Below, piece by piece: positions 1 to 64,000 of a stretch of DNA of 64,000 nt. The notes beneath the pieces were generated by a model, which was not told where the DNA came from, did not search any database, and was given only the letters and a program-made list of their open reading frames with translations. Each line of letters begins with the position of its first letter. Positions within the stretch are counted from its first letter, which is position 1. Made by a program: the position numbers and the translations under genes. The stretch covers positions 43,259 through 107,258 of the forward strand of contig DASZOV010000004.1 of assembly GCA_035550595.1 (NCBI GenBank), written 5' to 3'. The DNA is from Vicinamibacterales bacterium. Lineage in GTDB: Bacteria > Acidobacteriota > Vicinamibacteria > Vicinamibacterales > SCN-69-37.

Positions 1-233
1 ATGACGTTGGCCTGGAAGGCGGCGATACCAAGTGCCAACCCGAGCGCGAGGCCTTCACCAGCCGAGATCCAGCCCACCGGCGTGGCGTGCCACACGTGGG
101 CGGCCATCGTCCACAGCAACAAGGCCATGGGAATGGCATCGGGGATCTCACGTTTCCGGAAATCCCACACGCTCGCCAGCGCGAGCAACACGAACGGGCC
201 CCACAGGGCAAAGGTGATCACCACGACGCTCAC
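1..233 (-). CDS. A24-family prepilin peptidase (CpaA/TadV-like), 5' part only; continues past left edge
   Basis: Edge-truncated, so absent from ORF track. My translation of the minus strand from GTG at 233 gives VSVVVITFALWGPFVLLALASVWDFRKREIPDAIPMALLLWTMAAHVWHATPVGW... This is a hydrophobic polytopic protein with the D-x-R-x-R-x-IP motif of Tad prepilin peptidases. It lies directly downstream of flp. Confidence 0.55.
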   Translation of the reverse strand, partial: MSVVVITFALWGPFVLLALASVWDFRKREIPDAIPMALLLWTMAAHVWHATPVGWISAGEGLALGLALGIAAFQANV

Positions 234-290
234 TGGCCGTCGGCACCGCCCACGCCCGGGGGCGTGAGCGGTACCGCCGCGAACCGCGTG

Positions 291-656
291 CTAGGGGGTG
301 ACGGGCGCTTCGCCCGTTTCGGTGACGAGCTGCGCGCCATCGGCGAGTTCCCCGTACCCGAGGTTCTCGTTCAGACGCTGCGTGTTGTTGCCCGCCAGGA
401 CGCCCGCCGGATCGAGCGCGATCGAGCCGTCAGCGTTCGGCGCCGTCTCGATGAGATGGCCGCTGGCGATCGGGTTGTTGTCGTCGGCATGGGCGCCGGG
501 CAGGACGGTGGCGACCGTCGCGATCATGTCGCTCGTCTTGTGCCCGAACACGGACACGGCCGCGGCGCTGATCAAGGCGACGCCGGCCACGAGGAGCGCG
601 TACTCGACGAGTGCCGCGCCCCTGCGGTTCTTCAGAAGTCTCACCAACATTCTCAT
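291..656 (-). CDS. flp: Flp/Fap-family type IVb pilin, unusually long (about 122 aa precursor)
   Basis: ORF 291..713. Internal start MRMLVRLLKNRRG-AALVEYALLVAGVALISAAAV carries the Flp G/xxxxEY processing motif plus a hydrophobic helix. Start 656 was chosen because a short basic leader precedes the motif. Confidence 0.75.
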   Translation of the reverse strand: MRMLVRLLKNRRGAALVEYALLVAGVALISAAAVSVFGHKTSDMIATVATVLPGAHADDNNPIASGHLIETAPNADGSIALDPAGVLAGNNTQRLNENLGYGELADGAQLVTETGEAPVTP

Positions 657-752
657 GACACGAACCTCCACGACCGCTCCGTGCGAGCGGTCCTCTGCCG
701 GCTGTCGTTTCACGTCGATGCCAGGCCGGCTCCTGGCACGACGGCCTTGCGG

Positions 753-2840
753 CTACTGACCACCGGCCGGCGGCGCGGCCGCGCGACCGATGGATCTCGA
801 GACCTCGCGGGCATCGGGAAACGCCCAACGAGCGACAGCCGGAATCGGCTGGCGGATGATGCTGGGACTGACGACGATGACCAGTTCCGTCGACTGGTCG
901 TTGCGGTCGAAGCCCTTGAAGAGCCAGCCGAGACCGGGCAGCGATCCGAGTCCCGGCGTGACCTGCGTGTTCGCCGACGAGGTGTTCGAAAGCAGGCCGC
1001 CGATGACGAGCGACTGGCCGTCCAGGAGGCGCGCGCTCGTGCGGAGCGCCCGCGTCTCGAAGGCGATCGTCGGCGGCGCCGCTCCCGTCGCGTCCCGGAT
1101 CGACGCCGTCAGATCGGCGCTCGGATCGACGATCTGCGGTTGGACGTCGAGCGTGATGGCGTCCGCGTCGTCGACGAGGGGACGAATGCCGAGCTGGATG
1201 CCGAACGGCCGGAACGTCACCGAGCTGAACACGCCCAGCGCCGTGGCGCTGTCGGCGCTGTCGCCCGTGCCGAATGCGGGCGCGAACGCCACGGGGATTG
1301 GGATCTCGCCGCCGACCTGGAACTGCGCCTGTTCACCGGACAGGACCGTGAGCGACGGCGACGACAAGCGTCGTGCGACGCCTTCGCGCTCGAGCAGCGA
1401 GAGCGTCGTGTCGACGGCGGCGTGCCGGCCGACGAGTTGCGTCTCGTTGGTCGTCTGGCCGCTGAGGAATCCCAGCACGTTCTCGACCGCGCGGCCCTGC
1501 AGCGGCACGGCGCCCGGAACAATCGACGCCGCGGCCGGCAGTACGCGCGTCGACAGCGACACGATCGATTGCGGCGTATAGGACCGCAGCTTCGAGCGGC
1601 TGACTTCGAACAGGCGGATGTCGATGCGGACCTGCGGCAGGTCGACGACGTCGATGAACGACAGCACGCGCCCTCCGGCGACCTCGATGGCCTTGGCGCG
1701 GCCGATGTTGCGCTCGATCTGATTCGTCAATCGGCCGGTGGACGCCGAGCCCATGCTCGCGCCGACGCCTGGCAGCGAACTGCCCAAGCTGGAGGCGGTC
1801 GTGTTCTGGACGCCGGCTTGCTGGCGTCCCGACAGCGCGCCGCTCTCGTCGGCGACGACACGGATGTCGTCGGTCGTGGTCGTCCGTCCGGCGAAGAGTC
1901 GGCTCGCCATCTCGAGCACGCGGACGAGCGCGACCTGATCGGGCACCGTGCCCTCGAGCACGAGCGTGTCGTTCGCGTCGTCGCGCACCGAGCCCTTGAG
2001 TACGCGCCGCACACTCACGTGCGCGCCGCCGATCGTGCGAATGGCGTCACGCACCTTGTCTTCTGGGAGCGCGGGCAGCGTGGCCAATCGCAGCAGATTG
2101 ATGACGGCTGGCGTCGGTGCGACCGGCGCCGCCAATTGAACCGGCGCCGTCTCTGGCGCAGCCGTCGGTGCACTCGCTGGTGACGTGTCGGTTCCGGCCG
2201 CCGGCGTTGCGCCGGCCGGCGACGCCTGCACGAGCGGGCGGGCGGCGAGGCCTTGCCGCGGCGTGCCGGCGCCGAGGTAGTCGCGCGCCATGGCTTCGGC
2301 CGTCTGTGACGCGACCAAATCGGGCACCGTGCCCGTGAGGACGACCGCGTCACGATCGGGCGCGACTTCGACCACGATCGACGCATCGATACGCTTCAAC
2401 GCGCTCGCGAGCAGCGAGAGATCGCGCTGCACGTCGACGGCGTACTGCTGGAAGGTGCCGTCGAGGAACCACACGATGAGCGTCGTGCGGCCGGGCGCGA
2501 CGCCGAGCAGCAAGAGCTCGCGATTGCTGATGAGCTGCGCTTCGGCAATCCCGGCGTCGCCGACGGCGATACGTGCCAGGTCGGTGGGAAAGATCAGCCG
2601 CCGGTGCTGCGACTTGAGAATCGTCACCTGCATGGTGGTCGGCACGGGCGCCACGGTCGGCGTCACCGGTGACGAGGGCTGAGCGGCTGCAGCCAGGGTG
2701 GGCCACAGCGGCAGGAAGGCACTGACGACGCGAGCGAGCGTCACCCAGTCGTGACGCCGGCGTCGGCGCGACGTGACAGGGAGATGAGAACGCGGGGCGT
2801 TCGGTGAGGTCGAGTCGATGCTGCAGCGCGCCCAGTCCAT
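753..2840 (-). CDS. cpaC: Tad/Flp pilus secretin (CpaC/RcpA family)
   Basis: 695-aa ORF. It has a pilus-assembly N domain (VTILKSQHRRLIFPTDLARIAVGDAGIAEAQLIS) and a C-terminal secretin core (LVIGGLLSNTSS...PGLGSLPGLGWLFKG...ELVIVVSPSII). Exact start uncertain. Confidence 0.85.
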   Translation of the reverse strand: MDWARCSIDSTSPNAPRSHLPVTSRRRRRHDWVTLARVVSAFLPLWPTLAAAAQPSSPVTPTVAPVPTTMQVTILKSQHRRLIFPTDLARIAVGDAGIAEAQLISNRELLLLGVAPGRTTLIVWFLDGTFQQYAVDVQRDLSLLASALKRIDASIVVEVAPDRDAVVLTGTVPDLVASQTAEAMARDYLGAGTPRQGLAARPLVQASPAGATPAAGTDTSPASAPTAAPETAPVQLAAPVAPTPAVINLLRLATLPALPEDKVRDAIRTIGGAHVSVRRVLKGSVRDDANDTLVLEGTVPDQVALVRVLEMASRLFAGRTTTTDDIRVVADESGALSGRQQAGVQNTTASSLGSSLPGVGASMGSASTGRLTNQIERNIGRAKAIEVAGGRVLSFIDVVDLPQVRIDIRLFEVSRSKLRSYTPQSIVSLSTRVLPAAASIVPGAVPLQGRAVENVLGFLSGQTTNETQLVGRHAAVDTTLSLLEREGVARRLSSPSLTVLSGEQAQFQVGGEIPIPVAFAPAFGTGDSADSATALGVFSSVTFRPFGIQLGIRPLVDDADAITLDVQPQIVDPSADLTASIRDATGAAPPTIAFETRALRTSARLLDGQSLVIGGLLSNTSSANTQVTPGLGSLPGLGWLFKGFDRNDQSTELVIVVSPSIIRQPIPAVARWAFPDAREVSRSIGRAAAPPAGGQ

Positions 2841-3093
2841 GACCGAGACGCGAGCATATGAACGAGGCCGTTGGATCGGACGCGATATTCAACCAACGGC
2901 GCGCGCCAACACATGGGCGGCCATCGGCAGGCGTCGAACGGCGTCATGACCCGATCGGCGCGTCGTGTGCAGACGACGGCATCTCGGACCGCTGCCGTTG
3001 GACGGGGCGATTCAACCGTTGATCGGCGCATCCCGGCAGCCGATTGAAGACCGGACGCCAACCGATCGACCCTCTCGTTACCATGCCCGCGCG

Positions 3094-4959
3094 ATGTTCA
3101 CGGGTCGGTTGGATCTGCTCGATGTCGTGGGCTTTCTCACCGGCGCGGTGCTCTTCGGCCTGCTGCTCGTCATGGTGATGCGGCCGCCCGATCGCGCCGA
3201 TCGATTCGCGCTGGCCACGGCCACGCTCGGGCTCACGTGGAACGTCGGCGAGCTGGCCGCCTGCGGTCTGCGCAGCGCGGGGTTCCTCGCGATCGCGGCG
3301 TGGCTGGCCGCCGCGGCGTTCGTGGCTCTGGGGCTGCTGTCGGCCGTGGTGGTTCACTCGATCGCGCGGCCGCAGGCGATCGACGCCGTGTGGCGCCGGC
3401 GCGCCGGACAGATGACGGCGCTTCTGGTTTATGCCTGCGCGGGCGTCGCTGGGCTGATGCACGTCGGCCGGGTCGTGCAGGGCGGCGCGCCACCCTCGTC
3501 GGCCGGCCTGCTCTTGTTGACCGCCGGTCTCGTCGCGGCCGTCGGGCCGCTCGTGATCATCACGCGCGATCAGATCGACGGCCGACGCGCGCTCTGGATG
3601 TTGGCGCTGGCCGTCTTCGTCGTGTCGGCACTCCATCTCGGCAGGTTTCACGCCACGCGCGAGTCGATGGGCGTCGAGGTCATCGGACACCACGGATCGC
3701 TGCTGCTCGCCTTTGCGATCCTGTACCGGGACTACCGCTTCGCCTTCGCCGACATCTTTCTCAAACAGGCGCTCGCGCTGCTGGCCCTGGTCGCGGCCAT
3801 CTTCAGCGGCTATTCGATGGTCGCTCCGTCGCTCGCGCGATCGGGGCCTCCGTCGGCGACGGCCGTTGGCGTGCTCCTCGCCTCGTGGGCGACCACGGCC
3901 TTGACCTATCCGCTGCTTCGCCGTGGTGCGGCGGCGTTCGTCGACCGGTTCATCCTGACGCGGGCCAACTACGCCGATCTCGTGCCCGCCCTGGGTGACG
4001 AGTTGCAACGATGCCAGTCGCCCGAGGCGGTCCTGTCGAGCGCGTGCCGCGTCCTGCAGCGCGCGCTGTCGGCGGCGTCGGTGGCCTGGCGCGCGAAAGC
4101 GTTCGACGCCAACGCGACGTTCGCGGCCGGCGACGTGCCCATCTGGACGGGTGAGGCGCCGCAGTACGTGCTGACGATCGGACCGCTTGCCGGCGGGCGC
4201 CGGTTGCTGTCCGACGATGCCGCGCTGCTCGACCGCGTCGCGTTCCTGATGGCGCGGCGCATCGACGGCATCCGGCTGACCGACGAACGTTACGAGCGGA
4301 TGCTCCAGGAACGCGACATGCAGACGCTCGCGACCGAGGCGGAACTGCGAGCGCTTCGCGCGCAGCTCAATCCGCATTTCCTGTTCAACGCGCTGACGAC
4401 CGTCGCGTACCTCATTCAGCACGCGCCGGCCCGCGCGCTCGTGACGTTGCAGCGGCTGACCGCGCTCTTGCGCAGCGGACTCCGATCCGAAGGCGCGGTG
4501 ACGACGCTCGCGCGCGAGCGGGATCTGGTGACGTGTTACCTGGAGATCGAACGCGAACGCTTCGAGGAACGGCTGAGATTCAGCGTCGACATCCCCGAGG
4601 AGCTGCTCGCGCTGCCGCTGCTCTCGTTCGTCGTGCAGCCGCTCGTCGAGAACGCGGTCAAGCACGGCATTGCCAATAGCGTCGCCGGTGGAACGATTGT
4701 CGTGTCCGCGTGTGTCGACGGCGGCCTCGTCATCACCGTGCGGAACACCGGCCTGCCGCTCGACCCGCGACGCTCTCGCGCGGGCGGAGGAGCCGAGCTG
4801 AAGAACCTGGCCCGACGGCTGCGGTACCACTATGGTACCGACAGCGACCTCACGCTGACGTCCGACACGGACGGCGCGACGATCGCGCGACTCTACGTGC
4901 CTCTGTCAGCCGCCGAGCAGCGTCATCTTTCGCATCTCGCCACGGCGGCGAACCCATGA
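3094..4959 (+). CDS. LytS/YehU-type sensor histidine kinase (polytopic N-terminus)
   Basis: ORF 2965..4959. Start moved to MFTGRLDLLDVVGFL (ATG 3094), where the membrane helices begin. His_kinase motif LRAQLNPHFLFNALTTVAYLI and a C-terminal ATPase region (VENAVKHG...). Confidence 0.8.
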   Translation: MFTGRLDLLDVVGFLTGAVLFGLLLVMVMRPPDRADRFALATATLGLTWNVGELAACGLRSAGFLAIAAWLAAAAFVALGLLSAVVVHSIARPQAIDAVWRRRAGQMTALLVYACAGVAGLMHVGRVVQGGAPPSSAGLLLLTAGLVAAVGPLVIITRDQIDGRRALWMLALAVFVVSALHLGRFHATRESMGVEVIGHHGSLLLAFAILYRDYRFAFADIFLKQALALLALVAAIFSGYSMVAPSLARSGPPSATAVGVLLASWATTALTYPLLRRGAAAFVDRFILTRANYADLVPALGDELQRCQSPEAVLSSACRVLQRALSAASVAWRAKAFDANATFAAGDVPIWTGEAPQYVLTIGPLAGGRRLLSDDAALLDRVAFLMARRIDGIRLTDERYERMLQERDMQTLATEAELRALRAQLNPHFLFNALTTVAYLIQHAPARALVTLQRLTALLRSGLRSEGAVTTLARERDLVTCYLEIERERFEERLRFSVDIPEELLALPLLSFVVQPLVENAVKHGIANSVAGGTIVVSACVDGGLVITVRNTGLPLDPRRSRAGGGAELKNLARRLRYHYGTDSDLTLTSDTDGATIARLYVPLSAAEQRHLSHLATAANP

Positions 4960-5729
4960 GCGCCGATCGGCTCCGTGTGGCCGTGGTCGACGATGAGCGA
5001 CCGGCGCAGCAGTTCCTCGTCGATCTGCTGAAAGCCCGCACCGGCGTCGAGATCGTCGGCACGGCGGCCTCGGGGGACGGCGCGATCGTGCTCATCGAAG
5101 CGACGCGTCCGGATCTCGTGCTGCTGGACTTGAAAATGCCGGGACTCGGCGGCCTGGAGGTCATACGGCATCTCCCGCCGGCGACGGCACCGACCGTCGC
5201 GATCGTGACGGCCTTCGAGGAATCCGCGGTCGAAGCATTCGCGCTGGATGCGGTCGACTATTTGCTCAAACCCGTCGATCCCGATCGGCTCGATCAGACG
5301 CTGGCCCGCGCCCGCGCGCGGCTGCTGCGCCCCGGCGTGACGGCGTCCGGGCGGCCGGCGTCCGATGCCACCGGGATGGGCCGCAGCCGGCGCTATGTCG
5401 AACGCATTCCCGTCCGGCATCGATCCGAGATCTTTCTCGTGCCGGTCCGTCACCTCACGGCGATCGTCGCCGACGGCGAACTGCTTCACCTGACCACGCT
5501 CGCCGGCGACAAGTTCACGTTGAACTATCGCCTGCATCGGCTGGAGCGCCAACTGGACCCTCGGCGTTTCATCCGGCTGGCGCGGGGCACGCTCGTCAAT
5601 CTGGAAACCGTGGTCAAAGTCGGCGCCATGCCGGGCGGCACGTACACGGTCACGCTTTCGACCGGCCAGCAACTTGCCGTCAGCCGGATACACTCGCGCA
5701 TCCTCCGCGACACGCTCCTGCGGCTTTAG
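4956..5729 (+). CDS. LytR/AlgR-family response regulator (receiver + LytTR DNA-binding domain)
   Basis: MSADRLRVAVVDDERPAQQ...DLVLLDLKMPGLGG is the receiver domain; the C-terminus (IPVRHRSEIFLVPVRHLTAIVADGELLHL...VSRIHSRILRDTL) is LytTR-like. ATGA overlap with the kinase stop. Confidence 0.9.
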   Translation: MSADRLRVAVVDDERPAQQFLVDLLKARTGVEIVGTAASGDGAIVLIEATRPDLVLLDLKMPGLGGLEVIRHLPPATAPTVAIVTAFEESAVEAFALDAVDYLLKPVDPDRLDQTLARARARLLRPGVTASGRPASDATGMGRSRRYVERIPVRHRSEIFLVPVRHLTAIVADGELLHLTTLAGDKFTLNYRLHRLERQLDPRRFIRLARGTLVNLETVVKVGAMPGGTYTVTLSTGQQLAVSRIHSRILRDTLLRL

Positions 5730-5734
5730 AGCAC

Positions 5735-5811
5735 GTTTCAAAACTGCGAACTTCGAACTGCGAACTTCGAACGAATGGGGCGCCTTCGGCGCGTCTCTTC
5801 AGTTTTGAAAC
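5735..5811. repeat. Intergenic hairpin element: 12-bp perfect outer stem enclosing CGAACTT repeats and a GCGCC-TTC-GGCGC mini-hairpin
   Basis: GTTTCAAAACTG (5735-5746) is the exact reverse complement of CAGTTTTGAAAC (5800-5811). The interior is CGAACTTCGAACTGCGAACTTCGAACGAATGGGGCGCCTTCGGCGCG. It sits between convergent genes and probably acts as a bidirectional terminator. Confidence 0.7.
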
Positions 5812-5846
5812 ACGCTCGTGGAACCCCCGCCACTGCGTAGCGTCGT

Positions 5847-7100
5847 TTACGAGATCGGGACGAGCCGCAGCACGAACCCCTCGGTCGTATCCGACAGCTT
5901 CTGGCCGGGAAGCGCGGTCGCGACGTAGAACAATCCGTCCGGTCCCATGATGATGTCGCGCACGCGGCCGAGGTTGTCGAAGACGACTTCCTGGTGCGTG
6001 ACGTGATCGTGATCGATCACGATCCGCCGCAGCACCTGTCCGCCGAGCGCCGTGACGAAGAGCTGATTCTTCCACTTCGGATAGCGATCGCCCGTGTCGA
6101 AGGCGATGCCCGCCGGCGCGATGCTCGGCGTCCAGAACACGATGGGCGAGTCCATGCCGGCGCGCGACGTGTCGGTCACGCCCGGCTGCCGGCCGTTCGA
6201 CACGACGGCCCAGCCGTAGTTGTGGCCCGGCTTGATGATGTTCAGCTCGTCGCCGCCGTTCGGCCCGTGCTCGGTCTCCCACAGCTCGCCGGTCACCGGA
6301 TCGAAGGCGAGGCCCTGCGGATTGCGATGGCCGTACGACCAGATCGACGGCACCGCGCCCGGACGATTCACGAACGGGTTGTCCTTGGGGATCGATCCGT
6401 CGTCGTTCACGCGGTGGATCTTGCCCGTGGGCTTCGAGAGATCCTGCGCGTTCTCGGGCGCGCCGTGTTCGCCGAGGCTGAAGAACAGGTGATCCTGTTT
6501 GTCGAAGACGAACCGCGATCCGTAGTGGATGTGCGTCGTCGTGTAGAACTCCGGCGCCGCGTGGAAGATGGACTGCTGATCGACCCAGTGGTTGGTCGCA
6601 TCGATCTTGCCGCGGATGATGGCCGTCATGCCGGTGTTGTTGTCCGCACGCTCGGTGAGCGACGTGTTGTTCGGTCCGGGTTCCGCGTAGGAGAGATAGA
6701 TCCAGCCGTTCTCGGCGTACTTCGGATGGACCTCGACGTCCATCAATCCGCCGTCCTGCACCTGCTCGACCTTGGGCAATCCGACGACCGGATCCGACAG
6801 CTTTCCGTGATCGACGATGCGCAGACGGCCGGGGCGCTCGGTGACGAGCAGGCGGCCGTCAGGCAGGAAGGCGAGTCCCCACGGCGTCTCGAGGCCGCGC
6901 GCGACGACTTCGACACGCAGCGTCTGCACTTCCGACTGGACGATGTGGCCGTCCGGGTTGGTGACCGTCGCCGGTTTCGGTGGACGCATGGCGCGGCCGC
7001 CGGGCGGCGCGGGCGTTTGTGCGGGCGGTGCGCTTTGTGCGCCCAACCACGCGGTTCCCGCCAGTGCCATTGCCACGATCCACGGCCCCGTCTTCGTCAT
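5847..7100 (-). CDS. Soluble PQQ-dependent sugar (glucose/sorbosone-type) dehydrogenase, secreted
   Basis: ORF 5847..7778 trimmed to MTKTGPWIVAMALAGTAWLGAQS (signal peptide, ATG 7100). Beta-propeller motifs include GLETPWGLAFLPDGRLLVTERPGRL and SYGHRNPQGLAFDPVTGELW. Confidence 0.85.
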   Translation of the reverse strand: MTKTGPWIVAMALAGTAWLGAQSAPPAQTPAPPGGRAMRPPKPATVTNPDGHIVQSEVQTLRVEVVARGLETPWGLAFLPDGRLLVTERPGRLRIVDHGKLSDPVVGLPKVEQVQDGGLMDVEVHPKYAENGWIYLSYAEPGPNNTSLTERADNNTGMTAIIRGKIDATNHWVDQQSIFHAAPEFYTTTHIHYGSRFVFDKQDHLFFSLGEHGAPENAQDLSKPTGKIHRVNDDGSIPKDNPFVNRPGAVPSIWSYGHRNPQGLAFDPVTGELWETEHGPNGGDELNIIKPGHNYGWAVVSNGRQPGVTDTSRAGMDSPIVFWTPSIAPAGIAFDTGDRYPKWKNQLFVTALGGQVLRRIVIDHDHVTHQEVVFDNLGRVRDIIMGPDGLFYVATALPGQKLSDTTEGFVLRLVPIS

Positions 7101-7379
7101 GGTGCACCTCTCGATCCAGAAGGATATGCCCGTTCGCGGCACGGCGCGCACGCGCGGTGAAACGACGCGGCCACGATTGTCGATCGACATCCACGAGACA
7201 ACATTCTCGTAGAACTCGCGCGCCGCAGTGGTGCGCTGAAGCTGGTCTGGCCGCCGTGTTTCGTGTGCGCGCCGGCGGCGTCTGGACGTGTTTGTCGTAC
7301 TGATCGTTACTTTCAACATTAATGTCGAACGCGCGCAAATGCGCCCGTCGCACGCGTGCGCCCCGCGCGAATCGCGTCG

Positions 7380-7395
7380 TGGATCCCGCTTTGCA
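7380..7395 (+). promoter_or_regulatory. Candidate sigma-54 (-24/-12) promoter upstream of porin-urt genes
   Basis: TGGATCCCGCTTTGCA has GG (7381-82) and GC (7393-94) separated by exactly 10 nt and matches TGGCAC-N5-TTGCA at most positions. It lies 93 nt upstream of the porin ATG. Confidence 0.4.
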
Positions 7396-7487
7396 TTGTC
7401 GTGAACGCGATGGCGTTGCCGTCGTCGATGGCGACGACGGGTCCGCGCATCGGGACGCGCGCCCCGCGCATATCGAGAGGATGCATC

Positions 7488-8567
7488 ATGCTCAGTCGTC
7501 GTGTCCGCCATGAACCGTGGGTCATCGGCGGACGTCCGGTCGTCGCGATTCTGGCGGTGGCCTTGTGTGGCGTCGCGGCGCCGCTGTTCGCGCAGACGGC
7601 GTCGCCGCCGGTGTCGGTCGGCGCCGGCCTGCAAACCAGCTTCCTGCACGACGCGCCCGACGGTGGTGAATCGTCGGATCGGTTCCTGCTCAACAGCGTG
7701 CGGCTCTACGTGAACGGGTCGAGCGCGGACAAGGTCAAGTTCACGTTCAACACCGAATACGATGGCGGCACCAATCACCTGACCGTGCTCGATGCGGTCG
7801 CGCGCTTCGAAGTTTCCGACCGCTTCAACGTGTGGGTCGGCCGCATGCTGCCGCCGAGCGATCGCGCGAACCTCTACGGGCCGTACTACGCGAACGAATG
7901 GGCGGTCTACAGCGACGGCCTGCAGGACGGCTATCCGTTCGTCGCCACCGGCCGCGACAACGGCGTGGCCTACTGGGGCCAGTTCGGTCCCGTGAAAGTG
8001 CAGGGCGGCGCCTACGACGGCGCGTCAGCCGACGGCAACGACAAGGTCATCGCCGCGGGCCGCGTGATGGTGGACTTCTGGGATCCCGAGCCCGGCTACT
8101 ACCTGAACGGCACCTACTACGGCGACAAGAACATCCTCGCGGTTGGCGCGGCCGGTCAGGTGCAGGACGGGAACACGGCGTGGAGCGCCGATCTGCTCCT
8201 CGAGCGGAAGGTCGCCGGCGGCGGCGCGTTCACCATCGAAAGCGAGTACGCGGCCTACAGCCAGCTCGGCGGTTACGACGCGCAGTACGAAGACGACAAG
8301 GGCGCCTACGGTCTGGCCAGTTATCTCTTTCCGAAGATGGGCGGCCTCTCGGGCCAGTTCGAGGTCCTCGGCAAGTACGCGCAGGCGTCGTTCTCCCACA
8401 GCATCGCGGGACTCGACGACTACAAGCAGCGCACGACCGAGCTCAACTTCGACTACGTGCTGAAGCAGTTCAACGCGCGCGTGATGCTGTTCTACAAGCA
8501 CACCGATTTCACGGCGGTCAAGACGGACGATCAGCAAATCGGCGTCGGCCTCCAGGTGCAGATGTAG
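7488..8567 (+). CDS. Outer-membrane porin (porin O/P-like beta-barrel), first gene of the urea-transport cluster
   Basis: ORF 7356..8567 trimmed to MLSRRVRHEPWVIGGRPVVAILAVALCGVAAPLFAQT (signal peptide; GAGAGG RBS). DRFLLNSVRLYVNGS resembles the porin O/P motif, and the rest is an alternating aromatic/Gly-rich pattern. Confidence 0.6.
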   Translation: MLSRRVRHEPWVIGGRPVVAILAVALCGVAAPLFAQTASPPVSVGAGLQTSFLHDAPDGGESSDRFLLNSVRLYVNGSSADKVKFTFNTEYDGGTNHLTVLDAVARFEVSDRFNVWVGRMLPPSDRANLYGPYYANEWAVYSDGLQDGYPFVATGRDNGVAYWGQFGPVKVQGGAYDGASADGNDKVIAAGRVMVDFWDPEPGYYLNGTYYGDKNILAVGAAGQVQDGNTAWSADLLLERKVAGGGAFTIESEYAAYSQLGGYDAQYEDDKGAYGLASYLFPKMGGLSGQFEVLGKYAQASFSHSIAGLDDYKQRTTELNFDYVLKQFNARVMLFYKHTDFTAVKTDDQQIGVGLQVQM

Positions 8568-8638
8568 GCCGGCGCGCCGCCGGTCATGGCGACTTCTCTT
8601 CGACCCGCACGTTTTCACGTTCAAGGAGTGACTCCCCT

Positions 8639-9925
8639 ATGATGCGCACGCCCGCTACTCTGGCCGGCTTGGTTGCCGCGGCCGGCCTCGCGTTCTCGAT
8701 GCCGCTCGCCGCGCAGGGCACGATCAAGGTCGGCATCCTGCACTCGCTCTCCGGCACGATGGCCATCAGCGAGACGACGCTGAAGGACACCGTCCTGATG
8801 CTCATCGACGAGCAGAACAAGAAGGGCGGCCTGCTCGGCAAGAAGCTCGAGCCGGTCGTCGTCGATCCCGCGTCGGACTGGCCGCTCTTCGCCGAGAAGG
8901 CCCGCGAGCTCCTCGAGAAGGACAAGGTCTCGGTCGTCTTCGGCTGCTGGACGTCGGTGTCCCGCAAGTCCGTGCTGCCCGTCTTCGAGAAGGACGACGG
9001 CCTGCTGTTCTACCCGGTGCAGTACGAGGGCGAGGAGTCGTCGCGTAACGTGATCTACACGGGCGCCGCGCCCAATCAGCAGGCGATTCCCGCCGTCGAC
9101 TACCTGATGAACCAGGTCGGCGTGAAACGGTGGGTGCTCGAAGGCACCGACTACGTGTACCCGCGGACGACGAACAAGATCCTGGAGGCGTACCTGAAGG
9201 CAAAGGGCGTCGCCCCCGCGGACATCTCGATCAACTACACGCCGTTCGGCTACTCCGACTGGCAGACGCGCGTGGCCGAGATCAAGCGGTTCGGCTCGGC
9301 CGGCAAGAAAACCGCGGTCGTCTCGACGATCAACGGCGACGCGAACGTGCCGTTCTACAAGGAGCTCGGCAACCAGAAGATCTCGGCTGAGGACATTCCG
9401 GTCATCGCCTTCTCGGTCGGCGAGGAGGAGCTGTCGGGTCTCGACGCCAAGCCGCTCGTCGGGCACCTGGCGGCGTGGAACTACTTCGAGAGCATCGCGA
9501 CGCCGGCCAACAAGGCGTTCATCGACCAGTGGCACGCCTACATCAAGAATCCGAAGCGCGTGACCAACGACCCGATGGAGGCGCACTACATCGGCTTCAA
9601 CCTGTGGGTGAAGGCCGTCCAGAAGGCGGGCACGACCGACGTCGACAAGGTCATCGCCGCGCTGCCGGGGCTCGAGGTGCCGAACCTGACGGGCGGCATG
9701 GCGAAGGTGCTGCCGAACCATCACATCACCAAGCCGGTCTACATCGGCGAGGTTCGCGCCGACGGGCAGTTCGACGTGGTCTGGAAGACGCCGACGACCG
9801 TGCCGGGCGATGCCTGGTCCGACTATCTGCCGGCCGACAAGGGGGTCGTCGCCGACTGGGTCACGCTCAAGTGCGGCAACTACAACACCCGCACCAAGGT
9901 CTGCTCGGGACAGAACTACAAGTGA
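8639..9925 (+). CDS. urtA: Urea ABC transporter substrate-binding protein
   Basis: MMRTPATLAGLVAAAGLAFSMPLAAQGTIKVGILHSLSGTMAISETTLKD..., the typical UrtA N-terminus. AAGGAG RBS at 8623. Followed by urtBCDE. Confidence 0.9.
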   Translation: MMRTPATLAGLVAAAGLAFSMPLAAQGTIKVGILHSLSGTMAISETTLKDTVLMLIDEQNKKGGLLGKKLEPVVVDPASDWPLFAEKARELLEKDKVSVVFGCWTSVSRKSVLPVFEKDDGLLFYPVQYEGEESSRNVIYTGAAPNQQAIPAVDYLMNQVGVKRWVLEGTDYVYPRTTNKILEAYLKAKGVAPADISINYTPFGYSDWQTRVAEIKRFGSAGKKTAVVSTINGDANVPFYKELGNQKISAEDIPVIAFSVGEEELSGLDAKPLVGHLAAWNYFESIATPANKAFIDQWHAYIKNPKRVTNDPMEAHYIGFNLWVKAVQKAGTTDVDKVIAALPGLEVPNLTGGMAKVLPNHHITKPVYIGEVRADGQFDVVWKTPTTVPGDAWSDYLPADKGVVADWVTLKCGNYNTRTKVCSGQNYK

Positions 9926-11652
9926 GGCGCCTGATCGCTGGCGGGCGGTGGCGCGTTGCGCTGCCGCTCGCCGGCCTGCTCATCGTCTTCGCGTCGCGGA
10001 CGCTGCCGGCGCAGCCGGCGGCGTCCGCGGGCGCGCCGGCGGCCGCGCCCGCGGCGCTGGCCGATGACGCCTCGCTCGTCGCGATGCTCGAGGCACTCCG
10101 CGCTGCCGACGCCACGTACGACTACGCGGCCAAGGCGGACGTCGCCAGGAAGCTGGCCGACAGCGGCGATCCCAGCGCGCCGGCCGTGCTCCAGGCGCTA
10201 CTCGAGGATCGGTTGTACGTGCGGACGGCCGACGAGCGGGTGTTCATCGTCACCTCGGCCGACGACGCGCTGTCGTCGCTCGAACTGGTCGATCCCGTCT
10301 CGCGCCGCGTCGCCGGAAACGCGCCACGCGACGCACTGGCGAAGATTGGCACTAACAACAGCCTGCGGCGGACGCTGCGGATCCTCGTCGCGCGGTTCGC
10401 CTTGTCGAGTCCGGACGCGACGACCCGGCTCGGCGCCGTCGAGGAGATGTTGCGATCGCTCGACGAGGCGAACGTCGCCCGGCTCAGGGCGCAGATGAGC
10501 CGTGAGACGGATCCTCGCGTGAAGGAGGAAATCGAGACGGGGCTGGCCTTGGCCGCGCTCGATGGCACCGACACCGACCGGGCGGCGCGACTCGCGGCCA
10601 TTCACACGCTGTCCGGTAAGCTGCGCCCGGAGGCGCGCAACCGGCTCCAGCAACTGCTCGATCGTTCACCCGACGGGACGTACGCCGAACCCGACGCGGA
10701 GGTACGGCAGGCGGCGGCCGCCGCCGTGCGGCGCATCGACGACTGGCGGACGTTCTACTCGTACGTCGAGACGCTGTTCTTCGGGCTCAGCCTGGGATCG
10801 GTGCTCGTGCTCGCGGCCATCGGCCTGGCGATTACGTTCGGCGTCATGGGCGTCATCAACATGGCGCACGGCGAGTTGATGATGCTCGGGGCCTACACGA
10901 CGTACGTCACCCAGCTCCTCATGCCGAACCACATCGGGGCCTCGATCATCGTGGCGATTCCCGCGGCGTTCGTGGTGTCGGGCCTCGCGGGCGTCGCCAT
11001 CGAGCGCACGATCATCCGCTATCTGTACGGGCGGCCGCTCGAGACGCTGCTCGCCACGTTCGGCATCAGCCTGGTGCTGCAGCAGTTGGTGCGGTCGATC
11101 TTCACGGCGCTGAACCGGTCGGTCGAAACGCCGGCGTGGATGAGCGGCACGTGGCAGATCAACGGCGCGCTGGCGATCACCTACAACCGGCTCGACATCG
11201 TCGTGTTCACGTTCGCCGTGTTCGGCGTCCTGCTCGTCGTGCTCAAGCGCACCCGGCTGGGGCTCGACATCCGCGCGGTCTCCCAGAACCGGACGATGGC
11301 CCAGGCCATGGGCATCCGCACCGACTGGGTGGACGCGATGACCTTCGGGCTCGGCGCGGGTATCGCGGGCGTGGCGGGCGTCGCGCTCAGCCAGTTGACG
11401 AACGTCGGTCCGAACCTCGGCCAGTCGTACATCATCGACTCGTTCATGGTGGTCGTGTTCGGCGGCGTGGGGAACCTGTGGGGCACGTTCATCGGCGGCA
11501 TGACGATGGGCGTCGTCAACAAGGTGCTCGAGCCGTATGCCGGAGCCGTGCTCGCCAAGATCTTCGTCCTGATCGCGCTGATCCTCTTCATCCAGCGCCG
11601 GCCGCGGGGCCTGTTTCCGCAGACCGGGCGCGCCGCGGACGGGCAGTCGTGA
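9922..11652 (+). CDS. urtB: Urea ABC transporter permease UrtB with a ~270-aa N-terminal extracytoplasmic extension
   Basis: GTG 9922 overlaps the urtA stop (GTGA). The C-terminal half (LFFGLSLGSVLVLAAIGLAITFGVMGVINMAHGE...) is a branched-chain-type permease. The N-terminal part has a signal peptide and helical repeats. Confidence 0.85.
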   Translation: MRRLIAGGRWRVALPLAGLLIVFASRTLPAQPAASAGAPAAAPAALADDASLVAMLEALRAADATYDYAAKADVARKLADSGDPSAPAVLQALLEDRLYVRTADERVFIVTSADDALSSLELVDPVSRRVAGNAPRDALAKIGTNNSLRRTLRILVARFALSSPDATTRLGAVEEMLRSLDEANVARLRAQMSRETDPRVKEEIETGLALAALDGTDTDRAARLAAIHTLSGKLRPEARNRLQQLLDRSPDGTYAEPDAEVRQAAAAAVRRIDDWRTFYSYVETLFFGLSLGSVLVLAAIGLAITFGVMGVINMAHGELMMLGAYTTYVTQLLMPNHIGASIIVAIPAAFVVSGLAGVAIERTIIRYLYGRPLETLLATFGISLVLQQLVRSIFTALNRSVETPAWMSGTWQINGALAITYNRLDIVVFTFAVFGVLLVVLKRTRLGLDIRAVSQNRTMAQAMGIRTDWVDAMTFGLGAGIAGVAGVALSQLTNVGPNLGQSYIIDSFMVVVFGGVGNLWGTFIGGMTMGVVNKVLEPYAGAVLAKIFVLIALILFIQRRPRGLFPQTGRAADGQS

Positions 11653-12746
11653 CCGCGCGCCGCTGGCTCGGTGCCGGCGCCGACGCGCGCCGGGGGACGA
11701 TTCTGCTCGTGGCGCTCGCGGTCACGGCCGTGGTGGTGCCGCTCTTGAACCTCGCGGTGCCGCCGGCCTCGCCGCTGCACGTGTCGACGTACGCCGTCAC
11801 GCTCATCGGCAAGTATCTCTGCTACGCGCTGCTCGCGCTGTCGGTCGATTTGATCTGGGGGTACTGCGGCATCCTGAGCCTCGGCCACGGCGCGTTCTTC
11901 GCGTTGGGCGGATACGCCATGGGCATGTATCTCATGCGCGAGATCGGGCCGCGCGGGGTGTACGGCGATCCGGTGCTGCCCGACTTCATGGTGTTCCTGA
12001 ACTGGCACAAGCTGCCGTGGTTCTGGTACGGCTTCAACCACTTCTGGTTCGCGGCGATCATGGTGGCCGTCGTGCCCGGCGTGCTCGCGCTGGTGTTCGG
12101 CTGGCTGGCGTTTCGTTCGCGCGTGACCGGCGTCTATCTGTCGATCATCACCCAGGCGCTGAGTTACGCGCTCATGTTGGCGTTCTTCCGGAACGACATG
12201 GGCTTCGGCGGCAACAACGGCTTCACGGACTTCAAGGACATCCTGGGGTTCGATCTCCACCGCGACGCCACGCGCGACGCGCTGCTCGCGCTGACGGCGG
12301 TCGCCCTCGCGCTGGCCTATCTCGTCTGCCGCGCGATCGTCACGTCGCGGGCCGGGAGAGTGATCCGCGCCATCCGCGACGCCGAGAGCCGTACGCGGTT
12401 TCTCGGCTACCGGGTCGAGTCGTTCAAGTTGTGGGTGTTCGTCGTCTCGGCCGTGCTCGCGGGCGTCGCCGGCGCGTTGTACGTGCCGCAGGTGGGCATC
12501 ATCAACCCGAGCGAGTTCGATCCGATCAACTCGATCGAGATCGTCATCTGGGTCGCGGTCGGCGGACGCGGCACGCTCGTCGGCGCGATCATGGGGGCCA
12601 TCCTGGTCAACTACGCCAAGACCTACTTCACCGGCGCGCTGCCCGAGATCTGGCTCTACGCGCTCGGCGCGCTCTTCGTGCTCGTTACCCGGCTGCTGCC
12701 ACGCGGGATCATCGGACTGCTGCCGTCGCGGAGCGCCGCCTCGTGA
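11649..12746 (+). CDS. urtC: Urea ABC transporter permease
   Basis: GTG 11649 overlaps the urtB stop (GTGA). Polytopic; LIGKYLCYALLALSVDLIWGYCGILSLGHGAFFALGGY is a typical UrtC/LivM-like motif. Confidence 0.9.
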   Translation: MTARRWLGAGADARRGTILLVALAVTAVVVPLLNLAVPPASPLHVSTYAVTLIGKYLCYALLALSVDLIWGYCGILSLGHGAFFALGGYAMGMYLMREIGPRGVYGDPVLPDFMVFLNWHKLPWFWYGFNHFWFAAIMVAVVPGVLALVFGWLAFRSRVTGVYLSIITQALSYALMLAFFRNDMGFGGNNGFTDFKDILGFDLHRDATRDALLALTAVALALAYLVCRAIVTSRAGRVIRAIRDAESRTRFLGYRVESFKLWVFVVSAVLAGVAGALYVPQVGIINPSEFDPINSIEIVIWVAVGGRGTLVGAIMGAILVNYAKTYFTGALPEIWLYALGALFVLVTRLLPRGIIGLLPSRSAAS

Positions 12747-13492
12747 CCGCGACCTCCTCGAAGCGGTTGTACCTGGAACACGTCACCGTCAGCTTCGACG
12801 GGTTCAAGGCGCTCGACGACCTCTCGCTCTACGTCGATCCGGGCGAGCTCCGCTGCATCATCGGGCCGAACGGCGCGGGGAAGACGACGATGATGGACGT
12901 CGTGACGGGCAAGACGCGGCCGACCGACGGGTCGGTGTGGTTCGGCAGCACGATTGACCTGCTCGCGCTCAACGAGCCGGAGATCGTGCAGGCCGGCATC
13001 GGCCGCAAGTTCCAGAAGCCGACCGTTTTCGAATTCCTGACCGTCCATGAGAATCTGGAGCTGTCGCTCGCCGGCCGGAAGACCGTCTGGCGCACGCTGC
13101 GCGCGCGCTTGTCCGAGGCCGACCGCGATCGGATCGACGAGGTGCTCGGCGTGATTCGGCTGACGGCCGAGCGGGCGCGCCTCGCGAGTACGCTCTCGCA
13201 CGGACAGAAGCAGTGGCTCGAGATCGGAATGCTGCTCATGCAGCAGCCCGAGCTGCTGCTCGTCGACGAGCCGGTCGCCGGCATGACGCCTCAGGAGAGC
13301 GAGCGGACCGCCGAACTGCTCGTCTCGCTCGCCGGCGCACACTCGGTCGTCGTCGTCGAGCACGACATGGACTTCGTGCGATCGATCGCGCGGCGCGTCA
13401 CGGTGCTCCACGAGGGCCGCGTGCTCTCGGAAGGATCGATGGACGACGTGCAGAACGACCCGCGCGTCGTCGAGGTGTATCTCGGACAATGA
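12743..13492 (+). CDS. urtD: Urea ABC transporter ATP-binding protein
   Basis: GTG 12743 overlaps the urtC stop. Walker A GPNGAGKTT, signature LSHGQKQWLEIG, Walker B LLLVDEP. Confidence 0.9.
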   Translation: MTATSSKRLYLEHVTVSFDGFKALDDLSLYVDPGELRCIIGPNGAGKTTMMDVVTGKTRPTDGSVWFGSTIDLLALNEPEIVQAGIGRKFQKPTVFEFLTVHENLELSLAGRKTVWRTLRARLSEADRDRIDEVLGVIRLTAERARLASTLSHGQKQWLEIGMLLMQQPELLLVDEPVAGMTPQESERTAELLVSLAGAHSVVVVEHDMDFVRSIARRVTVLHEGRVLSEGSMDDVQNDPRVVEVYLGQ

Positions 13493-14190
13493 GCGTGCTG
13501 TCGGTCGAGGGCCTCAATCAGTCGTATGGCGGCAGCCACATTCTCTGGGACGTCGACCTCGAGGTGCCCCGCGGCTCGCGCACCTGCCTCATGGGGCGCA
13601 ACGGCATGGGCAAGACGACGCTGCTCAAGTGCGTCATGGGCCTCTTGCCCGTGACCTCGGGCCGGTTGTCGTTCGACGGCCATGATCTGCGGGCGTTGCC
13701 GGCCGAGGCGCGCGCGCGTCTCGGTATCGGCTACGTGCCGCAAGGTCGCGACATCTTTCCGCACCTCACGGTCGAGGAGAACCTCCGCGTCGGCCTCGGC
13801 ATCCGGCGCGGCGGTCCGCGCGCGATCCCGCCGCTCGTCTTCGAGCTCTTCCCCGTGCTGCACGACATGCGCCGCCGCCGCGGGGGCGATCTCTCGGGCG
13901 GCCAGCAACAGCAGCTCGCAATCGGCCGCGCGCTGGTGCTCGAGCCGTCGCTGCTCCTCTTGGACGAGCCGACCGAAGGCATTCAGCCGAACATCGTGCA
14001 CGAGATCGGCGACATCATCCTGCGGCTCAATCGTGATGCCGGACTGACCGTGCTGCTCGTCGAACAGAAGTTGCCGTTCGCCCGACGGGTCGCCAGCCGG
14101 TTCGTCATCCTCGAGAACGGCCGGTCGGTGGCGAACGGTCCCATCGACACGCTGACCGACGACGTCGTGAACGCACACCTGACGGTGTAG
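13489..14190 (+). CDS. urtE: Urea ABC transporter ATP-binding protein
   Basis: ATG 13489 overlaps the urtD stop (ATGA). Walker A GRNGMGKTT, signature LSGGQQQQLAIG, Walker B LLLLDEP. Confidence 0.9.
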   Translation: MSVLSVEGLNQSYGGSHILWDVDLEVPRGSRTCLMGRNGMGKTTLLKCVMGLLPVTSGRLSFDGHDLRALPAEARARLGIGYVPQGRDIFPHLTVEENLRVGLGIRRGGPRAIPPLVFELFPVLHDMRRRRGGDLSGGQQQQLAIGRALVLEPSLLLLDEPTEGIQPNIVHEIGDIILRLNRDAGLTVLLVEQKLPFARRVASRFVILENGRSVANGPIDTLTDDVVNAHLTV

Positions 14191-14302
14191 CGGGGAAGCG
14201 CTGGCGATCCCCTGAAGATGGCGCATAATGCGCCGAGCTTCCTGTCCGTTCACCAGATCACATGCCCGCGCGCAGGCTGCGCGCGAATCAGGAGATGCCG
14301 TG

Positions 14303-15025
14303 ATGGCCGTGTGTTCGCTTGCCGAAGTTCGCCCATCGTCCGGCCGCATCATCGCGACGATCGTTGTCCTGGGACTGGCGCTCGCCGCGGCGCCACGCGC
14401 GTCGGCGCAAGCGGCCGCCGTGCCGCGCTCGCAGCGTTTCGAAGCGGCCGTCCACGCCTATGAGGTCGCTGACGCGGCGAAACCCGAGCCGCGCGGCGCG
14501 ATCCTGCTCGCCGGCGACTCGCAGTTCTATCGCTGGAAGACGCTGCACGAGGACTTGCCGGGCTACACCGTCGTCAATCGTGGCATCGACTCGTTCGAGA
14601 CGTCCGATCTCGTGCACTACGCCGATCGTCTCGTGCTGCCGTACAAGCCGCGGCTCATCGTGCTGCACACGGGCGGCAACGACGTGAACAATGGCAAGAG
14701 TGCCGAGACGATCCTTGCCGACTTCAAGGCGTTCGTCGCGATCGTCCGCGCGGCGATGCCGGACGTGCCCATCGCGTTCACGAGCATCACGCCGAGTCCC
14801 GGCCGCTGGGAACAGGCGCCACGACGGAAGGTCGCCAACGACCTCGTGAAGCGCTACATCGCCACGCAGCCGAAGCTCCTGTACATCGACCTGTGGGACG
14901 CGATGCTGACGCCCGACGGCCAGCCGCGCGAGGACATCTGGGTGGCCGATCGCATTCACCCGAACCAGGCCGGTTATCGCATCCGCGTCGCGATCATGAA
15001 ACCGATCCTCGGGCCGCCGCGCTGA
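14303..15025 (+). CDS. SGNH/GDSL-family hydrolase, secreted
   Basis: ORF 14228..15025 trimmed to MAVCSLAEV... (AGGAG RBS at 14290). Signal peptide; block I ILLAGDSQF, block III HTGGNDV, block V DRIHPN. Confidence 0.8.
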   Translation: MAVCSLAEVRPSSGRIIATIVVLGLALAAAPRASAQAAAVPRSQRFEAAVHAYEVADAAKPEPRGAILLAGDSQFYRWKTLHEDLPGYTVVNRGIDSFETSDLVHYADRLVLPYKPRLIVLHTGGNDVNNGKSAETILADFKAFVAIVRAAMPDVPIAFTSITPSPGRWEQAPRRKVANDLVKRYIATQPKLLYIDLWDAMLTPDGQPREDIWVADRIHPNQAGYRIRVAIMKPILGPPR

Positions 15026-15027
15026 GC

Positions 15028-15120
15028 AAAGATGACACCGCGAGCCCCCGAGCGCCAGCGAGGGCGGCGAGCGTCGTAGCGTTGGGGGTGGGGCCCCAAC
15101 GCATTGCAAAAAAGAAGGCA
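15028..15120 (+). repeat. REP-like ~90-nt element, copy A
   Basis: AAGATGACACCGCGAGCCCCCGAGCGCCAGCGAGGGCGGCGAGCGTCGTAGCGTTGGGGGTGGGGCCCCAACGCATTGCAAAAAAGAAGG. Fills the gap between convergent genes. Homologous to copies at 24090, 24163, 40171 and 61951. Confidence 0.85.
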
Positions 15121-15128
15121 GCGACTCG

Positions 15129-16259
15129 TCACGCGTGGTCGCGCGGCAGTCCCATCACGATCTTGATCCCCACGATCGCCGCCACGATCACGCCAATGCC
15201 GAGTACCGGCTCGCGCGTGAAGGGCATCAGCAGAATGAGCGGTGCGGCGGCTGGGCCGAGCCAGCGGGTGCGGCGATAGGCCGGGCGGTAGTGCAGGATC
15301 CAGAGACAGAGCAGATAGACGACGACGGGGATCGCGACCGCGAAGCCCGCGCCGACCGATCCGATCTCCGTATGTCCCGTGCGCTGGTCGATCGCGACGC
15401 CCAGCCCCGCGCCGACCGCCGCGACCGACGCGAACACGAGATAGTGGCCGTAGCCCCAGAGAATGGCCGTGCGCAGACTCGTGAGCAGATCGTGCGCGGG
15501 GCGGTCGAAATAGATCCACCACATCCCGTACACGATGAGCGGTCCGCCGATGATGACCGGCATGAGCGCGCCGAGCGGGTCGCCCGCGTCGACGACCGAT
15601 TGCACGGCGACCGTCGACGACAGGATCGACTCGCCGAGCACGATGATCGTCAAGAGCCCGTACCGTTCCGCGATGTGATGCGGATGCCACGTCGTCGGCG
15701 TGTGGCGTTCGGCCCACACGGGGACGGCGAGCTCCAGCACGAGAAACGTCAGGAATCCGGGAATCCAGAGGCCCGGCAGAAACGCCAGCGTGACCCAGCA
15801 GACCTGGACCACCGCGACACCGATTGCGTACCGCAACGCCGTCGGCCGTCGCGCCCGATCGCCGGCGGCCGCGCGCAGCCACTGCGCCACGAGCGCCAGC
15901 CGCATGACGACGTACCCGATGATGACGGCGAGCGCGGGACCGCGGACTTCGAACATGCGCGAGATGCCGGCCGCGAGGATGAGCGCGCCCGTGATCTGCA
16001 CGAACACGGCGAGCCGATACGGGACGTCGTCGCAGTCGTAGGCGGAGGCGAACCACGTGAAGTTCATCCACGCCCACCAGATGGCGAAGAACACCATCGC
16101 GAAGCCTTCGAGCCCGTGCGCCACGTGGCCCCCGGCCACGGCATGATGGAGCTCCGCCGCGGCGCGTGAGATCGCGACGACGAAGACGAGATCGAAGAGC
16201 AGCTCGAGCGGCGTCGAGACGCGGTGCGGCTCGTCGGGCGACCGGGCGATCATCGGCAT
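15129..16259 (-). CDS. Low-temperature-requirement protein A (LtrA) family membrane protein
   Basis: 376-aa ORF. N-terminus RVSTPLELLFDLVFVVAISRAAAELHH is the LtrA signature; polytopic. Confidence 0.85.
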   Translation of the reverse strand: MPMIARSPDEPHRVSTPLELLFDLVFVVAISRAAAELHHAVAGGHVAHGLEGFAMVFFAIWWAWMNFTWFASAYDCDDVPYRLAVFVQITGALILAAGISRMFEVRGPALAVIIGYVVMRLALVAQWLRAAAGDRARRPTALRYAIGVAVVQVCWVTLAFLPGLWIPGFLTFLVLELAVPVWAERHTPTTWHPHHIAERYGLLTIIVLGESILSSTVAVQSVVDAGDPLGALMPVIIGGPLIVYGMWWIYFDRPAHDLLTSLRTAILWGYGHYLVFASVAAVGAGLGVAIDQRTGHTEIGSVGAGFAVAIPVVVYLLCLWILHYRPAYRRTRWLGPAAAPLILLMPFTREPVLGIGVIVAAIVGIKIVMGLPRDHA

Positions 16260-16334
16260 GACGCGGATTCTACTGGAGCGGATGGCGCAGAACCGGCTCG
16301 CGCGTCGTCGGTCGAAATGGCGATGCGCCGTCCG

Positions 16335-17045
16335 TCACACGGCCGCGCGCGTCAACGCGCTGAGCCGCGTGCGCTGGCGGCCGGCGTCATCGAAGTTGGC
16401 CGGGTCCAACCATCCATCGAACGCGCGGCGCAGGCGCGGCCACTCGGTGTCGATGACCGAGTACCACGCGGTGTCCCGACTGCGGCCCTTGTAGACCGTG
16501 GCCTGACGGAAGATCCCTTCGAACGTGAAGCCCAACCGCTCTGCCGCGGCGCGCGACGCGGCGTTGAGCGCGTCGCACTTCCACTCGTAGCGGCGATAGC
16601 CGAGGTCAAAGGCGCGCCGCATCATGAGGGTCATCGCTTCGGTGGCCGCGCGTGTGCGCTGGAGGCTCGGTGAGAACTGCAGATGGCCGACTTCGATTGC
16701 GCCCGCCGCGGGCGTGATGCGGAGGTACGCGGCGGCGCCCGCCGCGCGACCGGTCTCGACGTCGACGAGCGCGAAGAACAGCGGGTCAGCGCCGGTGCAC
16801 GTCGCGCGCATCCAGTTCAGGTACGCGTCGAGATCGGCGAATGGACCGTAGGGCAGGTACGTCCACATGCGGCCGGCGTCATCGCGCGCGTTGGCGGCAT
16901 GGAGATCGGCGGCGAACCGCTCGTCGATCGGCTCGACGCGGACGTAGCGCCCAACCATCGCGTCATGTGGCGGCGCCGGTGGCGGCGTCCAACCCGGCAG
17001 GGATGGTCCAACAGGTTGTCCGAAGGCGTTGAGGATTGGCGGCAT
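16335..17045 (-). CDS. GNAT-family N-acetyltransferase (RimJ/RimL-like)
   Basis: ORF 16335..17084. Start likely MPPILNAFGQPVG (ATG 17045). Motifs HLQFSPSLQRTRAATEAMTLMMRRAFDLGYRRYEWKCDALNAASRAAAERLGFTFEG. Confidence 0.8.
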   Translation of the reverse strand: MPPILNAFGQPVGPSLPGWTPPPAPPHDAMVGRYVRVEPIDERFAADLHAANARDDAGRMWTYLPYGPFADLDAYLNWMRATCTGADPLFFALVDVETGRAAGAAAYLRITPAAGAIEVGHLQFSPSLQRTRAATEAMTLMMRRAFDLGYRRYEWKCDALNAASRAAAERLGFTFEGIFRQATVYKGRSRDTAWYSVIDTEWPRLRRAFDGWLDPANFDDAGRQRTRLSALTRAAV

Positions 17046-17341
17046 CACCGTCTCATTGTGCGGTGTCCGGTCCGCCGAACCCAAACGGCCGCTTCCGCCC
17101 CAGGTGCGTCAAATCGGATAGACTACGCCCTGCTCGCGCTTTGCCTGAGTCCTGCGGCCTGTATTCCGGCTATCGGTCCTCATTGAAGCATTGCTCGGAG
17201 GATCACCAATGGCTGGAAACGGCAACTCGACGACATCAGCTCGCGTCACGGAACGACCCGCGGCGGCTGGCGCGCGTGAACGATGACTCGTCCTCCCCAC
17301 CTGCCATCGGCACGTTCGTGCGGCCGTCTCGAGGTCTGACC

Positions 17342-18847
17342 ATGCGCGTCCATCTCATCAATCCGAGCGACCTGTCCTTCGGCCTCGCGGTCATCACGCC
17401 GCGCTGGCTGTTCGTGCTCGCGGCCGCCACGCCCGAGCACTTCGGCGAGCCCGTGCTCGTCGATGAAACGCTGGAGCGGCTCGACGTCGAGACCATTGCG
17501 CCAGGCGACATCGTCGGCATCGGCATCCACACCGGCAATGCGCTACGCGGCTACGAGGTCGGACGCCTCGTGCGGGAGCGCGGGGCAACGGTCATCTACG
17601 GCGGCATCCACGCGACGCTGTTTCCCGACGAAGTGCTCGAGCGCGGGTCGGCGCACGCCGTCGTGAGCGGCGACGGCGACCTCGTATGGCCGGAGGCGTT
17701 GGCCGATTGCGAGGCCGGCACGTTGAAGACGCGCTACGACGGCGGCCGTGTCGAGGGCACGCGGTTCCGCCCGGCGCGCTGGGATCTCCTGCCGAAGGGC
17801 CGCTACATGTGGGCGTCTGTGCAGACCGTCCGCGGCTGCCCGAAGCACTGCTCGTTCTGCTCGGTGTGGCGCACTGACGGCCAGGCCCCCCGCAACCGCA
17901 CCGCGTCGTCGGTCATCGGCGAAATCGTGGAGCTGCGGCGGCGCGGGTTCCGCTTCATCGCACTCGCCGACGACAACTTCTATCCGGTCTCGCTGCAGGA
18001 CCTGGCCCAGGCCGCGCGGCACAAGGACCAGACGCGGCTGCACGAATTGGAGGCGCTGCGCGCCGATCGCTTCGCGCTGATGGCCGATCTGGCCAAGCTG
18101 CCGAAGGACACGGTGTTCTTCACGCAGATCACGATGGAGGCGGCCGAGGATCCCGAGTTCCTCGACGCGATGCAGCGCGCGCACATCAAGGGCGTGCTCG
18201 TCGGCGTCGAGTCGGTGACGCCAGAGGGGCTGAAGACGGTCTACAAGAACTTCAATCTCTCGGGCGACGCGCTGGCCGCGCGCCTGCGGCTGTTCCGTGA
18301 GCACGGCGTACACGTGCTCGGATCGTTCATCTTCGGCTTGCCGACCGACCGGCCCGACACGTTCGATGCAACGGCCGCGGTCGCCGAGCAGGCGGGCATC
18401 ACGTTCGCGCAGTTCGTGATGCTGACGCCGTTTCCCGGCACGATCGACTTCGAGAAATGGGAGCGCAGCTTCGAGGGCGATCCGCCGGCGGTCGACGGCG
18501 TGCCGATCACGCGCCACTGGCTGATTCCCGCCGCGAAGCGGCCGAAGTTCTACATGCCGCACCCGGCCATGACGCCCGACGAGATTCGCGCGAACACGCA
18601 GCGCGTGTGGGACCGCTTCTACGCGCTGCCGCAGATCTGGACGCGGAGCCGCTGCGTCCCCAGCTTGAAGGGCCGCCTCGGCTTTCTCCTCATCTCCAAG
18701 CTCTATCGCCAGATGTACGCCAACACGGGCATTTCGACCGACAGCGCCAGGCGATCGACGTCGATCCGCTGGGCGCGCATCATCAGCCGTCCGTGCCAGC
18801 GTCTGTTCGCCGGCCGCCCTATGCCGGACTTGCAGGTGCCGTCGTAA
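17342..18847 (+). CDS. B12-binding-domain radical SAM protein (class-B-like)
   Basis: ORF 17036..18847 trimmed to MRVHLINPSDLSFG (ATG 17342). N-terminal Rossmann-like B12 domain (GDIVGIGIHTGNALRGYEVGRLVRERGATVIYGGIH), then VRGCPKHCSFCSV = CX3CX2C. Confidence 0.85.
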   Translation: MRVHLINPSDLSFGLAVITPRWLFVLAAATPEHFGEPVLVDETLERLDVETIAPGDIVGIGIHTGNALRGYEVGRLVRERGATVIYGGIHATLFPDEVLERGSAHAVVSGDGDLVWPEALADCEAGTLKTRYDGGRVEGTRFRPARWDLLPKGRYMWASVQTVRGCPKHCSFCSVWRTDGQAPRNRTASSVIGEIVELRRRGFRFIALADDNFYPVSLQDLAQAARHKDQTRLHELEALRADRFALMADLAKLPKDTVFFTQITMEAAEDPEFLDAMQRAHIKGVLVGVESVTPEGLKTVYKNFNLSGDALAARLRLFREHGVHVLGSFIFGLPTDRPDTFDATAAVAEQAGITFAQFVMLTPFPGTIDFEKWERSFEGDPPAVDGVPITRHWLIPAAKRPKFYMPHPAMTPDEIRANTQRVWDRFYALPQIWTRSRCVPSLKGRLGFLLISKLYRQMYANTGISTDSARRSTSIRWARIISRPCQRLFAGRPMPDLQVPS

Positions 18848-18865
18848 GGCGAGTGAAGTGCTTCG

Positions 18866-18972
18866 GTCAACTTCGAACTTTGAACTGTGAACTTCGAAAT
18901 GTGGTTCTGCGCTTGGGCGTGGCTCGATCAAGAACCAATTTCGAAGTTCGAAGTTTGAAGTTCGAAGTTGAC
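18866..18972. repeat. 107-nt long hairpin element with TTCGAA-heptad arms
   Basis: Left arm GTCAACTTCGAACTTTGAACTGTGAACTTCGAAAT (18866-18900) pairs with right arm ATTTCGAAGTTCGAAGTTTGAAGTTCGAAGTTGAC (18938-18972); most mismatches are G-U compatible. Inner stem TGGTTCT/AGAACCA. Confidence 0.85.
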
Positions 18973-19028
18973 GACAGCGCCGCGTACGCATTTGGTCACG
19001 ACGCTCGAACCCACTATGATCCCGCGCC

Positions 19029-20780
19029 ATGCGCGCACATCTGCGGATTGCCTGCGCGGCGGCGGCGTTGGCGCTGGCGGCGCCGGCTCAGGCCGCGCCG
19101 CACTGGACGTACGGCACGAGCGAGCACTTCGAGGTCTACACCACCGCCGGCGAGAAGGGCGCGCGCGATGCGCTTGAGTCCTTCGAGCGGATCCGCGGAT
19201 TTTTCATCGACTATCTGAAACTCTCGCCCGCGCGACAGAACCCGACGCGGCTGGTCGTGTTCTCGGGTGATTCGGAATTCAAGCCATATCGGCTGAACGA
19301 AGCCTCGATCGCCTACTACGGACCGGGCCCGGATCGCGACGTCATCGTGATGCGCTCGCTGCACGAAGACGACGAGCCCGTCGCCGTCCACGAGTACGCG
19401 CACCTCGTCCTGCAACAGGCGGCCAATCGCTTTCCCGTCTGGTTCAACGAGGGGATCGCCGAGTTCTTCTCGACGATGGCGCCGTTCGGCGGCGCGATGA
19501 GCATCGGCCGCGTGCCGCGCGATCGACTGCTGTACCTCACGTCCGGCGTGAAGCTCATCGATCTGCCGCGCCTCTTGACCGTCGAGCGGGATTCGCCCGA
19601 ATACAACACGAAATCGCATGCCGGCGTCTTCTATTCGGAGAGCTGGGCGCTCGTGCACATGCTCATGACCGATGCGCGCTATCGCGCGGCCACCGGTCAG
19701 CTCATCGCCCTCATGTCGACCGGTACCGCGACGGCGGCGGACATCGAGCGCCTCTACGGCAAATCCCTCGCCGCGATCGCACAGGATCTCGTCGCCTACA
19801 TCCATGGTGGCCGGTACACCTATTTCTCATCTCCGTATCGCGAACCGGCGTCGGCGCAGTTCAGCGTGCGGCCCGCGACGGACTTCGAGAGCGGCCTGGC
19901 GACGGCCAATCTGCTCGCCGGTCTGAAGCAGGACGAGGCGGCCGCGCGCGCGGCCTTTGCCCGACTCGCGGCCGATCACCCGGACGACGTCTCGCTCGTC
20001 GAGTCGGAGGCCGTGTTCGAGCTGCAACACGGTCATCGGAATGCGGCCCAGCCGCTACTTCGACGCGCGATCGCGCTCGGCAGCAAGACGCCGCGCATCT
20101 ACGCGCAGTATGCGGCGATGATCGGTTCGAACGACGTCGCCGCGGCCGAACCAATCCTGAAGACGGCGACCGATCTCGCGCCCGACGATCTCGACCTGAA
20201 GCTGACGTACGCGTCCGTGCTGGTGGCCGTGCACAAGCCCGCGGACGCGATCGCCGTGCTGAAGTCGTTTCCGCGTGTCGCTGCCGATCGCGCCTACGCG
20301 TACTTCAACATCGCGGCGAATGCCCAGCTCATGCTCGACGATCTCGACGACGCGAAAGCCTCCGCGGCGCGGGCGGTGAGCTACGCGCGGCCGGGCGCCG
20401 AGGCGAGTGGCGCGAAACAGATGGCCGACATCATCGATCAGCGGCTGGCCGACCGCGCGTACGCGAAGCGCATGGCCGAGGCTGCGAGCCGTGCCGTCGC
20501 CGCTGACGAGCCTGCGCGGCTCGCGCTTTCCGGCCGGATGACGAACATGGTCTGCGGCAAGAACGCGCCCGTCGTCGAAGTGACGACGGCCGACAAGCAG
20601 GTCGTGCGGCTCGTCATCGACGATCCATTGCAGGTCATCGTCGGCGCGACGGGCGGCACGCAGATCGATCTGCAGTGCGGGCCGCAAGACCATCCCGTGC
20701 GCGTCGTCTACGAGATCGCCGAGGATGCGGCCGCGCACACGGCAGGCAAGCTGCGCGGCATCACGTTCGAGACGCCGTAG
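19029..20780 (+). CDS. Secreted MA-clan (HExxH) metallopeptidase-like protein with TPR-like repeats (DUF1570-like)
   Basis: Signal peptide MRAHLRIACAAAALALAAPAQA. HEYAHLVLQQ...WFNEGIAEFF gives HExxH plus a downstream Glu. A central Ala/Leu-rich helical repeat region is followed by a C-terminal beta domain with 2 Cys. Confidence 0.65.
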   Translation: MRAHLRIACAAAALALAAPAQAAPHWTYGTSEHFEVYTTAGEKGARDALESFERIRGFFIDYLKLSPARQNPTRLVVFSGDSEFKPYRLNEASIAYYGPGPDRDVIVMRSLHEDDEPVAVHEYAHLVLQQAANRFPVWFNEGIAEFFSTMAPFGGAMSIGRVPRDRLLYLTSGVKLIDLPRLLTVERDSPEYNTKSHAGVFYSESWALVHMLMTDARYRAATGQLIALMSTGTATAADIERLYGKSLAAIAQDLVAYIHGGRYTYFSSPYREPASAQFSVRPATDFESGLATANLLAGLKQDEAAARAAFARLAADHPDDVSLVESEAVFELQHGHRNAAQPLLRRAIALGSKTPRIYAQYAAMIGSNDVAAAEPILKTATDLAPDDLDLKLTYASVLVAVHKPADAIAVLKSFPRVAADRAYAYFNIAANAQLMLDDLDDAKASAARAVSYARPGAEASGAKQMADIIDQRLADRAYAKRMAEAASRAVAADEPARLALSGRMTNMVCGKNAPVVEVTTADKQVVRLVIDDPLQVIVGATGGTQIDLQCGPQDHPVRVVYEIAEDAAAHTAGKLRGITFETP

Positions 20781-20849
20781 CGGCCCGGCGATTCACCGAA
20801 GCGCCGCGAAGACGCGTGCGGCGGCCCGGGCTCGACGAGTCGCCGCGCG

Positions 20850-23294
20850 CTAGCGCAGCGCGTCGCCGCGCAGCGTATAGGTCGTGCCCGGTGTCGTCGC
20901 GATCGTGCGGACGACGTCGCCACGGCGCACGTGTAGGGGACCGCCGAGTCGCGACGTGAGGTCCGCGCGGACCAGTTTGCCATCGGCCCACGACAGACTG
21001 ATGTCGAACCCGCCGCGTGCGCGGAGGCCCGTCACGCGACCTTCCGGCCATGCCGACGGAAGCGCGGGCAAGAGCGAGACTTCGCCGCGCTGACTCTGCA
21101 CGAGCATCTCCGCGATGGCCGCGGTGCCGCCGAAGTTGCCGTCGATTTGGAACGGCGGGTGCGCGTCGAACATGTCCGGATACGTGCGTTCGGGACTCAG
21201 CAGGAAGCGCAGGATCTTGTACGCGTGCTCGCCGTCGCCGAGCCGCGTCCACAGCGCGATGCGCCAGGCCGTCGCCCATCCCGTGGCCTCGTCGCCGCGA
21301 ATTTCGAGCGAGCGCTTCGCCGCGGCAGCCAGTTCCGGCGTCGCGCGCGGATCGATCTGCGCACTCGGATAGAGCGCGTAGAGGTGCGACACGTGCCGGT
21401 GATGGATGTCAGGCGCCTGCATGTCCCAATCGGCCAGCCACTCCTGGAGCTGACCCGCGGATCCGACCTGCATCGGCGCGAGCCGATCGCGCGTCGCCGA
21501 CCAGCGCGCGCGAAGCGGCGCATCCACGCCCAGCGCCTCGGAGGCGTTGATCGTCGCGGTGAACAAGTCGCGCAGGATCTCTTCGTCCATCGTCGGTCCC
21601 GCCGTGACCGCCGCGCCGAACGGATGCGCGTGTTCGGGGGAGAGCGACGGCGAGGTGACGAGCCAGTGGTGCGTCGGCTCTTCGACGAGCGTGTCGAGGA
21701 AGAAGGCGGACGCGCCCTTCAGCGCGGGATAGATCGTCTGCAGGAACGTGCGATCGCCGGTGTACTCGTAACGCTGCCACGCCGTGAGCGCGAGCCATGC
21801 GCCGCCGGTCGGCCACATGCCGTACGCCGCGCCGTCGATCGGGCCCGTCGCGCGCCAGAGATCCGTGTTGTGGTGCGTCACCCACCCGTCCGCGCCGTAC
21901 ATCGCACGCGCCGTTCGCGCGCCGGTGACGGTCAGGTCCTGCACCATGGCGATGAGCGGATCGAGGCACTCGTCGAGGTTGGTCGACTCGACGGGCCAGT
22001 AGTTCATCTCCGTGTTGATGTTGATCGTGTACTTGCTGCCCCACGGGGGATCGAGGCTGTCGTTCCACAAGCCTTGCAGGTTGGCGGGCTGACCGCCGGG
22101 ACGCGAGCTCGAGATCAGCAGATAGCGCCCGAACTGGAAGTAGAGCGCCGCGAAGGCCGGATCGCCGCCGTTGGCGAACGCCGCGATGCGCTCGTCGGTC
22201 GGTCGCGCCGACGCAGCGGTGCGACCGAGATCGATCGATACACGCCGGAACAGTCGCTGATGTTCCCGCACGTGCGCGTCGCGCAGCGCGTCGAAAGACT
22301 TGGCTGAGGCGCGCGCAATAGTTTCCCGTGTCCGCGCCTCCGGATTGCCGCTCACGTCGTCGAAGCGGACGTAGCTCGTCGCCGCCGCGATGAGGAGCGT
22401 CGCCGCGTTCGCGCCAGCAACCGACACCGTATCGCCGTTGGCCGTCGTCTGTCCGCCGTCCGCGAGGACACGCACGCGCGTCTGGAAGGTGAGCGCGCCA
22501 GTGAGCGGCTGGCCGTCGGCCGTCTTGCCCGCGCCGTCGCCGTTCACGCCCGCCATGACGATCGTCCCGTCCGGACTGGCCGTGACCGTCGCGTGGAGCG
22601 GCGTCGCCATCGACGCACGGAACGCGATCTGTCCGGGCCGGCTCGCCGTGAGGTGCACGACGATGACCTGATCGACGGGGGAGGCGAAGACCTGGCGCGT
22701 GAACGTCGTGCCGCCAGTCGTGTACGACGTGCGCGCGATCGCGGTGTCGAGATCGAGATCGCGGCGGTAGTTGGCGACCGACGTGGTGTCCGGGAACGTC
22801 AGGTACAGGCTGCCGATCGTCTCGTACGGCATCTGCCGCGGCGGCGTGCTGAGCACGCGCTCGTCGACGAGCTTCGCTGCGTCGCGATATCGCGCATCTG
22901 CGATGAGCTGCCGGACCCGGGGCAGCGCGTCGTGCGCCGCAGGATTGACGGGATCGTACGGCCGTCCCGCCCAGAGCGTGTCTTCGTTCAACTGCAGCCG
23001 TTCGTGCACGACGCCGCCGAAGACCATCGCGCCGATGCGCCCGTTGCCGACCGGCAGCGCGCGCACCCACTCCGCGGTCGCCGCATCGGACGGCTTCGCC
23101 GGCTCAGGGACGACGGGCGCGTGATCAGCGGCGGGGCGACGATACCAGAGCGTGAGTGGGGAAGTCGGCGCGGCGGCTTCGCCGGTGAATTGGACGGAGG
23201 CGGGCGCTGGCGCCGTTGCATCCTGCGCCGCGGGTTGCGCGACGCTCATGGCGATGGCCATCCCGACGCAGACCGCGGCGGCCAGGCTTTTCAC
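20850..23294 (-). CDS. Glycoside hydrolase family 95 (alpha-L-fucosidase-type), secreted
   Basis: ORF 20850..23717 trimmed to GTG 23294 ([24 protein letters not shown] signal). GH95 N-terminal motif LWYRRPA...[35 protein letters not shown]. Confidence 0.85.
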
Positions 23295-23677
23295 GGGTTT
23301 TGCGCCGGCCAGGCGATCGTCAGCAGCAAGGCGCTGTCTTCGATCGCTTCGACGTCGTGCGGGACGTCGCGATTGAGTGTGAGGAGCGCGCCAGTGGGCA
23401 GGTCGAACGTGCGGCCTTCGGCGCGGACGTGGACGTGGCCCTCGATCGTCTGGATCGACACGCGACCGCGCGCGCGGTGTTCGGGCACGCGGGCGTGCGC
23501 CTGCAGTGCGAGCAAGACGATGCGGAGGTCGTCGTACTTGACGAGGGTCTTCGCGTTCTGGCCCTGCTGCCACTCGGGCTCGAGGTGCAGCGCGCTCACT
23601 TCGCGCGCGAGATCGAATTCCAGGAAGGGCGCCGCCATGGGCGGCGAGTGCGGTCGGCGACGCGGGGTGTCGGACAT
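23291..23677 (-). CDS. Cupin-domain protein
   Basis: 128-aa ORF. Beta-barrel motif ...[51 protein letters not shown]. Its stop overlaps the GH95 GTG (GTGA). Confidence 0.75.
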
Positions 23678-23700
23678 GGGAGCTCCCTGGCGCAGGCGCG

Positions 23701-24084
23701 TCAGCGCCGGCGTCCACGTGGCGATCGGGATGCCGGTCTCACGTGGCCGGCGAGGTACTCCTGAAGCGCCACCGCATTATTGTGCACGGTATCGCGCGAA
23801 CTGAAGACGAGCGTCACCCGCCCGCGCCGCGCCGCGGCGGCGATGGGTGCCCATGCCTCTGGCCGAGCGTCGAGCTCGCGGAAATAGCGCGTGCGGAACG
23901 CGTCCCACTTCGCCGGATCGTGGCTGAACCACTTACGGAGCGCCGTGCTCGGCCCCACGTCGGGCAGCCAGGCCTCGAGCGGCAGATCCGTCTTCTTGAT
24001 GCCGCGCGGCCACAACCGCTCCACGAGAAATCGGGCCCCGTCGTCTTTGGCTGGTGGGTCGTACGCGCGTTTCAGAGTGATCAT
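23701..24084 (-). CDS. DUF488 (YeaO-like) family protein
   Basis: [71 protein letters not shown] matches the DUF488 pattern. Confidence 0.8.
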
Positions 24085-24089
24085 TGGCT

Positions 24090-24253
24090 GTCATCTTTTT
24101 TGCAGTGCGTTGGGGCCCCACCCCCAACGCTACGCGCTTCGCCGCCCTCGCTACGCTCGCGAGTCATCTTCTTTGCAATGGCGCGGGGCCCCACCCCCGC
24201 GCTACGCGCTTCGCCACCCTCGCTACGCTCGGGGGCTCGCGGTGTCATCTTTC
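24090..24253 (-). repeat. REP-like element, tandem copies B1 (24090-24162, internal ~9-nt deletion) and B2 (24163-24253)
   Basis: The reverse complement of B2 reads GATGACACCGCGAGCCCCCGAGCGTAGCGAGGGTGGCGAAGCGCGTAGCGCGGGGGTGGGGCCCCGCGCCATTGCAAAGAAGATGAC. B1 has the GCGTTGGGG/CCCCAACGC stem variant. Confidence 0.85.
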
Positions 24254-24276
24254 TTAATTGTTGTCTTTACCTTTAG

Positions 24277-24305
24277 CCTTCGCGATCTTCGCGCCTTCGC
24301 GTGAG
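24277..24305 (-). repeat. CGCGAAG-octamer repeat block (28-mer core)
   Basis: The reverse complement is TCACGCGAAGGCGCGAAGATCGCGAAGG, identical to 51688-51715 and 27/28 identical to 52718-52745. Confidence 0.85.
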
Positions 24306-24420
24306 ATTTCCGGCCCATCCCCTGTCTTCCTGTCCCTCGTCCCGCTCTTGCCGCGAAGCCGTCTCTTCCACGATACTGCCGGCGTCATCCCGCACGTTCA
24401 CTCCAGAAGGAGCGTCCACG

Positions 24421-25254
24421 ATGAATCGACGTCAGTTTCTGCGGATCGGCGCGCCTGTCGCCGCTCCGCTGCTCATCGCCCGCCGGTCGGCCGCCGCGGC
24501 CGCCGTATCTCTGCAAACGCCGCCTGCGCCCGCGCCGGGCGCCGACGGCTGGATCGCGCTCTTCAACGGCCGCAATCTCGACGGCTGGTACACGTATCTT
24601 CAACGATCCGGCCGCAACCCGGCGAACATCGACGAGTACGCACGCGTCGAGAACGGCTTGCTGCACATTCTCGATCGTGACGTCGACGCCGGCCAGACCG
24701 AGAGCGGATTTCTCTCGACGCTCACCGAGTACGAGAACGTGCGTATCCGCGTCGAGTACAAATGGGGCGTGAAGCGTTTTGCCCCGCGCCTCGAGAACAA
24801 GCGTGACAACGGCCTCCTCTACTACGTCGTCGGCCCGGACCACGTGTTCCCGCGCTGCATCGAGTGTCAAATCCAGGAGACCGACGTCGGCGACGTGTTC
24901 TTCGTCGACAAGACGCGCGGCGTGCAGGGCGGGCTCCCGGGCTTCGGCGGCTCCGGCTTCATCGGCCTCGTCAACGGCACGCCGAACGCGCGGCCCGGAG
25001 TGTCGACCTCGCGGCTGCTCAAGGACGGTGACTTCGAGAACCGTGACGACTGGAACACGGTCGAGGTCATCGCGCAGGGCGACCGCGCCACACAGCTCGT
25101 CAACGGCCGTATCGTGAATCGCCTCATGAATCTCGAACAGCCCGATCCGGATCACGACGGACAATTCATCCCGCTCACGCGCGGCCGGATCGGCATCGAG
25201 ATCGAGTTCGCGGAGATCTGGTATCGCCGGATCGACGTCAAGCCGCTCGCATGA
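24421..25254 (+). CDS. DUF1080 (3-keto-disaccharide hydrolase-like) protein with Tat-type signal
   Basis: ORF 24301..25254 trimmed to MNRRQFLRIGAPVAAPLLIA (twin-Arg signal). GWIALFNGRNLDGWY ... WNTVEVIAQGDRATQLVNGRIVN ... GRIGIEIEFAEIWYRRIDVKPL is the classic DUF1080 pattern. Confidence 0.8.
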   Translation: MNRRQFLRIGAPVAAPLLIARRSAAAAAVSLQTPPAPAPGADGWIALFNGRNLDGWYTYLQRSGRNPANIDEYARVENGLLHILDRDVDAGQTESGFLSTLTEYENVRIRVEYKWGVKRFAPRLENKRDNGLLYYVVGPDHVFPRCIECQIQETDVGDVFFVDKTRGVQGGLPGFGGSGFIGLVNGTPNARPGVSTSRLLKDGDFENRDDWNTVEVIAQGDRATQLVNGRIVNRLMNLEQPDPDHDGQFIPLTRGRIGIEIEFAEIWYRRIDVKPLA

Positions 25255-27290
25255 TGCCAGGACGTCCTGTCGATCGTGGTTCCTGGGTGCGGCGGACGGC
25301 CGTCGCGGCGGTCATCGCGTGCGCAGCCGCCGGCATCGCCGTTTGGCGTGTGAACGCGCAGGCCGGCGCGCCGCCGCCGACTGCGCAGGCCAACGTGCTC
25401 GCCGCCGGCCGGGCCACGTTCGAAGCCCGCTGCGCGACGTGTCACGGCGCGAACGCCAACGGCGGCGAGATGGGGCCGCCCATCGCCACGCGTTTGCCAT
25501 CGCATGACGACGCGGACCTGACGCAGTTGATTCGGGAAGGCCGTCCCACGCGCGGCATGCCGCCGCCCGGCGTGCCCGACGCCGAGATCCCCGCGCTCAT
25601 CGCGTACCTGCGCACGCTGCAGCGCCAGCCCAGCGAAGGGCCGCCGCCTCGGACGTTTCACACCGTGGATGGCCGGACGTTCGACGCGCGCGTCGTCAGC
25701 GAAGGGTTCGACGACGTGCAGGTGCGCACGGCCGACGGCCGCATCCATCTCTTGCGCCGCGTCAGTGATGGCCGCGTGCGAGAAGTGACGTCCGAGGAGG
25801 ATTGGCCCACCTATAACGGCGGTGTCAGCGGCAATCGGTACACGACGCTGACGGAGATCGATCGCAAGACCGTCTCGCGCCTCGCACCGCGATGGATGTT
25901 CGCACTGCCCTCGGCCGGGCAGCTCCAGGTGACGCCGATCGTCGTCCAGGGCGTGATGTACGTGGCGGCGCCGAACGAGTGTTTCGCGCTCGACGCCGGC
26001 AGCGGCCGGCTCATCTGGCGCTACCGCCGGCCGCGCACGCGCGGTGTGAGCGGCGGTGACAAGAACCGCGGCGTCGCCGTCGCCGGCGATCGCGTGTTCA
26101 TGGAGACGGACAACGCGCATCTCATCGCGCTCGATCGGTTCTCCGGCGCGCTCCTGTGGGACGAGGAGATGGGCGACTGGCACGAGAACTACTTCTCGAC
26201 GTCGGCACCGCTGCCCGCTGGCGATCTCGTCATCGGCGGCGTGTCGGGCGGCGAGCACGGTGCGAACGGGTTCGTCGTCGCCTACGAGCAGGCGACCGGG
26301 AAGGAAGTGTGGCGCTTCGCGACCGTGCCGAAACCGGGGGAGCCGGGATCGGAGACGTGGCAGGGCAACGATCTCCAGCACGGCGGCGCGCCGACGTGGT
26401 TCACGGGCAGCTACGATCCGGAGCTCGACGTCGTCTATTGGCCGGTCGGCAATCCCAGCAAGGAGTACAACGGCGATCACCGCGCTGGCGACAACCTGTA
26501 CGCCGACTGCCTGCTTGCGCTCGATCGACGCACCGGCCGGCTCGTCTGGCACTATCAGTTCACGCCGCACGATCTGTGGGACTGGGACGCGACGCAAACG
26601 TCGGTCATCGTCGATGCCTCGTGGCAGGGACAGCCGCGCAAGCTCATCCTGCACGCCGATCGCAACGGCTTCTTCTACGTGTTCGATCGCACGAACGGCG
26701 CGCTGCTCCTCGCGAAGCCGTTCGTGAAGAACCTGACGTGGGCGAGCGGCATCGACGCGAACGGCCGGCCGATCACGCGCCCCGGACAGGAGCCGACGCC
26801 GGAAGGCACGCGCGTGTGTCCGTCGCAGGACGGCGCGACGAACTGGTTCTCGCCGTCGTTCAATCCGGCGACGGGTCTGTACTACGTGCAGACGTTCGAG
26901 AAGTGCAGCATCTACACGAAGCGCGACGATGGCCCGTGGCAGGAGGGGAAGACGTTCCTGGGCGGATCGCAGGAGGTCGGGCCCGATCCCACGCCGGCGC
27001 GCGTGCTGAAGGCGATCGACGTCCGCACGGGTGACGTGCGATGGACGTTGCCGCAGCCCGGACCGGCGACGTCCTGGGGTGGCACGCTCGCAACGGCCAC
27101 GGGACTCGTCATCTTCGGCGAAGAGAGTGGGTCGCTCGTGGCCGCCGACGCGAAAACCGGTCAACCGCTCTGGAGCTTCCCGACGAATCAGGCGTGGCGC
27201 GCGTCACCGATGGTCTACGAGTTCGACCACCACGAGTACATCGCGGTCGCGTCAGGCTCGACGATTCTCGCGTTCGGGCTCGCGCGGTAG
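25251..27290 (+). CDS. Quinohemoprotein-like dehydrogenase: N-terminal cytochrome c domain + PQQ beta-propeller
   Basis: ATGA overlap with DUF1080. CATCHGANANGGEMGPPI is the heme c site. The propeller has repeated W-motifs (LIWRYR, LLWDEEMGDW, LVWHYQFTPHDLWDWD, PLWSFPTNQAW). Confidence 0.8.
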   Translation: MMPGRPVDRGSWVRRTAVAAVIACAAAGIAVWRVNAQAGAPPPTAQANVLAAGRATFEARCATCHGANANGGEMGPPIATRLPSHDDADLTQLIREGRPTRGMPPPGVPDAEIPALIAYLRTLQRQPSEGPPPRTFHTVDGRTFDARVVSEGFDDVQVRTADGRIHLLRRVSDGRVREVTSEEDWPTYNGGVSGNRYTTLTEIDRKTVSRLAPRWMFALPSAGQLQVTPIVVQGVMYVAAPNECFALDAGSGRLIWRYRRPRTRGVSGGDKNRGVAVAGDRVFMETDNAHLIALDRFSGALLWDEEMGDWHENYFSTSAPLPAGDLVIGGVSGGEHGANGFVVAYEQATGKEVWRFATVPKPGEPGSETWQGNDLQHGGAPTWFTGSYDPELDVVYWPVGNPSKEYNGDHRAGDNLYADCLLALDRRTGRLVWHYQFTPHDLWDWDATQTSVIVDASWQGQPRKLILHADRNGFFYVFDRTNGALLLAKPFVKNLTWASGIDANGRPITRPGQEPTPEGTRVCPSQDGATNWFSPSFNPATGLYYVQTFEKCSIYTKRDDGPWQEGKTFLGGSQEVGPDPTPARVLKAIDVRTGDVRWTLPQPGPATSWGGTLATATGLVIFGEESGSLVAADAKTGQPLWSFPTNQAWRASPMVYEFDHHEYIAVASGSTILAFGLAR

Positions 27291-27300
27291 GAGCGCTGCG

Positions 27301-27362
27301 CAACTTCGAACTTCGAACCGAGAACTTCGAACGGAGGAGGCGCCTTCGGCGCATCGTTCTCG
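27301..27362. repeat. CGAACTT-repeat plus GCGCC-TTC-GGCGC mini-hairpin element (same core as 5747-5795)
   Basis: CAACTTCGAACTTCGAACCGAGAACTTCGAACGGAGGAGGCGCCTTCGGCGCATCGTTCTCG. CGAGAAC (27319-25) pairs with GTTCTCG (27356-62). Confidence 0.75.
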
Positions 27363-27393
27363 TGTTGAACGGTGCTCGAAGCCAGAGGTGCGA

Positions 27394-27422
27394 TTGACAT
27401 CTATGCCGTGTGACGGTATAGA
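27394..27422 (+). promoter_or_regulatory. Sigma-70-type promoter of padR-ADOP 1, probably giving a leaderless mRNA
   Basis: TTGACA (27394-99), 17-nt spacer, TATAGA (27417-22). The ATG is at 27428, only 5 nt after the -10 box. The spacer and -10 box contain the inverted repeat ATCTAT...ATAGAT. Confidence 0.5.
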
Positions 27423-27427
27423 TCCGC

Positions 27428-27796
27428 ATGCCCGCATCCCAGCGGCCGGCCGATCCCGCGCGTTTTCTTCCGCTGTCACCGCAAGTGCTGCACGTACTCC
27501 TGGCCCTCGGCCAGGGGCCGCTGCACGGCTACGCGCTCATCCAGCGCGTGCGCGACCAGACATCCGACGAGATTCGCCTGACGGCGAGCACGCTGTACGA
27601 CGCGCTGGCGCGGCTCGTGGATCAGGGACTCATCGAAGAAGTCGATCCGCCCGATGAGCGTGGCGACGCCCGTCGCCGCTATTACGCGATGACCGGCATC
27701 GGCCGCGCCGTCGTGAAGGCCGAAGTCGCGCGACTCGAACGCGCCGTCGAGCGGGCGCGCGTGGCCCTCGATGCGCGAAAGGGGACGTCGCGGTGA
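27428..27796 (+). CDS. PadR-family transcriptional regulator
   Basis: LSPQVLHVLLALGQGPLHGYALIQRV...STLYDALARLVDQGLIEEV...RRRYYAMTGIGRAV, a PadR winged helix. Confidence 0.9.
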   Translation: MPASQRPADPARFLPLSPQVLHVLLALGQGPLHGYALIQRVRDQTSDEIRLTASTLYDALARLVDQGLIEEVDPPDERGDARRRYYAMTGIGRAVVKAEVARLERAVERARVALDARKGTSR

Positions 27797-30498
27797 TCGG
27801 CGCACGCGTCCATCGCCTGCTGTTGCGCCTGCTCCCGGCCCACCGTCGCGCGCAATACGGCGCGGAGATGACGAGCGTGTTCGCCGAGCTCTGCGCGACG
27901 ACGCGACGCGAGAGGGGACACCTTGCGGTCGCCGCGCTCTGGGTGAAAGAGATCGCCGGCGTCCTGAAATTCGCAGTCCGAGAGTGGATCGGCCCAGGCG
28001 CCGCGGATCCATCGTCGCGGCCGTCGCCACCGTATGTCGGAACCGAACTGCGTTGGGCGTGGCGAGGTCTCCGCGTCAGAGGCTGGCGCGCGGCGTTCAT
28101 CATGTTGTTGCTAGGCGTCACGCTCGGCGCGAGTACCGTCGTGTTCGCGGTCGTCGACTCGCTCGTCTTTCGGCCACAACCCTATCCGGACGTGGATCGG
28201 CTCGTGATGCTCACCGGCGCGGTGAAGGCCGGCGAGCGCATGGGCCGCCTGCAGTCGGCCGCGCTCTACGGCCAGTGGCGTGCCCAGCACGATCTGTTCG
28301 CCGCGGTCGGCGGATTCCTCACCAAGACGGTGTTCGTCGCAGGCCGGGACGACTCCGAGCAGATCAGCACCGCCGACATCACGGTCGACATGCTCGACGT
28401 GCTGGGCGTGAAGCCGATCTGGGGACGAGGCTTCACCGACGCGGACCTCGCGAGCGGCGACGGCTATGCCGCACTCGTTCGAGAAGATCTCGCGCGCGAG
28501 CGGTTCGGCATCGCCGCGGCCGCCGTTGGCCAGCGGCTCGACGCGACGGGCGGGCCGCTCCTGATCGTCGGTGTCATGCCGTCGAGCTTCGCGTTTCCGA
28601 ACGTGCGGTACCGCATCTGGCGCGCACTCAATCCCGCCGGTCCGCTGACGACGAACTTCGGTGGCGTGTTCCTGCGCGCTCGCGTCGCTTCCGGCATTTC
28701 GATGGACGCGCTGCCCGCTCGGCTCGCGGAGCGCGCGCCCCTCGTCGGCCGCGCCGTCGGGTTGAACACGTACACGGCGACTGCAGGTCCTTTCGCGCGG
28801 GGCGCGCAAACGGATGCGGAACGAGCCATTCCCATCGTCGTGCTCGGCGCCGCGATGTGTCTTCTTCTGGCGACCGTCGCGAACGTCATCGGCCTCGAGC
28901 TCGCGCACGTGATTCGGCGCAGCCACACGCGCGCGATTCAGATGGCGCTCGGCGCCTCGCGCGCGTCGCTCGGTCGCGTGGCGGCCTTGGAAGCCGCGGC
29001 GCTCGCCGCGGGCGCCTTCGCGATCGGACTGCCGGTCACGTGGATGGCCATTCGCGTCGCCGCCACGCATCTGCTCGCCGCGCTTCCTCTCAACACAGGC
29101 AATCCCATCGACCTCGACGGACGAGCCCTGGCCTTCATCGCGACGATCTCGGCCGCGATCTGGCTGCTCATGACCGTCGTGCCGCTCGCGTCCGCCGCCC
29201 ATGTGCCCTCCGGATCATTCTCGACGTCCGGCGAACGAGCCGTGACATCGGTGCCGCGAAGCGCCGCCTTGCGTCGCTGGCTGACGGGTCTGGAAGTCGC
29301 GCTGGCCGTGGTCCTTCTCGTCGTCGGCGTCCTCTACGTGCGGACGTCTCGCGCATTGGCACGCGTGGACAAGGGCTTCAATAGCCACGGCCTGGCGCAG
29401 GTCGAGCTCACGACACCCGCCTATTACTTCGCGTCACCGGTCGAGCGGACGGCGTTCGGCGATCGTCTGATGCGCGCGATCGCCGCCGTGCCGGGCGTGC
29501 AGGGGACGACGTTCTCATCTGCGCCTCCTGCGATGGGCGACAGTCCCACGCTGACCGATGTCGAGATCGACGGCCGACCGGGGGGCACGGTCGGGCTGGG
29601 CCGGAAGCTCGTCGACCTCTCCTATTTCTCCGTCATCGGCCTACCGCTCGTGAGTGGCCGCTATCTCGCGACTGGCGACTCGCCGACAGACGTCGTCGTC
29701 AGTGCATCGTTCGCCAGGAGGTTCTGGCCGCGCCGGGATGCCGTCGGTCACTCGTTTCGAGGAACCACGAACGGCCCGTTCGCGAATCGCTACACGGTCG
29801 TCGGCGTCGTCGGCGACTTCCGTACGGACCCACGGCGCATGCCGGACGAGCGCGACGATCGTCTGTACATGTACGTCCTGCAGTCAGCCGTCGCGGCAGA
29901 CGCGCCATCACGTGAACCGCCGCCGGGCGTCATTCGTCCCACGCCGGTCGACACGGGAGGCTCGTACGGTCTCGTCTGGGTGACGGTGAGGATGGATTCG
30001 CCGACGCGCGGCGCTGCCGTGCTCGCCGCCGCCCGCGCGCTCGATCCACGCCTGCCGGCGTCGATCGAGTTCGTCGACGGTCGCTACGCCGACGAGAACG
30101 CCGCGACGCGCGTCGTCATGCAGGTCGTCGACGTCTTCAGTGTGATGGCGTTTCTCGTCGCGATGGCGGGACTCTACGGCGTGATGGCGTTCTTCGTCGC
30201 GAGCCGCACACGCGAGATTGGCGTCCGCGTGGCGCTCGGCGCGGATCGACGCGCCATCCGCCGGCTCGTGCTCGGCTCGTCGGGCCGCATCGCGGTAGCC
30301 GGCGCGCTCGCCGGAGCCGCGCTCGCCTACGGTCTCGCCCGGCTCATCGCCTCGCAACTCTTCGGCGTCTCGCCCGACGATCCGCTGACCTACGTCACCG
30401 TTCTCGCCGCCGTCGTGCTCACGGCCTTAGCCGCGACCTGGCACCCGGCCCGTCAAGCCGCCCGCGTCGATCCAGCCATCACGCTGCGAGCGGAGTGA
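27793..30498 (+). CDS. ADOP-type duplicated FtsX/MacB-like permease (copy 1)
   Basis: 901 aa; 4-nt overlap with padR. Prefix domain (YGAEMTSVFAELC), two MacB-like periplasmic regions, and two FtsX 4-helix modules ending ...ARQAARVDPAITLRAE. Confidence 0.85.
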   Translation: MIGARVHRLLLRLLPAHRRAQYGAEMTSVFAELCATTRRERGHLAVAALWVKEIAGVLKFAVREWIGPGAADPSSRPSPPYVGTELRWAWRGLRVRGWRAAFIMLLLGVTLGASTVVFAVVDSLVFRPQPYPDVDRLVMLTGAVKAGERMGRLQSAALYGQWRAQHDLFAAVGGFLTKTVFVAGRDDSEQISTADITVDMLDVLGVKPIWGRGFTDADLASGDGYAALVREDLARERFGIAAAAVGQRLDATGGPLLIVGVMPSSFAFPNVRYRIWRALNPAGPLTTNFGGVFLRARVASGISMDALPARLAERAPLVGRAVGLNTYTATAGPFARGAQTDAERAIPIVVLGAAMCLLLATVANVIGLELAHVIRRSHTRAIQMALGASRASLGRVAALEAAALAAGAFAIGLPVTWMAIRVAATHLLAALPLNTGNPIDLDGRALAFIATISAAIWLLMTVVPLASAAHVPSGSFSTSGERAVTSVPRSAALRRWLTGLEVALAVVLLVVGVLYVRTSRALARVDKGFNSHGLAQVELTTPAYYFASPVERTAFGDRLMRAIAAVPGVQGTTFSSAPPAMGDSPTLTDVEIDGRPGGTVGLGRKLVDLSYFSVIGLPLVSGRYLATGDSPTDVVVSASFARRFWPRRDAVGHSFRGTTNGPFANRYTVVGVVGDFRTDPRRMPDERDDRLYMYVLQSAVAADAPSREPPPGVIRPTPVDTGGSYGLVWVTVRMDSPTRGAAVLAAARALDPRLPASIEFVDGRYADENAATRVVMQVVDVFSVMAFLVAMAGLYGVMAFFVASRTREIGVRVALGADRRAIRRLVLGSSGRIAVAGALAGAALAYGLARLIASQLFGVSPDDPLTYVTVLAAVVLTALAATWHPARQAARVDPAITLRAE

Positions 30499-30549
30499 GG
30501 CAGGATATCCCGGCTCGCCACGTACGCGACAGCGCAAGAACAGCGTTCA

Positions 30550-31080
30550 CTATCGGCCAGTGGTTAGACGACCGAGCAACCCTTGAACTGCGTGGCGTCG
30601 GTCGTTCGATAGGGGAAGGGTCTCGACACGAGCGGCGAGCACGGTTGCATCCACCATTCCTTGCTGAAGAAGGACGCGTACGAAGCGGACGTCCTGTTCT
30701 CGGCCGGCGACGAGTTTTGAGGCCGCCAAGTCGTGGGCCTCAAGGCACCAACCTGTGGCGCCACCGGTGTTGGCATTCGTGAGCGGGATCAGACGTTCCG
30801 TCCAACCTGTTGGCAGGACGGCCGTGGTGTTGTCGACGCCGTGCGCGTAATAGCCGAACGTCTGATGAAACAACGACAGCTCTCCGATGGCGCCATCGAT
30901 GAGATCGGATCGGTCGGGCGCGTCGCGTGGATAGACGTCGGCTTCAATCGAAACCAGTAAGTTCTCTGGTGCCTGCGGGAACTGGCCGAGGATGGCCTGG
31001 CTGCCGATCACGACGAAGTCGCGCATGTCGACGATCGCCGACGCCGCGCGGAGAATGTGCTCAAGCGCTGCGCGATTCAT
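30550..31080 (-). CDS. Nucleotidyltransferase-fold protein (DUF6036-like), putative toxin-like partner
   Basis: 176-aa ORF. FVVIGSQAILGQ...SIEADVYP gives hG[GS] plus an acidic E-x-D pair typical of the pol-beta NTase fold. Family name from memory. Confidence 0.55.
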   Translation of the reverse strand: MNRAALEHILRAASAIVDMRDFVVIGSQAILGQFPQAPENLLVSIEADVYPRDAPDRSDLIDGAIGELSLFHQTFGYYAHGVDNTTAVLPTGWTERLIPLTNANTGGATGWCLEAHDLAASKLVAGREQDVRFVRVLLQQGMVDATVLAARVETLPLSNDRRHAVQGLLGRLTTGR

Positions 31081-31375
31081 GACGACGCAGGATGGTGTCG
31101 CGTTCTTCGAGCGTCAGGATGCCGGCGAATGGACTCGACTGCCGGAGGCGTGTCGCTGTTTCGCTCGGTGAACGGAGAAGGTCGAGGATCGATGGCAGCG
31201 GCTCGCGCGCGAGGAGATCCCGCCACTCGAGCAGGGCAGGTACGCGACGAGCGCGGAGCCACCGCTCCAGGTTGTCGCGTGCGACGTCCAGCAACTCCGG
31301 ACGTTCGGCCAGCTTGGCCGCAACCGCCTCATGGAGCGCCAGACTCCGTCGATCGATCCACTCATGCGACCGCAC
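31061..31375 (-). CDS. Small helical protein, upstream partner of the NTase-fold gene
   Basis: 104-aa ORF with GC3-rich codons. Its end overlaps the downstream gene start by 20 nt. No family recognised. Confidence 0.5.
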   Translation of the reverse strand: MRSHEWIDRRSLALHEAVAAKLAERPELLDVARDNLERWLRARRVPALLEWRDLLAREPLPSILDLLRSPSETATRLRQSSPFAGILTLEERDTILRRHESRSA

Positions 31376-31396
31376 GGTTGAAGTATAGCGGCCGCC

Positions 31397-32626
31397 TCAG
31401 AACCCCTTCGTCGTGATCCAGAAGCTCTCTTCCCACGAGCCGCCGGGCGGGATGCTCTGCAGGTCCTTGTAGACGCCCTTTTCAGCCAGGTTCAGCGCGT
31501 TCGTGATGGCGACCATGGGTTCGAAGGCGATGAAGCCGACGCTCGACGGCGGCCCTGACAGCGGCGTCGCCGCGGGGGCCGTGCGCACGCCCTTGGCCGG
31601 GTCGACCGGGAACGGGCCGGACGGCGTGGGCGGAGCGGCCGCGCCGCGTCCTCGACCGCCTCGTCCCGGCGCGCCCTGACCACGTCCGCGGCCCCCTCCC
31701 GCGCCGAAGCCGCGCCCGCCGCCCGAGGTGAGCGGCGTCGACCAGAGCAGCACGGTGTGGAACTTCGGCCCGAGCGTTTCGTCCAGCTCCTTGCCGTTGT
31801 AGGACAGCCGCATCGTCGCGCGGCCGTTCGCGTCGCGCACGAGATCGGTGAACACGTCGTCGACCAGGCCGTAGTCCTTGAGATGGATGGCCGTCCGGTC
31901 GGCCTTGAAGAAATTCTCGATCGGCTGCGTTTCGCCCGTCGGCAGCCGCTCCGGGATTTCGATCCAGTGCGTCTTCGCGTCGGCCGACACCGTCCAGTCG
32001 TTCCGGTTGCCGTCGGGCAGGTGGAAGATCGGGTGGAAGCCAATCACGACCGGCATCGGCTGCGCGCTGAGGTTGTCGAGCCGCGTGTGCACTTCGAGCG
32101 TGCCGTTCGAGACGCGATACGTCATCGTGATCGTGTGCGCGAACGGGAACTGCTTCATGAAGATCGGGATGCGGTAGAAGTCGAGCTTGTTCGTCACCCA
32201 CGCGCCCGTCGCGTCAGCCTTGAATTCGACGAGCTGCCAGTCCTTCGATCCGTTGACGTAGCCCGTTGACGGAATCGGTCCGCGCACGTTCCCCAGTTCC
32301 AGATCGAAGTTGTACTTCTGCCCATTGGCGTAGAACGCCGTCTGGTCGAGCCGGTTGGCGAACGGCGCGAGCAGCGGAACGCCCGACAACCCGGGCCGCG
32401 CCTCGAACGCTTCGACCGAGTCGGCCGTGTTCACCAGATCGTGGCCCTTGACCTGAATCTTGTACGCATTGCTCATCTTGGCGACGACCGACACGGTCAT
32501 GTCGGCGGTCGTGTCGCGCAGTTCGATGACGTCGCCGTTCTGCGTCGCCGTGTAGCGCTGCGCCGCCGCGGGGGCGGCCATCGCCAGCGCGATTGTGAGG
32601 GCAAGGGCGACTCGCTCGTATCTCAT
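31397..32626 (-). CDS. Aldose 1-epimerase (galactose mutarotase-like) family protein, secreted, with RGG-rich insertion
   Basis: ORF 31397..32653 trimmed to MRYERVALALTIALAMAAPAAAQ. Mutarotase-like blocks (GVPLLAPFANRL, IGFHPIFHLP, GFIAFEPMVAITNALN). Residues ~299-363 are a Gly/Arg/Pro low-complexity insert. Confidence 0.75.
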   Translation of the reverse strand: MRYERVALALTIALAMAAPAAAQRYTATQNGDVIELRDTTADMTVSVVAKMSNAYKIQVKGHDLVNTADSVEAFEARPGLSGVPLLAPFANRLDQTAFYANGQKYNFDLELGNVRGPIPSTGYVNGSKDWQLVEFKADATGAWVTNKLDFYRIPIFMKQFPFAHTITMTYRVSNGTLEVHTRLDNLSAQPMPVVIGFHPIFHLPDGNRNDWTVSADAKTHWIEIPERLPTGETQPIENFFKADRTAIHLKDYGLVDDVFTDLVRDANGRATMRLSYNGKELDETLGPKFHTVLLWSTPLTSGGGRGFGAGGGRGRGQGAPGRGGRGRGAAAPPTPSGPFPVDPAKGVRTAPAATPLSGPPSSVGFIAFEPMVAITNALNLAEKGVYKDLQSIPPGGSWEESFWITTKGF

Positions 32627-32749
32627 GGTGGTTCTCCGCTGGGCACACAGCATAGAGGAGATTGGCCTCGGGCGCGAAGTCTCGGCTGGCCGCCGTCGGC
32701 ACGTCCGGCCGGCTCCGGCCGGCGCGACCCCACGCGCGGGATGCGTCCG

Positions 32750-33208
32750 TCAGGTTCCGGGCCGCTCAGGCAGCGCTTCCAGCGCCTCCACATCGGCCAG
32801 ATCCTGGAGTCGTCCGACGGCCTTCTTGTTCGCGATGAGGTCGTCGCGGTCGATGAGCGGCATCTCGACCTCGTCGAGCGTCACCGAGGTGCGCCGTCTC
32901 CAGGCCGCGTCGAACGCGACGCCTGGAATGTGCGTGAGCAGATCGATGCGAAACGGATCCCGGCCGAGCGCGATGAGCGTGTTCGGATCGGCGAATCGCG
33001 CCGCATCGAAATCGACGAGCGGCGTCCCGAACGCGGCGAGTGCGGCGAGGACGCGTTCGCCGTTCTCGCGCGATGGACGGACCCAGAGGTCCATGTCCTT
33101 CGTCAACCGCGGGTAGCCGTGCGCAATCACGGCCTGTCCGCCGACGAGCAGGAACTCAACGCCCTGAACGATGAACAATCCGCACAGTTCGGTCCAGTCG
33201 CGTGGCAT
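32750..33208 (-). CDS. Nucleotidyltransferase-fold protein (second cassette)
   Basis: 152-aa ORF. GVEFLLVGGQAVIAHGYPRLTKDMDLWV gives GG...D-x-D, the pol-beta NTase-type N-terminus. Confidence 0.55.
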   Translation of the reverse strand: MPRDWTELCGLFIVQGVEFLLVGGQAVIAHGYPRLTKDMDLWVRPSRENGERVLAALAAFGTPLVDFDAARFADPNTLIALGRDPFRIDLLTHIPGVAFDAAWRRRTSVTLDEVEMPLIDRDDLIANKKAVGRLQDLADVEALEALPERPGT

Positions 33209-33347
33209 GGGGATGGTAGTTGCGCACCCAGAAGGCGTGGAGTTCGGCGCCGGCGCGAAGGCGCTCGGCTTTCGTCATGCGCGCTCGTTCGGCGAGCTCG
33301 GCCCGCCGTGCGTCGGCGTGGCTTTCGAGGACTCGAATCGCAGCCAT
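33156..33347 (-). CDS. Small protein, upstream partner of second NTase-fold gene
   Basis: ORF 33156..33425. Likely start MAAIRVLESHADARRAELAERARMTKAERL...RLDRTVRIVHRSGR (ATG 33347). Overlaps the downstream gene by 53 nt. Confidence 0.45.
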   Translation of the reverse strand: MAAIRVLESHADARRAELAERARMTKAERLRAGAELHAFWVRNYHPHATRLDRTVRIVHRSGR

Positions 33348-33511
33348 CGCCGATACGCTAACACGGTCGCCGGCCCGTGAATCGACGCGGGACGTCGACA
33401 GTCGGCGGCCTCGGCGTGGCGCCATGCGCCGTGACGCGACCCGATCCCGGCGGTATCATCAGCCGCATTCGAGCCCGTCCCCGGCGGCACGACCTGCAGG
33501 AGGCAGTCGGC

Positions 33512-36406
33512 ATGACCCGTTCATCCGCGCGATCGCACGCTCGGCCCCTGGCCGCAGCCATCGGTACCGGCGCTGCCGTGTGCCTGGCCGCCTTCTCGCT
33601 CGTCACCGCGCAGGCGCCGGGACCCGGCGGCCCGATGAAAGACGATCCGGTCAACGCAGGCGTCGACTGGACGAAACAGCCGTCCGTCCAGCCGAAGACG
33701 CCGGCCGAGGAACTCCGCACGTTCGGCTTGCAGCCCGGCTATCGGATGGAGCTCGTGCTCTCCGATCCGCAGATCGAAGATCCCACCGCGATCATGTTCG
33801 ACGGCGACGGCCGGATGTTCGTCCTCGAGAATCCCGGCTACATGGCCAACAAGGACGCCGAGGGCGAGCTCGATCCGGTCGGCCGCATCTCGCTCTGGAC
33901 CGACACCAATCACGACGGCGTCTACGACACGCACACGGTCTTCGTCGATCACATGGTCTTCCCGCGTTTCGTCACGCCGTACGGTCCGAACACGATCCTC
34001 ACCAAGGAATCGAACGCGCAGGAAGTCTGGAAGTACACCGACACGAACGGCGACGGCGTGGCGGACAAGAAGGAACTCTTCGGCACGGGCTACGGCCGCA
34101 TCGACAACGTCGAGCAGGAAGAAAGCTCGATGACGTGGGCGCTCGACAACTGGCTGTACACGACGTTCAACACCTTCCGCTCGCGCATGACGCCGAGCGG
34201 GCTCGTGAAAGAACGGACCGGCAGCGACCTCGGCTCCGAATGGGGCCTGACGCAGGACGATGACGGGAAGGTCTGGTTCGCGGAAGGATCGAACGGCATT
34301 CCGGCGTACTGGCAGTTTCCGATCGTCTACGGCAACGTCAACATCCGTGACGGCCTCGATCCCGACGCGCGCGTCCCGCACGGCGCCGCGGTTCGCGTCG
34401 CCGACATGCAGGGCGGCATGGGCATCGTTCGCATGCCCGACGGGTCATCGAAACAAACAACGGCAGGTGCAGGCGGCGTGATCATTCGAGGCGATCGGCT
34501 GCCCGAGGCGCTCTACGGCAAGTACTGCTACGGCGAGCCGGTCGCGCGCATGGTGCGCTGCATGGCGGCCGAGAAACGCGAGGGACTGACGTTCCTGCAC
34601 ACGATCACGCCGGACACCGAGTTCATCACGTCGACCGATCCGCTCTTCCGTCCCGTCGATCAGAAGATCGCGCCAGACGGCACGCTCTACATCGCCGACA
34701 TGTACCACGGCATCGTCCAGGAGCGGCAGTGGTCGGGCCCGGGCACCTACATCCGCGCGCGCATCGAGCAGTACGACCTTGACAAGATCGTCCACTACGG
34801 CCGCATCTGGCGGCTGGTGTACGACGGCGTACGGCCCGATCACGCCGACGCGATTCCGCGCGACACGACCGTGCCGCACATGAACGCGGAGACGCCCGCC
34901 CAACTCGTCGCGCACCTCGATCATCCCAACGGCTGGTGGCGCGACACCGCGCAGCAGTTGCTCGTGCTGAAGCAGGATCGGTCCGTCGTGCCGGCGCTCG
35001 AGGCGATGGCGCGTGGCACCGAGCCGAAGGCCGCTTCGGCGAGGCCCGCCGGAGCCTCTGGCGAAGGCGGGCTGCTCGGCCGGTTCCACGCACTCTGGAC
35101 GCTCGAAGGTCTCGGCGCGCTCGACGCGAATCTCGTCCGCGATCTGCTGAAGGATCCCGAGCCGCGGCTTCGCATCCAGGCCATTCGTGCGAGCGAGACG
35201 CTCTACAAAGCCGGCGACAAGTCGTTCGCCGCCGACTACGACGCGCTGGCGAAGGACGCGGACGTCGACGTCGCGATTCAGGCGCTGCTCACGATCAACC
35301 GCTGGAGCGTGCCTGGCGCGCTCGACACGACGCAGGCGGTGATGGCCGCCAATCAGGCACGCGGCATCCAGGAAGTGGGCAAGACGTTCCTGAACGACGC
35401 GGCGCGTGCGGGCCGCGGACGCGGCGGTGTGCCGCTCGCGCCCGAGCAGCAGGCGACGCTCACGCGCGGTCAGGACATCTACAACGGTCTTTGCATCAGT
35501 TGCCACGGGCCGGACGGCACCGGCACGCCAACGGCCGACGGCCACACGACGAAGGCGCCGCCGCTCGCTGGCTCGCCACGTGTCAACGGTCACCGCGACT
35601 ACATCACCAACGTCGTACTCTACGGGTTGACGGGCGCCGTCGATCATCACACCTACACGGACGTCATGATCCCCATGGGGACCAATGACGATGAGTGGAT
35701 TGCAGCCGTGACGTCGTACGTGCGCCACAGCTTCGGCAACACGGGTGGGTTCGTCACGCCCGCCGATGTGGCGCGCGTTCGGAAGGAGAGCGGCACGAGA
35801 ACCGTGTCGTGGGACATCGACGATCTGCAGGCCGCGCTGCCCGTGCCCCTCGTGCGCGACGGCTGGACCGCCACGGCCAGCGACAACGCGGACATCGCGT
35901 CGCGCGCCTTCAGTCTGCAGACGTGGAACAGCGGCGCCCCGCAGCGTGCCGGCATGTGGTTCGAGGTCGAACTACCCGCGTCGCGGCGGCTGACCGAGGT
36001 GCAGTTCGAATCCACCGCGGGCGTCTATCAGGTGGCGCGCGGCCGCATCCTCAACACCGATGCGACCGGCGGCCGCGTGAGCGACGAAGCGCCCGATGCG
36101 ACGCCGCGCGCAACCACGACCGAGCCCCTCACGCCGGGCTATCCACGCGGCTACAAAGTCGACGTCTCGACCGACGGCCGCACGTGGACGACCGTCGCGA
36201 CCGGTCACGACACGACGCACGACATGGTCGCGATCCCTTCGAGCGGCACGGGCCATCGCGGCGAGTCGGCGGCGACGACCATCGTTTCGTTCGCACCGAT
36301 GGACGCGAAGTATCTGCGCATCACGGAAACCGATACGCCCGACGACGCGCCGGTCTGGTCCATCCAGCAACTGCGGCTGTACGAGGCGGGGGCTGGGGTG
36401 AAGTAA
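33512..36406 (+). CDS. PVC-type heme-binding (CxxCH) membrane-bound-dehydrogenase-like protein with HEAT repeats and C-terminal discoidin (F5/8 type C) domain
   Basis: ORF 33377..36406 trimmed to MTRSSARSH... (AGGAGG RBS, signal peptide). N-terminal dehydrogenase-like propeller region, HEAT-like middle (DPEPRLRIQAIRA), CISCHGPDGTG heme site, and a C-terminal discoidin-like domain (ADIASRAFSLQTWNSGAPQRAGMWFEVELP). Confidence 0.8.
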   Translation: MTRSSARSHARPLAAAIGTGAAVCLAAFSLVTAQAPGPGGPMKDDPVNAGVDWTKQPSVQPKTPAEELRTFGLQPGYRMELVLSDPQIEDPTAIMFDGDGRMFVLENPGYMANKDAEGELDPVGRISLWTDTNHDGVYDTHTVFVDHMVFPRFVTPYGPNTILTKESNAQEVWKYTDTNGDGVADKKELFGTGYGRIDNVEQEESSMTWALDNWLYTTFNTFRSRMTPSGLVKERTGSDLGSEWGLTQDDDGKVWFAEGSNGIPAYWQFPIVYGNVNIRDGLDPDARVPHGAAVRVADMQGGMGIVRMPDGSSKQTTAGAGGVIIRGDRLPEALYGKYCYGEPVARMVRCMAAEKREGLTFLHTITPDTEFITSTDPLFRPVDQKIAPDGTLYIADMYHGIVQERQWSGPGTYIRARIEQYDLDKIVHYGRIWRLVYDGVRPDHADAIPRDTTVPHMNAETPAQLVAHLDHPNGWWRDTAQQLLVLKQDRSVVPALEAMARGTEPKAASARPAGASGEGGLLGRFHALWTLEGLGALDANLVRDLLKDPEPRLRIQAIRASETLYKAGDKSFAADYDALAKDADVDVAIQALLTINRWSVPGALDTTQAVMAANQARGIQEVGKTFLNDAARAGRGRGGVPLAPEQQATLTRGQDIYNGLCISCHGPDGTGTPTADGHTTKAPPLAGSPRVNGHRDYITNVVLYGLTGAVDHHTYTDVMIPMGTNDDEWIAAVTSYVRHSFGNTGGFVTPADVARVRKESGTRTVSWDIDDLQAALPVPLVRDGWTATASDNADIASRAFSLQTWNSGAPQRAGMWFEVELPASRRLTEVQFESTAGVYQVARGRILNTDATGGRVSDEAPDATPRATTTEPLTPGYPRGYKVDVSTDGRTWTTVATGHDTTHDMVAIPSSGTGHRGESAATTIVSFAPMDAKYLRITETDTPDDAPVWSIQQLRLYEAGAGVK

Positions 36407-36494
36407 CGGGGGCGAACGGCCCGACGACCGGCCAGCATCGCTGCGATATGATCCCGCATCGCCTGCTGCGTCGGGCTCATTTCGCCGCGCCAGA

Positions 36495-37514
36495 ATGTTT
36501 CCTCCGCTGCCGTCCGATCCGCTCGTCTCGATCGTCATGCCGGCGTACAACTATGCGCGGTTCTTGCCCCAGGCGATCGACAGCGTCCTGTCGCAGGACC
36601 ATCCCCGCATCGAGCTCATCGTCATCGACGATGGATCGACCGATGACACGCCGGACGTGCTGGCGTCGTATGGCGCCCGCCTGTGGTCGGTGCGCCAGCC
36701 CAACGCCGGTCAGACCGTGGCGCTCAATCGCGGTTGGCGGCAGGCGTCGGGCGACGTGATTGGTTATCTCAATGCGGACGACGTGCTGGCGCCTGGAGCG
36801 ATCGCGGCCGGCGTGGACGCGCTCCGGATGCGGCCCGATGCGGTGATGAGCTACGGCGACTTCACGCTCATCGACGCCGAGTCCCGGGAAACCGCGCGGT
36901 GTCGGCTCCCGGACCTCATCGACCTGACGGCGATTCTCCGGTTCGGTCACTCGCCGTTCGGCCCCGGGTCGTTCATCCGTCGGCTCGCGGGGTTGCCGGC
37001 ATGGGACGAGACGTTGTTCCGTGTGCTGGACTTCGACTACGCCCTGCGGCTGGCGTGCCTTGGTCCGTTCGTCCACGTGCCGCGCGTCGTCGCGTCGTTT
37101 CGCGTCCACGAGCAATCCATTTCGTTCGCGAAGCCACCCGACCGTGTGACCGAGGAGTCGATCCGCGTTGTCAGGCAGTTGTACGCCAGCGCGCCGCTGC
37201 CGCCGCGCATCGTCGCCTTGAAGGGCCGCGCGTTCGCCATGGCGCGAATGACGGCAGCGCAGGGGCATCTTCGCGCGCGGCGTTGGCATCGCGCCGCATG
37301 GTGCATCGCCCGCGCCCTCGGTTGTTGTCCAGCGGTGCTCGGCGACGCGTACGCGTATCGTCTCGTCATCAGCGGCGTTGCCGGGCAGTTCCTGCACCGG
37401 CGGCGCTCGCGCCAACTCGCCCACCGCGCGGCGGACACGGCGACCGCGGATTCTCCTGGCGCGGTCGCGGCCGACTTCGTGTCGAGCCAGCGTTCATCGA
37501 GCGCGGGCGACTGA
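36495..37514 (+). CDS. Family 2 glycosyltransferase
   Basis: VSIVMPAYNYARFLPQAIDSVLSQDHPRIELIVIDDGSTDDT ... YLNADDVLAP, the GT-A DxD pattern. Confidence 0.85.
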   Translation: MFPPLPSDPLVSIVMPAYNYARFLPQAIDSVLSQDHPRIELIVIDDGSTDDTPDVLASYGARLWSVRQPNAGQTVALNRGWRQASGDVIGYLNADDVLAPGAIAAGVDALRMRPDAVMSYGDFTLIDAESRETARCRLPDLIDLTAILRFGHSPFGPGSFIRRLAGLPAWDETLFRVLDFDYALRLACLGPFVHVPRVVASFRVHEQSISFAKPPDRVTEESIRVVRQLYASAPLPPRIVALKGRAFAMARMTAAQGHLRARRWHRAAWCIARALGCCPAVLGDAYAYRLVISGVAGQFLHRRRSRQLAHRAADTATADSPGAVAADFVSSQRSSSAGD

Positions 37515-37537
37515 CGCTCGGCGCCTCTGGGGCAACG

Positions 37538-38140
37538 ATGACCGTGTGCATCCGATCCGCGCGTGAGGCCGACGCCGATGCGGTGGCGGCCATCTATCGG
37601 CCCGCCGTGGACGGTTCGGTCATCTCGTTCGAACTCGAGGCGCCGACGGCCGACGTCATGACGCGGCGCATCGCGGAGACGACGGGCATATATCCGTGGC
37701 TCGTGTGTGACATCGATGGCGCGGTGGCTGGCTATGCGTACGCGTCACGTCATGCCGAGCGCGCCGCCTATCGATGGACGGTCAACGTGTCGGTCTACAT
37801 TGCGAGGCCGTTCCATCGCCGGGGGATTGGCCGCGGCCTCTACCTATCCCTTTTCGCCATTCTCGACGCGCAGGGGTATCGCCTGGCGTGTGCCGGCATC
37901 ACGCTGCCCAACGCGGCGAGCGTCGGTCTGCACGAGTCGCTGGGCTTCACACTGGTGGGCGTCTATCGCCGCGTCGGCTACAAGCTCGGCGCGTGGCGCG
38001 ACGTCGGCTGGTGGCAGCGGGCGCTCGCGGCCGATGACGATCGGCCGCCAGCCGAGCCGATCGACTTCGCGACGGTGCAGACGCGCGACGACTGGCCGGC
38101 GCTCGTTGGGCGCGGTGAAGCGTCGGTCGTCGCCGAGTGA
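37538..38140 (+). CDS. GNAT acetyltransferase of the phosphinothricin N-acetyltransferase (PAT/ArsN1-like) type
   Basis: In ORF 36683..38140, start MTVCIRSAREADADAVAAIY. GYAYASRHAERAAYRWTVNVSVYIARPFHRRGIGRGLY...NAASVGLHESLGFTLVG. Confidence 0.8.
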   Translation: MTVCIRSAREADADAVAAIYRPAVDGSVISFELEAPTADVMTRRIAETTGIYPWLVCDIDGAVAGYAYASRHAERAAYRWTVNVSVYIARPFHRRGIGRGLYLSLFAILDAQGYRLACAGITLPNAASVGLHESLGFTLVGVYRRVGYKLGAWRDVGWWQRALAADDDRPPAEPIDFATVQTRDDWPALVGRGEASVVAE

Positions 38141-38163
38141 GCCGCTCAGTCGCGCGTCGACCG

Positions 38164-38478
38164 TCAGTCGTCGTCTTCGAACAGCACGTGACGTTCGCCA
38201 GCCCGGAGATCGCGCGAACGAACGAATCCGACCTGCTTGCGCTTGGAGTCGGTGCGGAGGATCCAGGCGATGTCCTCCATGTGCCAGAGCGACGGATGGT
38301 CGCGGTGCAGATACTCTGAGCAGGACGTGACGCGAAAGGTCACGCGCGTGTTCAGATTGCTGCACCAAGTGATTTCCTCGCGGCTGGAGCATCCGCGGAC
38401 GAGTTTAGCCGAGCGGCAGCTCAGGCACAGGGATGGTTCGTCGTGGCGGGCAGTTCCGCCATGAACGTGAATCTTCAT
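38164..38478 (-). CDS. Cys-rich hypothetical protein (orphan)
   Basis: ORF 38164..38520; likely start MKIHVHGG. CLSC-x8-C-x9-C-x14-C pattern and an acidic tail EDDD. The local DNA looks less GC-rich than its surroundings. Confidence 0.45.
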   Translation of the reverse strand: MKIHVHGGTARHDEPSLCLSCRSAKLVRGCSSREEITWCSNLNTRVTFRVTSCSEYLHRDHPSLWHMEDIAWILRTDSKRKQVGFVRSRDLRAGERHVLFEDDD

Positions 38479-38569
38479 GGTCGTGACCTCGTGAATATGG
38501 ACGACTACGTCATCGCGCACCTCCTGTCAGCGTGCGGACGGCCCAGCGCCGCCATCTGTGGCATGTAAA

Positions 38570-38590
38570 GACGACGATGTCATCGTCGTC
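38570..38590 (-). terminator. Weak hairpin downstream of doc
   Basis: GACGACGATG-T-CATCGTCGTC is a perfect 10-bp stem, but only TTT follows it on the minus strand. Confidence 0.35.
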
Positions 38591-38620
38591 GCGAAAAAGT
38601 CAAACGGCTAGTCGATGCCG

Positions 38621-39037
38621 TTAGCGGGATTCAGACGCGTTCCGCGCATCGGTTTCGACACGACGAACGTATGCGAGAAGCCACGCCGCGAGGGCCACGC
38701 GGTCAGCCTCTCCGGCCGCAACGCTAAGCATCATCCGCTCCTGCTCGTCGACCGCCGCGGCCAATTCGTGTCCGTTGAGCACGAGGAAGACTTCCATTGC
38801 TGCGTGGCCCGCACGCTTGTTGCCATCGAGGAACGGGTGATTCGCAATGAGTGCGAACCCGAGGGCGGCCGCCTTGTCCACGAGCGACGGATGGAGGTCG
38901 AATTCGCCGAACGTCGCTTGTGGCTGCGCGATCGCCGATTCCAGGAGGCCAATGTCGCGAACACCGCTCGCGCCGCCGGTCTGCGCGATAACGGCCGAGT
39001 GAAGATCGATCACCTCACTCAGGGTGAGATAACGCAT
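38621..39037 (-). CDS. doc: Type II toxin Doc (death-on-curing, Fic fold)
   Basis: MRYLTLSEVIDLHSAVIAQTGGASGVRDIGLLESAIAQPQ...IANHPFLDGNKRAGHAAM, the Doc motif HxFxDGNKR. Confidence 0.9.
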   Translation of the reverse strand: MRYLTLSEVIDLHSAVIAQTGGASGVRDIGLLESAIAQPQATFGEFDLHPSLVDKAAALGFALIANHPFLDGNKRAGHAAMEVFLVLNGHELAAAVDEQERMMLSVAAGEADRVALAAWLLAYVRRVETDARNASESR

Positions 39038-39231
39038 CAGGCGAGGCGCCGGTACAGCTCGGCATTCTTGTGCAGCACACGGGTTGCGGCGGCGAGAAAG
39101 TCGTCGTCGCGGCTTGCCAGAAGGTCGCAGAGCGCGGCCCTGGCCAACTCCGATGCGGACACGCCCAGACGTTCGGCCCTTCGCTGCAGTTCGGCGGACT
39201 GCGTCGGTGACAAATCGAAGCTGACGGTCAT
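39037..39231 (-). CDS. Ribbon-helix-helix type antitoxin for Doc
   Basis: ORF 39037..39342 trimmed to MTVSFDLSPTQSAELQRRAERLGVSASELARAAL. Its stop shares 1 nt with the doc ATG (TGATG). Confidence 0.7.
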   Translation of the reverse strand: MTVSFDLSPTQSAELQRRAERLGVSASELARAALCDLLASRDDDFLAAATRVLHKNAELYRRLA

Positions 39232-39322
39232 ATCGACAATGTACAGCGGCTGAATGCCGAGGACAAGCGATCGAGGCGAAGCTCGTGCGCGGCCTTTGCG
39301 GTCAGCCATTACGCGCGTCCCC

Positions 39323-40042
39323 TTACGGGCGCCCGGCGGCAATGTCAGGCGGTCTTCGCCGCAGCAACGACCACGGGAAGAAATACACCGCGTAGATCAT
39401 CGCCACCATCCGGAAGTTGTCGAAGTGCAGGGCGGCTGCGCCGATGAGCAGGAAGATCGTCAGGTGCATCTGCATGACCTGCCGGTACGGCGCGAGTATC
39501 GAGATGTTGTTTGCATCCATGGCGGACTGGGCGGCGTTGGAGCGCGAAGCAGCCACGCGTGGCATCGACGGTTGCCGCACGAAAATTGCGCGCTCGGCGA
39601 CGAACGCGGCCGGCAGGAACGACCAGTAGCGCCGGGCGACGGTCGCGTAGGCATGGAGGCCGGGAAAGCCGGGCGTGCCGTCGACGGGGAAGAACGTGTT
39701 CAAGAACACCGAATGCACGAAATGGAACATCCCGAAGTGGAACGTGAAGAAGCCCAACAGGAAGACGGCGAAGACGATGACGCCGGCGGCCGCTCCTCCG
39801 GTCGGCCGCTCAGTCGTGGCGCCGTTCGCTGCGGTCCGGCCACGCGCGGGAAGCAGGCCGCTCGCGCCCGTGGCCGCCAGTCGTCCCACGCTCCACAGGA
39901 TGGACGAGTAACCGACGACGAGGCTCGACAGCCACAGACTCCAGATGAGATCGCGCGCCTGCCACTGCTGCCACCACGCGAGCGTGAGGCCGCCCGCGAA
40001 GGCGCAGACATCCCATCCCGCGGTTAGCCATCGCCGCCGCAC
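39323..40042 (-). CDS. Polytopic membrane protein (DUF6498-like; assignment from memory)
   Basis: ORF 39323..40165. The N-terminal 40 aa of the ORF are translated from CGCGAAG repeat DNA, so the start was moved to GTG 40042 (VRRRWLTAGWDV). His-rich TM motif FHFGMFHFVHSVF. Confidence 0.5.
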   Translation of the reverse strand: MRRRWLTAGWDVCAFAGGLTLAWWQQWQARDLIWSLWLSSLVVGYSSILWSVGRLAATGASGLLPARGRTAANGATTERPTGGAAAGVIVFAVFLLGFFTFHFGMFHFVHSVFLNTFFPVDGTPGFPGLHAYATVARRYWSFLPAAFVAERAIFVRQPSMPRVAASRSNAAQSAMDANNISILAPYRQVMQMHLTIFLLIGAAALHFDNFRMVAMIYAVYFFPWSLLRRRPPDIAAGRP

Positions 40043-40095
40043 GGCGCAGAGCGTAGCGGGAGTCGGGGAGAGGCGCAATTGGGGACGGAAGATAC

Positions 40096-40133
40096 GGGCG
40101 AAGCCTCGCGCGAAGTCGCGAAGACGCGAAGGG
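40096..40133 (+). repeat. CGCGAAG-octamer array
   Basis: GGGCGAAGCCTCGCGCGAAGTCGCGAAGACGCGAAGGG. Confidence 0.8.
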
Positions 40134-40170
40134 TAGGGATAGAGACAGAGGCCATCGCGCGCCAAGTAAT

Positions 40171-40264
40171 AAATGACGCCGCGAGCCCCCGAGCGCAGCG
40201 AGGGCGGCTAAGCGTGTGAGGCGCGGGATGGGGCCCGCGCCACTGCAAAGAAGATGACTGGCCC
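40171..40264 (+). repeat. REP-like ~90-nt element, copy C
   Basis: AAATGACGCCGCGAGCCCCCGAGCGCAGCGAGGGCGGCTAAGCGTGTGAGGCGCGGGATGGGGCCCGCGCCACTGCAAAGAAGATGACTGGCCCT. The 3' end is identical to copy D. Confidence 0.85.
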
Positions 40265-40268
40265 TCCT

Positions 40269-42959
40269 CTATCCCTCCCGCGCGATCGCCCGCACGGGCT
40301 CGATGCGCATCGCGCGCCGCGCCGGGAGGTAGCTCGTGAGCAGTGTCGTCAGGAGCAGCGCCGCAACGGCGGCGGCGATGACGAACGGATCGGCGGCGTG
40401 AAGGCCGAAGATGCGCTGGCGGAGCAGGTGAATGGCGAGAAACGTCACGCCGCCGCCGATGACCGTCCCGGCGAGGCCGAGCGAGAGGCCCCGACGGATG
40501 ACGTCGCCCAGCACGTCGGCCGGCGTGGCGCCGAGTGCGACGCGCAGGCCGAATTCCGCCGTCCGCGCGGCGACGAGGTATGACAGCACGCCGTACACGC
40601 CGACCGCGGCGATCGCGACCGCGAGCATCGCGAATAACGATACCAGCAGCACTTCGGCCCGGGTCATGTCGAACCGGTGGCCCATCAGAGTCGTCATGGG
40701 CGCCAGGTTTTCGATCACCGCCTCGGCATCGACGCGCCTGACGGCCGAGTGGATCTGAGACGCCATTGCCGCCGGGTCGCCCGTCGTGTGGACGACAACG
40801 TCTGCCCAGAAGCCGGGCGTCTGGAAGAAGGGCACGAAGACGTCGGGGGCAGGCCGTGTCGACGAGTACACGAGCATGTCGCCGACGACACCGACGATCT
40901 CGTACGGCGCGGAGAGCAGCGCACGGCCGCCGGCGACCGGCGGCAGGGTGATCGTGCGGCCGATGGCCGTGCCGTCGGGCCAGAGCGTCCTCGCCACCGT
41001 CTGATTGACGATCGCGACGGGCGGCGCGTGCGCGTCGTCTCGATCCGTGAAGAAGCGGCCGGCGAGGAGCGGCACGCCCAGCGTCCTGAAGTAGCCCGGA
41101 CTGGACGCTCGGATGTCCGCGGCGATCCGTGTGGATGGCTGGTCTCGGCCGGCCGTCAGCGACGCGATGCCCCAGACGCCGAGTTGTCCGCCAGGTGCGC
41201 CCGTCGCGAGTCCGACGGACGCGACGCCGTGCAGTCGAGACATGGCATGGACGACGTCGTGGAAAAATGCGCGGCTCGAGGCGTCGTCACGCACGCGACT
41301 CGACGGCCACGACGAGACCGTCAGCGAGAGGATGTGATCCGCCGAGAAACCATGGTCGACGTGGAGCAGGGCGACGAACGACTTCACCATCAGCCCGCCC
41401 GCGGCGGCGAGCACGAGTGATACGGCGATCTGGACGACGACGAGCACACGCTGCGAGCGCCGGGCAGTTCGGCTGGTGGCCAGCGGCCGCGCGGCCGTTC
41501 GCAGCCTCGGCAACGATCGGATGCGGCCGAAGGCAGGAATGACGCCGCACGTGACGCCGGTGAACATCGTGACGACGAGTGAAGTGAAGAGCACGTGAGC
41601 GTCCACGCGTGCGTCGGCGATCCGCACGGCCGGCACGAACGAGGCGACGAACGGTGTAGCCACCCACGCGACGCACACGCCGACGGCGCCGCCGATCGCC
41701 GATACGACTAGAGATTCGACGATCGCCAGCCGCGCCAGCCGCCATCGGCTGGCGCCAAGGGCAGCGCGGACGACGACGTCGTGCCGGCGCGCGGCGTGCC
41801 GCGCGAGGAACAGGCCGGCGACGTTTGCGCAGGCCATCAGGAGCAGCAGCGCGACCGCGACGAGCAGCGTGCCGAACGCTCTGGCCACGCCGCCGAGCAA
41901 GGAGTCGGCCAGTGACGTGGCGCGCGGCGACCACGTCTGGTTCGTCGCGGGGTATGCCCAGGCGAGACGTGTGCCGATCACGGCCAGCTCTGCGCGGAGC
42001 CCATCGATCGTGGCGTCCGGCTTCAGCAGGCCGATCGCGGTCGAGCCGCGCAGGTGCCGGTCGGATGCGTTGGACACCGGTCTCCACATGACGTCGCCGG
42101 CATAGAACGGGTATCGGAAACCGGGCGGCATGACACCGACCACGGTCACCGTCATGTGCACGGCATGGAGCGTCCGGCCGACGATGTGAGGATCGGAGCC
42201 ATAGGCGTGGCGCCACAGTGCGTCACTCAGGATGGCGACTCGATTGGCGTCGCGCACGTCTTCGGGCGTGAAAGACCGGCCGAGCGCAGGTACCGCCCCC
42301 AGCACCGTGAAGAGGTTCGGCGACACCTGGTAGACGACCGTTCGCTTGGGTTCGCCGCCGTCGTGAAAGACGTCAGCGCCGTACCACCAGTGCGCGACGT
42401 CCGCGAGCGACGGCGCGGCACGATAGTCGCCGATTTCCGGATCGGAGAGCAAAGCGAACGAGCCCGTTTTAGTGTTGACGTCCTCGATCGTCACGAGCCG
42501 ATCCGCGTTCGCGTACGGCAACGGCTTCAGCCAGACGTGGTATGCGAGCGCGTAAATCGTCGTCGTGGCACCGATGCCGAGCGCGAGCGTCGCGATCGTG
42601 AGCGCGGCGAAGCCGGGCTGGCGGGCGATCACGCGTCCCGTCAGACGCAGATCGTGTCCGAGGCCGACGAACGGGCCGCGGGCCCGACGCGGCTCGGCGT
42701 CAGCTTCAGCGTCGCCCGTTCCCCACGTCACGCGCCGGCGCCATCGGTCGGCATGCGCGACGATGCCGGCCAGGCTCACGCGCCAGATCTGACGCGCGAG
42801 CCAGGCCAGTGCGGCGACGCGCCCTGTGGGACGTTCCGCGCGCCACATGTCGTCGAGCATGGCGAGGATCTCGTCGCCGTATCCGTCCCGCAGCGTACGC
42901 GGGTAGAGGCGCACGAGGGCTCGTACGAGACGCGCGACCGGAGCGGGAAGGCCGAGCAT
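40269..42959 (-). CDS. ADOP-type duplicated FtsX/MacB-like permease (copy 2)
   Basis: 896 aa. Prefix domain (YGDEILAMLDDMW) and two FtsX modules, ending ...ARRAMRIEPVRAIAREG. Confidence 0.85.
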   Translation of the reverse strand: MLGLPAPVARLVRALVRLYPRTLRDGYGDEILAMLDDMWRAERPTGRVAALAWLARQIWRVSLAGIVAHADRWRRRVTWGTGDAEADAEPRRARGPFVGLGHDLRLTGRVIARQPGFAALTIATLALGIGATTTIYALAYHVWLKPLPYANADRLVTIEDVNTKTGSFALLSDPEIGDYRAAPSLADVAHWWYGADVFHDGGEPKRTVVYQVSPNLFTVLGAVPALGRSFTPEDVRDANRVAILSDALWRHAYGSDPHIVGRTLHAVHMTVTVVGVMPPGFRYPFYAGDVMWRPVSNASDRHLRGSTAIGLLKPDATIDGLRAELAVIGTRLAWAYPATNQTWSPRATSLADSLLGGVARAFGTLLVAVALLLLMACANVAGLFLARHAARRHDVVVRAALGASRWRLARLAIVESLVVSAIGGAVGVCVAWVATPFVASFVPAVRIADARVDAHVLFTSLVVTMFTGVTCGVIPAFGRIRSLPRLRTAARPLATSRTARRSQRVLVVVQIAVSLVLAAAGGLMVKSFVALLHVDHGFSADHILSLTVSSWPSSRVRDDASSRAFFHDVVHAMSRLHGVASVGLATGAPGGQLGVWGIASLTAGRDQPSTRIAADIRASSPGYFRTLGVPLLAGRFFTDRDDAHAPPVAIVNQTVARTLWPDGTAIGRTITLPPVAGGRALLSAPYEIVGVVGDMLVYSSTRPAPDVFVPFFQTPGFWADVVVHTTGDPAAMASQIHSAVRRVDAEAVIENLAPMTTLMGHRFDMTRAEVLLVSLFAMLAVAIAAVGVYGVLSYLVAARTAEFGLRVALGATPADVLGDVIRRGLSLGLAGTVIGGGVTFLAIHLLRQRIFGLHAADPFVIAAAVAALLLTTLLTSYLPARRAMRIEPVRAIAREG

Positions 42960-42970
42960 GCGGGTTTCGC

Positions 42971-43351
42971 CTAGGTGTAGCGCGGTCGCTTGCGCGTCGA
43001 CGCCGCCCGCTCGAGCAGGGCGGCGAGCCGATCCAGTTCAGCCGCGAGCACGCGCCGTCCGCGCGGCGTCAGCCGATACGTTCGTCGTCGGTCGTTGCCT
43101 AAATCGCGTGCCGCTTCATCGACGAGCCCATCGTCCGCAAGACGCGCGATGAGCCGATAGAGCGATCCGGGATCGAGATCGACCGCGCCGTCCGACCGCT
43201 CGATGACATGCTGGCGAATCGCATAGCCGTGCGCGGGCGCGTTGGCCAACACCAGGAGGACGAGCAGCACCTCGGGCGCGAGCGGCAGCTTCGATGGAGA
43301 GAGACGCGCGGGCGGCATCGAGGGTCGGATCGCATTGTAGGCATAATGCAT
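42971..43351 (-). CDS. PadR-family transcriptional regulator
   Basis: LAPEVLLVLLVLANAPAHGYAIRQHV...GSLYRLIARLADDGLVDE...RRRTYRLTPRGRRVL. An alternative start MPPARL at 43318 would place a TACAAT box just upstream. Confidence 0.85.
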   Translation of the reverse strand: MHYAYNAIRPSMPPARLSPSKLPLAPEVLLVLLVLANAPAHGYAIRQHVIERSDGAVDLDPGSLYRLIARLADDGLVDEAARDLGNDRRRTYRLTPRGRRVLAAELDRLAALLERAASTRKRPRYT

Positions 43352-43430
43352 CTATCTCGCAAATGCCCTTGCGCGGATCCGGCGTCAACAGGTGGGCACT
43401 CCGCGACGCCATCTACGCGTCGTCACGTGG

Positions 43431-43532
43431 CAACTTCGAACTTCGAACTGAGGTTCCGGGCGTCGCCATCCGGCCGCCACGTCCGCACCGGGAACCAATT
43501 TCGAACTTCGAAGTTCATAGTTCGAAGTTGAC
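43431..43532. repeat. TTCGAA-arm hairpin element (second full member)
   Basis: CAACTTCGAACTTCGAACTGAGGTTCCGGG...CCGGGAACCAATTTCGAACTTCGAAGTTCATAGTTCGAAGTTG. Same arm/inner-stem architecture as 18866-18972. Confidence 0.8.
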
Positions 43533-43561
43533 GAGAGCCTTTCACTCTAGAATGGCCCCCG

Positions 43562-44980
43562 ATGCCCTTTCCCACGCCGCTCAGCGCCTATCCGCCCGCT
43601 TCACCTGACGGCCTCCTGGCGACGCTCGCCGCGCGTATCGCGCTCGATCCGTTCAACGCGGTGGCGACGACGATCTTCGTGCTCGCCATCTGCCATACGT
43701 TCGTGACGGCGAAGATGACGGCGTGGGCGCACCATATCCAGGAGCGACACGACGCAGCGTCCCGGGCGGCCGCCCGTCCGCGACGGCCGAGCGTCCGCGC
43801 GGAGCTGACGCACTTCCTCGGCGAAGTAGAAGTCGTCTTCGGCCTCTGGGCAGTCGTGCTGCTCGTGGCGATTGCGATCCACGCGGGCTGGGACGCCGCG
43901 GCGCACTATCTCGACTCGGGCGTCACCTTCACCGAGGCGATGTTCATCGTCGTCATCATGGCGATCTCGTCGACGCGGCCCGTCGTCGGCTTCGCGGAGG
44001 CCGCGCTCCGCCGCGTCGCGCGGCTCGGTGGAGGCACGCCGGCCGCGTGGTGGTTCGCGATCCTCACGGTGGGACCATTCTTCGGGTCGTTCATCACCGA
44101 GCCGGCCGCGATGACGATCTGCGCGCTGCTCCTCGCGCGCCAGTTCTACGACCTCGAGCCGAGCACGCGGCTCAAGTACGCGACCATCGGGTTGCTCTTC
44201 GTGAACGTCTCGATTGGCGGCACGCTCACGCACTTCGCCGCGCCGCCCATCCTCATGGTCGCGCGCGAGTGGAACTGGACGACGCCGTTCGTCCTCGGCC
44301 ACTTCGGCTGGCGCGCCGCGCTCGCGATCGTCACGTCGAATCTGCTGTATTTCGCGGCGTTCCGGCGGGAGCTCGCGGCGCTCGGCCGTCGGCCGCCTGC
44401 CGCCGACGTCGAGACGCCAGACGAGGAAGCCAGCGGGCCCACGCTGCTGCCCGTGCCGGCGTGGCTGACGGTCGTGCATCTCGCGTTCCTCGCCTGGACG
44501 GTCGTCAACGCGCACTATCCCGTTCTCTTCGTCGGCGGCTTCCTGTTCTTCCTCGGGATCGTACGTGCGACGACGCCGTATCAGGCGCGCGTGGAATTGC
44601 GCGCGCCGCTGCTCGTCGGCTTCTTCCTCGCCGGGCTCGTCATTCACGGCGGCCTGCAGGGCTGGTGGATTGCGCCGGTCCTCGCGAGCCTGTCGGAGCG
44701 CAGTCTCTACTTCGGCGCGACGATTTTGACCGCGTTCAACGACAACGCGCTCATCACCTATCTTTCGACGCTCGTGCCGAACTTCAGCGAGGGGATGAAG
44801 GCGGCGGTCGTCGAAGGCGCGGTCACGGGCGGCGGGCTGACGCTCATCGCCAACGCGCCGAATCCCGCCGGCCACGCGCTGCTCGCACGATTCTTCGGCG
44901 GCGCCGTCGCCCCGCTCGGCCTCGCCCTGGCTGCGCTGGTGCCCACGATCGTGACGATCGTGATGTTTCGACTTTTCTAG
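43562..44980 (+). CDS. Polytopic membrane protein (DUF1504 / putative Na+/H+ antiporter-like; from memory)
   Basis: 472-aa ORF with about 12 hydrophobic segments and GC3-rich codons. Confidence 0.65.
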   Translation: MPFPTPLSAYPPASPDGLLATLAARIALDPFNAVATTIFVLAICHTFVTAKMTAWAHHIQERHDAASRAAARPRRPSVRAELTHFLGEVEVVFGLWAVVLLVAIAIHAGWDAAAHYLDSGVTFTEAMFIVVIMAISSTRPVVGFAEAALRRVARLGGGTPAAWWFAILTVGPFFGSFITEPAAMTICALLLARQFYDLEPSTRLKYATIGLLFVNVSIGGTLTHFAAPPILMVAREWNWTTPFVLGHFGWRAALAIVTSNLLYFAAFRRELAALGRRPPAADVETPDEEASGPTLLPVPAWLTVVHLAFLAWTVVNAHYPVLFVGGFLFFLGIVRATTPYQARVELRAPLLVGFFLAGLVIHGGLQGWWIAPVLASLSERSLYFGATILTAFNDNALITYLSTLVPNFSEGMKAAVVEGAVTGGGLTLIANAPNPAGHALLARFFGGAVAPLGLALAALVPTIVTIVMFRLF

Positions 44981-44996
44981 GCGCTACACTGTCCCG

Positions 44997-45866
44997 GTGA
45001 GCCTTCTCGCGCGGCTTCCCGTTCGGCGGCTCGTCACGGGCGCGGTTGCGGCCGTGCTCCTGGCGTCGACGCTGGCCATGGCTGGCAGCGCGGCCGCGCC
45101 GGCGCAGCGACGTCGCGGCTTCGGCGGGTTCGGACGTTTTCGTGAGCTGCCGACCAACATGCCGTGGCTCTACGACGGCCGTTTCGTGTTCTGTCGGATT
45201 GCGTTCCGCAACGCGCCCTACGGCGACGGCGGCGGCTGGGGCGTCGATTATCCACGCGCGGATCTGAACTTTCCGTTTCGACTCGGCGAACTCACCGAAA
45301 CGCCGATCAGCCGCGATTCACGCGGCGAGCCGAACCACGTCGTCGTCACGCTGACCGACCCACACCTGTTCGACTGCCCGTTCGTCATGATGACCGAGCC
45401 GGGCGGCGCGTATTTCGACGATGACGAGGCGGCGAAGTTGCGCGAGTACCTCGAGAAGGGCGGCTTCCTCTGGGCGGACGACTTCTGGGGTGAGTACGCC
45501 TGGAGCGTCTGGGAGAACGAAATCCGCAAGGCGCTGCCTTCGAGCGAATACCCGATCGTCGACCTGCCGCGCGATCATCCCATCTTCAACATCCAGTATT
45601 TGATCAAGGAGATCCCGCAGATCCCGTCGATCAATTTCTGGTTCGGCAGCGGCTTCCAGACGTCGGAACGCGGCTACGACAGCGCCGTGCCGCACGTGCG
45701 CGCCATCATGGACCATGACGGCCGCGTGATGGTCGTCATGACCCACAACACGGACTTCGGCGACGCCTTCGAGCGCGAAGGCGAGGACCGCCGCTACTTC
45801 GACACCTTCGCCGCCCGCGGCTACGGCTTCGGCGTCAATGTGTTCTTGTACGCGATGACGCACTGA
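44997..45866 (+). CDS. DUF4159-domain protein, secreted
   Basis: GTG start with signal peptide. GVDYPRADLNFPFRL...LTDPHLFDCPFVMMTEPGGAYFDDDEAAKLREYLEKGGFLWADDFWG...HPIF matches the DUF4159 pattern. Confidence 0.75.
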   Translation: MSLLARLPVRRLVTGAVAAVLLASTLAMAGSAAAPAQRRRGFGGFGRFRELPTNMPWLYDGRFVFCRIAFRNAPYGDGGGWGVDYPRADLNFPFRLGELTETPISRDSRGEPNHVVVTLTDPHLFDCPFVMMTEPGGAYFDDDEAAKLREYLEKGGFLWADDFWGEYAWSVWENEIRKALPSSEYPIVDLPRDHPIFNIQYLIKEIPQIPSINFWFGSGFQTSERGYDSAVPHVRAIMDHDGRVMVVMTHNTDFGDAFEREGEDRRYFDTFAARGYGFGVNVFLYAMTH

Positions 45867-45882
45867 CGCGGACAAGAACGAG

Positions 45883-46110
45883 TCAACTTCGAACTTCGAA
45901 CTATGAACTTCGAACTTGTTCCGGGTTCGGCCTCGCGCGAAGACGCGAAGGCTCGAATGATGGTGGAAGGACTTACATGCTGGTGGGGAGAACCTGGAAC
46001 CTGAGCACCGGGAACCGGGGAACCTTTCGAACCTGGAACCGCAGAACCCGGAACCCAGCCCAGAACCAGGAACCAGAACCAGGAACGCTGAACCCTGGAA
46101 CCCGGAACCC
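45883..46110. repeat. Composite intergenic mosaic: TTCGAA-heptad arm + CGCGAAG block + ~17 x GAACC array
   Basis: 45883-45925 is GTCAACTTCGAACTTCGAACTATGAACTTCGAACTTGTTCCGGG. 45929-45951 is GGCCTCGCGCGAAGACGCGAAGG, identical to 53651-53673. 45988-46110 is GAACC every 6-9 nt. Confidence 0.85.
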
Positions 46111-46113
46111 TCG

Positions 46114-47217
46114 TCACACATTGAACTTGAAGACCATCACGTCCCCATCAGCCACGACGTAGTCCTTTCCTTCCATTCGATAAAGCCCCTTCTCGCGCGC
46201 GGCGGCGATTGAGCCGCAGGCGGCGAGGTCGTCGTACGCGACGGTCTCGGCCTTGATGAAGCCGCGTTCGAAGTCCGAGTGGATGACGCCGGCGGCCTTT
46301 GGCGCCGTGTCGCCGGCGTGAATCGTCCAGGCGCGCACTTCCTTTTCGCCAGCGGTGAAGTACGTCCGCAGACCGAGCAGGTGATACGTCGCGCGGATGA
46401 GCGCGCCGATGCCGCTTTCCGCGACGCCCAGATCCGCGAGAAACGCAGCCGCGTCGTCCGGGCTGAGATCGATGAGCTCGCTCTCGATCTGCGCGCTGAT
46501 GACGACGGCTTCGCAGGACAGATGCGCGCCGACGTACTCGCGCACCGCTCGCACGTACGGGTTGTCGCCGGCCGAGGCGAGGTCCGTGTCCTTCACGTTG
46601 CACGCGAAGATCGTCGGCTTGTCCGTGAGCAGGAAGAGCGGCTGGACGAGCGCCCGCTCCTCCGCGGTCAGCGGGATCGTCAGGGCCAGCTTTCCAGCGT
46701 CGAGCTCCGACTCGACCTTCGCGAGGACGGCTTCCTCCGCTGCTGCGGCCTTGTCGCCGCGCTTCACGTCCTTGGCCAGACGCTCGCGCCGGCGTCGCAC
46801 GGACTCCAGGTCCGACAACACGAGCTCGGTGTTGATGACCTCGATGTCGCGAATCGGGTCGACCGATCCCGACACGTGGTGCACGTCCTCGTCCTCGAAA
46901 CAGCGGACGACCTGGACGATGGCGTCGACCTCGCGGATGTGCGTGAGGAACTTGTTGCCGAGTCCCTCGCCTTGGCTCGCGCCCTGGACGAGCCCGGCGA
47001 TGTCCACGAACTCGACGGCGGCCGGGATGATGACCTCGGTCTTCGCGATGCGCGCGAGCGGCGCCAGCCGCGCGTCGGGCACGGTGACGATGCCGACGTT
47101 CGGATCGATCGTGCAAAAGGGATAGTTCGCCGCCTCGGCCTTGCGCGTGCGTGTGACGGCGTTGAAGAGGGTGGACTTGCCCACGTTGGGCAGTCCGACG
47201 ATGCCGGCTCTCAGCAT
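46114..47217 (-). CDS. ychF: Redox-regulated ribosome-binding ATPase YchF
   Basis: [22 protein letters not shown]...; 367 aa with a C-terminal TGS-like end ...[11 protein letters not shown]. Confidence 0.95.
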
Positions 47218-47232
47218 GATCGCGGCCGGCGG

Positions 47233-48189
47233 CTAGAGGGACTCGAGATCGTGCTGCAGGCGCGAGATGACCTGCCACACGGCGTCGACCTGTGCATCGG
47301 TCACCGTCACGTCCAGATCGGCGATGGCCGCACCCTGTCGCGCATTCCGTGCGCCAACGATGCAACCGGTCGTGCCGGGCGTATGAAGGAGCACGCCAAC
47401 CGACACCTGCGCCGGATTCAATCCCGTCGTCGAGCCAATCGCACGCAGTTCCTCGACGGCCTGGAGGTGCCGTTGGAAGCGCGGTCCCGAGTAGTCCTTG
47501 TGCGCACCGCGCGCATCGCCCGGCGGAAACGTCTTGTCCTTGGTCCACGTGCCGAAGAGCAATCCGCGGAAGAGCGGCGAGTACGCGATGACGCCGACGC
47601 CGTGACGCACGCACCAGGGCAGCAGTTCCGTGCGCGGCGCGGGCCGGAGGATGCTGTACGGCGTCTGCAGCGAGTGCAGCGGAACGCCCGTCGCGCGCCA
47701 TTCGTCGAGCTGCGCGACCGAGAAATTCGACACGCCAATCGCGCGGATCTTGCCCGCGCGCAGGAGCTCATCACAGGCGGCGGCCGTTTCGGCGATGGGT
47801 TCTGGCGCGGGCCAGTGGAGCTGATAGAGATCGATGCGGTCGACGCCGAGCCGCTTCAGGCTGGCATCACACTCGGCGATGACGTCGGCGCGCGAGGCCG
47901 CGCGCGTGTTGACGTCGCTGCTGTCGCCGAGACCGAACTTCGTGAAGACCAACGGCCGGCGCGAAGCGGGCAGGGCAGCGATCGCTTTGCCGACCATCGC
48001 CTCCGAGTGGCCGGATCCATAGATGGGCGCCGTGTCGATCCAGTTCACGCCGCGATCGACCGCTGCATGAATCGCCGCGATGCTGTCGGCGTCGTCCTGA
48101 CCGCCCCACATCCAGCCGCCGATCGCCCACGTGCCGAGTCCGATAGTCGAGATGCTGAGTCCTGATGAACCAAGTGCGCGCTGATGCAT
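47233..48189 (-). CDS. Aldo/keto reductase
   Basis: ORF 47233..48417 trimmed to MHQRALGSSGLSISTIGLGTWAIGG...NWIDTAPIYGSGHSE. Classic AKR N-terminus. Confidence 0.9.
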   Translation of the reverse strand: MHQRALGSSGLSISTIGLGTWAIGGWMWGGQDDADSIAAIHAAVDRGVNWIDTAPIYGSGHSEAMVGKAIAALPASRRPLVFTKFGLGDSSDVNTRAASRADVIAECDASLKRLGVDRIDLYQLHWPAPEPIAETAAACDELLRAGKIRAIGVSNFSVAQLDEWRATGVPLHSLQTPYSILRPAPRTELLPWCVRHGVGVIAYSPLFRGLLFGTWTKDKTFPPGDARGAHKDYSGPRFQRHLQAVEELRAIGSTTGLNPAQVSVGVLLHTPGTTGCIVGARNARQGAAIADLDVTVTDAQVDAVWQVISRLQHDLESL

Positions 48190-48193
48190 CCGC

Positions 48194-50830
48194 CTATCGT
48201 AACGCGCCACGCAGTATAGACGCGGCATCGACGCGTGAAGCGCGCCAGGCTGGGACGAGACTCGCTGCCGACGCCATGGCGGCGAGTAGCAGCGCAGCCA
48301 AGGCAAAGCTCGGCGGATCGAACGGGCCGACGCCCACGAGCGTGCCACGGGCGAGCCAGGTGAGCGCCGGCGCCACGACGAGGCCGGCCACGATCCCGAC
48401 GGCGGCCAGCCGCACACCGCGGTCGACGACGGTCATGACGATGCGTCGCCGGTCGGCGCCGAGCGCGATGCGCACGCCCATCTCCTGCGTTTGCAGCGAG
48501 ACCGCGTAGGAGACGAGACCGTAGACGCCGCACGCGGCGAGCAGGAGTGCCGCGATGCCGATGGCACCGAAGACGCGGCCGAACAGCGCGAACTGCCAGA
48601 ACGCGCGCGCTTCGATCGCGGGCATCGTCTGGACGTCGGCGATAGGTAGTTGCGAGTCCGATTCGCCGATCGCCGTGCGGGCGAGCGGGGCGGCCGACGC
48701 GGGATCGCCGGCGACACGTAGCACGAGCGCCGTATCGGGCGCCGCCTGCCAAGCGTAGGGCACGAAAGCGGTCGGCTCAGCGTGTGGCTCGCCAGGCTCG
48801 GTACCGAAGTCCGCGGCAACGCCCACGACGGTGAACGTCTGGTCGCCGGTCGATGCCGTCCATGCGCGGAAGCGACGGCCAATGGGATCGCGCCCTGGCC
48901 ATGCGTGCGCGGCAAGGCCTTCGTTGACGATGGCAATGTTCGCGCGCGACAGGCTCTCAGCCGGCGTCAGCACGCGGCCGCGAACGAGATGCACGCCGAG
49001 CGTGTCGAAGAGCGTCGACGTCGCACCGACGAGACGCATCGACTCGCGCGCGTCGGGATCGGCGGCGCGACCCTCCACGTCGAGATGGCCGCGTTCACCG
49101 CCGCCCGCGAGCGGCACGTACGTGGACACGGCTGCCGACTCGACGCCGGGCAACGTCGTTGCGCGACGCAGGATGTCGTCCATGCGCCGAACGCGAGCAT
49201 CCGTATCGGCGTAGCGATCGCCGGTCATCGCCACGCGCAGCATGAGCACGTGCGCGGCGTCCACGCCCCAGTCGTGTGCCGCCAGCGCGTCGAAGGTGCG
49301 CGAGAAGAGCACGGCGAGGACAATCGCCACGAGCGATACCGCCACCTGCGCGGCGACGAGCGTCGATCGCAGGACGGATCGACCCGTGCCGGTCGATCGG
49401 TCCGTCAGCCGCGCCGAGAGCCGTCCACGCGCGGCGCCGATCGCGGGTGCGAGTCCGGCGGCCACCGTGGCCGCGATGGCCATAGCGCTGGCGTACAGGA
49501 GCGCGCGGCCATCCATCTCCCAGTGCACGTACGCCGGGACCGCGCCGGCCGGCATCATGCGTGCGAGTTGCCACGTGCCGAGAGTCGCCATCGCGGCCGC
49601 GAGAGGAATGGCGGCGACGCCGAGCAGCAGACTTTCGGCGAGCAGGTGACGCACGATCTGGACGCGCGACGCGCCGAGTGCCGCGCGGACGGCGAGCTCG
49701 TGCGAGCGCGCCGTCGCACGCGCGAGCAGCAGGTTGGCGACGTTCGAGCACGCGATGAACAGCACGAGCGTCGCGCCGGCGAACATCAGCCACAGGACGG
49801 CGGGAATGGGATCCGGCACGAACGCCTCGTGCAGCGTGCGCACGCTCGCGCGCGTGAGGCCGGCATTGGTGGCGGGATACGCGCGGGCGAGATCGGCGGC
49901 GACGGCGTCGAGCGTCTGCGTGGCGCGCGTTCGCGTGACGGCCGACGCGAGCCGGGCGATCGTCGTCAAGGTTCGTACGCCACGCTCGTCGAGGCCACGG
50001 CCGATGCCGAGTGGCGTCCACAGCGCCTGCTGATTGGGAAACGCGAAGCCCGCCGGCATGACGCCGATGACGACGTGCGGGCGTCCGTCGACGAGCACGC
50101 TGCGTCCGACGACGGCCGGATCGGCGCCGTATCGTCGCGTCCACAAATCGTGGCCGAGAACGGCGACATCTGGCGCACCGGGGACACCATCGCTCGTCAT
50201 GAACGTGCGGCCCGCAATCGGCGCGGCGCCGATGAGCGCGAACAGACCTGGCGAAACGGCTGCCGCCGACACCGAAACGGGATCGCCGATGCCGGACAGC
50301 GCCACCTGCCGCGGCGCAGCGGCTTCAATCGTCGCGGTCTCGCCCGTCCGCGCGCGCCAGTCCTCGAAATCCGGATAGGACAGCGGCGTCGGTTGGCTGC
50401 TGGACGCGGCATCGCTGGTCACGCCGATGACGACGAGACGATCGGCATCGGGATAGGGATACGGCTGGAGCAACACGCCGTCGACGACGGCGAACATCGT
50501 CGTGTCGAGGCCGATGCCGAAGCCGAGGCAGAGCACGGCGAGGCAGGTGAGGACGCGGGCGCGCCACAGCGAGCGTCCGGCCTGACGCAGGTCGCGCATC
50601 AGGCCGCTGAACCACGACAGACGCCGCGCGTCGCGGCAGCCTTCGACGGCCGCGTCCACGCTGCCAAAGGCCGCGCGCGCGAGGCGCGCCGCGTCGGCGG
50701 ACGGCACGCCGCGGCTGAGGAGCAGCTCGGTGTGGCGATCGACGTGGAACTTCAGTTCGCGAGCCACGTCGGGGTCGGCCGGCGAACGGCGGCTGACGAA
50801 TCGCCAAGCGGCGCGCAGGACATTCAGCAT
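48194..50830 (-). CDS. ADOP-type duplicated FtsX/MacB-like permease (copy 3)
   Basis: 878 aa. N-terminus ...AAFGSVDAAVEGCRDARRLSWFSGLMRDLRQAGRSLWRA is typical of ADOP. Two FtsX modules, ending ...AWRASRVDAASILRGALR. Confidence 0.85.
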   Translation of the reverse strand: MLNVLRAAWRFVSRRSPADPDVARELKFHVDRHTELLLSRGVPSADAARLARAAFGSVDAAVEGCRDARRLSWFSGLMRDLRQAGRSLWRARVLTCLAVLCLGFGIGLDTTMFAVVDGVLLQPYPYPDADRLVVIGVTSDAASSSQPTPLSYPDFEDWRARTGETATIEAAAPRQVALSGIGDPVSVSAAAVSPGLFALIGAAPIAGRTFMTSDGVPGAPDVAVLGHDLWTRRYGADPAVVGRSVLVDGRPHVVIGVMPAGFAFPNQQALWTPLGIGRGLDERGVRTLTTIARLASAVTRTRATQTLDAVAADLARAYPATNAGLTRASVRTLHEAFVPDPIPAVLWLMFAGATLVLFIACSNVANLLLARATARSHELAVRAALGASRVQIVRHLLAESLLLGVAAIPLAAAMATLGTWQLARMMPAGAVPAYVHWEMDGRALLYASAMAIAATVAAGLAPAIGAARGRLSARLTDRSTGTGRSVLRSTLVAAQVAVSLVAIVLAVLFSRTFDALAAHDWGVDAAHVLMLRVAMTGDRYADTDARVRRMDDILRRATTLPGVESAAVSTYVPLAGGGERGHLDVEGRAADPDARESMRLVGATSTLFDTLGVHLVRGRVLTPAESLSRANIAIVNEGLAAHAWPGRDPIGRRFRAWTASTGDQTFTVVGVAADFGTEPGEPHAEPTAFVPYAWQAAPDTALVLRVAGDPASAAPLARTAIGESDSQLPIADVQTMPAIEARAFWQFALFGRVFGAIGIAALLLAACGVYGLVSYAVSLQTQEMGVRIALGADRRRIVMTVVDRGVRLAAVGIVAGLVVAPALTWLARGTLVGVGPFDPPSFALAALLLAAMASAASLVPAWRASRVDAASILRGALR

Positions 50831-50834
50831 GACG

Positions 50835-51170
50835 TCACGACTCCGTCTCGCGCAGCACCTGGTTGACGGCCGTCGTCAGCCGCTGCCAGTCCTCGACCTC
50901 GCGGTCGAGCTGCTTGCGGCCCGAGCGGCTCAGCTCGTAGAAGCGTGCCTGGCGGTTGTGGTCCGACACGCCCCAGGTGCTCGTGATCCAGCCGCGGCGC
51001 TCCAAGCGGTGGAGCGCCGGATAGAGCGAGCCCTGCGGGACCTGGAGCACGGCGCTCGAGAGCTGTTCGAGACGCTGCGAGATGGCCCAGCCATGCTGCG
51101 GGCCAAGGCGCAGGGCGCGGAGGATGAGGAGATCCAGGGTGCCCTGCGGCAGATCGAGAGGTTTGGGCAT
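50835..51170 (-). CDS. PadR-family transcriptional regulator
   Basis: LPQGTLDLLILRALRLGPQHGWAISQRL...GSLYPALHRLERRGWI...RFYELSRSGRKQL. Confidence 0.9.
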   Translation of the reverse strand: MPKPLDLPQGTLDLLILRALRLGPQHGWAISQRLEQLSSAVLQVPQGSLYPALHRLERRGWITSTWGVSDHNRQARFYELSRSGRKQLDREVEDWQRLTTAVNQVLRETES

Positions 51171-51178
51171 GGGGTTGT

Positions 51179-51224
51179 CTTGCGCTTCTACAAGAGCGTA
51201 TCGGTACTGTTGTAGAAGCGCAAG
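51179..51224. promoter_or_regulatory. Perfect 15-bp inverted repeat (candidate PadR operator) abutting padR copy 3
   Basis: CTTGCGCTTCTACAA (51179-93), 16-nt spacer, TTGTAGAAGCGCAAG (51210-24). The left arm starts 9 nt from the padR ATG. Confidence 0.45.
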
Positions 51225-51341
51225 AGGATCGGACGGCCGGGAATCGCGCTAAACTTGATCGGATGTCCACGTGCCGGCGCGCCGGGCTGAGGGCCAGGGC
51301 GCGAGGCGGCGCGGGGCGCCACTCCACGGAGGGGCACGGGA

Positions 51342-51608
51342 ATGGGCGATGCGGGTGAAGGGCTGATTGACGCGGAATCTCGGATTCAGGAACGGATGGA
51401 GGAGCTCGAGACGGAGCGGAAGGCGCGGCGCAGCAAGGACGTGCGCGATCCCGGACCGCTCGGCGAGCTCGAGTCGCTCAAGCTGGCGCGCATCGAGCTC
51501 GAGCGCCAGTTCGCCGCGACGTCGCACGAACGGCGCAAGGCCGTCCTGACCGACGCGATCCGCGAGGTCGACCGCCGGCTGGCGGAAATGAGCGTCGCGC
51601 TCTCGTAG
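51342..51608 (+). CDS. Small charged coiled-coil hypothetical protein
   Basis: 88-aa ORF with GC3-rich codons and GGAGGGG upstream. The sequence is Glu/Arg/Leu heptad-like. No family recognised. Confidence 0.4.
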   Translation: MGDAGEGLIDAESRIQERMEELETERKARRSKDVRDPGPLGELESLKLARIELERQFAATSHERRKAVLTDAIREVDRRLAEMSVALS

Positions 51609-51609
51609 A

Positions 51610-51770
51610 CGCGCGAAGCCGCGGACGCGAAGGACGGACGACGCTTCGCGCGAAGGCTCGGACGGGCCTCACGCGAAGGGGGGACATTTCACGCGAAGGC
51701 GCGAAGATCGCGAAGGGATCCGACTAGTTCTTTCTTTTCACGTTCGCGGCTTCGCGCGTGAGGCTTACGC
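51610..51770. repeat. CGCGAAG-octamer composite (7 forward and 2 inverted copies), imperfect long palindrome
   Basis: Contains GCGCGAAGCC, GACGCGAAGG, the palindrome CTTCGCGCGAAG, CCTCACGCGAAGG, and the 28-mer TCACGCGAAGGCGCGAAGATCGCGAAGG (51688-51715), then the inverted GGCTTCGCGCGTGAGG. Confidence 0.85.
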
Positions 51771-51792
51771 GTCGTCTTTGTTGTTGGGCCGG

Positions 51793-52311
51793 TCAAGAAA
51801 ATGCTTTCTGGATCGTGCGCATCGCCAAGAAGAGTTTGCGCGGCTGGTCCGTCAAAGGGATGAACTTGTAGCTCTCGTAGAAGGCGCGCGCTGCGTCGTT
51901 CATCGCTTCCGCGACGACGCCGACCGAAGCGACGACTTCGGTGCTCTTCCAACTTCTGAGCAACGCGTCCATCAGCAAGAGCTTTCCGAGTCTTCGACCG
52001 TGATGCGCTCGGTCGACCGCGAGCCGACCAAGTAGAGTCGCCGGGATCAGCGGATATTTCGGGAGGCGACGCGCGACATCCTGGGGCAACTCGCCGAGCC
52101 GCACTGTATACGCCGAGAGTGTGTAGTACCCAACGATGATCCCATTCGTGTCGACCAGTACGAACGGCGCTGCGACCTTGCGCTTGGCGTCTTGGCGGGC
52201 TTGAACGTGGAGGTAGTGGTCAAGTTCCGGAACGCCGCACGAGAATGCGAGCCGGTCGTGGTCCCCGAGCGGCTCGATCAAGTACGGCGCAGCCGCGTCG
52301 ACGTCGTTCAC
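51793..52311 (-). CDS. GNAT-family toxin (TacT/KacT-like acetyltransferase)
   Basis: 172 aa. LAFSCGVPELDHYLHVQARQDAKRKVAAPFVLV...TLLGRLAVDRAHHGRRLGKLLLMDAL is the typical DUF1778-partnered GNAT. ATGA overlap with the antitoxin. Confidence 0.8.
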   Translation of the reverse strand: MNDVDAAAPYLIEPLGDHDRLAFSCGVPELDHYLHVQARQDAKRKVAAPFVLVDTNGIIVGYYTLSAYTVRLGELPQDVARRLPKYPLIPATLLGRLAVDRAHHGRRLGKLLLMDALLRSWKSTEVVASVGVVAEAMNDAARAFYESYKFIPLTDQPRKLFLAMRTIQKAFS

Positions 52312-52631
52312 GCCGTTCGGGCGCGGCGACCCATGCGCGTCTTGTAGTCGCGCGCCGCAGCACGCAGGGCTGTGCTCGGCGTGGCGGGATTGAGCACGGC
52401 AGCGACAAAGACTTTCGTGTCGCGTGCGCTCAGAGTCATCATTGCGCGTTCTTGAATGGTCCGTTCCGCTGCGACCTTGGCGCTGTGCAAGACGAAGTCG
52501 ACCATGGTGCGGCCTTCGAGATCGGCGGCGCGCTGGATGAGGCGCTTCTGATCTTCATCCATCGGGGCGTCGATACGATAAACCTTCGGCATCACGTGCC
52601 GTCGTTTCCGCGTCTTGGCCGTGGGGGGCAT
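52308..52631 (-). CDS. DUF1778 (TacA-like, RHH) antitoxin
   Basis: RIDAPMDEDQKRLIQRAADLEGRTMVDFVLHSAKVAAERTIQE... Start is either 52631 or MPKVYRI at 52592. Confidence 0.8.
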   Translation of the reverse strand: MPPTAKTRKRRHVMPKVYRIDAPMDEDQKRLIQRAADLEGRTMVDFVLHSAKVAAERTIQERAMMTLSARDTKVFVAAVLNPATPSTALRAAARDYKTRMGRRARTA

Positions 52632-52679
52632 CGTGTCCTCTCAATCAACAGCGTACGGTGACTTGCCATACCGGTCAAC

Positions 52680-52825
52680 CTCACGCGAAGACGCGAACAA
52701 TGCGAAGGACAGGCACCTCACGCGAAGGCGCGAAGATCGAGAAGGAGAGCGGATCGTAGGCCGCGCCTTCGCGGCTTCGCGTGAGGCCTCGTGAGCGGGC
52801 ATTTTGTCGTCTTCGCGCGAGGCTC
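52680..52825. repeat. CGCGAAG-octamer composite, same organisation and orientation as 51610-51770
   Basis: CCTCACGCGAAGACGCGAACAATGCGAAGG...TCACGCGAAGGCGCGAAGATCGAGAAGG (52718-52745)...GCCTTCGCGGCTTCGCGTGAGGCC...CGTCTTCGCGCGAGGC. Confidence 0.85.
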
Positions 52826-53203
52826 TCAGCTCGCCTTTTGTGAGCGTGTGAGCGGCAGGACCAGTTCCACGCGATCGGCCGTCACCGTGGGAGCCAGCCG
52901 GCCACGCTCGCCGCGGTCGAGGCGAACCAGACCGTAGCGTTCCATCGTCCGCAGCGTGCGCGACAGGTTCGACTTGGCCTTGCCGGTCAGGCGGGCCAAC
53001 TCATCCAGCGAGCCCGGCCTCTTCTCCGCCATGACACGCAGCAACTCACGGTTGCCGGCCGAGAGGACCTTCGCGAAGGACTCGGTCGACGTGAACCAGA
53101 CCTTCGGCTCGGTGGGCGACACGCGATGTTCGCCACGTGCGACGGCGAGAGTGCGTGCCTTCATGTCCTCGTAGCTCGCGATGCCGACCTTCAGCGTCGT
53201 CAT
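52826..53203 (-). CDS. HTH transcriptional regulator, putative antitoxin partner of the DUF6516 protein
   Basis: In ORF 52826..53602, start MTTLKVGIASYEDMKARTLAVARGEHRVSPTEPKVWFTSTESFAKVLSAGNRELLRVM...SNLSRTLRTMERYGLVRL. ATGA overlap with the upstream gene. Confidence 0.7.
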   Translation of the reverse strand: MTTLKVGIASYEDMKARTLAVARGEHRVSPTEPKVWFTSTESFAKVLSAGNRELLRVMAEKRPGSLDELARLTGKAKSNLSRTLRTMERYGLVRLDRGERGRLAPTVTADRVELVLPLTRSQKAS

Positions 53204-53556
53204 GGGATTACTCCTCTTTCGCGCAACACGGCGTCTACGACTGTCCAGAAGTCGGCGAGGAGCGTCACCGCGTCCTGGTAATCGTAGGGGCGAATCGTCC
53301 GGAGCCGGTGCTGGTGGTCCTGCGGCCCGCCCTGCGCCTGCCGCGCCATCGGATGCGCGTTGTCGAATCCAACCAGTCGCTCGCCGTTCGGCCCGTGCAG
53401 CGTGAATGAATAGTCGAGGCCGTGCGGTTTCCCGGCTGACGCAGGAACCCGCGTCACGACGAATCGAACCCAGTAGTTCTGCTCGGGATCGACCACGAGA
53501 ACCTGGCCGTCGAGGTCGAGAAGGACGTCGAGGCTCCGGTCGTGCGACTCCGGCAC
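53200..53556 (-). CDS. DUF6516 / TumE-like putative toxin
   Basis: 118 aa. YSFTLHGPNGERLVGFDNAHP...DHQHRLRTIRPYDYQDAVTLLADFWTVV matches the remembered DUF6516 pattern (Y-x-Y...DN-x-H...H-x-H...Y-x-F...DF). GTG start preceded by an AT-rich promoter-like stretch. Confidence 0.65.
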   Translation of the reverse strand: MPESHDRSLDVLLDLDGQVLVVDPEQNYWVRFVVTRVPASAGKPHGLDYSFTLHGPNGERLVGFDNAHPMARQAQGGPQDHQHRLRTIRPYDYQDAVTLLADFWTVVDAVLRERGVIP

Positions 53557-53604
53557 AATAGATAGTTATCACACTGAAGCAACTTAAGCAAAACAAAGCC
53601 ATAG

Positions 53605-53683
53605 CGCGAGGCCCGAGTGGAGCGAGGGTGCCGAAGCGTCGTAGGCGTGGGGCCTCGCGCGAAGACGCGAAGGTCGCGAAGAC
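53605..53683 (+). repeat. Degenerate REP-like copy E fused to a CGCGAAG block
   Basis: GCGCGAGGCCCGAGTGGAGCGAGGGTGCCGAAGCGTCGTAGGCGTGGGGCC, then CTCGCGCGAAGACGCGAAGGTCGCGAAGAC. Confidence 0.7.
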
Positions 53684-53755
53684 AGAAGCCTACCGTGTCG
53701 TAGGGCTGGCGGCCGCGTTCACATCGGCTGCAAAAAAGCGGACACAAAAAAAAGA

Positions 53756-53793
53756 GCGGGTGGGCCGTGGCCCACCCGCTCTTCGTGTGTGAA
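53756..53793 (-). terminator. Rho-independent terminator of TonB-dependent receptor copy 1
   Basis: On the minus strand AAGAGCGGGTGGGCC-loop-GGCCCACCCGCTCTT (15-bp stem) is followed by a run of 8 T. It starts 12 nt after the stop codon. Confidence 0.9.
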
Positions 53794-53804
53794 GTGGCTG
53801 ACGC

Positions 53805-56800
53805 TTAGAACGAGAGGCGGAAGGTCAACTGGACCGTCCGCATGTCCTGCGCGCTGTTGACCGCGCCAAACCCGGCATTCTTCGGCTGGGTCTTGTTCGG
53901 ATCGACGCTGCCGTCAGCCAGGAACTGGGAGTTGCGAATGCCTTGGTCGACCGGGTTCGTCAACTGGAGCTGCGTCTGCCGGCCGGTGTAGACGAGGATG
54001 TTGAACGCGTTGAACGCGTCCACGCGGAACGAGGCCTGCCGGCCGCCGCCGAGGCGGAAGTTCCGGACGAGCGCCAGGTCGATCCTTTTGTTCGGGCAGC
54101 CCTGGAGGATGTTACGGCCCGACTCTAGGCCGTTGCTGCTGTAGGTCGGTCCCGCGACAACACTGGCGTTGAACTGCGCGTACTGGTTGTCCGAGCAGCC
54201 ACTGCCAGGATCGCCGTTGTAAACGATCCGGGCGGCGTAGTCGGGCGAACCCGTCAGATTCACGTTCTGGCCGTTGTTCTGGTACGTATAGCTCAGATCG
54301 TAATGTCCAGCCGAGCCAGCTAACAACACGCCCGACAACTGCCAGTCGTTGAGGATGGCCGCGACGACGCGCTTGCCGCCGCTGTCCGCGCTGACGTCGG
54401 GCAGGTCCCACACCGCGTTGGCTGTGAGCGTGTGTCGGCGCAGGTCGAGGTTCTTCATCAGGTCGAACCACTGCGCGTTGTCGGCACGCAGGGACACCGT
54501 GCCGTCGGGCGAGTGCTGGAGCCGCTCGACGTCCATGTTGTTGATGTTCGGTAAGCCGGTATTGCCGGTGAAGGACAGCCCGAGCGTGTAGTTGAGGCCG
54601 AACGAGAGCCCGTTCACGAACCGGCGGTTGAGCGACGCCTGGATCGAGTGGTACGACTGGTAGAACGCGCTCGTGTTCTGCCCGATGTTGTTCAGGCCCC
54701 GGTAGGTCCGGAGCATGACGTCGGGGAGCGCCGTGGCGCCCGGCACCGAGCTCGGGGCTTTGGTCGGATCTTGATTCTCGGGCAGGTAGGCCGCGCCGAG
54801 ATCGACGGAGTTCAGGTTCAGGCGACCGTTGCCCTGGAAGTCGCCCATCATGTTGTAGCCGTGGCTACCAACGTAGGACAGGTCGAGCGAGGAGCTCCAC
54901 GGCAACACCATCTGCACACCTGCGTTCCACTGCACCGATGACGGAATGTCCGAATCGTACTGGAACGTGATCATGTCGGGCGTGCCAATCGTGCTCACGC
55001 TGCTCGCCAGGTTCTGCAGGTTGCCATTGCGTAGATCCTGGCCGTCGGCGAACGGCGGGTTGCTCGGGATCGAGAACACCGTGTTGCCGTCCGGCCGGTC
55101 GTAGAACAGACCGAGGCCGCCACGCACGACGAAGCGCTGGTCGCCGCTGAGGTCATAGGCGGCGCCGAAGCGCGGACCGAAGACCATCGACGGCCAGGTG
55201 TAGCCCGTCTTCGCGATGCCGTCGCCGGCCGCGCGAATGCCGTTCAGCCGGTCGCCCGAGTCAGGCACGACTGTGCCGATGAAGGCCGAGCTGTTGGCCG
55301 CGTTCGGGATGACGAGGAGCTCCCCGGTGAGCGGGTTCATTGCGTTGCGATCGCCTGCGGCGCAGGGACTGACGCCGCCCGCGCACGCTGGGACGTAGAG
55401 CACCGGCGCCGCTCCGGCCGACCACTGATCGGGGAAGAAGCCGGACATCTGGCCGAACTGGTCGTACTGCGGCTCCTGGTGCGTGAAGCGCATGCCGTAG
55501 TCGAGGGTCAACCGCGGGCTCACCTTCCAGTTGTCCTGGAGGTAGAACTCCTCGTTGTTGTAGATCATGTTGCCCTCGATGAGCTGCGACGCCTGCTGGT
55601 AGCGCGTGAACACGCCCACGGCCGCGTTGGCGAACCCAAAGCCCGTATCGAGCGGGTTGTTGCTGTCGTTGCCGAAGTCGACGTTGCCCTGGAACGAGCC
55701 CGCGCCGCCGGCGCCGGTGTTCTGGGCCTTGAAGCTGTGGTTGTTGTAGAAGCCAGCCTTCATCGTGTGATGGCCCGCGACCTTGGTCACGCTCATCACG
55801 AGGTCCTGCGTCTTGTTCACGTTCAGCCAGCCCGGGTACTGCTGGTTGATGTTCTGATTGTTGGAGATGAGACCGCCCCAGTTGAACAGCGGCGGCAGGT
55901 TGACGCTGGTGCCGTCGAAGTAGATGGCGCCGGTGCGCGTGAGCGCGTCGAGCTGGTAGTAGCGCGGATCGACCTTGCCCGCATTCGGGTAGAGCAGCGG
56001 GAAGTCGGCCAGGCCGTTCAGCCGGTTGGCGCTGTCGTTGATCAGAATGCCGTTGTTGTTGCCGCCGGCCAGCTCGTTCTTGATCGTGCCATAGGTGGCC
56101 TCGATGAACGTCGTCGGGTTCAGCGTGTAGTCGACCGTGAAGCTATAGTTCGTGATGTACGGATACGGTACGAGCACATCGTTGTAACCCGGCAACGTGC
56201 CCACCACGACGCGCTGCTGATCACGATTCGCCGAGTAATGGCCGGTGACGCGGAGGGCCGGCGAGAACTGGTAGTCCACGCGCACGGCCGGCTGCTGGAC
56301 GAGGTGCTTGTCTTCGGCTCGCTGCAACTCCGTGTTGTAGCTCGAGCCCGGCGCCTGCGTCAGGTTCGGCAATGGATACCGGTTCAGGACGTTCAGGCCC
56401 ACCTGGTACAGGTCGGACTGCGGGATGACGTTGTTCGGGTACGGCTCCCGCGTGTACGGGCTCAGCAGTTGCGGGATCGGATCGCCGTTGTTGTCGAGCG
56501 ACTGCGAGAAGTCGCCCTGCCGCTCGGCCGCGCTCGGCAGCCGAAAGTGGAGGGTCGAACCCGCCGTCGCCTGCGGATGATATTCGTGGCTGTAGAAGAA
56601 GAACAGCTTGTTGTTGCCACCCGGCTTGCCGATCGGGCCGCCGATCGAGTAGCCCCAGTGCCGATCCTTGAACTCCGGCTTTGGGTTACCGTTCTCTTTG
56701 TCCTGCCACTTGATTGTGTCCCACGAGTCGTTGCGCTCGATGTCGTAGAGGGAGCCGTGGAAGCGGTTCGTGCCGCTTTTGCTCACGGCCGTGATCTGCA

Positions 56801-57503
56801 CGCCGCTCGACCGCCCGTATTCGGCCTGGTAGCCCTGCGTGAGCACCTTGACCTCGGCGATCGACTCGATGTTGAGGTTCAGCATCTGGCCGTTGTTGCC
56901 GGTGTCCATGGCCGAGATGCCGTCCATCTGGAGATTGTTCTGGCCGCTCGCGCCCAATCGCGTGGCCTGTTGGCCGCTCTGCATTTGCGTCTGAATATTC
57001 ATGCCGGGCGCCATGAGTGCGAGGTTCGCAAAGTTGTCGTGACCGACCGGCAGGTTCGTGACCTGCGTGGTCGAGACCGTGAAGGAGCGCTCGCCGCTCT
57101 GGGCCTGAATCATCGGCGCTTCGGCGGTGACGTCGACGGTTTCCGTCGTGCCGCCGACTTCGAGGGTCAGTGTGCCGACGACGACACGGTCGCCGCCGCT
57201 CACGGCGACGTCCTTACGCTGCGTGGTCTTGAAGCCGCTCATCGACACGTCAACGGTGTACGTGTCGGCGGTGACGTTCGCAATGACCCAGTCACCGGTC
57301 TCGTTGGTGACGACCGGGATCGACTTCGTCCCGCGTGACTGACTGGTGAGCACCACGGTGGCGCCTGGAATGACGCCGCCCTGCGTGTCTTTGACCGTTC
57401 CGGCCACCGTGCCGGTCGTGATCTGCGCCGAAGCGTTCGACACGGCGACGCACCCGAGGATCAGTGCTGCCGCCAGTGCCCAGACCTTCCCTTTCCACTG
57501 CAT
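53805..57503 (-). CDS. TonB-dependent receptor with N-terminal carboxypeptidase-regulatory-like domain (copy 1)
   Basis: ORF 53805..57560 trimmed to [27 protein letters not shown] (GGAGG RBS). [25 protein letters not shown] is the CarboxypepD_reg domain. A plug region and a long beta-barrel follow, ending FRLSF. Confidence 0.9.
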   Translation of the reverse strand: MQWKGKVWALAAALILGCVAVSNASAQITTGTVAGTVKDTQGGVIPGATVVLTSQSRGTKSIPVVTNETGDWVIANVTADTYTVDVSMSGFKTTQRKDVAVSGGDRVVVGTLTLEVGGTTETVDVTAEAPMIQAQSGERSFTVSTTQVTNLPVGHDNFANLALMAPGMNIQTQMQSGQQATRLGASGQNNLQMDGISAMDTGNNGQMLNLNIESIAEVKVLTQGYQAEYGRSSGVQITAVSKSGTNRFHGSLYDIERNDSWDTIKWQDKENGNPKPEFKDRHWGYSIGGPIGKPGGNNKLFFFYSHEYHPQATAGSTLHFRLPSAAERQGDFSQSLDNNGDPIPQLLSPYTREPYPNNVIPQSDLYQVGLNVLNRYPLPNLTQAPGSSYNTELQRAEDKHLVQQPAVRVDYQFSPALRVTGHYSANRDQQRVVVGTLPGYNDVLVPYPYITNYSFTVDYTLNPTTFIEATYGTIKNELAGGNNNGILINDSANRLNGLADFPLLYPNAGKVDPRYYQLDALTRTGAIYFDGTSVNLPPLFNWGGLISNNQNINQQYPGWLNVNKTQDLVMSVTKVAGHHTMKAGFYNNHSFKAQNTGAGGAGSFQGNVDFGNDSNNPLDTGFGFANAAVGVFTRYQQASQLIEGNMIYNNEEFYLQDNWKVSPRLTLDYGMRFTHQEPQYDQFGQMSGFFPDQWSAGAAPVLYVPACAGGVSPCAAGDRNAMNPLTGELLVIPNAANSSAFIGTVVPDSGDRLNGIRAAGDGIAKTGYTWPSMVFGPRFGAAYDLSGDQRFVVRGGLGLFYDRPDGNTVFSIPSNPPFADGQDLRNGNLQNLASSVSTIGTPDMITFQYDSDIPSSVQWNAGVQMVLPWSSSLDLSYVGSHGYNMMGDFQGNGRLNLNSVDLGAAYLPENQDPTKAPSSVPGATALPDVMLRTYRGLNNIGQNTSAFYQSYHSIQASLNRRFVNGLSFGLNYTLGLSFTGNTGLPNINNMDVERLQHSPDGTVSLRADNAQWFDLMKNLDLRRHTLTANAVWDLPDVSADSGGKRVVAAILNDWQLSGVLLAGSAGHYDLSYTYQNNGQNVNLTGSPDYAARIVYNGDPGSGCSDNQYAQFNASVVAGPTYSSNGLESGRNILQGCPNKRIDLALVRNFRLGGGRQASFRVDAFNAFNILVYTGRQTQLQLTNPVDQGIRNSQFLADGSVDPNKTQPKNAGFGAVNSAQDMRTVQLTFRLSF

Positions 57504-57837
57504 GTTCTGGCCTCCATCCCCTGACACACGACGAACAGGACCCCGTCGGAACCCGGCCACGCCCGGCCGGACGCCTGTCGTTCGGTGATCTGACAGGCGC
57601 TCCAGTCGTTCGCGGTTGCGACGGCCGCAGCCGCCGCCCCGGACACGACGCCATCCTGCCTAGCTATCCCGGACACAGTAGCGGGCGGTCGAAGGCGTGC
57701 CCATCCGGCGCCAACCGTATTTCTCAGGACTGAAGAGGCTCGTATTGCTCGCGCCGGAATGGGTGGGGGGACCGCTCGCGGGCCCGATTTCCGGCCGGAC
57801 CCTCCCGTCTTGTCCTGACGGGAGCGCAAAAAAAGAG

Positions 57838-57875
57838 CGGGTGGGCCAGAGGCCCACCCGCTCTTCGTGTGTGAA
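57838..57875 (-). terminator. Rho-independent terminator of TonB-dependent receptor copy 2
   Basis: Same 15-bp stem as 53762-53793 with a different loop (AGA), followed by a run of 7 T on the minus strand. Confidence 0.9.
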
Positions 57876-57886
57876 GCGATCCGCGC

Positions 57887-60800
57887 TTAGAACGAGAGGC
57901 GGAAGGTCAACTGGACCGTCCGCATGTCCTGCGCGCTCGTCGCGCCACCGAACCCGGCGCTCTTCGGCTGGGCCTTGGTCGGATCGACGCTGCCGTCGGC
58001 CAGGAACTGCGAGTTGCGGACGCCCTGGTCCGTCGGGTTGGTCAACTGGAGCTGCGCCTGCCGGTTGTTGTAGACGAGCACGTTGAACGCGTTGAACGCG
58101 TCCACGCGGACCTGCGCCTGCCGGCCGCCGCCGAGGCGGAAGTTCCGGACGAGCGCCAGGTCGACCGTCTTGTTCGGGCAGCCCTGGAGGATGTTGCGAC
58201 CCGACTCCATGCCGTCGCTGTGGTAGGTCGGACCCGCCACGACGCCGGCGTTGAACTGCGCGTACTGGTTGCTCGAGCAGCCGCTGCCAGGATCGCCGTT
58301 GTAAAGGAGCCGGGCGGCGTAGTCGGGCGACCCCGTCAGATTCACGTTCGAACCGTTGTTCTGGTACGTGTAGCTCAGGTCGTAATGTCCACCCGAGCCA
58401 GCCGACAACACGCCCGACAACTGCCAGTCGTTGAGGATGGCCGCGACGACGCGCTTGCCGCCGCTGTCGGCGCTCATGTCCGGCAGGTCCCACACGGCAT
58501 TCGCGATGAGCGTGTGCCGCCGCAGGTCGAGGTCCTTCATCAGGTCGAACCACTGCGCGTTGTCGGCGCGCAGCGAGACCGTGCCGTCCGGCGAGTGCTG
58601 AAGCCGCTCGACGTCCATGTTGCTGATGTTCGGGAGGCCGGTATTGCCCGTGAAGGAGAGCCCGAGCGTGTAGTTGAGCCCGAACTGGAGTCCGTTCACG
58701 AACCGGCGGTTGAGCGAGGCCTGGATCGAGTGATACGTCTGGTAGAACCCGCTCGTGTTCTGCCCGATGTTGTTCAGGCCCTGGTAGGTCCGGAGCATGA
58801 CGTCGGGGAGCGCCGTGGCGCCCGGCACCGAGCTCGGGGCCTTGGTCGGATCCTGGTTCTCGGGCAGGTACGCCGCGCCGAGATCGACGGAGTTCAGGTT
58901 CAGGCGCCCGTTGCCCTGGAAGTCGCCCATCATGTTGTAGCCGTGGCTACCGACATAGGACAGGTCGAGCGACGAGCTCCACGGCAACACCATCTGCACA
59001 CCCGCGTTCCACTGTACCGACGACGGGATGTCCGCGTCGTACTGGAACGTGATCAGGTCAGGCGTGCCAATCGTGCTCACACTGCCCGACAGGTTCTGCA
59101 GGTTGCCGTTGCGGAGGTCCTGCGAGTCGGCGAACGGCGGGTTGCTCGGGATCGAGAACACCGTGTTGCCGTCCGGCCGGTCGTAGAACAGACCGAGGCC
59201 GCCACGCACGACGAAGCGCTGGTCGCCGCTGAGGTCATAGGCGGCGCCGAAGCGCGGGCCGAAGACCATCGATGGCCACGTGTACCCCGTCTTCGCGATG
59301 CCGTCGCCGGCCGCGCGAATGCCGTCCAACCGGTCACCCGAGTTCGGGACGACCGTGCCGATGAACGCCGAGCTGTTCGTCGCGTTCGGGATGACGAGGA
59401 GCTCACCGGTGAGCGGGTTCATCGCGTTGCGCTGGTTGGCCGAGCAGGGATTCACGCCGCTCGCGCAGGCCGGCACGTAGAGCACCGGGGCCGTCGCCGC
59501 ATTCCATTGATCCGGGAAGAAGCCGGACATCTGGCCGAACTGGTCGTACTGCGGCTCCTGGTGCGTGAAGCGCATGCCGTAGTCGAGGGTCAACCGCGAA
59601 GTCATCTTCCAGTTGTCCTGGAGGTAGAACTCCGTGTTGTTGTAAATCATGTTGCCCTCGATGAGCTGCGACGACTGCTGGTAGCGGTCGAACACGCCCA
59701 CGGCTGCGTTGGCGAACCCGAAGCCCGTATCGATCGGGTTGTTGCTGTCGTTGTTGAAGCTGACGGTGCCCTGGAACGAGCCCGCGCCGCCGGCGCCGGT
59801 GTTCTGGGCCTTGAAGCTGTGGTTGTTGTAGAAGCCGGCCTTCATCGTGTGGTGACCCGCAACCTTGGTCACGCTCACCGCGAAGTCCTGCGTCTTGTTC
59901 ACGTTCAGCCAGCCCGGATACTGCAGGTTCAGCGTGCCGGGATTGGAAATCAGACCGCCCCAGTTGAAGAGCGGCGGCAGGTTGACGCTGGTACCGTCGA
60001 AGTAGATGGCGCCGGTGCGCGTGAGCGCGTCGAGCTGGTAGTAGCGCGGATCGACCTTGCCCGCGTTCGGATAGAGCAGCGGGAAGTCGGCCAGGCCGTT
60101 CAACCGGTTGGCGCTGTCGTTGACGAGGATGCCACCCGAGCCGCCGCCGGCCAGCTCGTTCTTGATCGAGCCGTAGACGGCCTCGATGAACGTCGTCGGC
60201 GTCAACGTGTAGTCCACCGTGAAGCCATAGTTCGTGATGTACGGATAGGGGATCAACACGTCGTTGTAGCCCGGCAGCGTGCCGACCTGGACGCGCTGCT
60301 GGTCACGCTGGGCGGAGTACTTGCCCGTGATGCGAAGGGCGGGCGAGAGCTGGTAGTCCACGCGGATGGCCGGCTGCTGCACGAGGTGCTTGTCCTCGGC
60401 GCGTTCGAGCTCCGTGTTGTAGCTCGTGCCGGGTGCCTGCGTGATGTTCGGCAGCGGGTACCGGTTCAGGACGTTCAGGCCCACCTGGTACAGGTCGGCC
60501 TGCGGGATGACGTTGTTCGGGTACGGTTCCCGCGTGGTCGGGCTGAGCAGTTGAGGAATCGGCGCGCCGTTGTTGTCGAGCGACTGCGAGAAGTCGCCCT
60601 GCCGCTCGAGCGCGGTCGGCAGGCGGAAACGGTTGATCGACCCAGCCGTCTTCTGCGGATGATATTCGTGGCTGTAGAAGAAGAACAGCTTGTTGTTCCC
60701 ACCCGGCTTGCCGATCGGGCCGCCAATGGAGTAACCCCAGCGCCGGTCCTTCAGCTCAGGCTTCTGGTTGCCATTGGCTTTGTCCTGCCACTTGATGGTG

Positions 60801-61564
60801 TCCCAATCGGAGTTGCGCTCGACGTCGTAGAGGGAGCCGTGGAAGCGGTTCGTGCCGCTCTTGGTCACGGCCGTGATCTGCGTGCCGCTCGACCGGCCGT
60901 ACTCGGCCTGGTAGCCCTGCGTGAGCACCTTGACCTCGGCGATCGACTCGATGTTCAACTGCAGCATCTGGCCGTTGTTGCCCGTGTCCATGGCCGAGAT
61001 GCCGTCCATCTGGAGATTGTTCTGGCCGCTCGAACCGAGCCGGTTCTGTGAACCCATGGCCATGCCGGGGGCCATGCGCGCGAGATCCGCGAAGTTGTTG
61101 CGGTTGATCGGCAGGTTCGCCACCTGCGTCGTGTCAACCGTGAAGGAGCGTTCACCGCTCTGGGCCTGAATCATCGGCGCTTCGGCGGTGACATCGACGG
61201 TTTCCGTCGTGCCGCCGACTTCCAGGGTCAGCGTGCCGACGACAACACGGTCGCCGCCGCTCACCGCCACGTCCTTGCGCGCCGTGGTCTTGAAGCCGCT
61301 CATCGACACTTCGACGGTGTACGTGTCGGCCGTGACGTTCGCGATGACCCAGTCACCGGTTTCGTTGGTGACGACCGGGATCGACTTCGTCCCGCGTGAC
61401 TGACTGGTGAGCACCACGGTGGCGCCTGGAATGACGCCGCCCTGCGTGTCTTTGACCGTCCCGGCCACCGTGCCGGTCGTGATCTGCGCCGAAGCGCTCG
61501 GCACCGCGAAGCACCCGAGGATCAGTGCTGTCGCTACTGCCCAAACCTTGCCTTTCCACTGCAT
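57887..61564 (-). CDS. TonB-dependent receptor with carboxypeptidase-regulatory-like domain (copy 2, tandem paralogue)
   Basis: ORF 57887..61606 trimmed to [27 protein letters not shown]. About 90% identical to copy 1 over the stretches compared by eye, with a 7-aa deletion near residue 190. Confidence 0.9.
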
Positions 61565-61950
61565 GTTTCTGGCCTCCATCCCCTGACACACGACGAACAG
61601 GACCACGTCAGGACCCGGCCGCGGGCACCAGACGCCTGTCGTTTTCGGTGCTCGACACGCGATCTGCCGCCCGCGGTCGCGGTGGCCGCAGCCACCGCCC
61701 CGGACACGACGTCATCCTGGCTAGCTATCCCGGGCACAGTAACGGGCAGGGGGAGATGTAGCCATACCTGAGAGTCAGTATTGTCATGTCAGAAAAGGAT
61801 GTATTTTCAGGTCTTCACAGGCCCCCTGTCGGCCAGGCCACGGCCCATGGCGCCTGCCATTTTTCGTCAAATTTCGAGCATTTTCGAGAAAACAAGCATG
61901 GACGGGACAGGAAACGGGCGCTGGGGAGGCGGCAGGGGACAGGGCCAAAG

Positions 61951-62045
61951 AAAAGATGGCACCGCGAGCCCCCGAGCGGAGCGAGGGCGGCGAAGCGCGT
62001 AGCGCGGGGGGGCCTGCGCCACTGCAAAGAAGATGACTGGCCCTG
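61951..62045 (+). repeat. REP-like ~90-nt element, copy D
   Basis: AAAAGATGGCACCGCGAGCCCCCGAGCGGAGCGAGGGCGGCGAAGCGCGTAGCGCGGGGGGGCCTGCGCCACTGCAAAGAAGATGACTGGCCCT. Confidence 0.85.
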
Positions 62046-62123
62046 CCGCCTAGACCTAGCTGCGCCGAAGAGAGCCGACAGGCCCCCAAGCCTTGCTAAA
62101 AAGATGACGGGCGAGCGACGGCT

Positions 62124-62774
62124 CTACGAGATCACGCCGCGGCGGACGGCGTACAGGACGAGCTCCGCCGTATTGTGCACGTCCAGCTTCTGCAGGATGT
62201 GCGCGCGGTGCGTCTCGACTGTGGCAGGGCTGAGGCAGAGCAGGTCGGCCACTTCCTTATTACTGCGGCCCTCGGCGACGAGCTGCAGGACCTCTCGCTC
62301 GCGTTCCGACAGGGAGTCGTATCGATCGGCCACGCCCTTCTCCGTGAGGTGGCGGACGTAGTCGTCCAGCACGACCGTGGCCACCGACGGGCTGAAAAAG
62401 GACTTGTCGGATGCAACGGCCGTCACGGCATGGACGAGGTCCACGTCGGCCGATTCCTTGAGCAGGTAGCCGCGGGCGCCGGCCTGCAGGGCCTGGACGA
62501 TGTACGCCTCGTCGGTGTGCATGCTGAGGATCAGCACGCGGATGTTCGGCGCGCGCCGCACGATCTGCCGCGTGGCCTCGATGCCGTTGAGCAACGGCAT
62601 GCCGATGTCGAGGATCGCCACGTCCGGCTGCAGCTCGAGTGCCTTGCGCACGGCTTCGCGTCCGTCGCACGCCTCGTCGACCACCGTCCAGGTCTGGCGC
62701 TCTTCGAGGATCTTGCGGATACCCTGCCGAACGAGGGTGTGGTCGTCTCCGAGCAGAATCGATAGTTTGGCCAT
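62124..62774 (-). CDS. NarL/FixJ-family response regulator (receiver + LuxR-type HTH)
   Basis: MAKLSILLGDDHTLVRQGIRKILEE...DVAILDIGMPLLNG...SEREREVLQLVAEGRSNKEVADLLCLSPATVETHRAHILQKL. Confidence 0.9.
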   Translation of the reverse strand: MAKLSILLGDDHTLVRQGIRKILEERQTWTVVDEACDGREAVRKALELQPDVAILDIGMPLLNGIEATRQIVRRAPNIRVLILSMHTDEAYIVQALQAGARGYLLKESADVDLVHAVTAVASDKSFFSPSVATVVLDDYVRHLTEKGVADRYDSLSEREREVLQLVAEGRSNKEVADLLCLSPATVETHRAHILQKLDVHNTAELVLYAVRRGVIS

Positions 62775-62782
62775 ACGAGAAA

Positions 62783-62822
62783 GTTAGAAGTTCGAAGCCA
62801 GAAGCCAGAAGCCAGAAGTTCG
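62783..62822. repeat. GCCAGAA x3 flanked by AGTTCGAA palindromes in the kinase-regulator spacer
   Basis: AGAAGTTCGAAGCCAGAAGCCAGAAGCCAGAAGTTCGAACT fills the 50-nt gap between the HK stop (62825) and the RR start (62774). Confidence 0.8.
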
Positions 62823-62824
62823 AA

Positions 62825-64000
62825 CTACGCCAGCTCTTCCGGGACGCGTTGAACGGCGGGCGCCGAAGCCGCAAGAGGCGGCGGCACGGAGGCCCCGACC
62901 ACCGGCTCGACGAACGGCTCGCGCGCGGGCAGATCCGCCACGATGTTCGTCCCCCGGCCTGGCTGACTCGTCACGTACATCCCCCCGCCCAATTGCGCGG
63001 CGCGTTCACGCATGCTCACCAGACCCAGCCCGCTGCCCATCGAGAAGCGTCCCGTCCCGATCACGTTGAAGCCCACGCCGTCGTCAGCGATCGAGACGAT
63101 GAGGCGGGTGCCTTGACGGACGAGGCTGACACGGCACGACGCCGCGCGTGCGTGCTTGGCAACATTCGTCAGCGCTTCCTGCACGATCCGGTACGCCGCG
63201 ATCTCGACGTCGGGCGCGAGACGGTCGTCCATCTCTTCGGCGACGAACTCCACCGTGACACCGTGTCGCTTTTGAAATCCCTTGACGTACCGTTCGGTCG
63301 CCGCGAGAAGGCCGAGGTCGTCGAGTACGGACGGATGCAGCATGTGCGAGAGATCGCGGACCGCATGGAGCGCGCGGTCGACGATGGGCCGCGCGTCGTC
63401 GAGCACGTCCACGGGGCCGCCGTGGTCGTCGATCGCTCGCTGCGCCACGGCCAGTTCCACCTTGACGGCGGTGAGCATCTGGCCGATCTCGTCGTGCAGT
63501 TCGCGCGCGAGCGCGCGGCGTTCCTGCTCCTGCACCCGGATGAGTTTCGCCGACAGCCGCTGGAGATCGGCGCGCATGTTGACGTCGCGCACGTGCTGCT
63601 CGCCCACGCGCTGTTCGAGCCGGCCGGCGTAGAGGGCGGCGAGCAGGCCGATGCCGAAGCTCAATGCGAGCGACAGCCCGAACACCTGCCAGATCCGCGC
63701 CTGCGTCGACTCGTAAATGGTGTTGATGTCGGCTTGATGGTCGATGAAGATCGTCTGGTTGATCGCGCCGAGCTCGTCGGCCACCTTGACGATTTCGGCG
63801 CGCCTGGGCGTCAGTCGCTCACGCAGGACGCGCCCGGTGCGCATCCGCCAATCCGGCCCCGTGTCGGCCAGAAGGCCGGTCATGTCCTGGCGGAGCGCGT
63901 CGATCTCCTGACGCAGCCGTCCAACGCGCTGGCCGTCAGGTCCGTTCTCGCCCATCATCGGGGTGTACATGGCGAGATCTTCCGACGCGCGGTCGAGCGC
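62825..64000 (-). CDS. NarX-type sensor histidine kinase (HisKA_3 + HATPase), 5' end beyond right edge
   Basis: ORF 62825..63970, but the frame stays open to 64000 (ALDRASEDLA-MYTPMM...). HisKA_3 box RALARELHDEIGQMLTAVK; ATPase region ALTNVAKHARA...DDGVGF...GLGLVSMRERA. Confidence 0.8.
   Translation of the reverse strand, partial: ALDRASEDLAMYTPMMGENGPDGQRVGRLRQEIDALRQDMTGLLADTGPDWRMRTGRVLRERLTPRRAEIVKVADELGAINQTIFIDHQADINTIYESTQARIWQVFGLSLALSFGIGLLAALYAGRLEQRVGEQHVRDVNMRADLQRLSAKLIRVQEQERRALARELHDEIGQMLTAVKVELAVAQRAIDDHGGPVDVLDDARPIVDRALHAVRDLSHMLHPSVLDDLGLLAATERYVKGFQKRHGVTVEFVAEEMDDRLAPDVEIAAYRIVQEALTNVAKHARAASCRVSLVRQGTRLIVSIADDGVGFNVIGTGRFSMGSGLGLVSMRERAAQLGGGMYVTSQPGRGTNIVADLPAREPFVEPVVGASVPPPLAASAPAVQRVPEELA

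Follow-up and report, generated by a model that had tools for sequence, protein, structure and literature searches.

The 107-nt hairpin that separates a radical SAM gene from a metallopeptidase gene, here called E2, is a dispersed repeat and not a bespoke regulator. In the reading preferred here, to which a probability of about 0.5 is given, it pairs two inverted copies of a lineage-specific, dispersed module, originated by slippage and now acts as a putative 3'-end hairpin or insulator. The features on which this reading draws are collected in Table 1, where "the window" stands for the whole stretch of DNA that was analysed (64 kb, 67 % GC) and E1 to E6 denote the repeat elements in their order along it.

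Table 1. Repeat elements, flanking genes and promoter in the 64-kb window.
Feature	Position	Strand	Description	Basis
E1	5742-5817	+	single module 13 nt past the stop of a LytTR response regulator (5729), then GGCGCCTTCGGCGC mini-hairpin; between convergent genes	
Upstream gene	17342-18847	+	B12-binding radical SAM enzyme, 501 aa, stop codon 18845-18847	Pfam Radical_SAM and weak B12-binding match
E2 (hairpin)	18866-18972 (107 nt)		arms 18866-18900 and 18938-18972	inverted-repeat search
E2 left arm	18866-18900	+	forward heptad module GTCAAC-TTCGAAC-TTTGAAC-TGTGAAC-TTCGAAAT	inverted-repeat search, TRF, module alignment, nhmmer (E = 1.7e-11)
E2 inner stem and loop	18902-18937	+	TGGTTCT/AGAACCA, 7 bp, and 22-nt GC-rich loop	sequence, fold, E2/E4 alignment
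E2 right arm	18938-18972	-	reverse module (…GTTCGAAGTTGAC)	inverted-repeat search, TRF, module alignment, nhmmer (E = 9.5e-11)
Sigma-70-like promoter of the peptidase gene	18993-19020	+	TGGTCA-16-TATGAT or TTGGTC-17-TATGAT	promoter scan
Downstream gene	19029-20780	+	secreted DUF1570/TPR protein with signal peptide and HEYAH zincin motif	
E3	27299-27370	+	single module ~10 nt past the stop of a PQQ-dehydrogenase (27290), then GGCGCCTTCGGCGC mini-hairpin	
E4	43428-43533	+	degenerate inverted pair with E2 architecture; divergent region between padR (-) and antiporter gene (+)	
E5	45881-45918	+	single module 15 nt past the stop of DUF4159 (45866), then CGCGAAG octamers and GGAACC-rich stretch	
E6	62781-62824	-	mixed heptad array (CTTCGAA/CTTCTGG) filling the 41-nt gap between two - strand genes	
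Octamer CGCGAAGR sites	24287-24301, 40109-40131, 45936-45958, 51609-51760, 52679-52786, 53658-53672			

The first-pass annotation had described a near-perfect hairpin with 35-nt arms, and the inverted-repeat search recovered it as such, with arms of 35 nt that are 89 % complementary and lie 37 nt apart. Direct base-by-base pairing of the arms gave 31 Watson-Crick pairs, three G·U pairs and one G·A, in full agreement with the four non-Watson-Crick positions, three of them G-U compatible, that had been counted earlier. The positions compatible on the + strand were T18881·G18957, G18882·T18956 and T18888·G18950, the single true mismatch being G18887·A18951. The sequence also bore out an inner stem of 7 bp (TGGTTCT at 18902-18908 and AGAACCA at 18931-18937) closing a GC-rich loop of 22 nt (68 % GC), and TRF reproduced the 7-nt period of the arms as two arrays of 4.3 copies each, at 18869-18898 and 18940-18969. 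The variable heptads displayed no co-variation between the two arms.

Folding of both strands, proposed earlier as a check, gave strong structures on each. The RNA fold of the + strand reached -71.7 kcal/mol (z -12.8), with 0 of 200 shuffles as good, and that of the - strand -57.5 kcal/mol (z -8.3), again matched by no shuffle; the DNA fold of the + strand (-43, z -10.5) was likewise unmatched. At the gathering threshold the window was without any Rfam match, and a permissive Rfam search retrieved only generic miRNA-precursor hairpins below threshold (e.g. 41.7 bits against a threshold of 105). E2 is bordered by ...TTCG/GTCAAC on the left and by GTTGAC/GACAG on the right, and no direct repeat that could represent a target-site duplication was found to flank it, nor to flank E4 or the hairpins of loci L116 and L140 introduced below. 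Long spurious ORFs cross E2 on both strands (18457-19218 on +, 17543-19030 on -) and both fail the GC3 gene-calling test; annotators are likely to meet such spurious ORFs across heptad arrays, where assemblers are likely to have trouble as well.

The flanking radical SAM and metallopeptidase genes were confirmed as described and have no functional relation to each other. The radical SAM protein is 100 % identical to a 501-aa protein of a Vicinamibacterales (Acidobacteriota) MAG and its C-terminus aligns with those of its orthologues; exact look-ups of the protein itself returned no entry. E2 starts 19 nt past the stop codon of this gene and ends 20 nt before the promoter-like site, and the ATG of the peptidase gene follows the -10 hexamer TATGAT after 8 nt. 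A TTGGTn-N17-TATGAT arrangement and its spacing to the ATG were kept in all alleles of three lineages (the window, L140 and L131-L139) while the remaining spacer turned over. This conservation of hexamers and spacing supports the site as a promoter and makes it probable that the peptidase mRNA is leaderless. Attenuation of the downstream gene, one of the roles first suggested for the hairpin, is unlikely because the conserved promoter intervenes between E2 and the ATG. A promoter provided by the TTGAC terminus of E2 or E4 itself was also considered and rejected, as its spacing to any -10 hexamer was wrong at both elements. On the far side of the peptidase gene, a 60-aa RNA polymerase omega-like gene (PF01192) precedes the GH95 gene in the L132-type lineage (L132-L139; in L132 at 6791-6973) and on the P0125 contig. 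Neither the window (20781-20849) nor L140 has this gene, and their peptidase-GH95 gap measures only 31-69 nt.

E2 is larger than a normal terminator, as had been stated, and no canonical terminator was found at its location. The scan of 18700-19150 returned no terminator-like site, no U-tract is present and the tail after E2 reads GACGACAGCGCC; identity with a canonical intrinsic terminator (GC-rich stem of 5-20 bp, loop of 3-8 nt, U-tract) was rejected on these features. Over the first 60 kb of the window such terminators showed no enrichment (34 against ~28 expected), which makes other 3' structures plausible, and stem-loops are known to mark transcript 3' ends in intrinsic and Rho-dependent termination alike (PMC13613805). 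With the U-tract-less ('I-shaped') terminators and 3'-protective hairpins of GC-rich bacteria E2 shares a stable stem-loop just past a stop codon, the lack of a U-tract and a genome not enriched in canonical terminators, whereas its stem, which is AT-rich and derives from repeats, is much longer (35 bp + 7 bp), and termination by it is only putative. The minimum free energy of the 120 nt after every gene was discarded as a measure, being non-discriminating at 67 % GC and cutting off part of E2. The sole textbook intrinsic terminator in the window, with a 15-bp stem and a T-run, is located at 53784-53751; upstream of it lie two tandem paralogues of ~1280 aa (53805-57659 and 57887-61711, - strand) with unusually low first-position GC. 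A 72-nt tandem duplication (24090-24231, two copies, 88 % identical) was observed just upstream of a gene starting at ~24277.

The heptad string GAACTTCGAA, allowing at most one mismatch, occurred 33 times in the 64-kb window against 2.8 expected, and its matches clustered at the six intergenic sites E1 to E6. Alignment of the arms with the single arrays delimited a module of ~33 nt, (C)GTCAAC-TTCGAAC-TTCGAAC-TnnGAAC-TTCGAA, of which 11 aligned copies yielded the consensus GTCAACTTCGAACTTCGAACTnnGAACTTCGAA. An nhmmer profile recognised seven strong copies in the window (E 1.7e-11 to 6.1e-8), a density of about one module per 9 kb. These were singles in E1, E3 and E5 and inverted pairs in E2 and E4, which have both arms and the inner junction GAACCAATTTCGAA in common. 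The outer terminus GTCAAC was displayed by seven of the 11 modules; CGTC stood exactly at the terminus in five and as xGTC in two more, and the GTAG tag was absent from all. Five of the six window elements begin 0-19 nt past the stop of a co-oriented gene, the exception being E4. The module of E5 folds into 3+6+3 bp with C·C mismatches and a 7-nt loop, the 81-nt segment having a z of only -2.0. The search for further copies thus succeeded within the window as well as in other loci, and the earlier description of E2 as non-coding and REP-like is supported, its arms being copies of a dispersed ~33-nt extragenic module found single or as an inverted dimer.

Other short repeats accompany the heptads. 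The heptad modules of E1 and E3 are each followed by the same stem-loop, GGCGCCTTCGGCGC, closed by a UUCG loop (5779-5792 and 27339-27352); the copy in E1 was flagged as terminator-like by the scan (5777-5797), and a similar stem-loop follows the module pair of locus L034 (~190-215). This suggests a composite of module and mini-terminator at E1, E3 and L034. The octamer family CGCGAAGR (CACGCGAAGGCGCGAAG) had 14 matches in the window against 2.7 expected and formed inverted pairs in intergenic DNA (51692+/51742- and 52721+/52767-); as these occur alongside the heptads, the genome has at least two families of repeat-module hairpins. Directly after E5 and a CGCGAAG pair, a stretch of ~120 nt (45990-46110) is made of GGAACC-type repeats of 7-8 nt with a GAAC core, between the convergent DUF4159 and ychF genes.

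Syntenic loci were obtained through the peptidase orthologues and represent three lineages; between these, the radical SAM proteins share 94-96 % identity. As the first-pass annotation had advised, the site was compared for presence and absence of the hairpin, and it was polymorphic among these relatives. L140, with a peptidase 73 % identical and a spacer of 184 nt against 181 nt in the window, displayed a hairpin in the same place, with the same GTCAAC...GTTGAC termini and a similar spacing between hairpin and promoter -35. Its left arm has ~4.5 heptads, its right arm ~7, and its loop is unlike that of E2; these whole-heptad differences argue for a slippage-type change and not for transposition. 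Its + strand folds with -56.3 (z -3.5) and its - strand with -59.2 (z -4.6), so the - strand fold is the better one, the reverse of the + strand advantage that E2 has from its G·U pairs.

The sister lineage L131-L139, represented by at least 23 contigs from many samples, has a spacer of 98 nt that aligns to the right arm only, in the form of a degenerate array GTTCGAAGACAGAAGCCAGAAGTGG, and has no significant fold. The spacer is short by ~83 nt, which correspond to the left flank, the left arm and the loop. Since left arm and loop were lost in this lineage, the role of the hairpin is dispensable, and its absence from so many contigs makes any function non-essential. No clean empty site was encountered among the syntenic relatives, the short allele retaining its degenerate right-arm array. 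Loci with radical SAM orthologues of 80-86 % identity (L109-L113, L129, L130) were tried as an empty-site test and are uninformative, because synteny was lost in all of them. L131 has a radical SAM protein (100 %) and a spacer identical to those of L132, together with a peptidase 95 % identical to that of the window and 88 % to that of L132. By its sequence it looks recombinant, and such a mosaic would imply gene flow between lineages with and without the hairpin.

These comparisons argue against the MITE-like nature first suggested for E2. The elements resemble MITEs in their small size, lack of coding capacity, terminal inverted repeats and presence in several copies; unlike MITEs, they lack a target-site duplication and a clean empty site (the hairpin-less allele keeps one degenerate arm), single-arm copies are common, and the number of heptads per arm varies between orthologues, by whole heptads in L140.

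The 16-mer AACTTCGAACTTCGAA was found at more than 108 genome loci in a collection of 596 Gb, where ~280 matches are expected by chance (2 x 596 Gb / 4^16), and its taxonomic spread is therefore not quantitatively readable. Among the matches listed, 76 of 108 loci had at least three in-phase heptads, which is beyond chance; about one quarter belonged to Acidobacteriota, 79 were intergenic by a crude gene call, and array copy number fell off roughly monotonically in the manner of simple sequence repeats (SSRs). The forward heptad was sense to genes in 18 cases and antisense in 24, i.e. without bias, over these 108 listed loci of many phyla. A rule of sense orientation, suggested by the six window arrays, all of which read GAACTTC along a neighbouring gene (three cases being informative), was given up in view of these unbiased loci. 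The + strand G·U asymmetry of E2 was likewise rejected as a sign of RNA-level selection, as it depends on two to three transitions and is reversed in L140; together, the lack of orientation bias among the listed loci and this reversal weaken the case for RNA-level selection.

Hairpins of inverted arrays were found elsewhere in L116, L127, L086, L037, L073 and L140, and forward and reverse heptads stood in one and the same array in L034, L074, L100 and L101. A metagenome scan for paired termini produced 15 hits, only two of which (L116 and L127, soil metagenome) were true relatives of E2, with E2-like hairpins and unrelated loops. No paper mentioning the heptad string as such was retrieved by a literature search.

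Heptamer repeats are a recognised and still-unexplained class (PMC4679880) and are reported to be the over-represented long-SSR class of bacteria, an excess attributed to polymerase slippage (PMC4679880, PMC4692102). Considered as an analogy, the closest and best-documented precedent is the intergenic heptamer arrays of Xanthomonas. The GGGAATC arrays there are ~90 % intergenic, usually count four units and are separated from the upstream ORF by 28 nt on average; they form 70-75 convergent inverted pairs, favour neither strand and differ from one close species to the next (PMC4692102); intergenic heptameric SSR arrays are also known from Nostoc (Rehm et al. 2015, PMC4692102). The elements described here resemble them in their 7-nt period and ~four units, their closeness to the end of the upstream ORF (0-19 nt here), their intergenic location (~90 %), the lack of a strand preference, inverted pairs able to form stem-loops, and the variation of unit number and sequence at an orthologous locus (here in the window, L140 and L131-L139). 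They differ in belonging to the phylum Acidobacteriota, in having a defined GTCAAC terminus and in their unit, which is AT-rich with a palindromic TTCGAA core and for this reason forms no G-quadruplex.

The heptanucleotide repeats of Calothrix PCC 7601 and the TAACTGA repeats of Beggiatoaceae, Cyanobacteria and Bacteroidetes (MacGregor 2015, PMC4679880) are also overwhelmingly intergenic tandem heptamers and, like the elements here, occur in hundreds of sets per genome with a patchy distribution across lineages. The TAACTGA sets are mostly sense-oriented and end one to a few nt before a start codon, with a single case of the rare inverted pairs (PMC4679880), whereas the present elements follow stop codons and are often inverted pairs.

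In a rival explanation E2 would be a functionless by-product, direct and inverted arrays of the near-palindromic GAA-C-TTC, prone to slippage and fold-back, piling up just past stop codons, where selection is weakest. This explanation is rather unlikely; it is still a serious rival, because the role of the hairpin is dispensable and the G·U advantage is not conserved. It agrees with the general over-representation of heptamer SSRs in bacteria attributed to slippage (PMC4679880, PMC4692102), with the loss of the hairpin in relatives, with the unbiased orientation and monotonic copy-number distribution of the 108 loci among the matches listed, with the mixed orientations inside the four arrays named above and with the octamer family of the same window, which behaves likewise. 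It does not account well for the fact that two lineages carry the hairpin at one and the same site, its termini kept despite turnover of loop and heptad count, nor for modules of defined length and terminus, five of six of which start within ~20 nt of a stop and are not spread over the spacers.

Elements of the REP/BIME/REPIN type (Bertels & Rainey 2011, PMC3116915; Di Nocera et al. 2013, PMC3733652) are short extragenic imperfect palindromes downstream of ORFs, a build that the present modules may share. Like these, they are densely distributed as singles and as inverted dimers forming a hairpin of ~100 nt (35 + 37 + 35 nt in E2), with the same proposed roles in termination and mRNA stabilisation. 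E2 might accordingly be a REPIN-like non-autonomous mobile element, its inverted REP-type modules being mobilised in trans by a RAYT or another HUH single-strand transposase encoded elsewhere, which is judged unlikely. In its favour speak modules of ~33 nt that may each fold on themselves (E5), their extragenic occurrence past ORFs as singles and dimers, the recurrent outer terminus (GTCAAC in 7/11, CGTC in 5/11), whole-unit paralogues (E2/E4 and L116/L127) and the RAYT-related tyrosine transposases encoded by Acidobacteria (PMC3733652). The modules are set apart from REPs by the missing GTAG, a partial CGTC, their build of tandem heptads and a geometry other than that of CGTC-tagged REPs: the latter have a stem of 8-9 bp, a loop of 4-5 nt and a short CCA-like tail (PMC3733652), the former a mismatched stem of ~12 bp, a 7-nt loop and no CCA tail.

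The orthologous site, too, displayed changes in heptad number and the loss of one arm instead of clean presence and absence, and the copy number of the 108 listed loci decays like that of SSRs across phyla. No RayT-like gene was detected in the 64-kb window by tblastn (best E ~1), which is a weak negative. The only such gene found, with a HUH motif, belongs to a member of the Verrucomicrobiae (L029, 4990-5530) and has classical GTAG REPs on both sides (GTAGGGCAAGCATTCCTGCTTGCC), not heptads; the heptads of this locus, at a distance of 450 nt, are part of an apparent ORF of ~610 aa and encode EVRSSKLEVGS. A link between RAYT and heptads through this locus was rejected on account of the GTAG REPs that belong to the gene and of the coding location of the heptads. 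E2 is REPIN-like in layout and a candidate member of the REPs.

An element acting at the DNA level, in which the TTCGAA palindromes ~20-125 bp upstream of the peptidase -35 would form an array or cruciform and serve as a protein-binding platform regulating that promoter, is very improbable: the hairpin does end 20 nt upstream of the conserved -35, with similar spacing in L140, its DNA fold is far better than those of shuffles (z -10.5) and E4 also lies in a promoter region, but E1, E3 and E5 stand between convergent genes or ~290 nt from the next start with no adjoining downstream promoter, L131-L139 keep the promoter without the hairpin, and no candidate binding protein was identified.

The preferred reading, an inverted dimer with a putative role at the 3' end of the upstream transcript, combines slippage with position. 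The module would consist of ~4.5 tandem heptads GAA(C/G)TTC with a GTCAAC outer terminus, placed just past stop codons, and would change through heptad slippage and through deletion or duplication of arms, not through cut-and-paste transposition. Once transcribed, E2 would form the 3' end of the radical SAM mRNA, where it would fold into a long hairpin without U-tract. This hairpin may hold or protect that end, whether by blocking 3'-5' exonucleases or by acting as a factor-assisted terminator. The same structure may also shield the conserved and probably leaderless peptidase promoter 20 nt downstream from read-through. Judged from its position, E2 might plausibly insulate or terminate the upstream transcript, and its place between a stop codon and a conserved promoter makes a putative dispensable 3'-end hairpin or insulator the most likely function. 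E4, which sits in a divergent promoter region and not at a 3' end, speaks against such a role.

Heptad arrays that stay in phase around an invariant xAAC core (GAACTTC, CGAACAT, CGAACGC, GGAACCN) recur in many phyla, here as defined four-heptad modules directly behind stop codons. A more speculative proposal, and an improbable one, is that they share an uncharacterised reader of 7-nt periodic single-stranded nucleic acid, or that hairpin modules propagate independently of transposases. Such a reader could, for example, be a protein of OB, cold-shock or S1 fold that accommodates one heptad per domain. If true, either would constitute a genuine post-transcriptional or genome-maintenance system, beyond slippage debris.

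The present elements add Acidobacteriota, and a non-G-rich heptad with a palindromic core, to the still-unexplained class of intergenic heptamer repeats. The locus itself offers a natural series of three alleles at one site: the hairpin is well formed in the first, has arms of unequal length in the second and is reduced to one degenerate arm in the third, and each allele adjoins a conserved promoter. This series is a ready-made experiment on whether repeat hairpins terminate, stabilise or insulate transcripts.

Follow-up and report, generated by a model that had tools for sequence, protein, structure and literature searches.

The window, by which we mean the whole 64-kb stretch of DNA analysed here (67% G+C), has among its genes TonB-dependent-receptor-like outer-membrane barrels, a MacB/FtsX permease, LtrA and DUF488, and dispersed between the genes it carries six copies of a repeat, about one per 10 kb. 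The repeat unit is ~93 nt long and reads, from 5' to 3', AAGATGAC, a first hairpin (hp1), GTAG, a GC-rich second hairpin (hp2) and TGCAAAGAAGATGAC. An earlier inspection of the letters by themselves (the sequence-only reading) had described a dispersed family of six copies, all of them intergenic, and both points were borne out. Each copy, used as a BLAST query against the window, matched other copies at E values of 1e-9 to 1e-24, and a covariance model trained on 39 full-length copies (R1), scored over the whole window with filters off, returned exactly these six copies, with none besides below E=0.02 and the next-ranked match at E=0.027; coordinates, strands, BLAST and R1 agree, and the gene calls around the copies place all of them between genes. 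Shuffling would lead one to expect the 8-mer AAGATGAC 0.98 times in the window; it is present 11 times, a number reached by none of 100 shuffles.

Copy A (15028–15120, + strand; R1 15026–15122, 101.7 bits), a full unit, lies, sense to one and antisense to the other, between the stop codons of the convergent genes for a GDSL lipase (14228–15025, +) and LtrA (15129–16259, −); its hp2 has the stem version CGTTGGGG/CCCCAACG and its 3' 8-mer is degenerate (AAGAAGGC). On the minus strand, the full unit B2 (24163–24253; R1 24160–24254, 105.3 bits) is the first and the short-type unit B1 (24090–24162; R1 24087–24154, 48.1 bits) the second of a tandem array, located in the sense orientation in a divergent promoter region, where 6 nt separate the end of B1 from the ATG of the DUF488 gene (23701–24084, −). 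In B2, the 5' AAGATGAC occupies 24244–24251, hp1 24204–24243, and GTAG plus hp2 24181–24202; the hp2 stem is CGCGGGG/CCCCGCG, and the 3' tail TTGCAAAGAAGATGAC has 24163 as its last base. B1 carries the hp2 stem version CGTTGGGG/CCCCAACG and is without 8 nt, CCCCCGAG, the 5' arm of the hp1 middle helix. Directly 5' of the array on the element strand there is a purine-rich simple-repeat block (24254–24340, −) made of an A-rich linker, CGCGAAG octamers (24276–24301) and GACAGGNN octamers.

The remaining three copies are on the plus strand and antisense to their neighbours. Copy C (40171–40264; R1 40167–40261, 93.4 bits), a full unit, is located between DUF6498 (39323–40165, −) and the MacB/FtsX permease (40269–42959, −), within a flanking inverted repeat (40131–40154, GGGTAGGGATAGAGACAGAGGCCA; 40259–40279, TGGCCCTCCTCTATCCCTCCC). 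Copy D (61951–62045; R1 61950–62040, 83.8 bits), a full unit with a shortened hp2 loop, lies between a TonB-dependent-receptor-like gene (57887–61606, −) and a response regulator (62124–62774, −), again within a flanking inverted repeat (61928–61947; 62038–62050), and 53 nt downstream of it stands AAAAAGATGACGGGCGAGCGACG (62098–62120, +), which, judging from its resemblance to GATGAC-TCGCGAGCG, may be the 5' remnant of a short-type unit. Copy E (53592–53680; R1 35.5 bits, E=2e-8) is degenerate: hp1 is intact and carries the compensated G19-C40 version, GTAG and the 5' half of hp2 are kept, and a CGCGAAG octamer array (53658–53683) takes the place of the 3' half. A general outer stem, as in a three-way junction RNA, was considered and rejected: flanking inverted repeats surround only C, D and one copy at another locus (L026), and the median score was 12 against 11 for the control.

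Anatomy of the unit and covariation of its hairpins

The consensus of the 39 aligned full copies is AAAAAGATGAC ACC GCGAGCCCCCGAGCG-N-AGCGAGGGCGGCGAAGCG(C)C GTAG CGCTGGGG GTGGGG CCCCAGCG CAYTGCAAARAAGATGAC, with the 3' tail (C)A(Y)TGCAAARAAGATGAC; outside the stems, conservation extends to the TGCAAARAAGATGAC tail and to ACACCGCGAG. The first hairpin, hp1, is irregular and ~40 nt long. A CGC/GCG helix forms its outer part; inward of an internal loop follow a helix of six pairs, GCCCCC/GGG(Y)GGC, with a single bulge, then the tandem mismatch G.A/A.G and finally a two-pair tip closed by a G-N-A triloop (GCG-N-AGC). The bulges and the G.A mismatches are invariant in the 39 copies, and within the tip the base N varies (T in 15, C in 13, G in 10 and A in 1 of the 39 full copies) between invariant neighbours. 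GCG-N-AGC is a DNA mini-hairpin motif well known for its great stability, which hints that the fold might matter in DNA. The second hairpin, hp2, has a stem of 8–9 bp, perfectly complementary in nearly all copies, a G-rich loop of 6 nt, G(T)GGGG, and GTAG directly 5', and it ends 17 nt from the 3' end of the unit. In the 39 full copies of the alignment the four bases 5' of hp2 are GTAG or GTGG/GTCG/GCAG, with T and the last G kept in at least 90%. The centre of hp2 is a perfect palindrome, TGGGGCCCCA, and in short-loop variants in which the loop GGGGT is gone (L010, L047) the whole of hp2 becomes a perfect 18-bp palindrome. Folding-energy z-scores are modest, from −1.3 to −2.8.

In an alignment of 56 copies fitted to the structure model, standard pairs filled 98.4% of the pair cells against 89.4% in shuffles, none of 500 shuffles reaching the observed value, a cell count that overstates the number of events in that the copies are related by descent. 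Both-sided changes occurred at 11 of the 22 pairs, in both hairpins, and 27 further pair types were seen; with the partners slid by 1–3 columns only 31–55% of the cells paired. The hp1 hairpin, absent from the description given by the sequence-only reading, covaries too: pair 19-40 changes from C-G to G-C in 8 copies, window copy E among them, pairs 26-32 and 18-41 change from G-C to A-T, and pair 23-35 from C-G to G-C. For hp2, an alignment-free listing gave six fully complementary stem versions, which are CGTTGGGG/CCCCAACG, CGCTGGGG/CCCCAGCG, CGCCGGGG/CCCCGGCG, CGGTGGGG/CCCCACCG, CGCGGGG/CCCCGCG and GCGCGGGG/CCCCGCGC; a seventh, CGAT...AGCG, has one mismatch. The sequence-only reading had seen a stem-loop in two versions whose arms change together and had taken pairing rather than sequence to be the conserved property. 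The joint change of the arms and the conservation of pairing both stand, with more behind them than was first claimed, the number of versions has to be raised from two to six, and six versions together with double changes at 11 pairs speak against the variants being just two lineages. G.T pairs outnumber A.C pairs by 21 to 7, an excess that would weakly favour one strand or an RNA, but 12 of the 21 are in the weakest (outer) helix. We also considered a small ORF for a 15-aa peptide (ATG ACA CCG ... TAG, with the variable N at a third codon position), and rejected it because 1-nt indels in GCG(C)CGTAG and GGCG(A)AGCG break its frame in about half of the copies and many copies begin with GTTGAC or GCTGAC.

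The ends of the unit are direct, AAGATGAC...AAGATGAC, and there are no terminal inverted repeats. That each copy carries the same 8-mer at both ends, as had been noted before, needs correction in three places: the 8-mer is imperfect at the 3' end of A (AAGAAGGC) and at the 5' ends of C (AAATGAC) and D (AAGATGGC). The 5' and 3' terminal hexamers vary independently, being identical in 15 copies against 16.8 expected, and a non-consensus 5' hexamer (GTTGAC, GTTGAT, GCTGAC and others), present in 17 copies, is repeated at the 3' end in none of them, so that we reject AAGATGAC as a target-site duplication. All 5 copies with the 5' ..GAT variant carry, at a distance of 60 nt, the (T/A)T version of hp2, as against 6 of 35 copies without that variant (Fisher p=0.0007). 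The left hexamer, or at least its 3' part, is therefore copied with the element; position 2 of that hexamer (A or T) has no obvious linkage to internal variants. The linkage to an internal hp2 variant weakens the notion of the left 8-mer as a pure host target.

Arrays, distribution and turnover at orthologous sites

Wherever units form multimers they are arranged head-to-tail with one AAGATGAC common to both units at each junction, the first unit is always full and later units are always of the short type, GATGAC-(T)NGCGAGCG..., without the 8 nt that make up the 5' arm of the hp1 middle helix. Such arrays were found in the window (B2-B1) and at nine other loci (L002, L010, L015, L025, L028, L045, L051, L053, and L064 with three units), and no inverted pair of the element was seen in the window and the loci. 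Different arrays combine different hp2 versions in their two units, and therefore the arrays are not copies of one dimer. The sequence-only reading had ascribed to B1 a loss of ~9 nt; a segment is indeed missing (8 nt, CCCCCGAG), but this is no private deletion, since the same short form recurs as second unit at at least eight other loci, and the "loss" is therefore a recurrent feature of the arrays. Other forms include hp1-only and hp2-only fragments, a deletion form, and a sister module X, which has an hp1-like first hairpin, the same GGGGGTGGGGCCCC core and a AAGAAAAGATGGC tail and has been recombined into some copies. By a count made by eye from the listed flanks, purine-rich simple repeats of 7–8 nt (CGCGAAGN, GCCAGAAG, GGGGACAG-type) and an A-run stand 5' of ~26 of 45 copies, as read on the element strand.

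The family is present well beyond the window. The 22-nt core GAGCCCCCGAGCG-N(1-2)-AGCGAGGG, sought in one genome of each species, was found in at least 53 stretches; among the matches listed, ~40 came from an uncultured Acidobacteria MAG, CALFMR01, and 2, diverged copies, from a Vicinamibacterales MAG. The part of CALFMR01 sampled has at least 45 copies of the element, and R1 finds 56 copies in the window and 39 loci together. Coding DNA of the window and of CALFMR01 is only 66–80% identical, and the two are therefore different species; all four full-length window copies have, among the matches listed, their closest relative in CALFMR01 and not in the window (B2 is 96% identical to the copy at L040, and A 91% identical to that at L053), and the same stem versions and subfamilies are present in both genomes. 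The window itself belongs to the same species as NCBI assembly GCA_964544615.1, whose LtrA protein is 99% identical to that of the window, and several close LtrA homologues are labelled Vicinamibacterales by their sources. Matches to the core pattern in Kofleriaceae, Phycisphaerae, Gemmatimonadales, Mycobacterium, Nocardioides, Rokubacteria and Spirochaetia were discarded, consisting of the hairpin motif CCCCCGAGCG-N-AGCGAGGGGG alone and not of the element. A search of metagenome contigs with hp2 plus tail retrieved eight stretches, all of a related family in which hp2 and CAGTGCAAAAAAGATGAC are joined to another 5' module, AGCTC or ATCTG stands in place of GTAG, and the 5' AAGATGAC is missing; these eight stretches contain no transposase. 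Carriage by phages or plasmids finds no support, the viral contigs and PLSDB plasmids searched being without matches. Rfam 15 gave no match at gathering scores over the whole window, and at E values up to 10 the best match at the B locus was GA-cis, with 11.7 bits against a gathering score of 34.7 bits. We found no published description of such repeats in Vicinamibacteria.

Two sites could be followed among relatives. At the first, graded by the identity of the LtrA protein to that of the window, the convergent LtrA/GDSL spacer is 103 nt long with copy A in the window and in a 99% relative (L061). In relatives at 92% (L056, L063) and 87% (L062) the spacer holds another hairpin repeat, CCCGGGCCTGAAGGCCCGGG, together with CTTCTGG repeats, the former as inverted pairs in L056 and L063 and in three to four copies in L062, and relatives at 85% have a rearranged locus whose spacer, of 42 nt, is without the element. 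At the second site, graded by DUF488 protein identity, the divergent spacer between the DUF488 gene and a 3-keto-disaccharide hydrolase gene measures 337 nt with two units in the window and 418 nt in a 98% relative (L064; six of its eight contigs were checked and are identical over the spacer), where there are a third unit and one extra GACAGG-type octamer and hp2 of unit 2 is changed; in an 88% relative (L072) the spacer is 85 nt long and simple repeats and elements are all absent. Gain, loss and change of array size are thus rapid at both orthologous sites. Neither of the two provides an empty site that is clean and has flanks fit for alignment; whole mosaics distinguish the relatives, and therefore recombination or deletion could explain the differences as well as insertion could.

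Gene context and the likely mode of propagation

Neighbouring genes could be called for 40 copies: 14 of these are in convergent spacers, 7 in divergent ones, and, between co-directional genes, 11 point the same way as the genes and 8 the opposite way. The copies have no orientation bias relative to genes, and there is an excess at gene 3' ends, often 1–20 nt from the stop codon. An intrinsic (Rho-independent) terminator can be rejected: neither hairpin has, on one strand or the other, a T-run within 2 nt, and a terminator scan of the elements gave only a weak 5-bp site in B1, though the genome has canonical terminators, with hairpin plus T-run, after both receptor genes of the window. The statement of the sequence-only reading that the window has no transposase or RAYT-like gene was upheld by profile, tblastn and motif scans. 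Over 528 kb, comprising the window and all the loci and thus a small fraction of each genome, searches by tblastn with E. coli RayT, with an HMM built from 15 RAYT/TIRYT proteins (PMC3733652 supplement) and with motif scans for RAYT and class-3 TnpA-Y1 returned no RAYT, IS200-like or class-3 Y1 protein, nor the class-3 signature (NHVH ... YV[VI]xEQ), and no autonomous relative with tnpA or tnpB between both ends was seen in the loci. One RAYT candidate, beside the copy at L012:2843, was dismissed, the adjacent ORF appearing from its translation to encode a glycoside hydrolase rather than a Y1 transposase.

The element behaves like a small parasitic REP-like DNA element. We propose that it is probably a structured DNA repeat, non-autonomous and of the REP/BIME kind, specific to a lineage of Vicinamibacterales (Acidobacteriota) and propagated as DNA by a trans-acting enzyme, because pairing is maintained in both hairpins, the consensus is kept in species that have diverged in their neutral DNA, strand bias and terminator features are absent, and the copies turn over at orthologous sites. 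In this scenario, the folded hairpins of one strand, the conserved single-stranded tail and the terminal 8-mers would all be read by a protein, the likeliest candidate perhaps being an HUH-type single-strand nuclease/transposase encoded elsewhere in the genome; we infer from the comparisons given below that mobilisation might proceed via single-stranded DNA. Copies would accumulate where they are tolerated, in the spacers between genes and above all behind stop codons and within other intergenic repeats, and would expand into head-to-tail arrays, and any effect on the host, for example on mRNA 3' ends or on the DUF488 5' leader, would be secondary. We note that conservation across species, unpaired segments included, would also fit a host function.

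Two kinds of host function deserve consideration in this respect. The unit might act as a functional RNA, its paired hairpins at mRNA ends protecting 3' ends from exonucleases or serving as a processing site and being kept by selection on RNA pairing, and protection or processing of mRNA 3' ends is the role proposed for many REPs. Enrichment after stops and between convergent genes, compensatory changes with some G.U pairs, and a consensus strongly conserved across species would agree with such a function. However, the 11 sense against 8 antisense copies between co-directional genes amount to no bias, there are copies in the divergent promoter region of the B locus, Rfam offers no match, and among close relatives copies come and go at orthologous sites, other repeat families occupying the same site; we therefore regard this reading as unlikely. 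A strand-neutral stabilising role might nevertheless arise as a side effect, since hairpins work on both strands. Still less probable, in our opinion, is that the unit is a platform of duplex DNA for a host protein (a nucleoid-associated protein, gyrase or a regulator), like E. coli BIMEs, with the GGGGCCCC palindrome and the AAGATGAC motifs as the sites. The conservation of the TGCAAARAAGATGAC tail and ACACCGCGAG outside the stems, the perfect palindrome at the centre of hp2, extended to 18 bp in the two short-loop variants, and the spacing in the window of roughly one copy per 10 kb could be accommodated; however, a dimer that reads bases would not tolerate six stem versions that keep complementarity alone, hp1 with its bulges and G.A mismatches is no palindrome as a duplex and yet covaries, and presence or absence among close relatives speaks against an essential architectural role.

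The covariation might also be the trace of no selection at all, if hairpin-templated repair or gene conversion kept the arms identical and the "versions" were a few copy lineages. Descent among the copies, by which the cell counts are inflated, and the subfamilies common to both genomes point that way. Against this, double changes with 27 extra pair types are found at 11 pairs in both hairpins, arm-to-arm repair would erase the hp1 bulges and G.A mismatches that are invariant in 39 copies, and N of GCG-N-AGC is free to vary in the same copies with its neighbours fixed, so that we consider this explanation improbable. Returning to propagation as DNA, a more specific version of it, which we put forward with considerable reserve and think rather unlikely as it stands, is that the unit is the substrate of an undescribed HUH-type single-strand system, of a "nick, peel and paste" or rolling-circle kind, with the nick motif AAGATGAC as a bounding direct repeat and its own recognition hairpin for each end. 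Such a system would account for the fixed full-then-short order of the head-to-tail arrays, for the lack of inverted repeats and target duplications, and for an hp2-plus-tail module common to different families. If true, the element would represent a class of miniature single-strand-DNA transposons apart from REPINs, which are inverted pairs, and from IS200/IS605 derivatives, in which the host target stands on the left.

Irrespective of the details of the mechanism, a few practical aspects merit attention. Vicinamibacterales are among the most abundant soil bacteria and, to our knowledge, almost unstudied genetically. A dense and well-defined family of this kind needs masking in annotation, ORF callers reading through the GC-rich units, a point already made by the sequence-only reading, and the repeats break MAG assemblies, many contigs of CALFMR01 terminating within a copy (L011, L016, L035, L047). 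Unit number, which differs between relatives with 98% identical DUF488 proteins, might serve as a strain-typing marker. The family offers a tractable case for REP-like mobilisation outside Proteobacteria, with a direct-repeat, two-hairpin anatomy outside the REPIN model, and identification of the partner enzyme would add to the range of HUH-mediated single-strand DNA mobility now known.

Comparison with known repeat systems

MITEs derived from DDE transposons differ from the element in its ends, which are direct and not inverted, and in the absence of a target-site duplication. Closer are the IS200/IS605-derived miniatures (PATE-type MITEs) and IS91/Helitron elements, which have no terminal inverted repeats, no target-site duplication and different subterminal hairpins, and single-strand HUH-type mechanisms can yield strictly oriented head-to-tail multimers. 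Like the IS200/IS605 miniatures, the element has one hairpin, hp1, near its 5' end and another, hp2, followed by a conserved tail of ~17 nt at its 3' end, with neither inverted repeats nor target duplication. However, in IS200/IS605 the left flank is the host target, whereas at least part of the 5' hexamer of the element is inherited together with internal variants, and no autonomous parent was seen in the loci.

The BIMEs of Enterobacteria and the BOX elements of Streptococcus pneumoniae are mosaic, modular intergenic repeats with a variable number of modules. The mosaics described here, which mix full and short units, hp1-only or hp2-only fragments, module X and flanking simple repeats of 7–8 nt, resemble them in this respect without any relationship in sequence; unlike BIMEs, in which the orientation of the REPs alternates, the arrays are unidirectional and keep the fixed full-then-short order.

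To the GTAG superfamily of REPs and REPINs (Di Nocera et al., 2013; PMC3733652) the element is likened by a short GC-rich hairpin (hp2) preceded, in the full copies, by GTAG or a close variant, by stem sub-versions that differ by complementary changes, by a family consensus conserved across related species, and by an extragenic, dense and clustered distribution enriched between convergent and co-directional genes. Of the REP criterion, an imperfect palindrome of 20–40 nt, hp2 is a fair example, whereas the whole unit measures ~93 nt and consists of two unrelated hairpins, conserved single-stranded segments and imperfect direct terminal repeats. The arrays are exclusively head-to-tail, whereas inverted pairs are typical of REPINs and of most REP dimers; the related family has retained hp2 and the tail but not GTAG; and association with a RAYT, the defining feature of these systems, was not found in the 528 kb covered here. 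The label "REP-like" given by the sequence-only reading is therefore appropriate in a loose sense, for GTAG at the foot of a GC-rich hairpin and for extragenic, dense copies enriched between convergent genes, and fails for the composite unit, its head-to-tail arrangement and the missing RAYT. In the survey of GTAG repeats, none was reported in Acidobacteria, and the Y1 transposases of this phylum were flanked by inverted repeats rather than by REPs (PMC3733652).

Class 3 TnpA-Y1 systems, termed "REPtron-like," occur in Acidobacteria and Planctomycetes, and atypical hairpins flank their genes (Quentin et al., 2018; PMC6006769); such atypical secondary structures number ~600 in Solibacter usitatus (PMC6006769). 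Those structures are defined by the 5' foot CnGA and by flanking a Y1 gene (PMC6006769). Compared by description, they share with the element the phylum, high-copy atypical hairpins that fall outside the classic REP definition, and a proposed HUH Y1 partner.

Octamer and heptamer arrays in the intergenic regions

Arrays of the octamer CGCGAAGN, which matches 16 times in the window against 5.5 expected, lie at 24276-24301, 40109-40131, 45936-45958, 51612-51756, 52684-52781 and 53658-53683, and an inverted-pair arrangement (TCACGCGAAGNCGCGAAG ... CTTCGCGNCTTCGCGTGA) is seen at 51.6 kb and 52.7 kb. Three of the arrays directly adjoin copies of the 93-nt element, and in the degenerate copy E (53592-53680, plus strand) one array has supplanted the 3' half of the element. 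Other intergenic arrays of short period, consisting of GAACCNG heptamers (~17 units) and AAGTTAG/GCCAGAAG repeats, occupy 45990-46110 and 62781-62824; the same GCCAGAAG repeats precede many of the element copies in CALFMR01, a related Acidobacteria MAG. The window and L064, the relative with a 98% identical DUF488 protein, are one unit apart in their count of GACAGGNN octamers.

Heptamer arrays of (AACTTCG)n or its complement (CGAAGTT)n were found at 18869-18969, 27302-27336, 43432-43529 and 45885-45917. At 18869-18969 and 43432-43529 they are arranged as inverted pairs with 40-60 nt between the arms and GTCAAC...GTTGAC at the ends, each directly upstream of a plus-strand gene (a TPR/DUF1570 protein and a Na+/H+ antiporter). 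The remaining two arrays are solitary, one (27302-27336) lying upstream of a PadR regulator and the other (45885-45917) located right past the stop codon of a plus-strand gene, in the space between convergent genes. Such arrays could form long hairpins or have an operator-like role.

Tandem receptor genes and their terminators

Each of two tandem TonB-dependent-receptor-like genes is followed by a canonical terminator, AAAAAAAGAGCGGGTGGGCC...GGCCCACCCGCTCTT, which on the minus strand reads as a hairpin and T-run (53746-53799 and ~57835-57880). Because these terminators are near-identical and the two genes have in common a conserved upstream leader of ~150 nt (57561-57700 and 61607-61760), our results suggest that gene, leader and terminator were duplicated together in tandem.

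The element in assemblies and bins

Several CALFMR01 contigs end within an element copy (L011:1-62, L016:1-56, L035:1-70, L047:1-48), so that short-read assemblies of these genomes apparently break at the repeat. A good copy (71 bits) also lies on a 2.1-kb contig, L013 (DATNPP010000649.1), labeled as an Oscillatoriaceae cyanobacterium MAG; the contig most likely belongs to Acidobacteria and was mis-binned.

Related and co-occurring hairpin families

A related repeat family on soil metagenome contigs (L073-L080) has only hp2 and the tail (GCGCTGGGGGAGGGGCCCCAGCGCCAGTGCAAAAAAGATGAC) in common with the 93-nt element, from which it differs by a distinct 5' hairpin, ATGCCGAGCG...CGCGAGGCAT; some copies carry a second hairpin nested in the hp2 loop.

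Another family of hairpin repeats, (GTGGAG)CCCCGGGCCTGAAGGCCCGGGG, is absent from the 64-kb window and is present in close relatives and in CALFMR01 (L056:4120-4250, L062:3075-3280, L063:2380-2433, L026, L027 and, on the minus strand, L072:1484). The LtrA/GDSL spacer holds element copy A (15028-15120, plus strand) in the window, whereas in relatives it holds (GTGGAG)CCCCGGGCCTGAAGGCCCGGGG repeats. These repeats frequently occur as inverted pairs, the two arms of one such pair flanking a single 93-nt element in L026, and this inverted pairing is REPIN-like.

Follow-up and report, generated by a model that had tools for sequence, protein, structure and literature searches.

Two toxin-antitoxin (TA) gene pairs that lie one behind the other between long palindromes built from the heptamer CGCGAAG raise the question of whether they form an integron-like cassette array or sit among dispersed repeats of a more general kind. 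An earlier note on this DNA had compared the layout to an integron or CALIN array and had named a REP/BIME-type repeat as the fallback. The locus is part of a stretch of 64,000 nt, here called the window, from a Vicinamibacterales bacterium (GCA_035550595.1, contig DASZOV010000004.1, positions 43,259-107,258, forward strand), and gene identities were taken from a Pfam profile search of about 40 ORFs covering it. The locus is probably a small TA islet of horizontal origin, in which recombination between interspersed hairpin repeats of the REP/BIME kind would shuffle the modules. The fallback and the proposed variation by module plus composite have held, while the integron reading has not.

The islet is located in the gap between two convergent chromosomal genes of this soil acidobacterium, an 88-aa gene on the plus strand and a TonB-dependent receptor gene on the minus strand. 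Three blocks of CGCGAAGN octamers, all in one orientation, bracket the TacT/TacA pair (51793-52631) and the TumE/TumA pair (52826-53556), which lie on the minus strand; two of the blocks are full nested hairpins. This is the arrangement described before, with coordinates shifted by 1 nt, and the coordinates and strands also bear out that both operons are co-oriented with a palindromic element at the 3' end of each. Only 3-10 nt separate stop codons from repeats, so that the modules are tightly delimited. The features discussed below are as follows:

51342-51608, plus strand: 88-aa gene, left anchor of the variable site (exact protein on at least 23 metagenome contigs)
51609-51790, no strand assigned: composite 1, seven forward CGCGAAG units, loop and inverted arm (repeat-unit core 51689-51782)
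51680-53749, no strand assigned: variable segment, TA islet with internal composites (alignment jump in L226)
51793-52311, minus strand: predicted TacT-like GNAT acetyltransferase toxin, 172 aa (Pfam Acetyltransf_7 and Acetyltransf_1)
52308-52631, minus strand: TacA-like (DUF1778) antitoxin, 107 aa (Pfam TacA1, E = 9.5e-22)
52653-52671, minus strand: operator-like palindrome GTATGG-N7-CCGTAC just upstream of tacA (read in the sequence, flagged as stem-loop)
52677-52824, no strand assigned: composite 2, nested double hairpin of octamer arrays (stem search and folding)
52826-53206, minus strand: TumA-like winged-helix antitoxin, 126 aa (Pfam HVO_A0114, E = 1e-19)
53200-53556, minus strand: predicted TumE (DUF6516) toxin, 118 aa (Pfam TumE, E = 2e-8, 34.8 bits against a cut-off of 23.4)
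53604-53660, no strand assigned: REP-like hairpin, copy of a second dispersed repeat (fold), preceding three forward octamers
53651-53683, plus strand: half composite, three forward octamers without inverted arm (octamer count and stem search)
53751-53784, minus strand: intrinsic terminator of the TonB-dependent receptor gene, right anchor (15-bp stem and T tract)
53805-57560, minus strand: TonB-dependent receptor gene, right anchor (Pfam OMP_b-brl_4 and CarboxypepD_reg)
24277-24304, minus strand: third 28-mer copy, in an octamer array next to two tandem REP-like copies, no TA gene nearby
40109-40131, plus strand: three octamers in a solo array, with a REP-like copy behind it
45936-45950, plus strand: double octamer between convergent housekeeping genes, among heptamer arrays (conserved in L005)

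All four genes of the GNAT/DUF1778 and HTH/DUF6516 pairs noticed earlier were confirmed by Pfam. As judged from gene content and order, the first pair is predicted to be of the TacAT type, the DUF1778/TacA gene lying directly upstream of the GNAT toxin gene and overlapping it by 4 nt. The second would be of the TumE-TumA type, combining a DUF6516/TumE gene with a small DNA-binding partner; the tumE gene and the HVO_A0114 winged-helix partner gene overlap by 7 nt, and this pairing is also found in plasmid annotations. In domain content and bicistronic overlap the two pairs thus match the type II systems TacAT and TumE-TumA. The TumE family has been validated as a toxin (PMC10584680). DUF6516 was found predominantly downstream of its partner in that study (PMC10584680), whereas here tumE is upstream. 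A motif GTACGG-N7-(C/A)CGTAC, similarly placed upstream of tacA, is also present in the two closest TacAT relatives, L134 and L135. We found neither a sigma-70 consensus promoter nor a tRNA or tmRNA as integration target. The 88-aa protein matched no Pfam family, and its homologues carry Vicinamibacterales names.

The TA genes look foreign to this chromosome, since they have a lower GC3 (0.76 for tacT against 0.85-0.90 in neighbouring genes), since homologues of TacT occur in other taxa and since TumEA resembles a plasmid pair. For TacT there are 6884 homologues, up to 83% identical and in unrelated contexts and taxa; those at 65-83% identity include proteins named cyanobacterial, Bryobacteraceae and Elusimicrobiota. 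At the DNA level, the coding region of TumEA shares 72.7% identity with a pair on an Enterobacter IncR plasmid, and the homology to plasmids ends at the ORF boundaries. Both modules were therefore presumably acquired horizontally. The composites are absent from L134 and L135 (83% and 74% amino acid identity) as well as from the plasmid-borne tumEA loci compared.

The heptamer CGCGAAG occurs 73 times in the window, compared with 35.9 +/- 6.2 in shuffled sequences, none of 100 shuffles reaching 73. Its six clusters are all intergenic (24278-24358, 40109-40131, 45936-45950, 51612-51756, 52684-52817 and 53658-53681). The 28-mer said to be common to both composites, with a third copy elsewhere, was confirmed at 51689-51716 and 52718-52745 on the plus strand and at 24277-24304 on the minus strand, where 0 copies are expected; the copy at 52718-52745 has one C-to-A change, permitted by the degenerate pattern. 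The octamer units have an 8-bp periodicity in direct and inverted arrays. Only 38% of the spacers are complementary between the arms, and the heptamer is kept regardless of spacer pairing. Composite 1 has an outer stem of 23 nt (51609-51631 with 51737-51759, 91% complementary) and folds at -47.3 and -44.2 kcal/mol on the two strands. In composite 2 the nested stems are 52679-52693 with 52808-52822 and 52716-52735 with 52767-52786 (95%), and folding gives -48.9 and -46.0 kcal/mol (z = -6.2 and -5.0). Compared with shuffled sequences, both composites are much more stably folded (z = -4.1 to -6.2). The half composite is 100% complementary over 53652-53667 to 52808-52823 in composite 2. Alignment shows composites 1 and 2, together with a third copy in related strains (C3'), to be homologous repeats of a single unit about 110-150 nt long, and composite 1 and C3' have an identical loop of 28 nt. 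This loop was found only at this locus, and loops differ between loci in the window. By eye, the REP-like hairpin at about 53604-53660 resembles copies at 24090-24231, about 40170-40255 and about 61955-62045, and octamer array and REP-like element form mosaics at 24090-24304, 40109-40255 and 53604-53683. As intrinsic terminators the composites were rejected, as they are without T tracts and only the terminator of the TonB-receptor gene scores well. Their hairpins may insulate or end transcription between the modules.

The comparison with integrons has points in its favour. As in integron and CALIN arrays, the cassettes are co-oriented and have an imperfect palindrome behind each of them, TA genes are a typical content, and the number of composites follows the number of modules across alleles, which differ by a cassette and one site. 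If so, the composites would be attC sites, folded as single strands and used by an IntI encoded elsewhere. However, no RYYYAAC...GTTRRRY pair 40-160 nt apart exists on either strand of 51500-53800, and none is therefore located in or around any composite; the earlier note had not convincingly identified such cores either. The single GTTGGGC reported before is present (51783-51789), and this sole plus-strand GTTRRRY has no partner; the only three R''/R' core pairs of the whole window are chance occurrences, all outside 51500-53800. Neither a Phage_integrase nor any other recombinase family was detected in the roughly 40 ORFs of the window, where no integrase had been seen before either, and a transposase is also absent from them. 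By folding energy, the two strands of each composite fold about equally, which gives no clear sign of the one-strand preference expected of attC. Moreover, the closest relatives of the cassettes are found without composites, a composite is present even at the empty site, and identical arrays occur one at a time next to housekeeping genes, both in the window and in numerous other genomes, so that here, unlike in integrons, the sites do not travel with cassettes and are common at non-cassette loci. We regard an integron-type array as extremely improbable.

Comparison with related strains provides insight into how the locus varies. In L226, a relative at 90% identity with the same flanking genes, about 80 nt of a single composite replace window 51680-53749, the alignment covering window 50402-51679 and then jumping to 53750-53821. 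Metagenome strains with flanks 96-99% identical form an allelic series in which every breakpoint is inside a composite: one composite at a site empty of modules, two where TacAT is the only module, three where a TumA stump accompanies TacAT, and unrelated DNA in place of TacAT. The suggestion that a TA pair and one flanking composite are present or absent as a unit thus applies to these relatives, and the empty site retains a single composite. The terminator of the TonB-receptor gene is conserved in all alleles. In most related strains tumA is a 54-codon 3' stump (window 52826-52989); the exact TumA protein was found on one short contig only, and a look-up of the exact TumE protein gave no record. 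The exact PadR protein, when looked up, led to the alleles already recovered with the 88-aa gene. Homologues farther removed from the 88-aa protein (67-68% identity) were discarded for the site comparison, since their different synteny (Lhr - gene - nuo) makes them uninformative on this site.

Relative to L005, a deletion of 305 bp in L014 lies between direct composite copies, each about 88 nt long and with an identical core of 33 nt in common. In L012, 1003 bp of L005 are replaced by 117 unrelated nt, and both junctions are at the ends of forward octamer arrays. Composite 2 is a breakpoint in alleles B and C. The filler of allele B (117-130 nt) has no Pfam match, no protein homologue and no DNA match elsewhere; simple recombination among the resident repeats would account for such a replacement by unrelated DNA only with a donor from outside. 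In allele A a full composite starts at the very point where tumA is cut, and in allele B the unrelated fragment is cut likewise. Transposition or an end-directed deletion could also produce the exact abutment of a truncated gene and the left end of a composite found in these two alleles. CCGGTCA / CCCGTCA is common to the tumA junction and the left edge of composite 2. As a target site CCGGTCA, seen at three junctions, was rejected: in two cases a stop codon or a -35-like TTGACC is part of it, and it is therefore kept as possible microhomology only.

From these data we suggest the following course of events. The islet would consist of one module of the TacAT type and one of the TumE-TumA type, each served by a promoter region of its own, set among repeats that would be resident in the host genome as part of a wider intergenic class and not borne by cassettes. 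That the repeats are resident is suggested by the composite retained in L226, by the closest TacAT loci, which are without composites, and by the homology of TumEA to plasmids, which stops at the ORF ends. At this locus the composites may serve as blocks of direct-repeat homology, and recombination or replication slippage between copies could delete, duplicate or exchange whole modules, so that strains would differ by one module and one composite. This recombination is presumably homology-driven, and the evidence points to exchange between repeats in preference to a dedicated site-specific system. The series of alleles is compatible with either gain or loss of modules.

Beyond the window, arrays of CGCGAAG octamers with a conserved TCA or AAC leader occur in many bacterial phyla, in methanogenic archaea and on viral contigs. 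An identical octamer array of 25 nt with the conserved leader is present on viral contigs and in genomes that span 45-70% GC and range from Acidobacteriota to Methanoculleus. Rfam gave 0 matches at gathering thresholds in the whole window and 0 for 18 array loci from other phyla, a permissive scan of the region yielding only sub-threshold noise, and a literature search by sequence found no paper containing the octamer or heptamer strings. Arrays in other genomes flank housekeeping genes, to which Pfam assigned most of 65 small ORFs beside them, and clustering of the genes beside 119 arrays revealed no recurrent family; a general link between arrays and TA genes was therefore dropped. Our data support the octamer repeat being a general, REP/BIME-like intergenic repeat of many phyla and not an integron site. 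It is extragenic and imperfectly palindromic, occurs at several unlinked intergenic sites and forms a mosaic with another motif. The fallback of the earlier note fits these observations, as the same arrays stand beside unrelated genes in the window, often adjoining the second REP-like element, and beside housekeeping genes elsewhere.

Three other readings have to be weighed against recombination between resident repeats. The composites might be non-autonomous mobile elements, MITE-like or IS200/IS605-like, inserted in and around the TA genes, with deletions between copies being secondary. The exact cuts at the composite start in alleles A and B would suit this, as would the loop, identical to that of composite 1, of the composite at the truncated-gene junction. 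In another soil population many CGCGAAG hairpins with conserved asymmetric flanks are found at different loci, and an IS200-like transposase N-terminus, judged by eye, adjoins an array in L160. But neither a target-site duplication nor a clean insertion-versus-empty pair for a single composite was seen, the window has no transposase, its loops differ between loci with that of composite 1 confined to this one, and the motif shared by the tumA junction and composite 2 equally fits a microhomology deletion. We consider insertion of mobile elements rather unlikely.

A second reading takes the hairpins as sites of an undescribed structure- or sequence-specific recombinase or nuclease, which would capture cassettes as integrons or XerCD/pdif do while being unrelated to both. 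Conservation of heptamer and leader across phyla, archaea and viral contigs, a heptamer kept where spacer pairing is not, and the tight spacing of the modules would agree with it, and PD-(D/E)XK GxxExxY genes are the commonest small neighbour of arrays (3 of 65). Yet most arrays flank ordinary genes and no cassette, no protein family recurs beside them, nothing dif-like was noticed on reading the region by eye, and the one resolvable deletion crosses over within 88 nt of homology, as expected of homologous recombination, which makes such an enzyme very unlikely. Finally, the arrays could control the TA operons, either as operators bound by proteins or as RNA elements, an example being arrays bound by a ribbon-helix-helix antitoxin. 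TacA is an antitoxin of this type, repeated operator arrays such as the 8-bp metboxes and the 7-bp omega heptads are known, the units here are short, periodic, direct and inverted, and composite 2 abuts the tacA promoter region. Arrays at loci without TA genes, an empty site that retains its composite, and the palindrome that tacA has of its own, in common with homologues lacking octamers, all speak against a regulatory role, for which we see only a slim chance.

The locus and its repeats have parallels in other systems. In enterobacteria REP/BIME elements are known substrates for duplication and deletion. Like them, the repeats described here are extragenic, form hairpins, are dispersed in many gaps, often just after stop codons, and make mosaics with a second motif, in this case the REP-like element of about 70 nt. 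Unlike them, they have stems of tandem 8-nt units with spacer positions often unpaired and no RAYT gene in the window, and whereas REP families are lineage-specific, the octamer unit is found across phyla. In Neisseria, the short repeats of NIME/dRS3, Correia elements and 'minimal mobile elements' flank strain-variable small gene modules at a fixed chromosomal site, and the modules are exchanged by homologous recombination after DNA uptake. The present locus shares this arrangement, with another repeat sequence and host; here, however, the number of modules follows that of the repeats, and an allele devoid of modules keeps one repeat. The pdif modules of Acinetobacter plasmids, TA and resistance modules flanked by XerC/XerD sites, likewise consist of separate units, in many cases TA pairs, with short recombination sites on either side, but our locus is chromosomal, its repeats are hairpins of more than 100 nt, and reading the region by eye revealed nothing like a dif site.

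Intergenic tandem units of 7-8 nt that are found in distant lineages are also known from the cyanobacterial STRR and TAACTGA repeats. Direct TAACTGA repeats are common to Beggiatoaceae, Cyanobacteria and Bacteroidetes, with no mechanism of spread or linked gene known (PMC4679880). They are direct for the most part and closely precede start codons (PMC4679880), whereas CGCGAAG arrays are commonly inverted pairs that form long hairpins and have a conserved 3-nt leader.

The locus gives a clear natural illustration of how interspersed repeats can render small accessory segments modular, with the repeats as seams: strains of one population differ by whole TA modules, apparently without integron machinery. 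For annotation this means that TA arrays with intervening palindromes should not be labelled CALIN on layout alone. An octamer array that spans phyla with its leader, and yet has no Rfam family and no paper found to contain its sequence, is the wider point of these results; if a single mechanism spreads or maintains it, that mechanism would be new and directly testable. The hairpin might even be an undescribed mobile or recombinogenic DNA module, with a protein partner of its own or as a portable homology of 25-28 identical nt common to different taxa, that lets small selfish modules such as TA pairs be captured, stacked and exchanged in intergenic DNA. This we hold to be unlikely; if true, homology or hairpins would here do what cassette capture does in integrons.

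Composites are present in all three intergenic gaps of the islet, compared with only about six gaps in the whole window, so that their link to the modules may exceed passive association.

The region between an 88-aa gene and the terminator of a TonB-receptor gene contains four minus-strand genes, whose Pfam matches place them in two families of type II toxin-antitoxin (TA) systems.

51342-51608, plus strand: 88-aa gene, left neighbour of the TA genes
51609-51790: composite 1
51793-52311, minus strand: GNAT toxin, partner of TacA (Pfam)
52308-52631, minus strand: TacA (Pfam, E = 1e-21)
52677-52824: composite 2
52826-53206, minus strand: HVO_A0114 winged-helix partner of TumE, TumA (Pfam)
53200-53556, minus strand: TumE/DUF6516 (Pfam)
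53651-53683: half composite
53751-53784, minus strand: TonB-receptor terminator, right neighbour of the TA genes
53805-57560, minus strand: TonB-receptor gene, 3' end facing the TA genes

Each of the three gaps around the TA pairs contains a block of CGCGAAGN octamers. CGCGAAG occurs 73 times in the window against 35.9 +/- 6.2 in shuffles, a twofold excess that comes mostly from six clusters, of which this locus has three, and a 28-mer pointed out in the earlier note is present in three copies where none is expected. Composites 1 and 2 each form a long nested hairpin, with folding far above shuffles on both strands (z = -4.1 to -6.2). In the third block, octamers in the forward direction only come after a REP-like hairpin. 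Alignment identifies the composites as homologous copies of one unit of ~110-150 nt. Hence, the layout proposed in the earlier note, TA pairs bracketed by CGCGAAG composites, is real. Because they are without T tracts, the composites are not canonical terminators; they might conceivably have an insulating role.

The window has a G+C content of 67% and a gene content typical of Acidobacteriota, with ADOP-type MacB/FtsX permeases and PadR regulators as well as CarboxypepD_reg TonB-dependent receptors, and the named homologues of the 88-aa gene are from Vicinamibacterales. The TA genes look acquired, judging from their lower GC3 (0.74-0.84 versus 0.85-0.90 in neighbouring genes), from TacT homologues in other named taxa and from close plasmid relatives of TumEA. 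Homologues of TacT number in the thousands and reach 83% identity; those few with a named source (65-73% identical) are labelled cyanobacterial, Bryobacteraceae or Elusimicrobiota. Over 675 nt, the coding DNA of tumE-tumA shares 72.7% identity with a pair carried by Enterobacter and Klebsiella plasmids, for example at 2945-3693 of the Enterobacter hormaechei IncR plasmid pKPC_CAV1176 (NZ_CP011661.1, locus L227), and the homology stops at the ORF boundaries. It has been shown experimentally that TumE-TumA is a translation-targeting TA family (PMC10584680). On clinical Enterobacteriaceae plasmids the pair has Trb conjugation genes on one side and a serine recombinase gene on the other.

Using JGI metagenome contigs recovered by exact-protein look-up of the 88-aa gene, we found an allelic series in which the flanks share 96-99% identity with the window or with one another.

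Alleles of the TA locus
W (window, Logan contigs L001-L003): TacAT and TumEA; two full composites and one half
A (contigs L005-L010, L013): TacAT and a 54-codon 3' tumA stump; three composites
B (contig L012): 1003 bp replaced by 117 unrelated nt
C (contig L014): tumA stump lost via a 305-bp deletion; two composites
E (contig L226): no TA genes; one composite

In allele A the tumA stump ends where the third full composite begins, and the 28-nt loop of this composite matches that of composite 1 exactly. Allele B, with flanks 99.4-99.7% identical to allele A, is missing the loop and right arm of composite 1, TacAT and the left part of composite 2, both junctions being at the ends of forward octamer arrays. 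The allele C deletion has its end points within two direct composite copies, each ~88 nt long, whose common core of 33 nt is identical. Allele E has 90% identical flanks and the same PadR-88aa synteny, with ~80 nt in place of window 51680-53749: a single composite, beyond which lie the same terminator and receptor gene. Across the alleles examined, every breakpoint is within composites, and composite number tracks module number, the empty site keeping one copy. The comparison among relatives suggested in the earlier note thus confirms a cassette-like presence and absence of modules.

The earlier note likened this layout to an integron or CALIN array, and this reading found no support. We searched both strands of 51500-53800 for an R'' (RYYYAAC) and R' (GTTRRRY) pair 40-160 nt apart and found none; the GTTGGGC at 51783 is without a partner core. 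Pfam identified no integrase, transposase or other recombinase among ~40 ORFs covering the window, which are housekeeping, regulatory or transport genes. The fold energies of the two strands are nearly equal for each composite, and Rfam gave no match to the composites. Moreover, CGCGAAG arrays are absent beside TacAT loci of other organisms whose TacT is 83% and 74% identical (aa); together with the confinement of the tumE-tumA plasmid homology to the ORFs, this indicates that the composites do not travel with the TA cassettes. A GTAYGG-N7-CCGTAC palindrome upstream of tacA is common to the window and the TacAT loci of other organisms and is therefore likely the operator of the TacAT module. 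The testable defining features of integron cassettes are absent here. The alternative in the same note, REP/BIME-type repeats, is supported by arrays beside unrelated genes: at 24277 beside a 3-keto-disaccharide hydrolase gene, at 40109 beside a DUF6498 gene and at 45936 between a DUF4159 gene and ychF.

We therefore regard the locus, with good though not full confidence, as a TA islet in which REP/BIME-like repeats are the sites of module shuffling, and recombination between the repeats is the most likely source of module presence and absence. Allele C would be a product of recombination or slippage between direct repeats, and allele E the remnant expected from such an event between the outermost copies. 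The simplest account of gain is recombination, inside shared arrays, with donor DNA in which a module lies between such arrays; allele B requires an outside donor of this kind or a more complex event. Transposition is a possible component, given that two genes are truncated exactly at the left end of a composite and that another soil population has a CGCGAAG hairpin family with conserved flanks at many loci. However, no target-site duplication, clean single-copy insertion or transposase was found, and 7-nt microhomology can equally account for the tumA junction. As a system, the locus is a variant of a known arrangement, with interspersed repeats as seams of a variable islet; it is noteworthy for its clean allelic series and the wide distribution of the octamer hairpin.

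The hairpin with conserved asymmetric flanks (TTTGAAATTCTTTGTCTCA ... TGAGCATTCTGAGAGCGAAACTCTCAGATCAT) occurs in many copies at different loci of one or more soil populations (L147, L150, L152, L161-L163, L166, L169, L170, L178, L182, L187, L191, L194, L198, L206, L210, L212, L215) and resembles a MITE or an IS200/605-type derivative.

The triple array CGCGAAG-N1-2-CGCGAAG-N1-2-CGCGAAG is not confined to one lineage. With one genome per species scanned, we found at least 119 stretches (loci L015-L133), where a rough estimate of chance gives a handful. The matches listed include isolates and comprise Myxococcales, Chloroflexota, Planctomycetota, Verrucomicrobiota, Sphingomonadales, Gemmatimonadota, Thermoanaerobaculia, Acidobacteriota and cyanobacteria as well as the archaea Methanoculleus and Methanothrix; a minority of them are coding repeats with a 9-nt period. 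Among matches listed, the three preceding bases are TCA in 55/144 and AAC in 28/144, and in about half of the arrays two or more inverted units lie within 450 nt. An exact 25-mer of the window composites is found on 81 metagenome contigs with G+C contents of 45-70% (loci L137-L216), and IMG/VR viral contigs also carry the array, with the same leader bias among the matches listed (L228-L347). In 96 distinct hairpins the heptamer is kept and spacer pairing is not, the 1-2-nt spacers being complementary from arm to arm at only 38% of positions. No gene family recurs among the neighbour genes compared, which are mostly housekeeping; the commonest small neighbours are PD-(D/E)XK GxxExxY (PDDEXK_3) genes (3/65 flanking small ORFs), which directly adjoin arrays at L165 ~3150-3574, L188 1469-1732, L190 78-527 and L193 2691-3188. 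In L165 two arrays, one forward and one inverted, lie ~515 nt apart, and a GxxExxY-like frame, recognized by eye only, begins just within one of them. No Rfam family matched the arrays, and no paper in the literature library searched by array sequence contains them; their wide distribution is apparently undescribed. The nearest published analogue found is the TAACTGA heptamer direct repeat common to Beggiatoaceae, Cyanobacteria and Bacteroidetes, whose mode of spread is also unknown (PMC4679880).

The window contains sister array types, AACTTCG, GGAACCN and CAGAAGC, and dispersed copies of a REP-like element of ~72 nt (GGGGCCCCACCCC...GCTACGCGCTTCGCC...CCTCGCTACGCTCG), which adjoins CGCGAAG arrays three times to give BIME-like mosaics.

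5742-5772, 18869-18969, 27302-27336, 43432-43530, 45885-45917: tandem AACTTCG heptamer arrays
45988-46110: GGAACCN heptamer array, about 12-17 units, intergenic
62781-62824: CAGAAGC/AAGTTAG heptamer array, intergenic
24090-24231 (two tandem), ~40170-40255, ~61955-62045, 53604-53660: REP-like element

At two sites forward AACTTCG arrays are followed by inverted CGAAGTT arrays, forming long hairpins, and at three sites a small GGCGCCTTCGGCGC hairpin follows; the array at 43436 has one 7-nt unit more in the window than in L005. A TGCATTCN octamer array is present in the gap that follows the 88-aa homologue in other Vicinamibacterales (L222 4307-4370, L224 1915-1985); it varies in copy number and is absent from the sister contigs L218 and L219, so that different octamer arrays appear and disappear at intergenic sites within the order.

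Right of the islet, two TonB-receptor genes are ~87% identical between strains (window 53716-61747 versus L005 11780-17865), and the left flank of the same strains is 96-98% identical; this sharp change in divergence may be a recombination boundary or reflect receptors that are diversifying in this region. A third small module of two genes (~62% GC), a DUF6036 nucleotidyltransferase gene (30550-31080) and a 104-aa ORF (31061-31375), both on the minus strand, is wedged between ADOP permease and aldose epimerase genes, with no octamer composites beside it. Finally, the stretch 37514-39323 has a lower G+C content (61-64%) and, by eye, a probable acetyltransferase-like ORF; its ORFs 38164-38526 and 38612-39253 have no Pfam match, and it may be another acquired patch.
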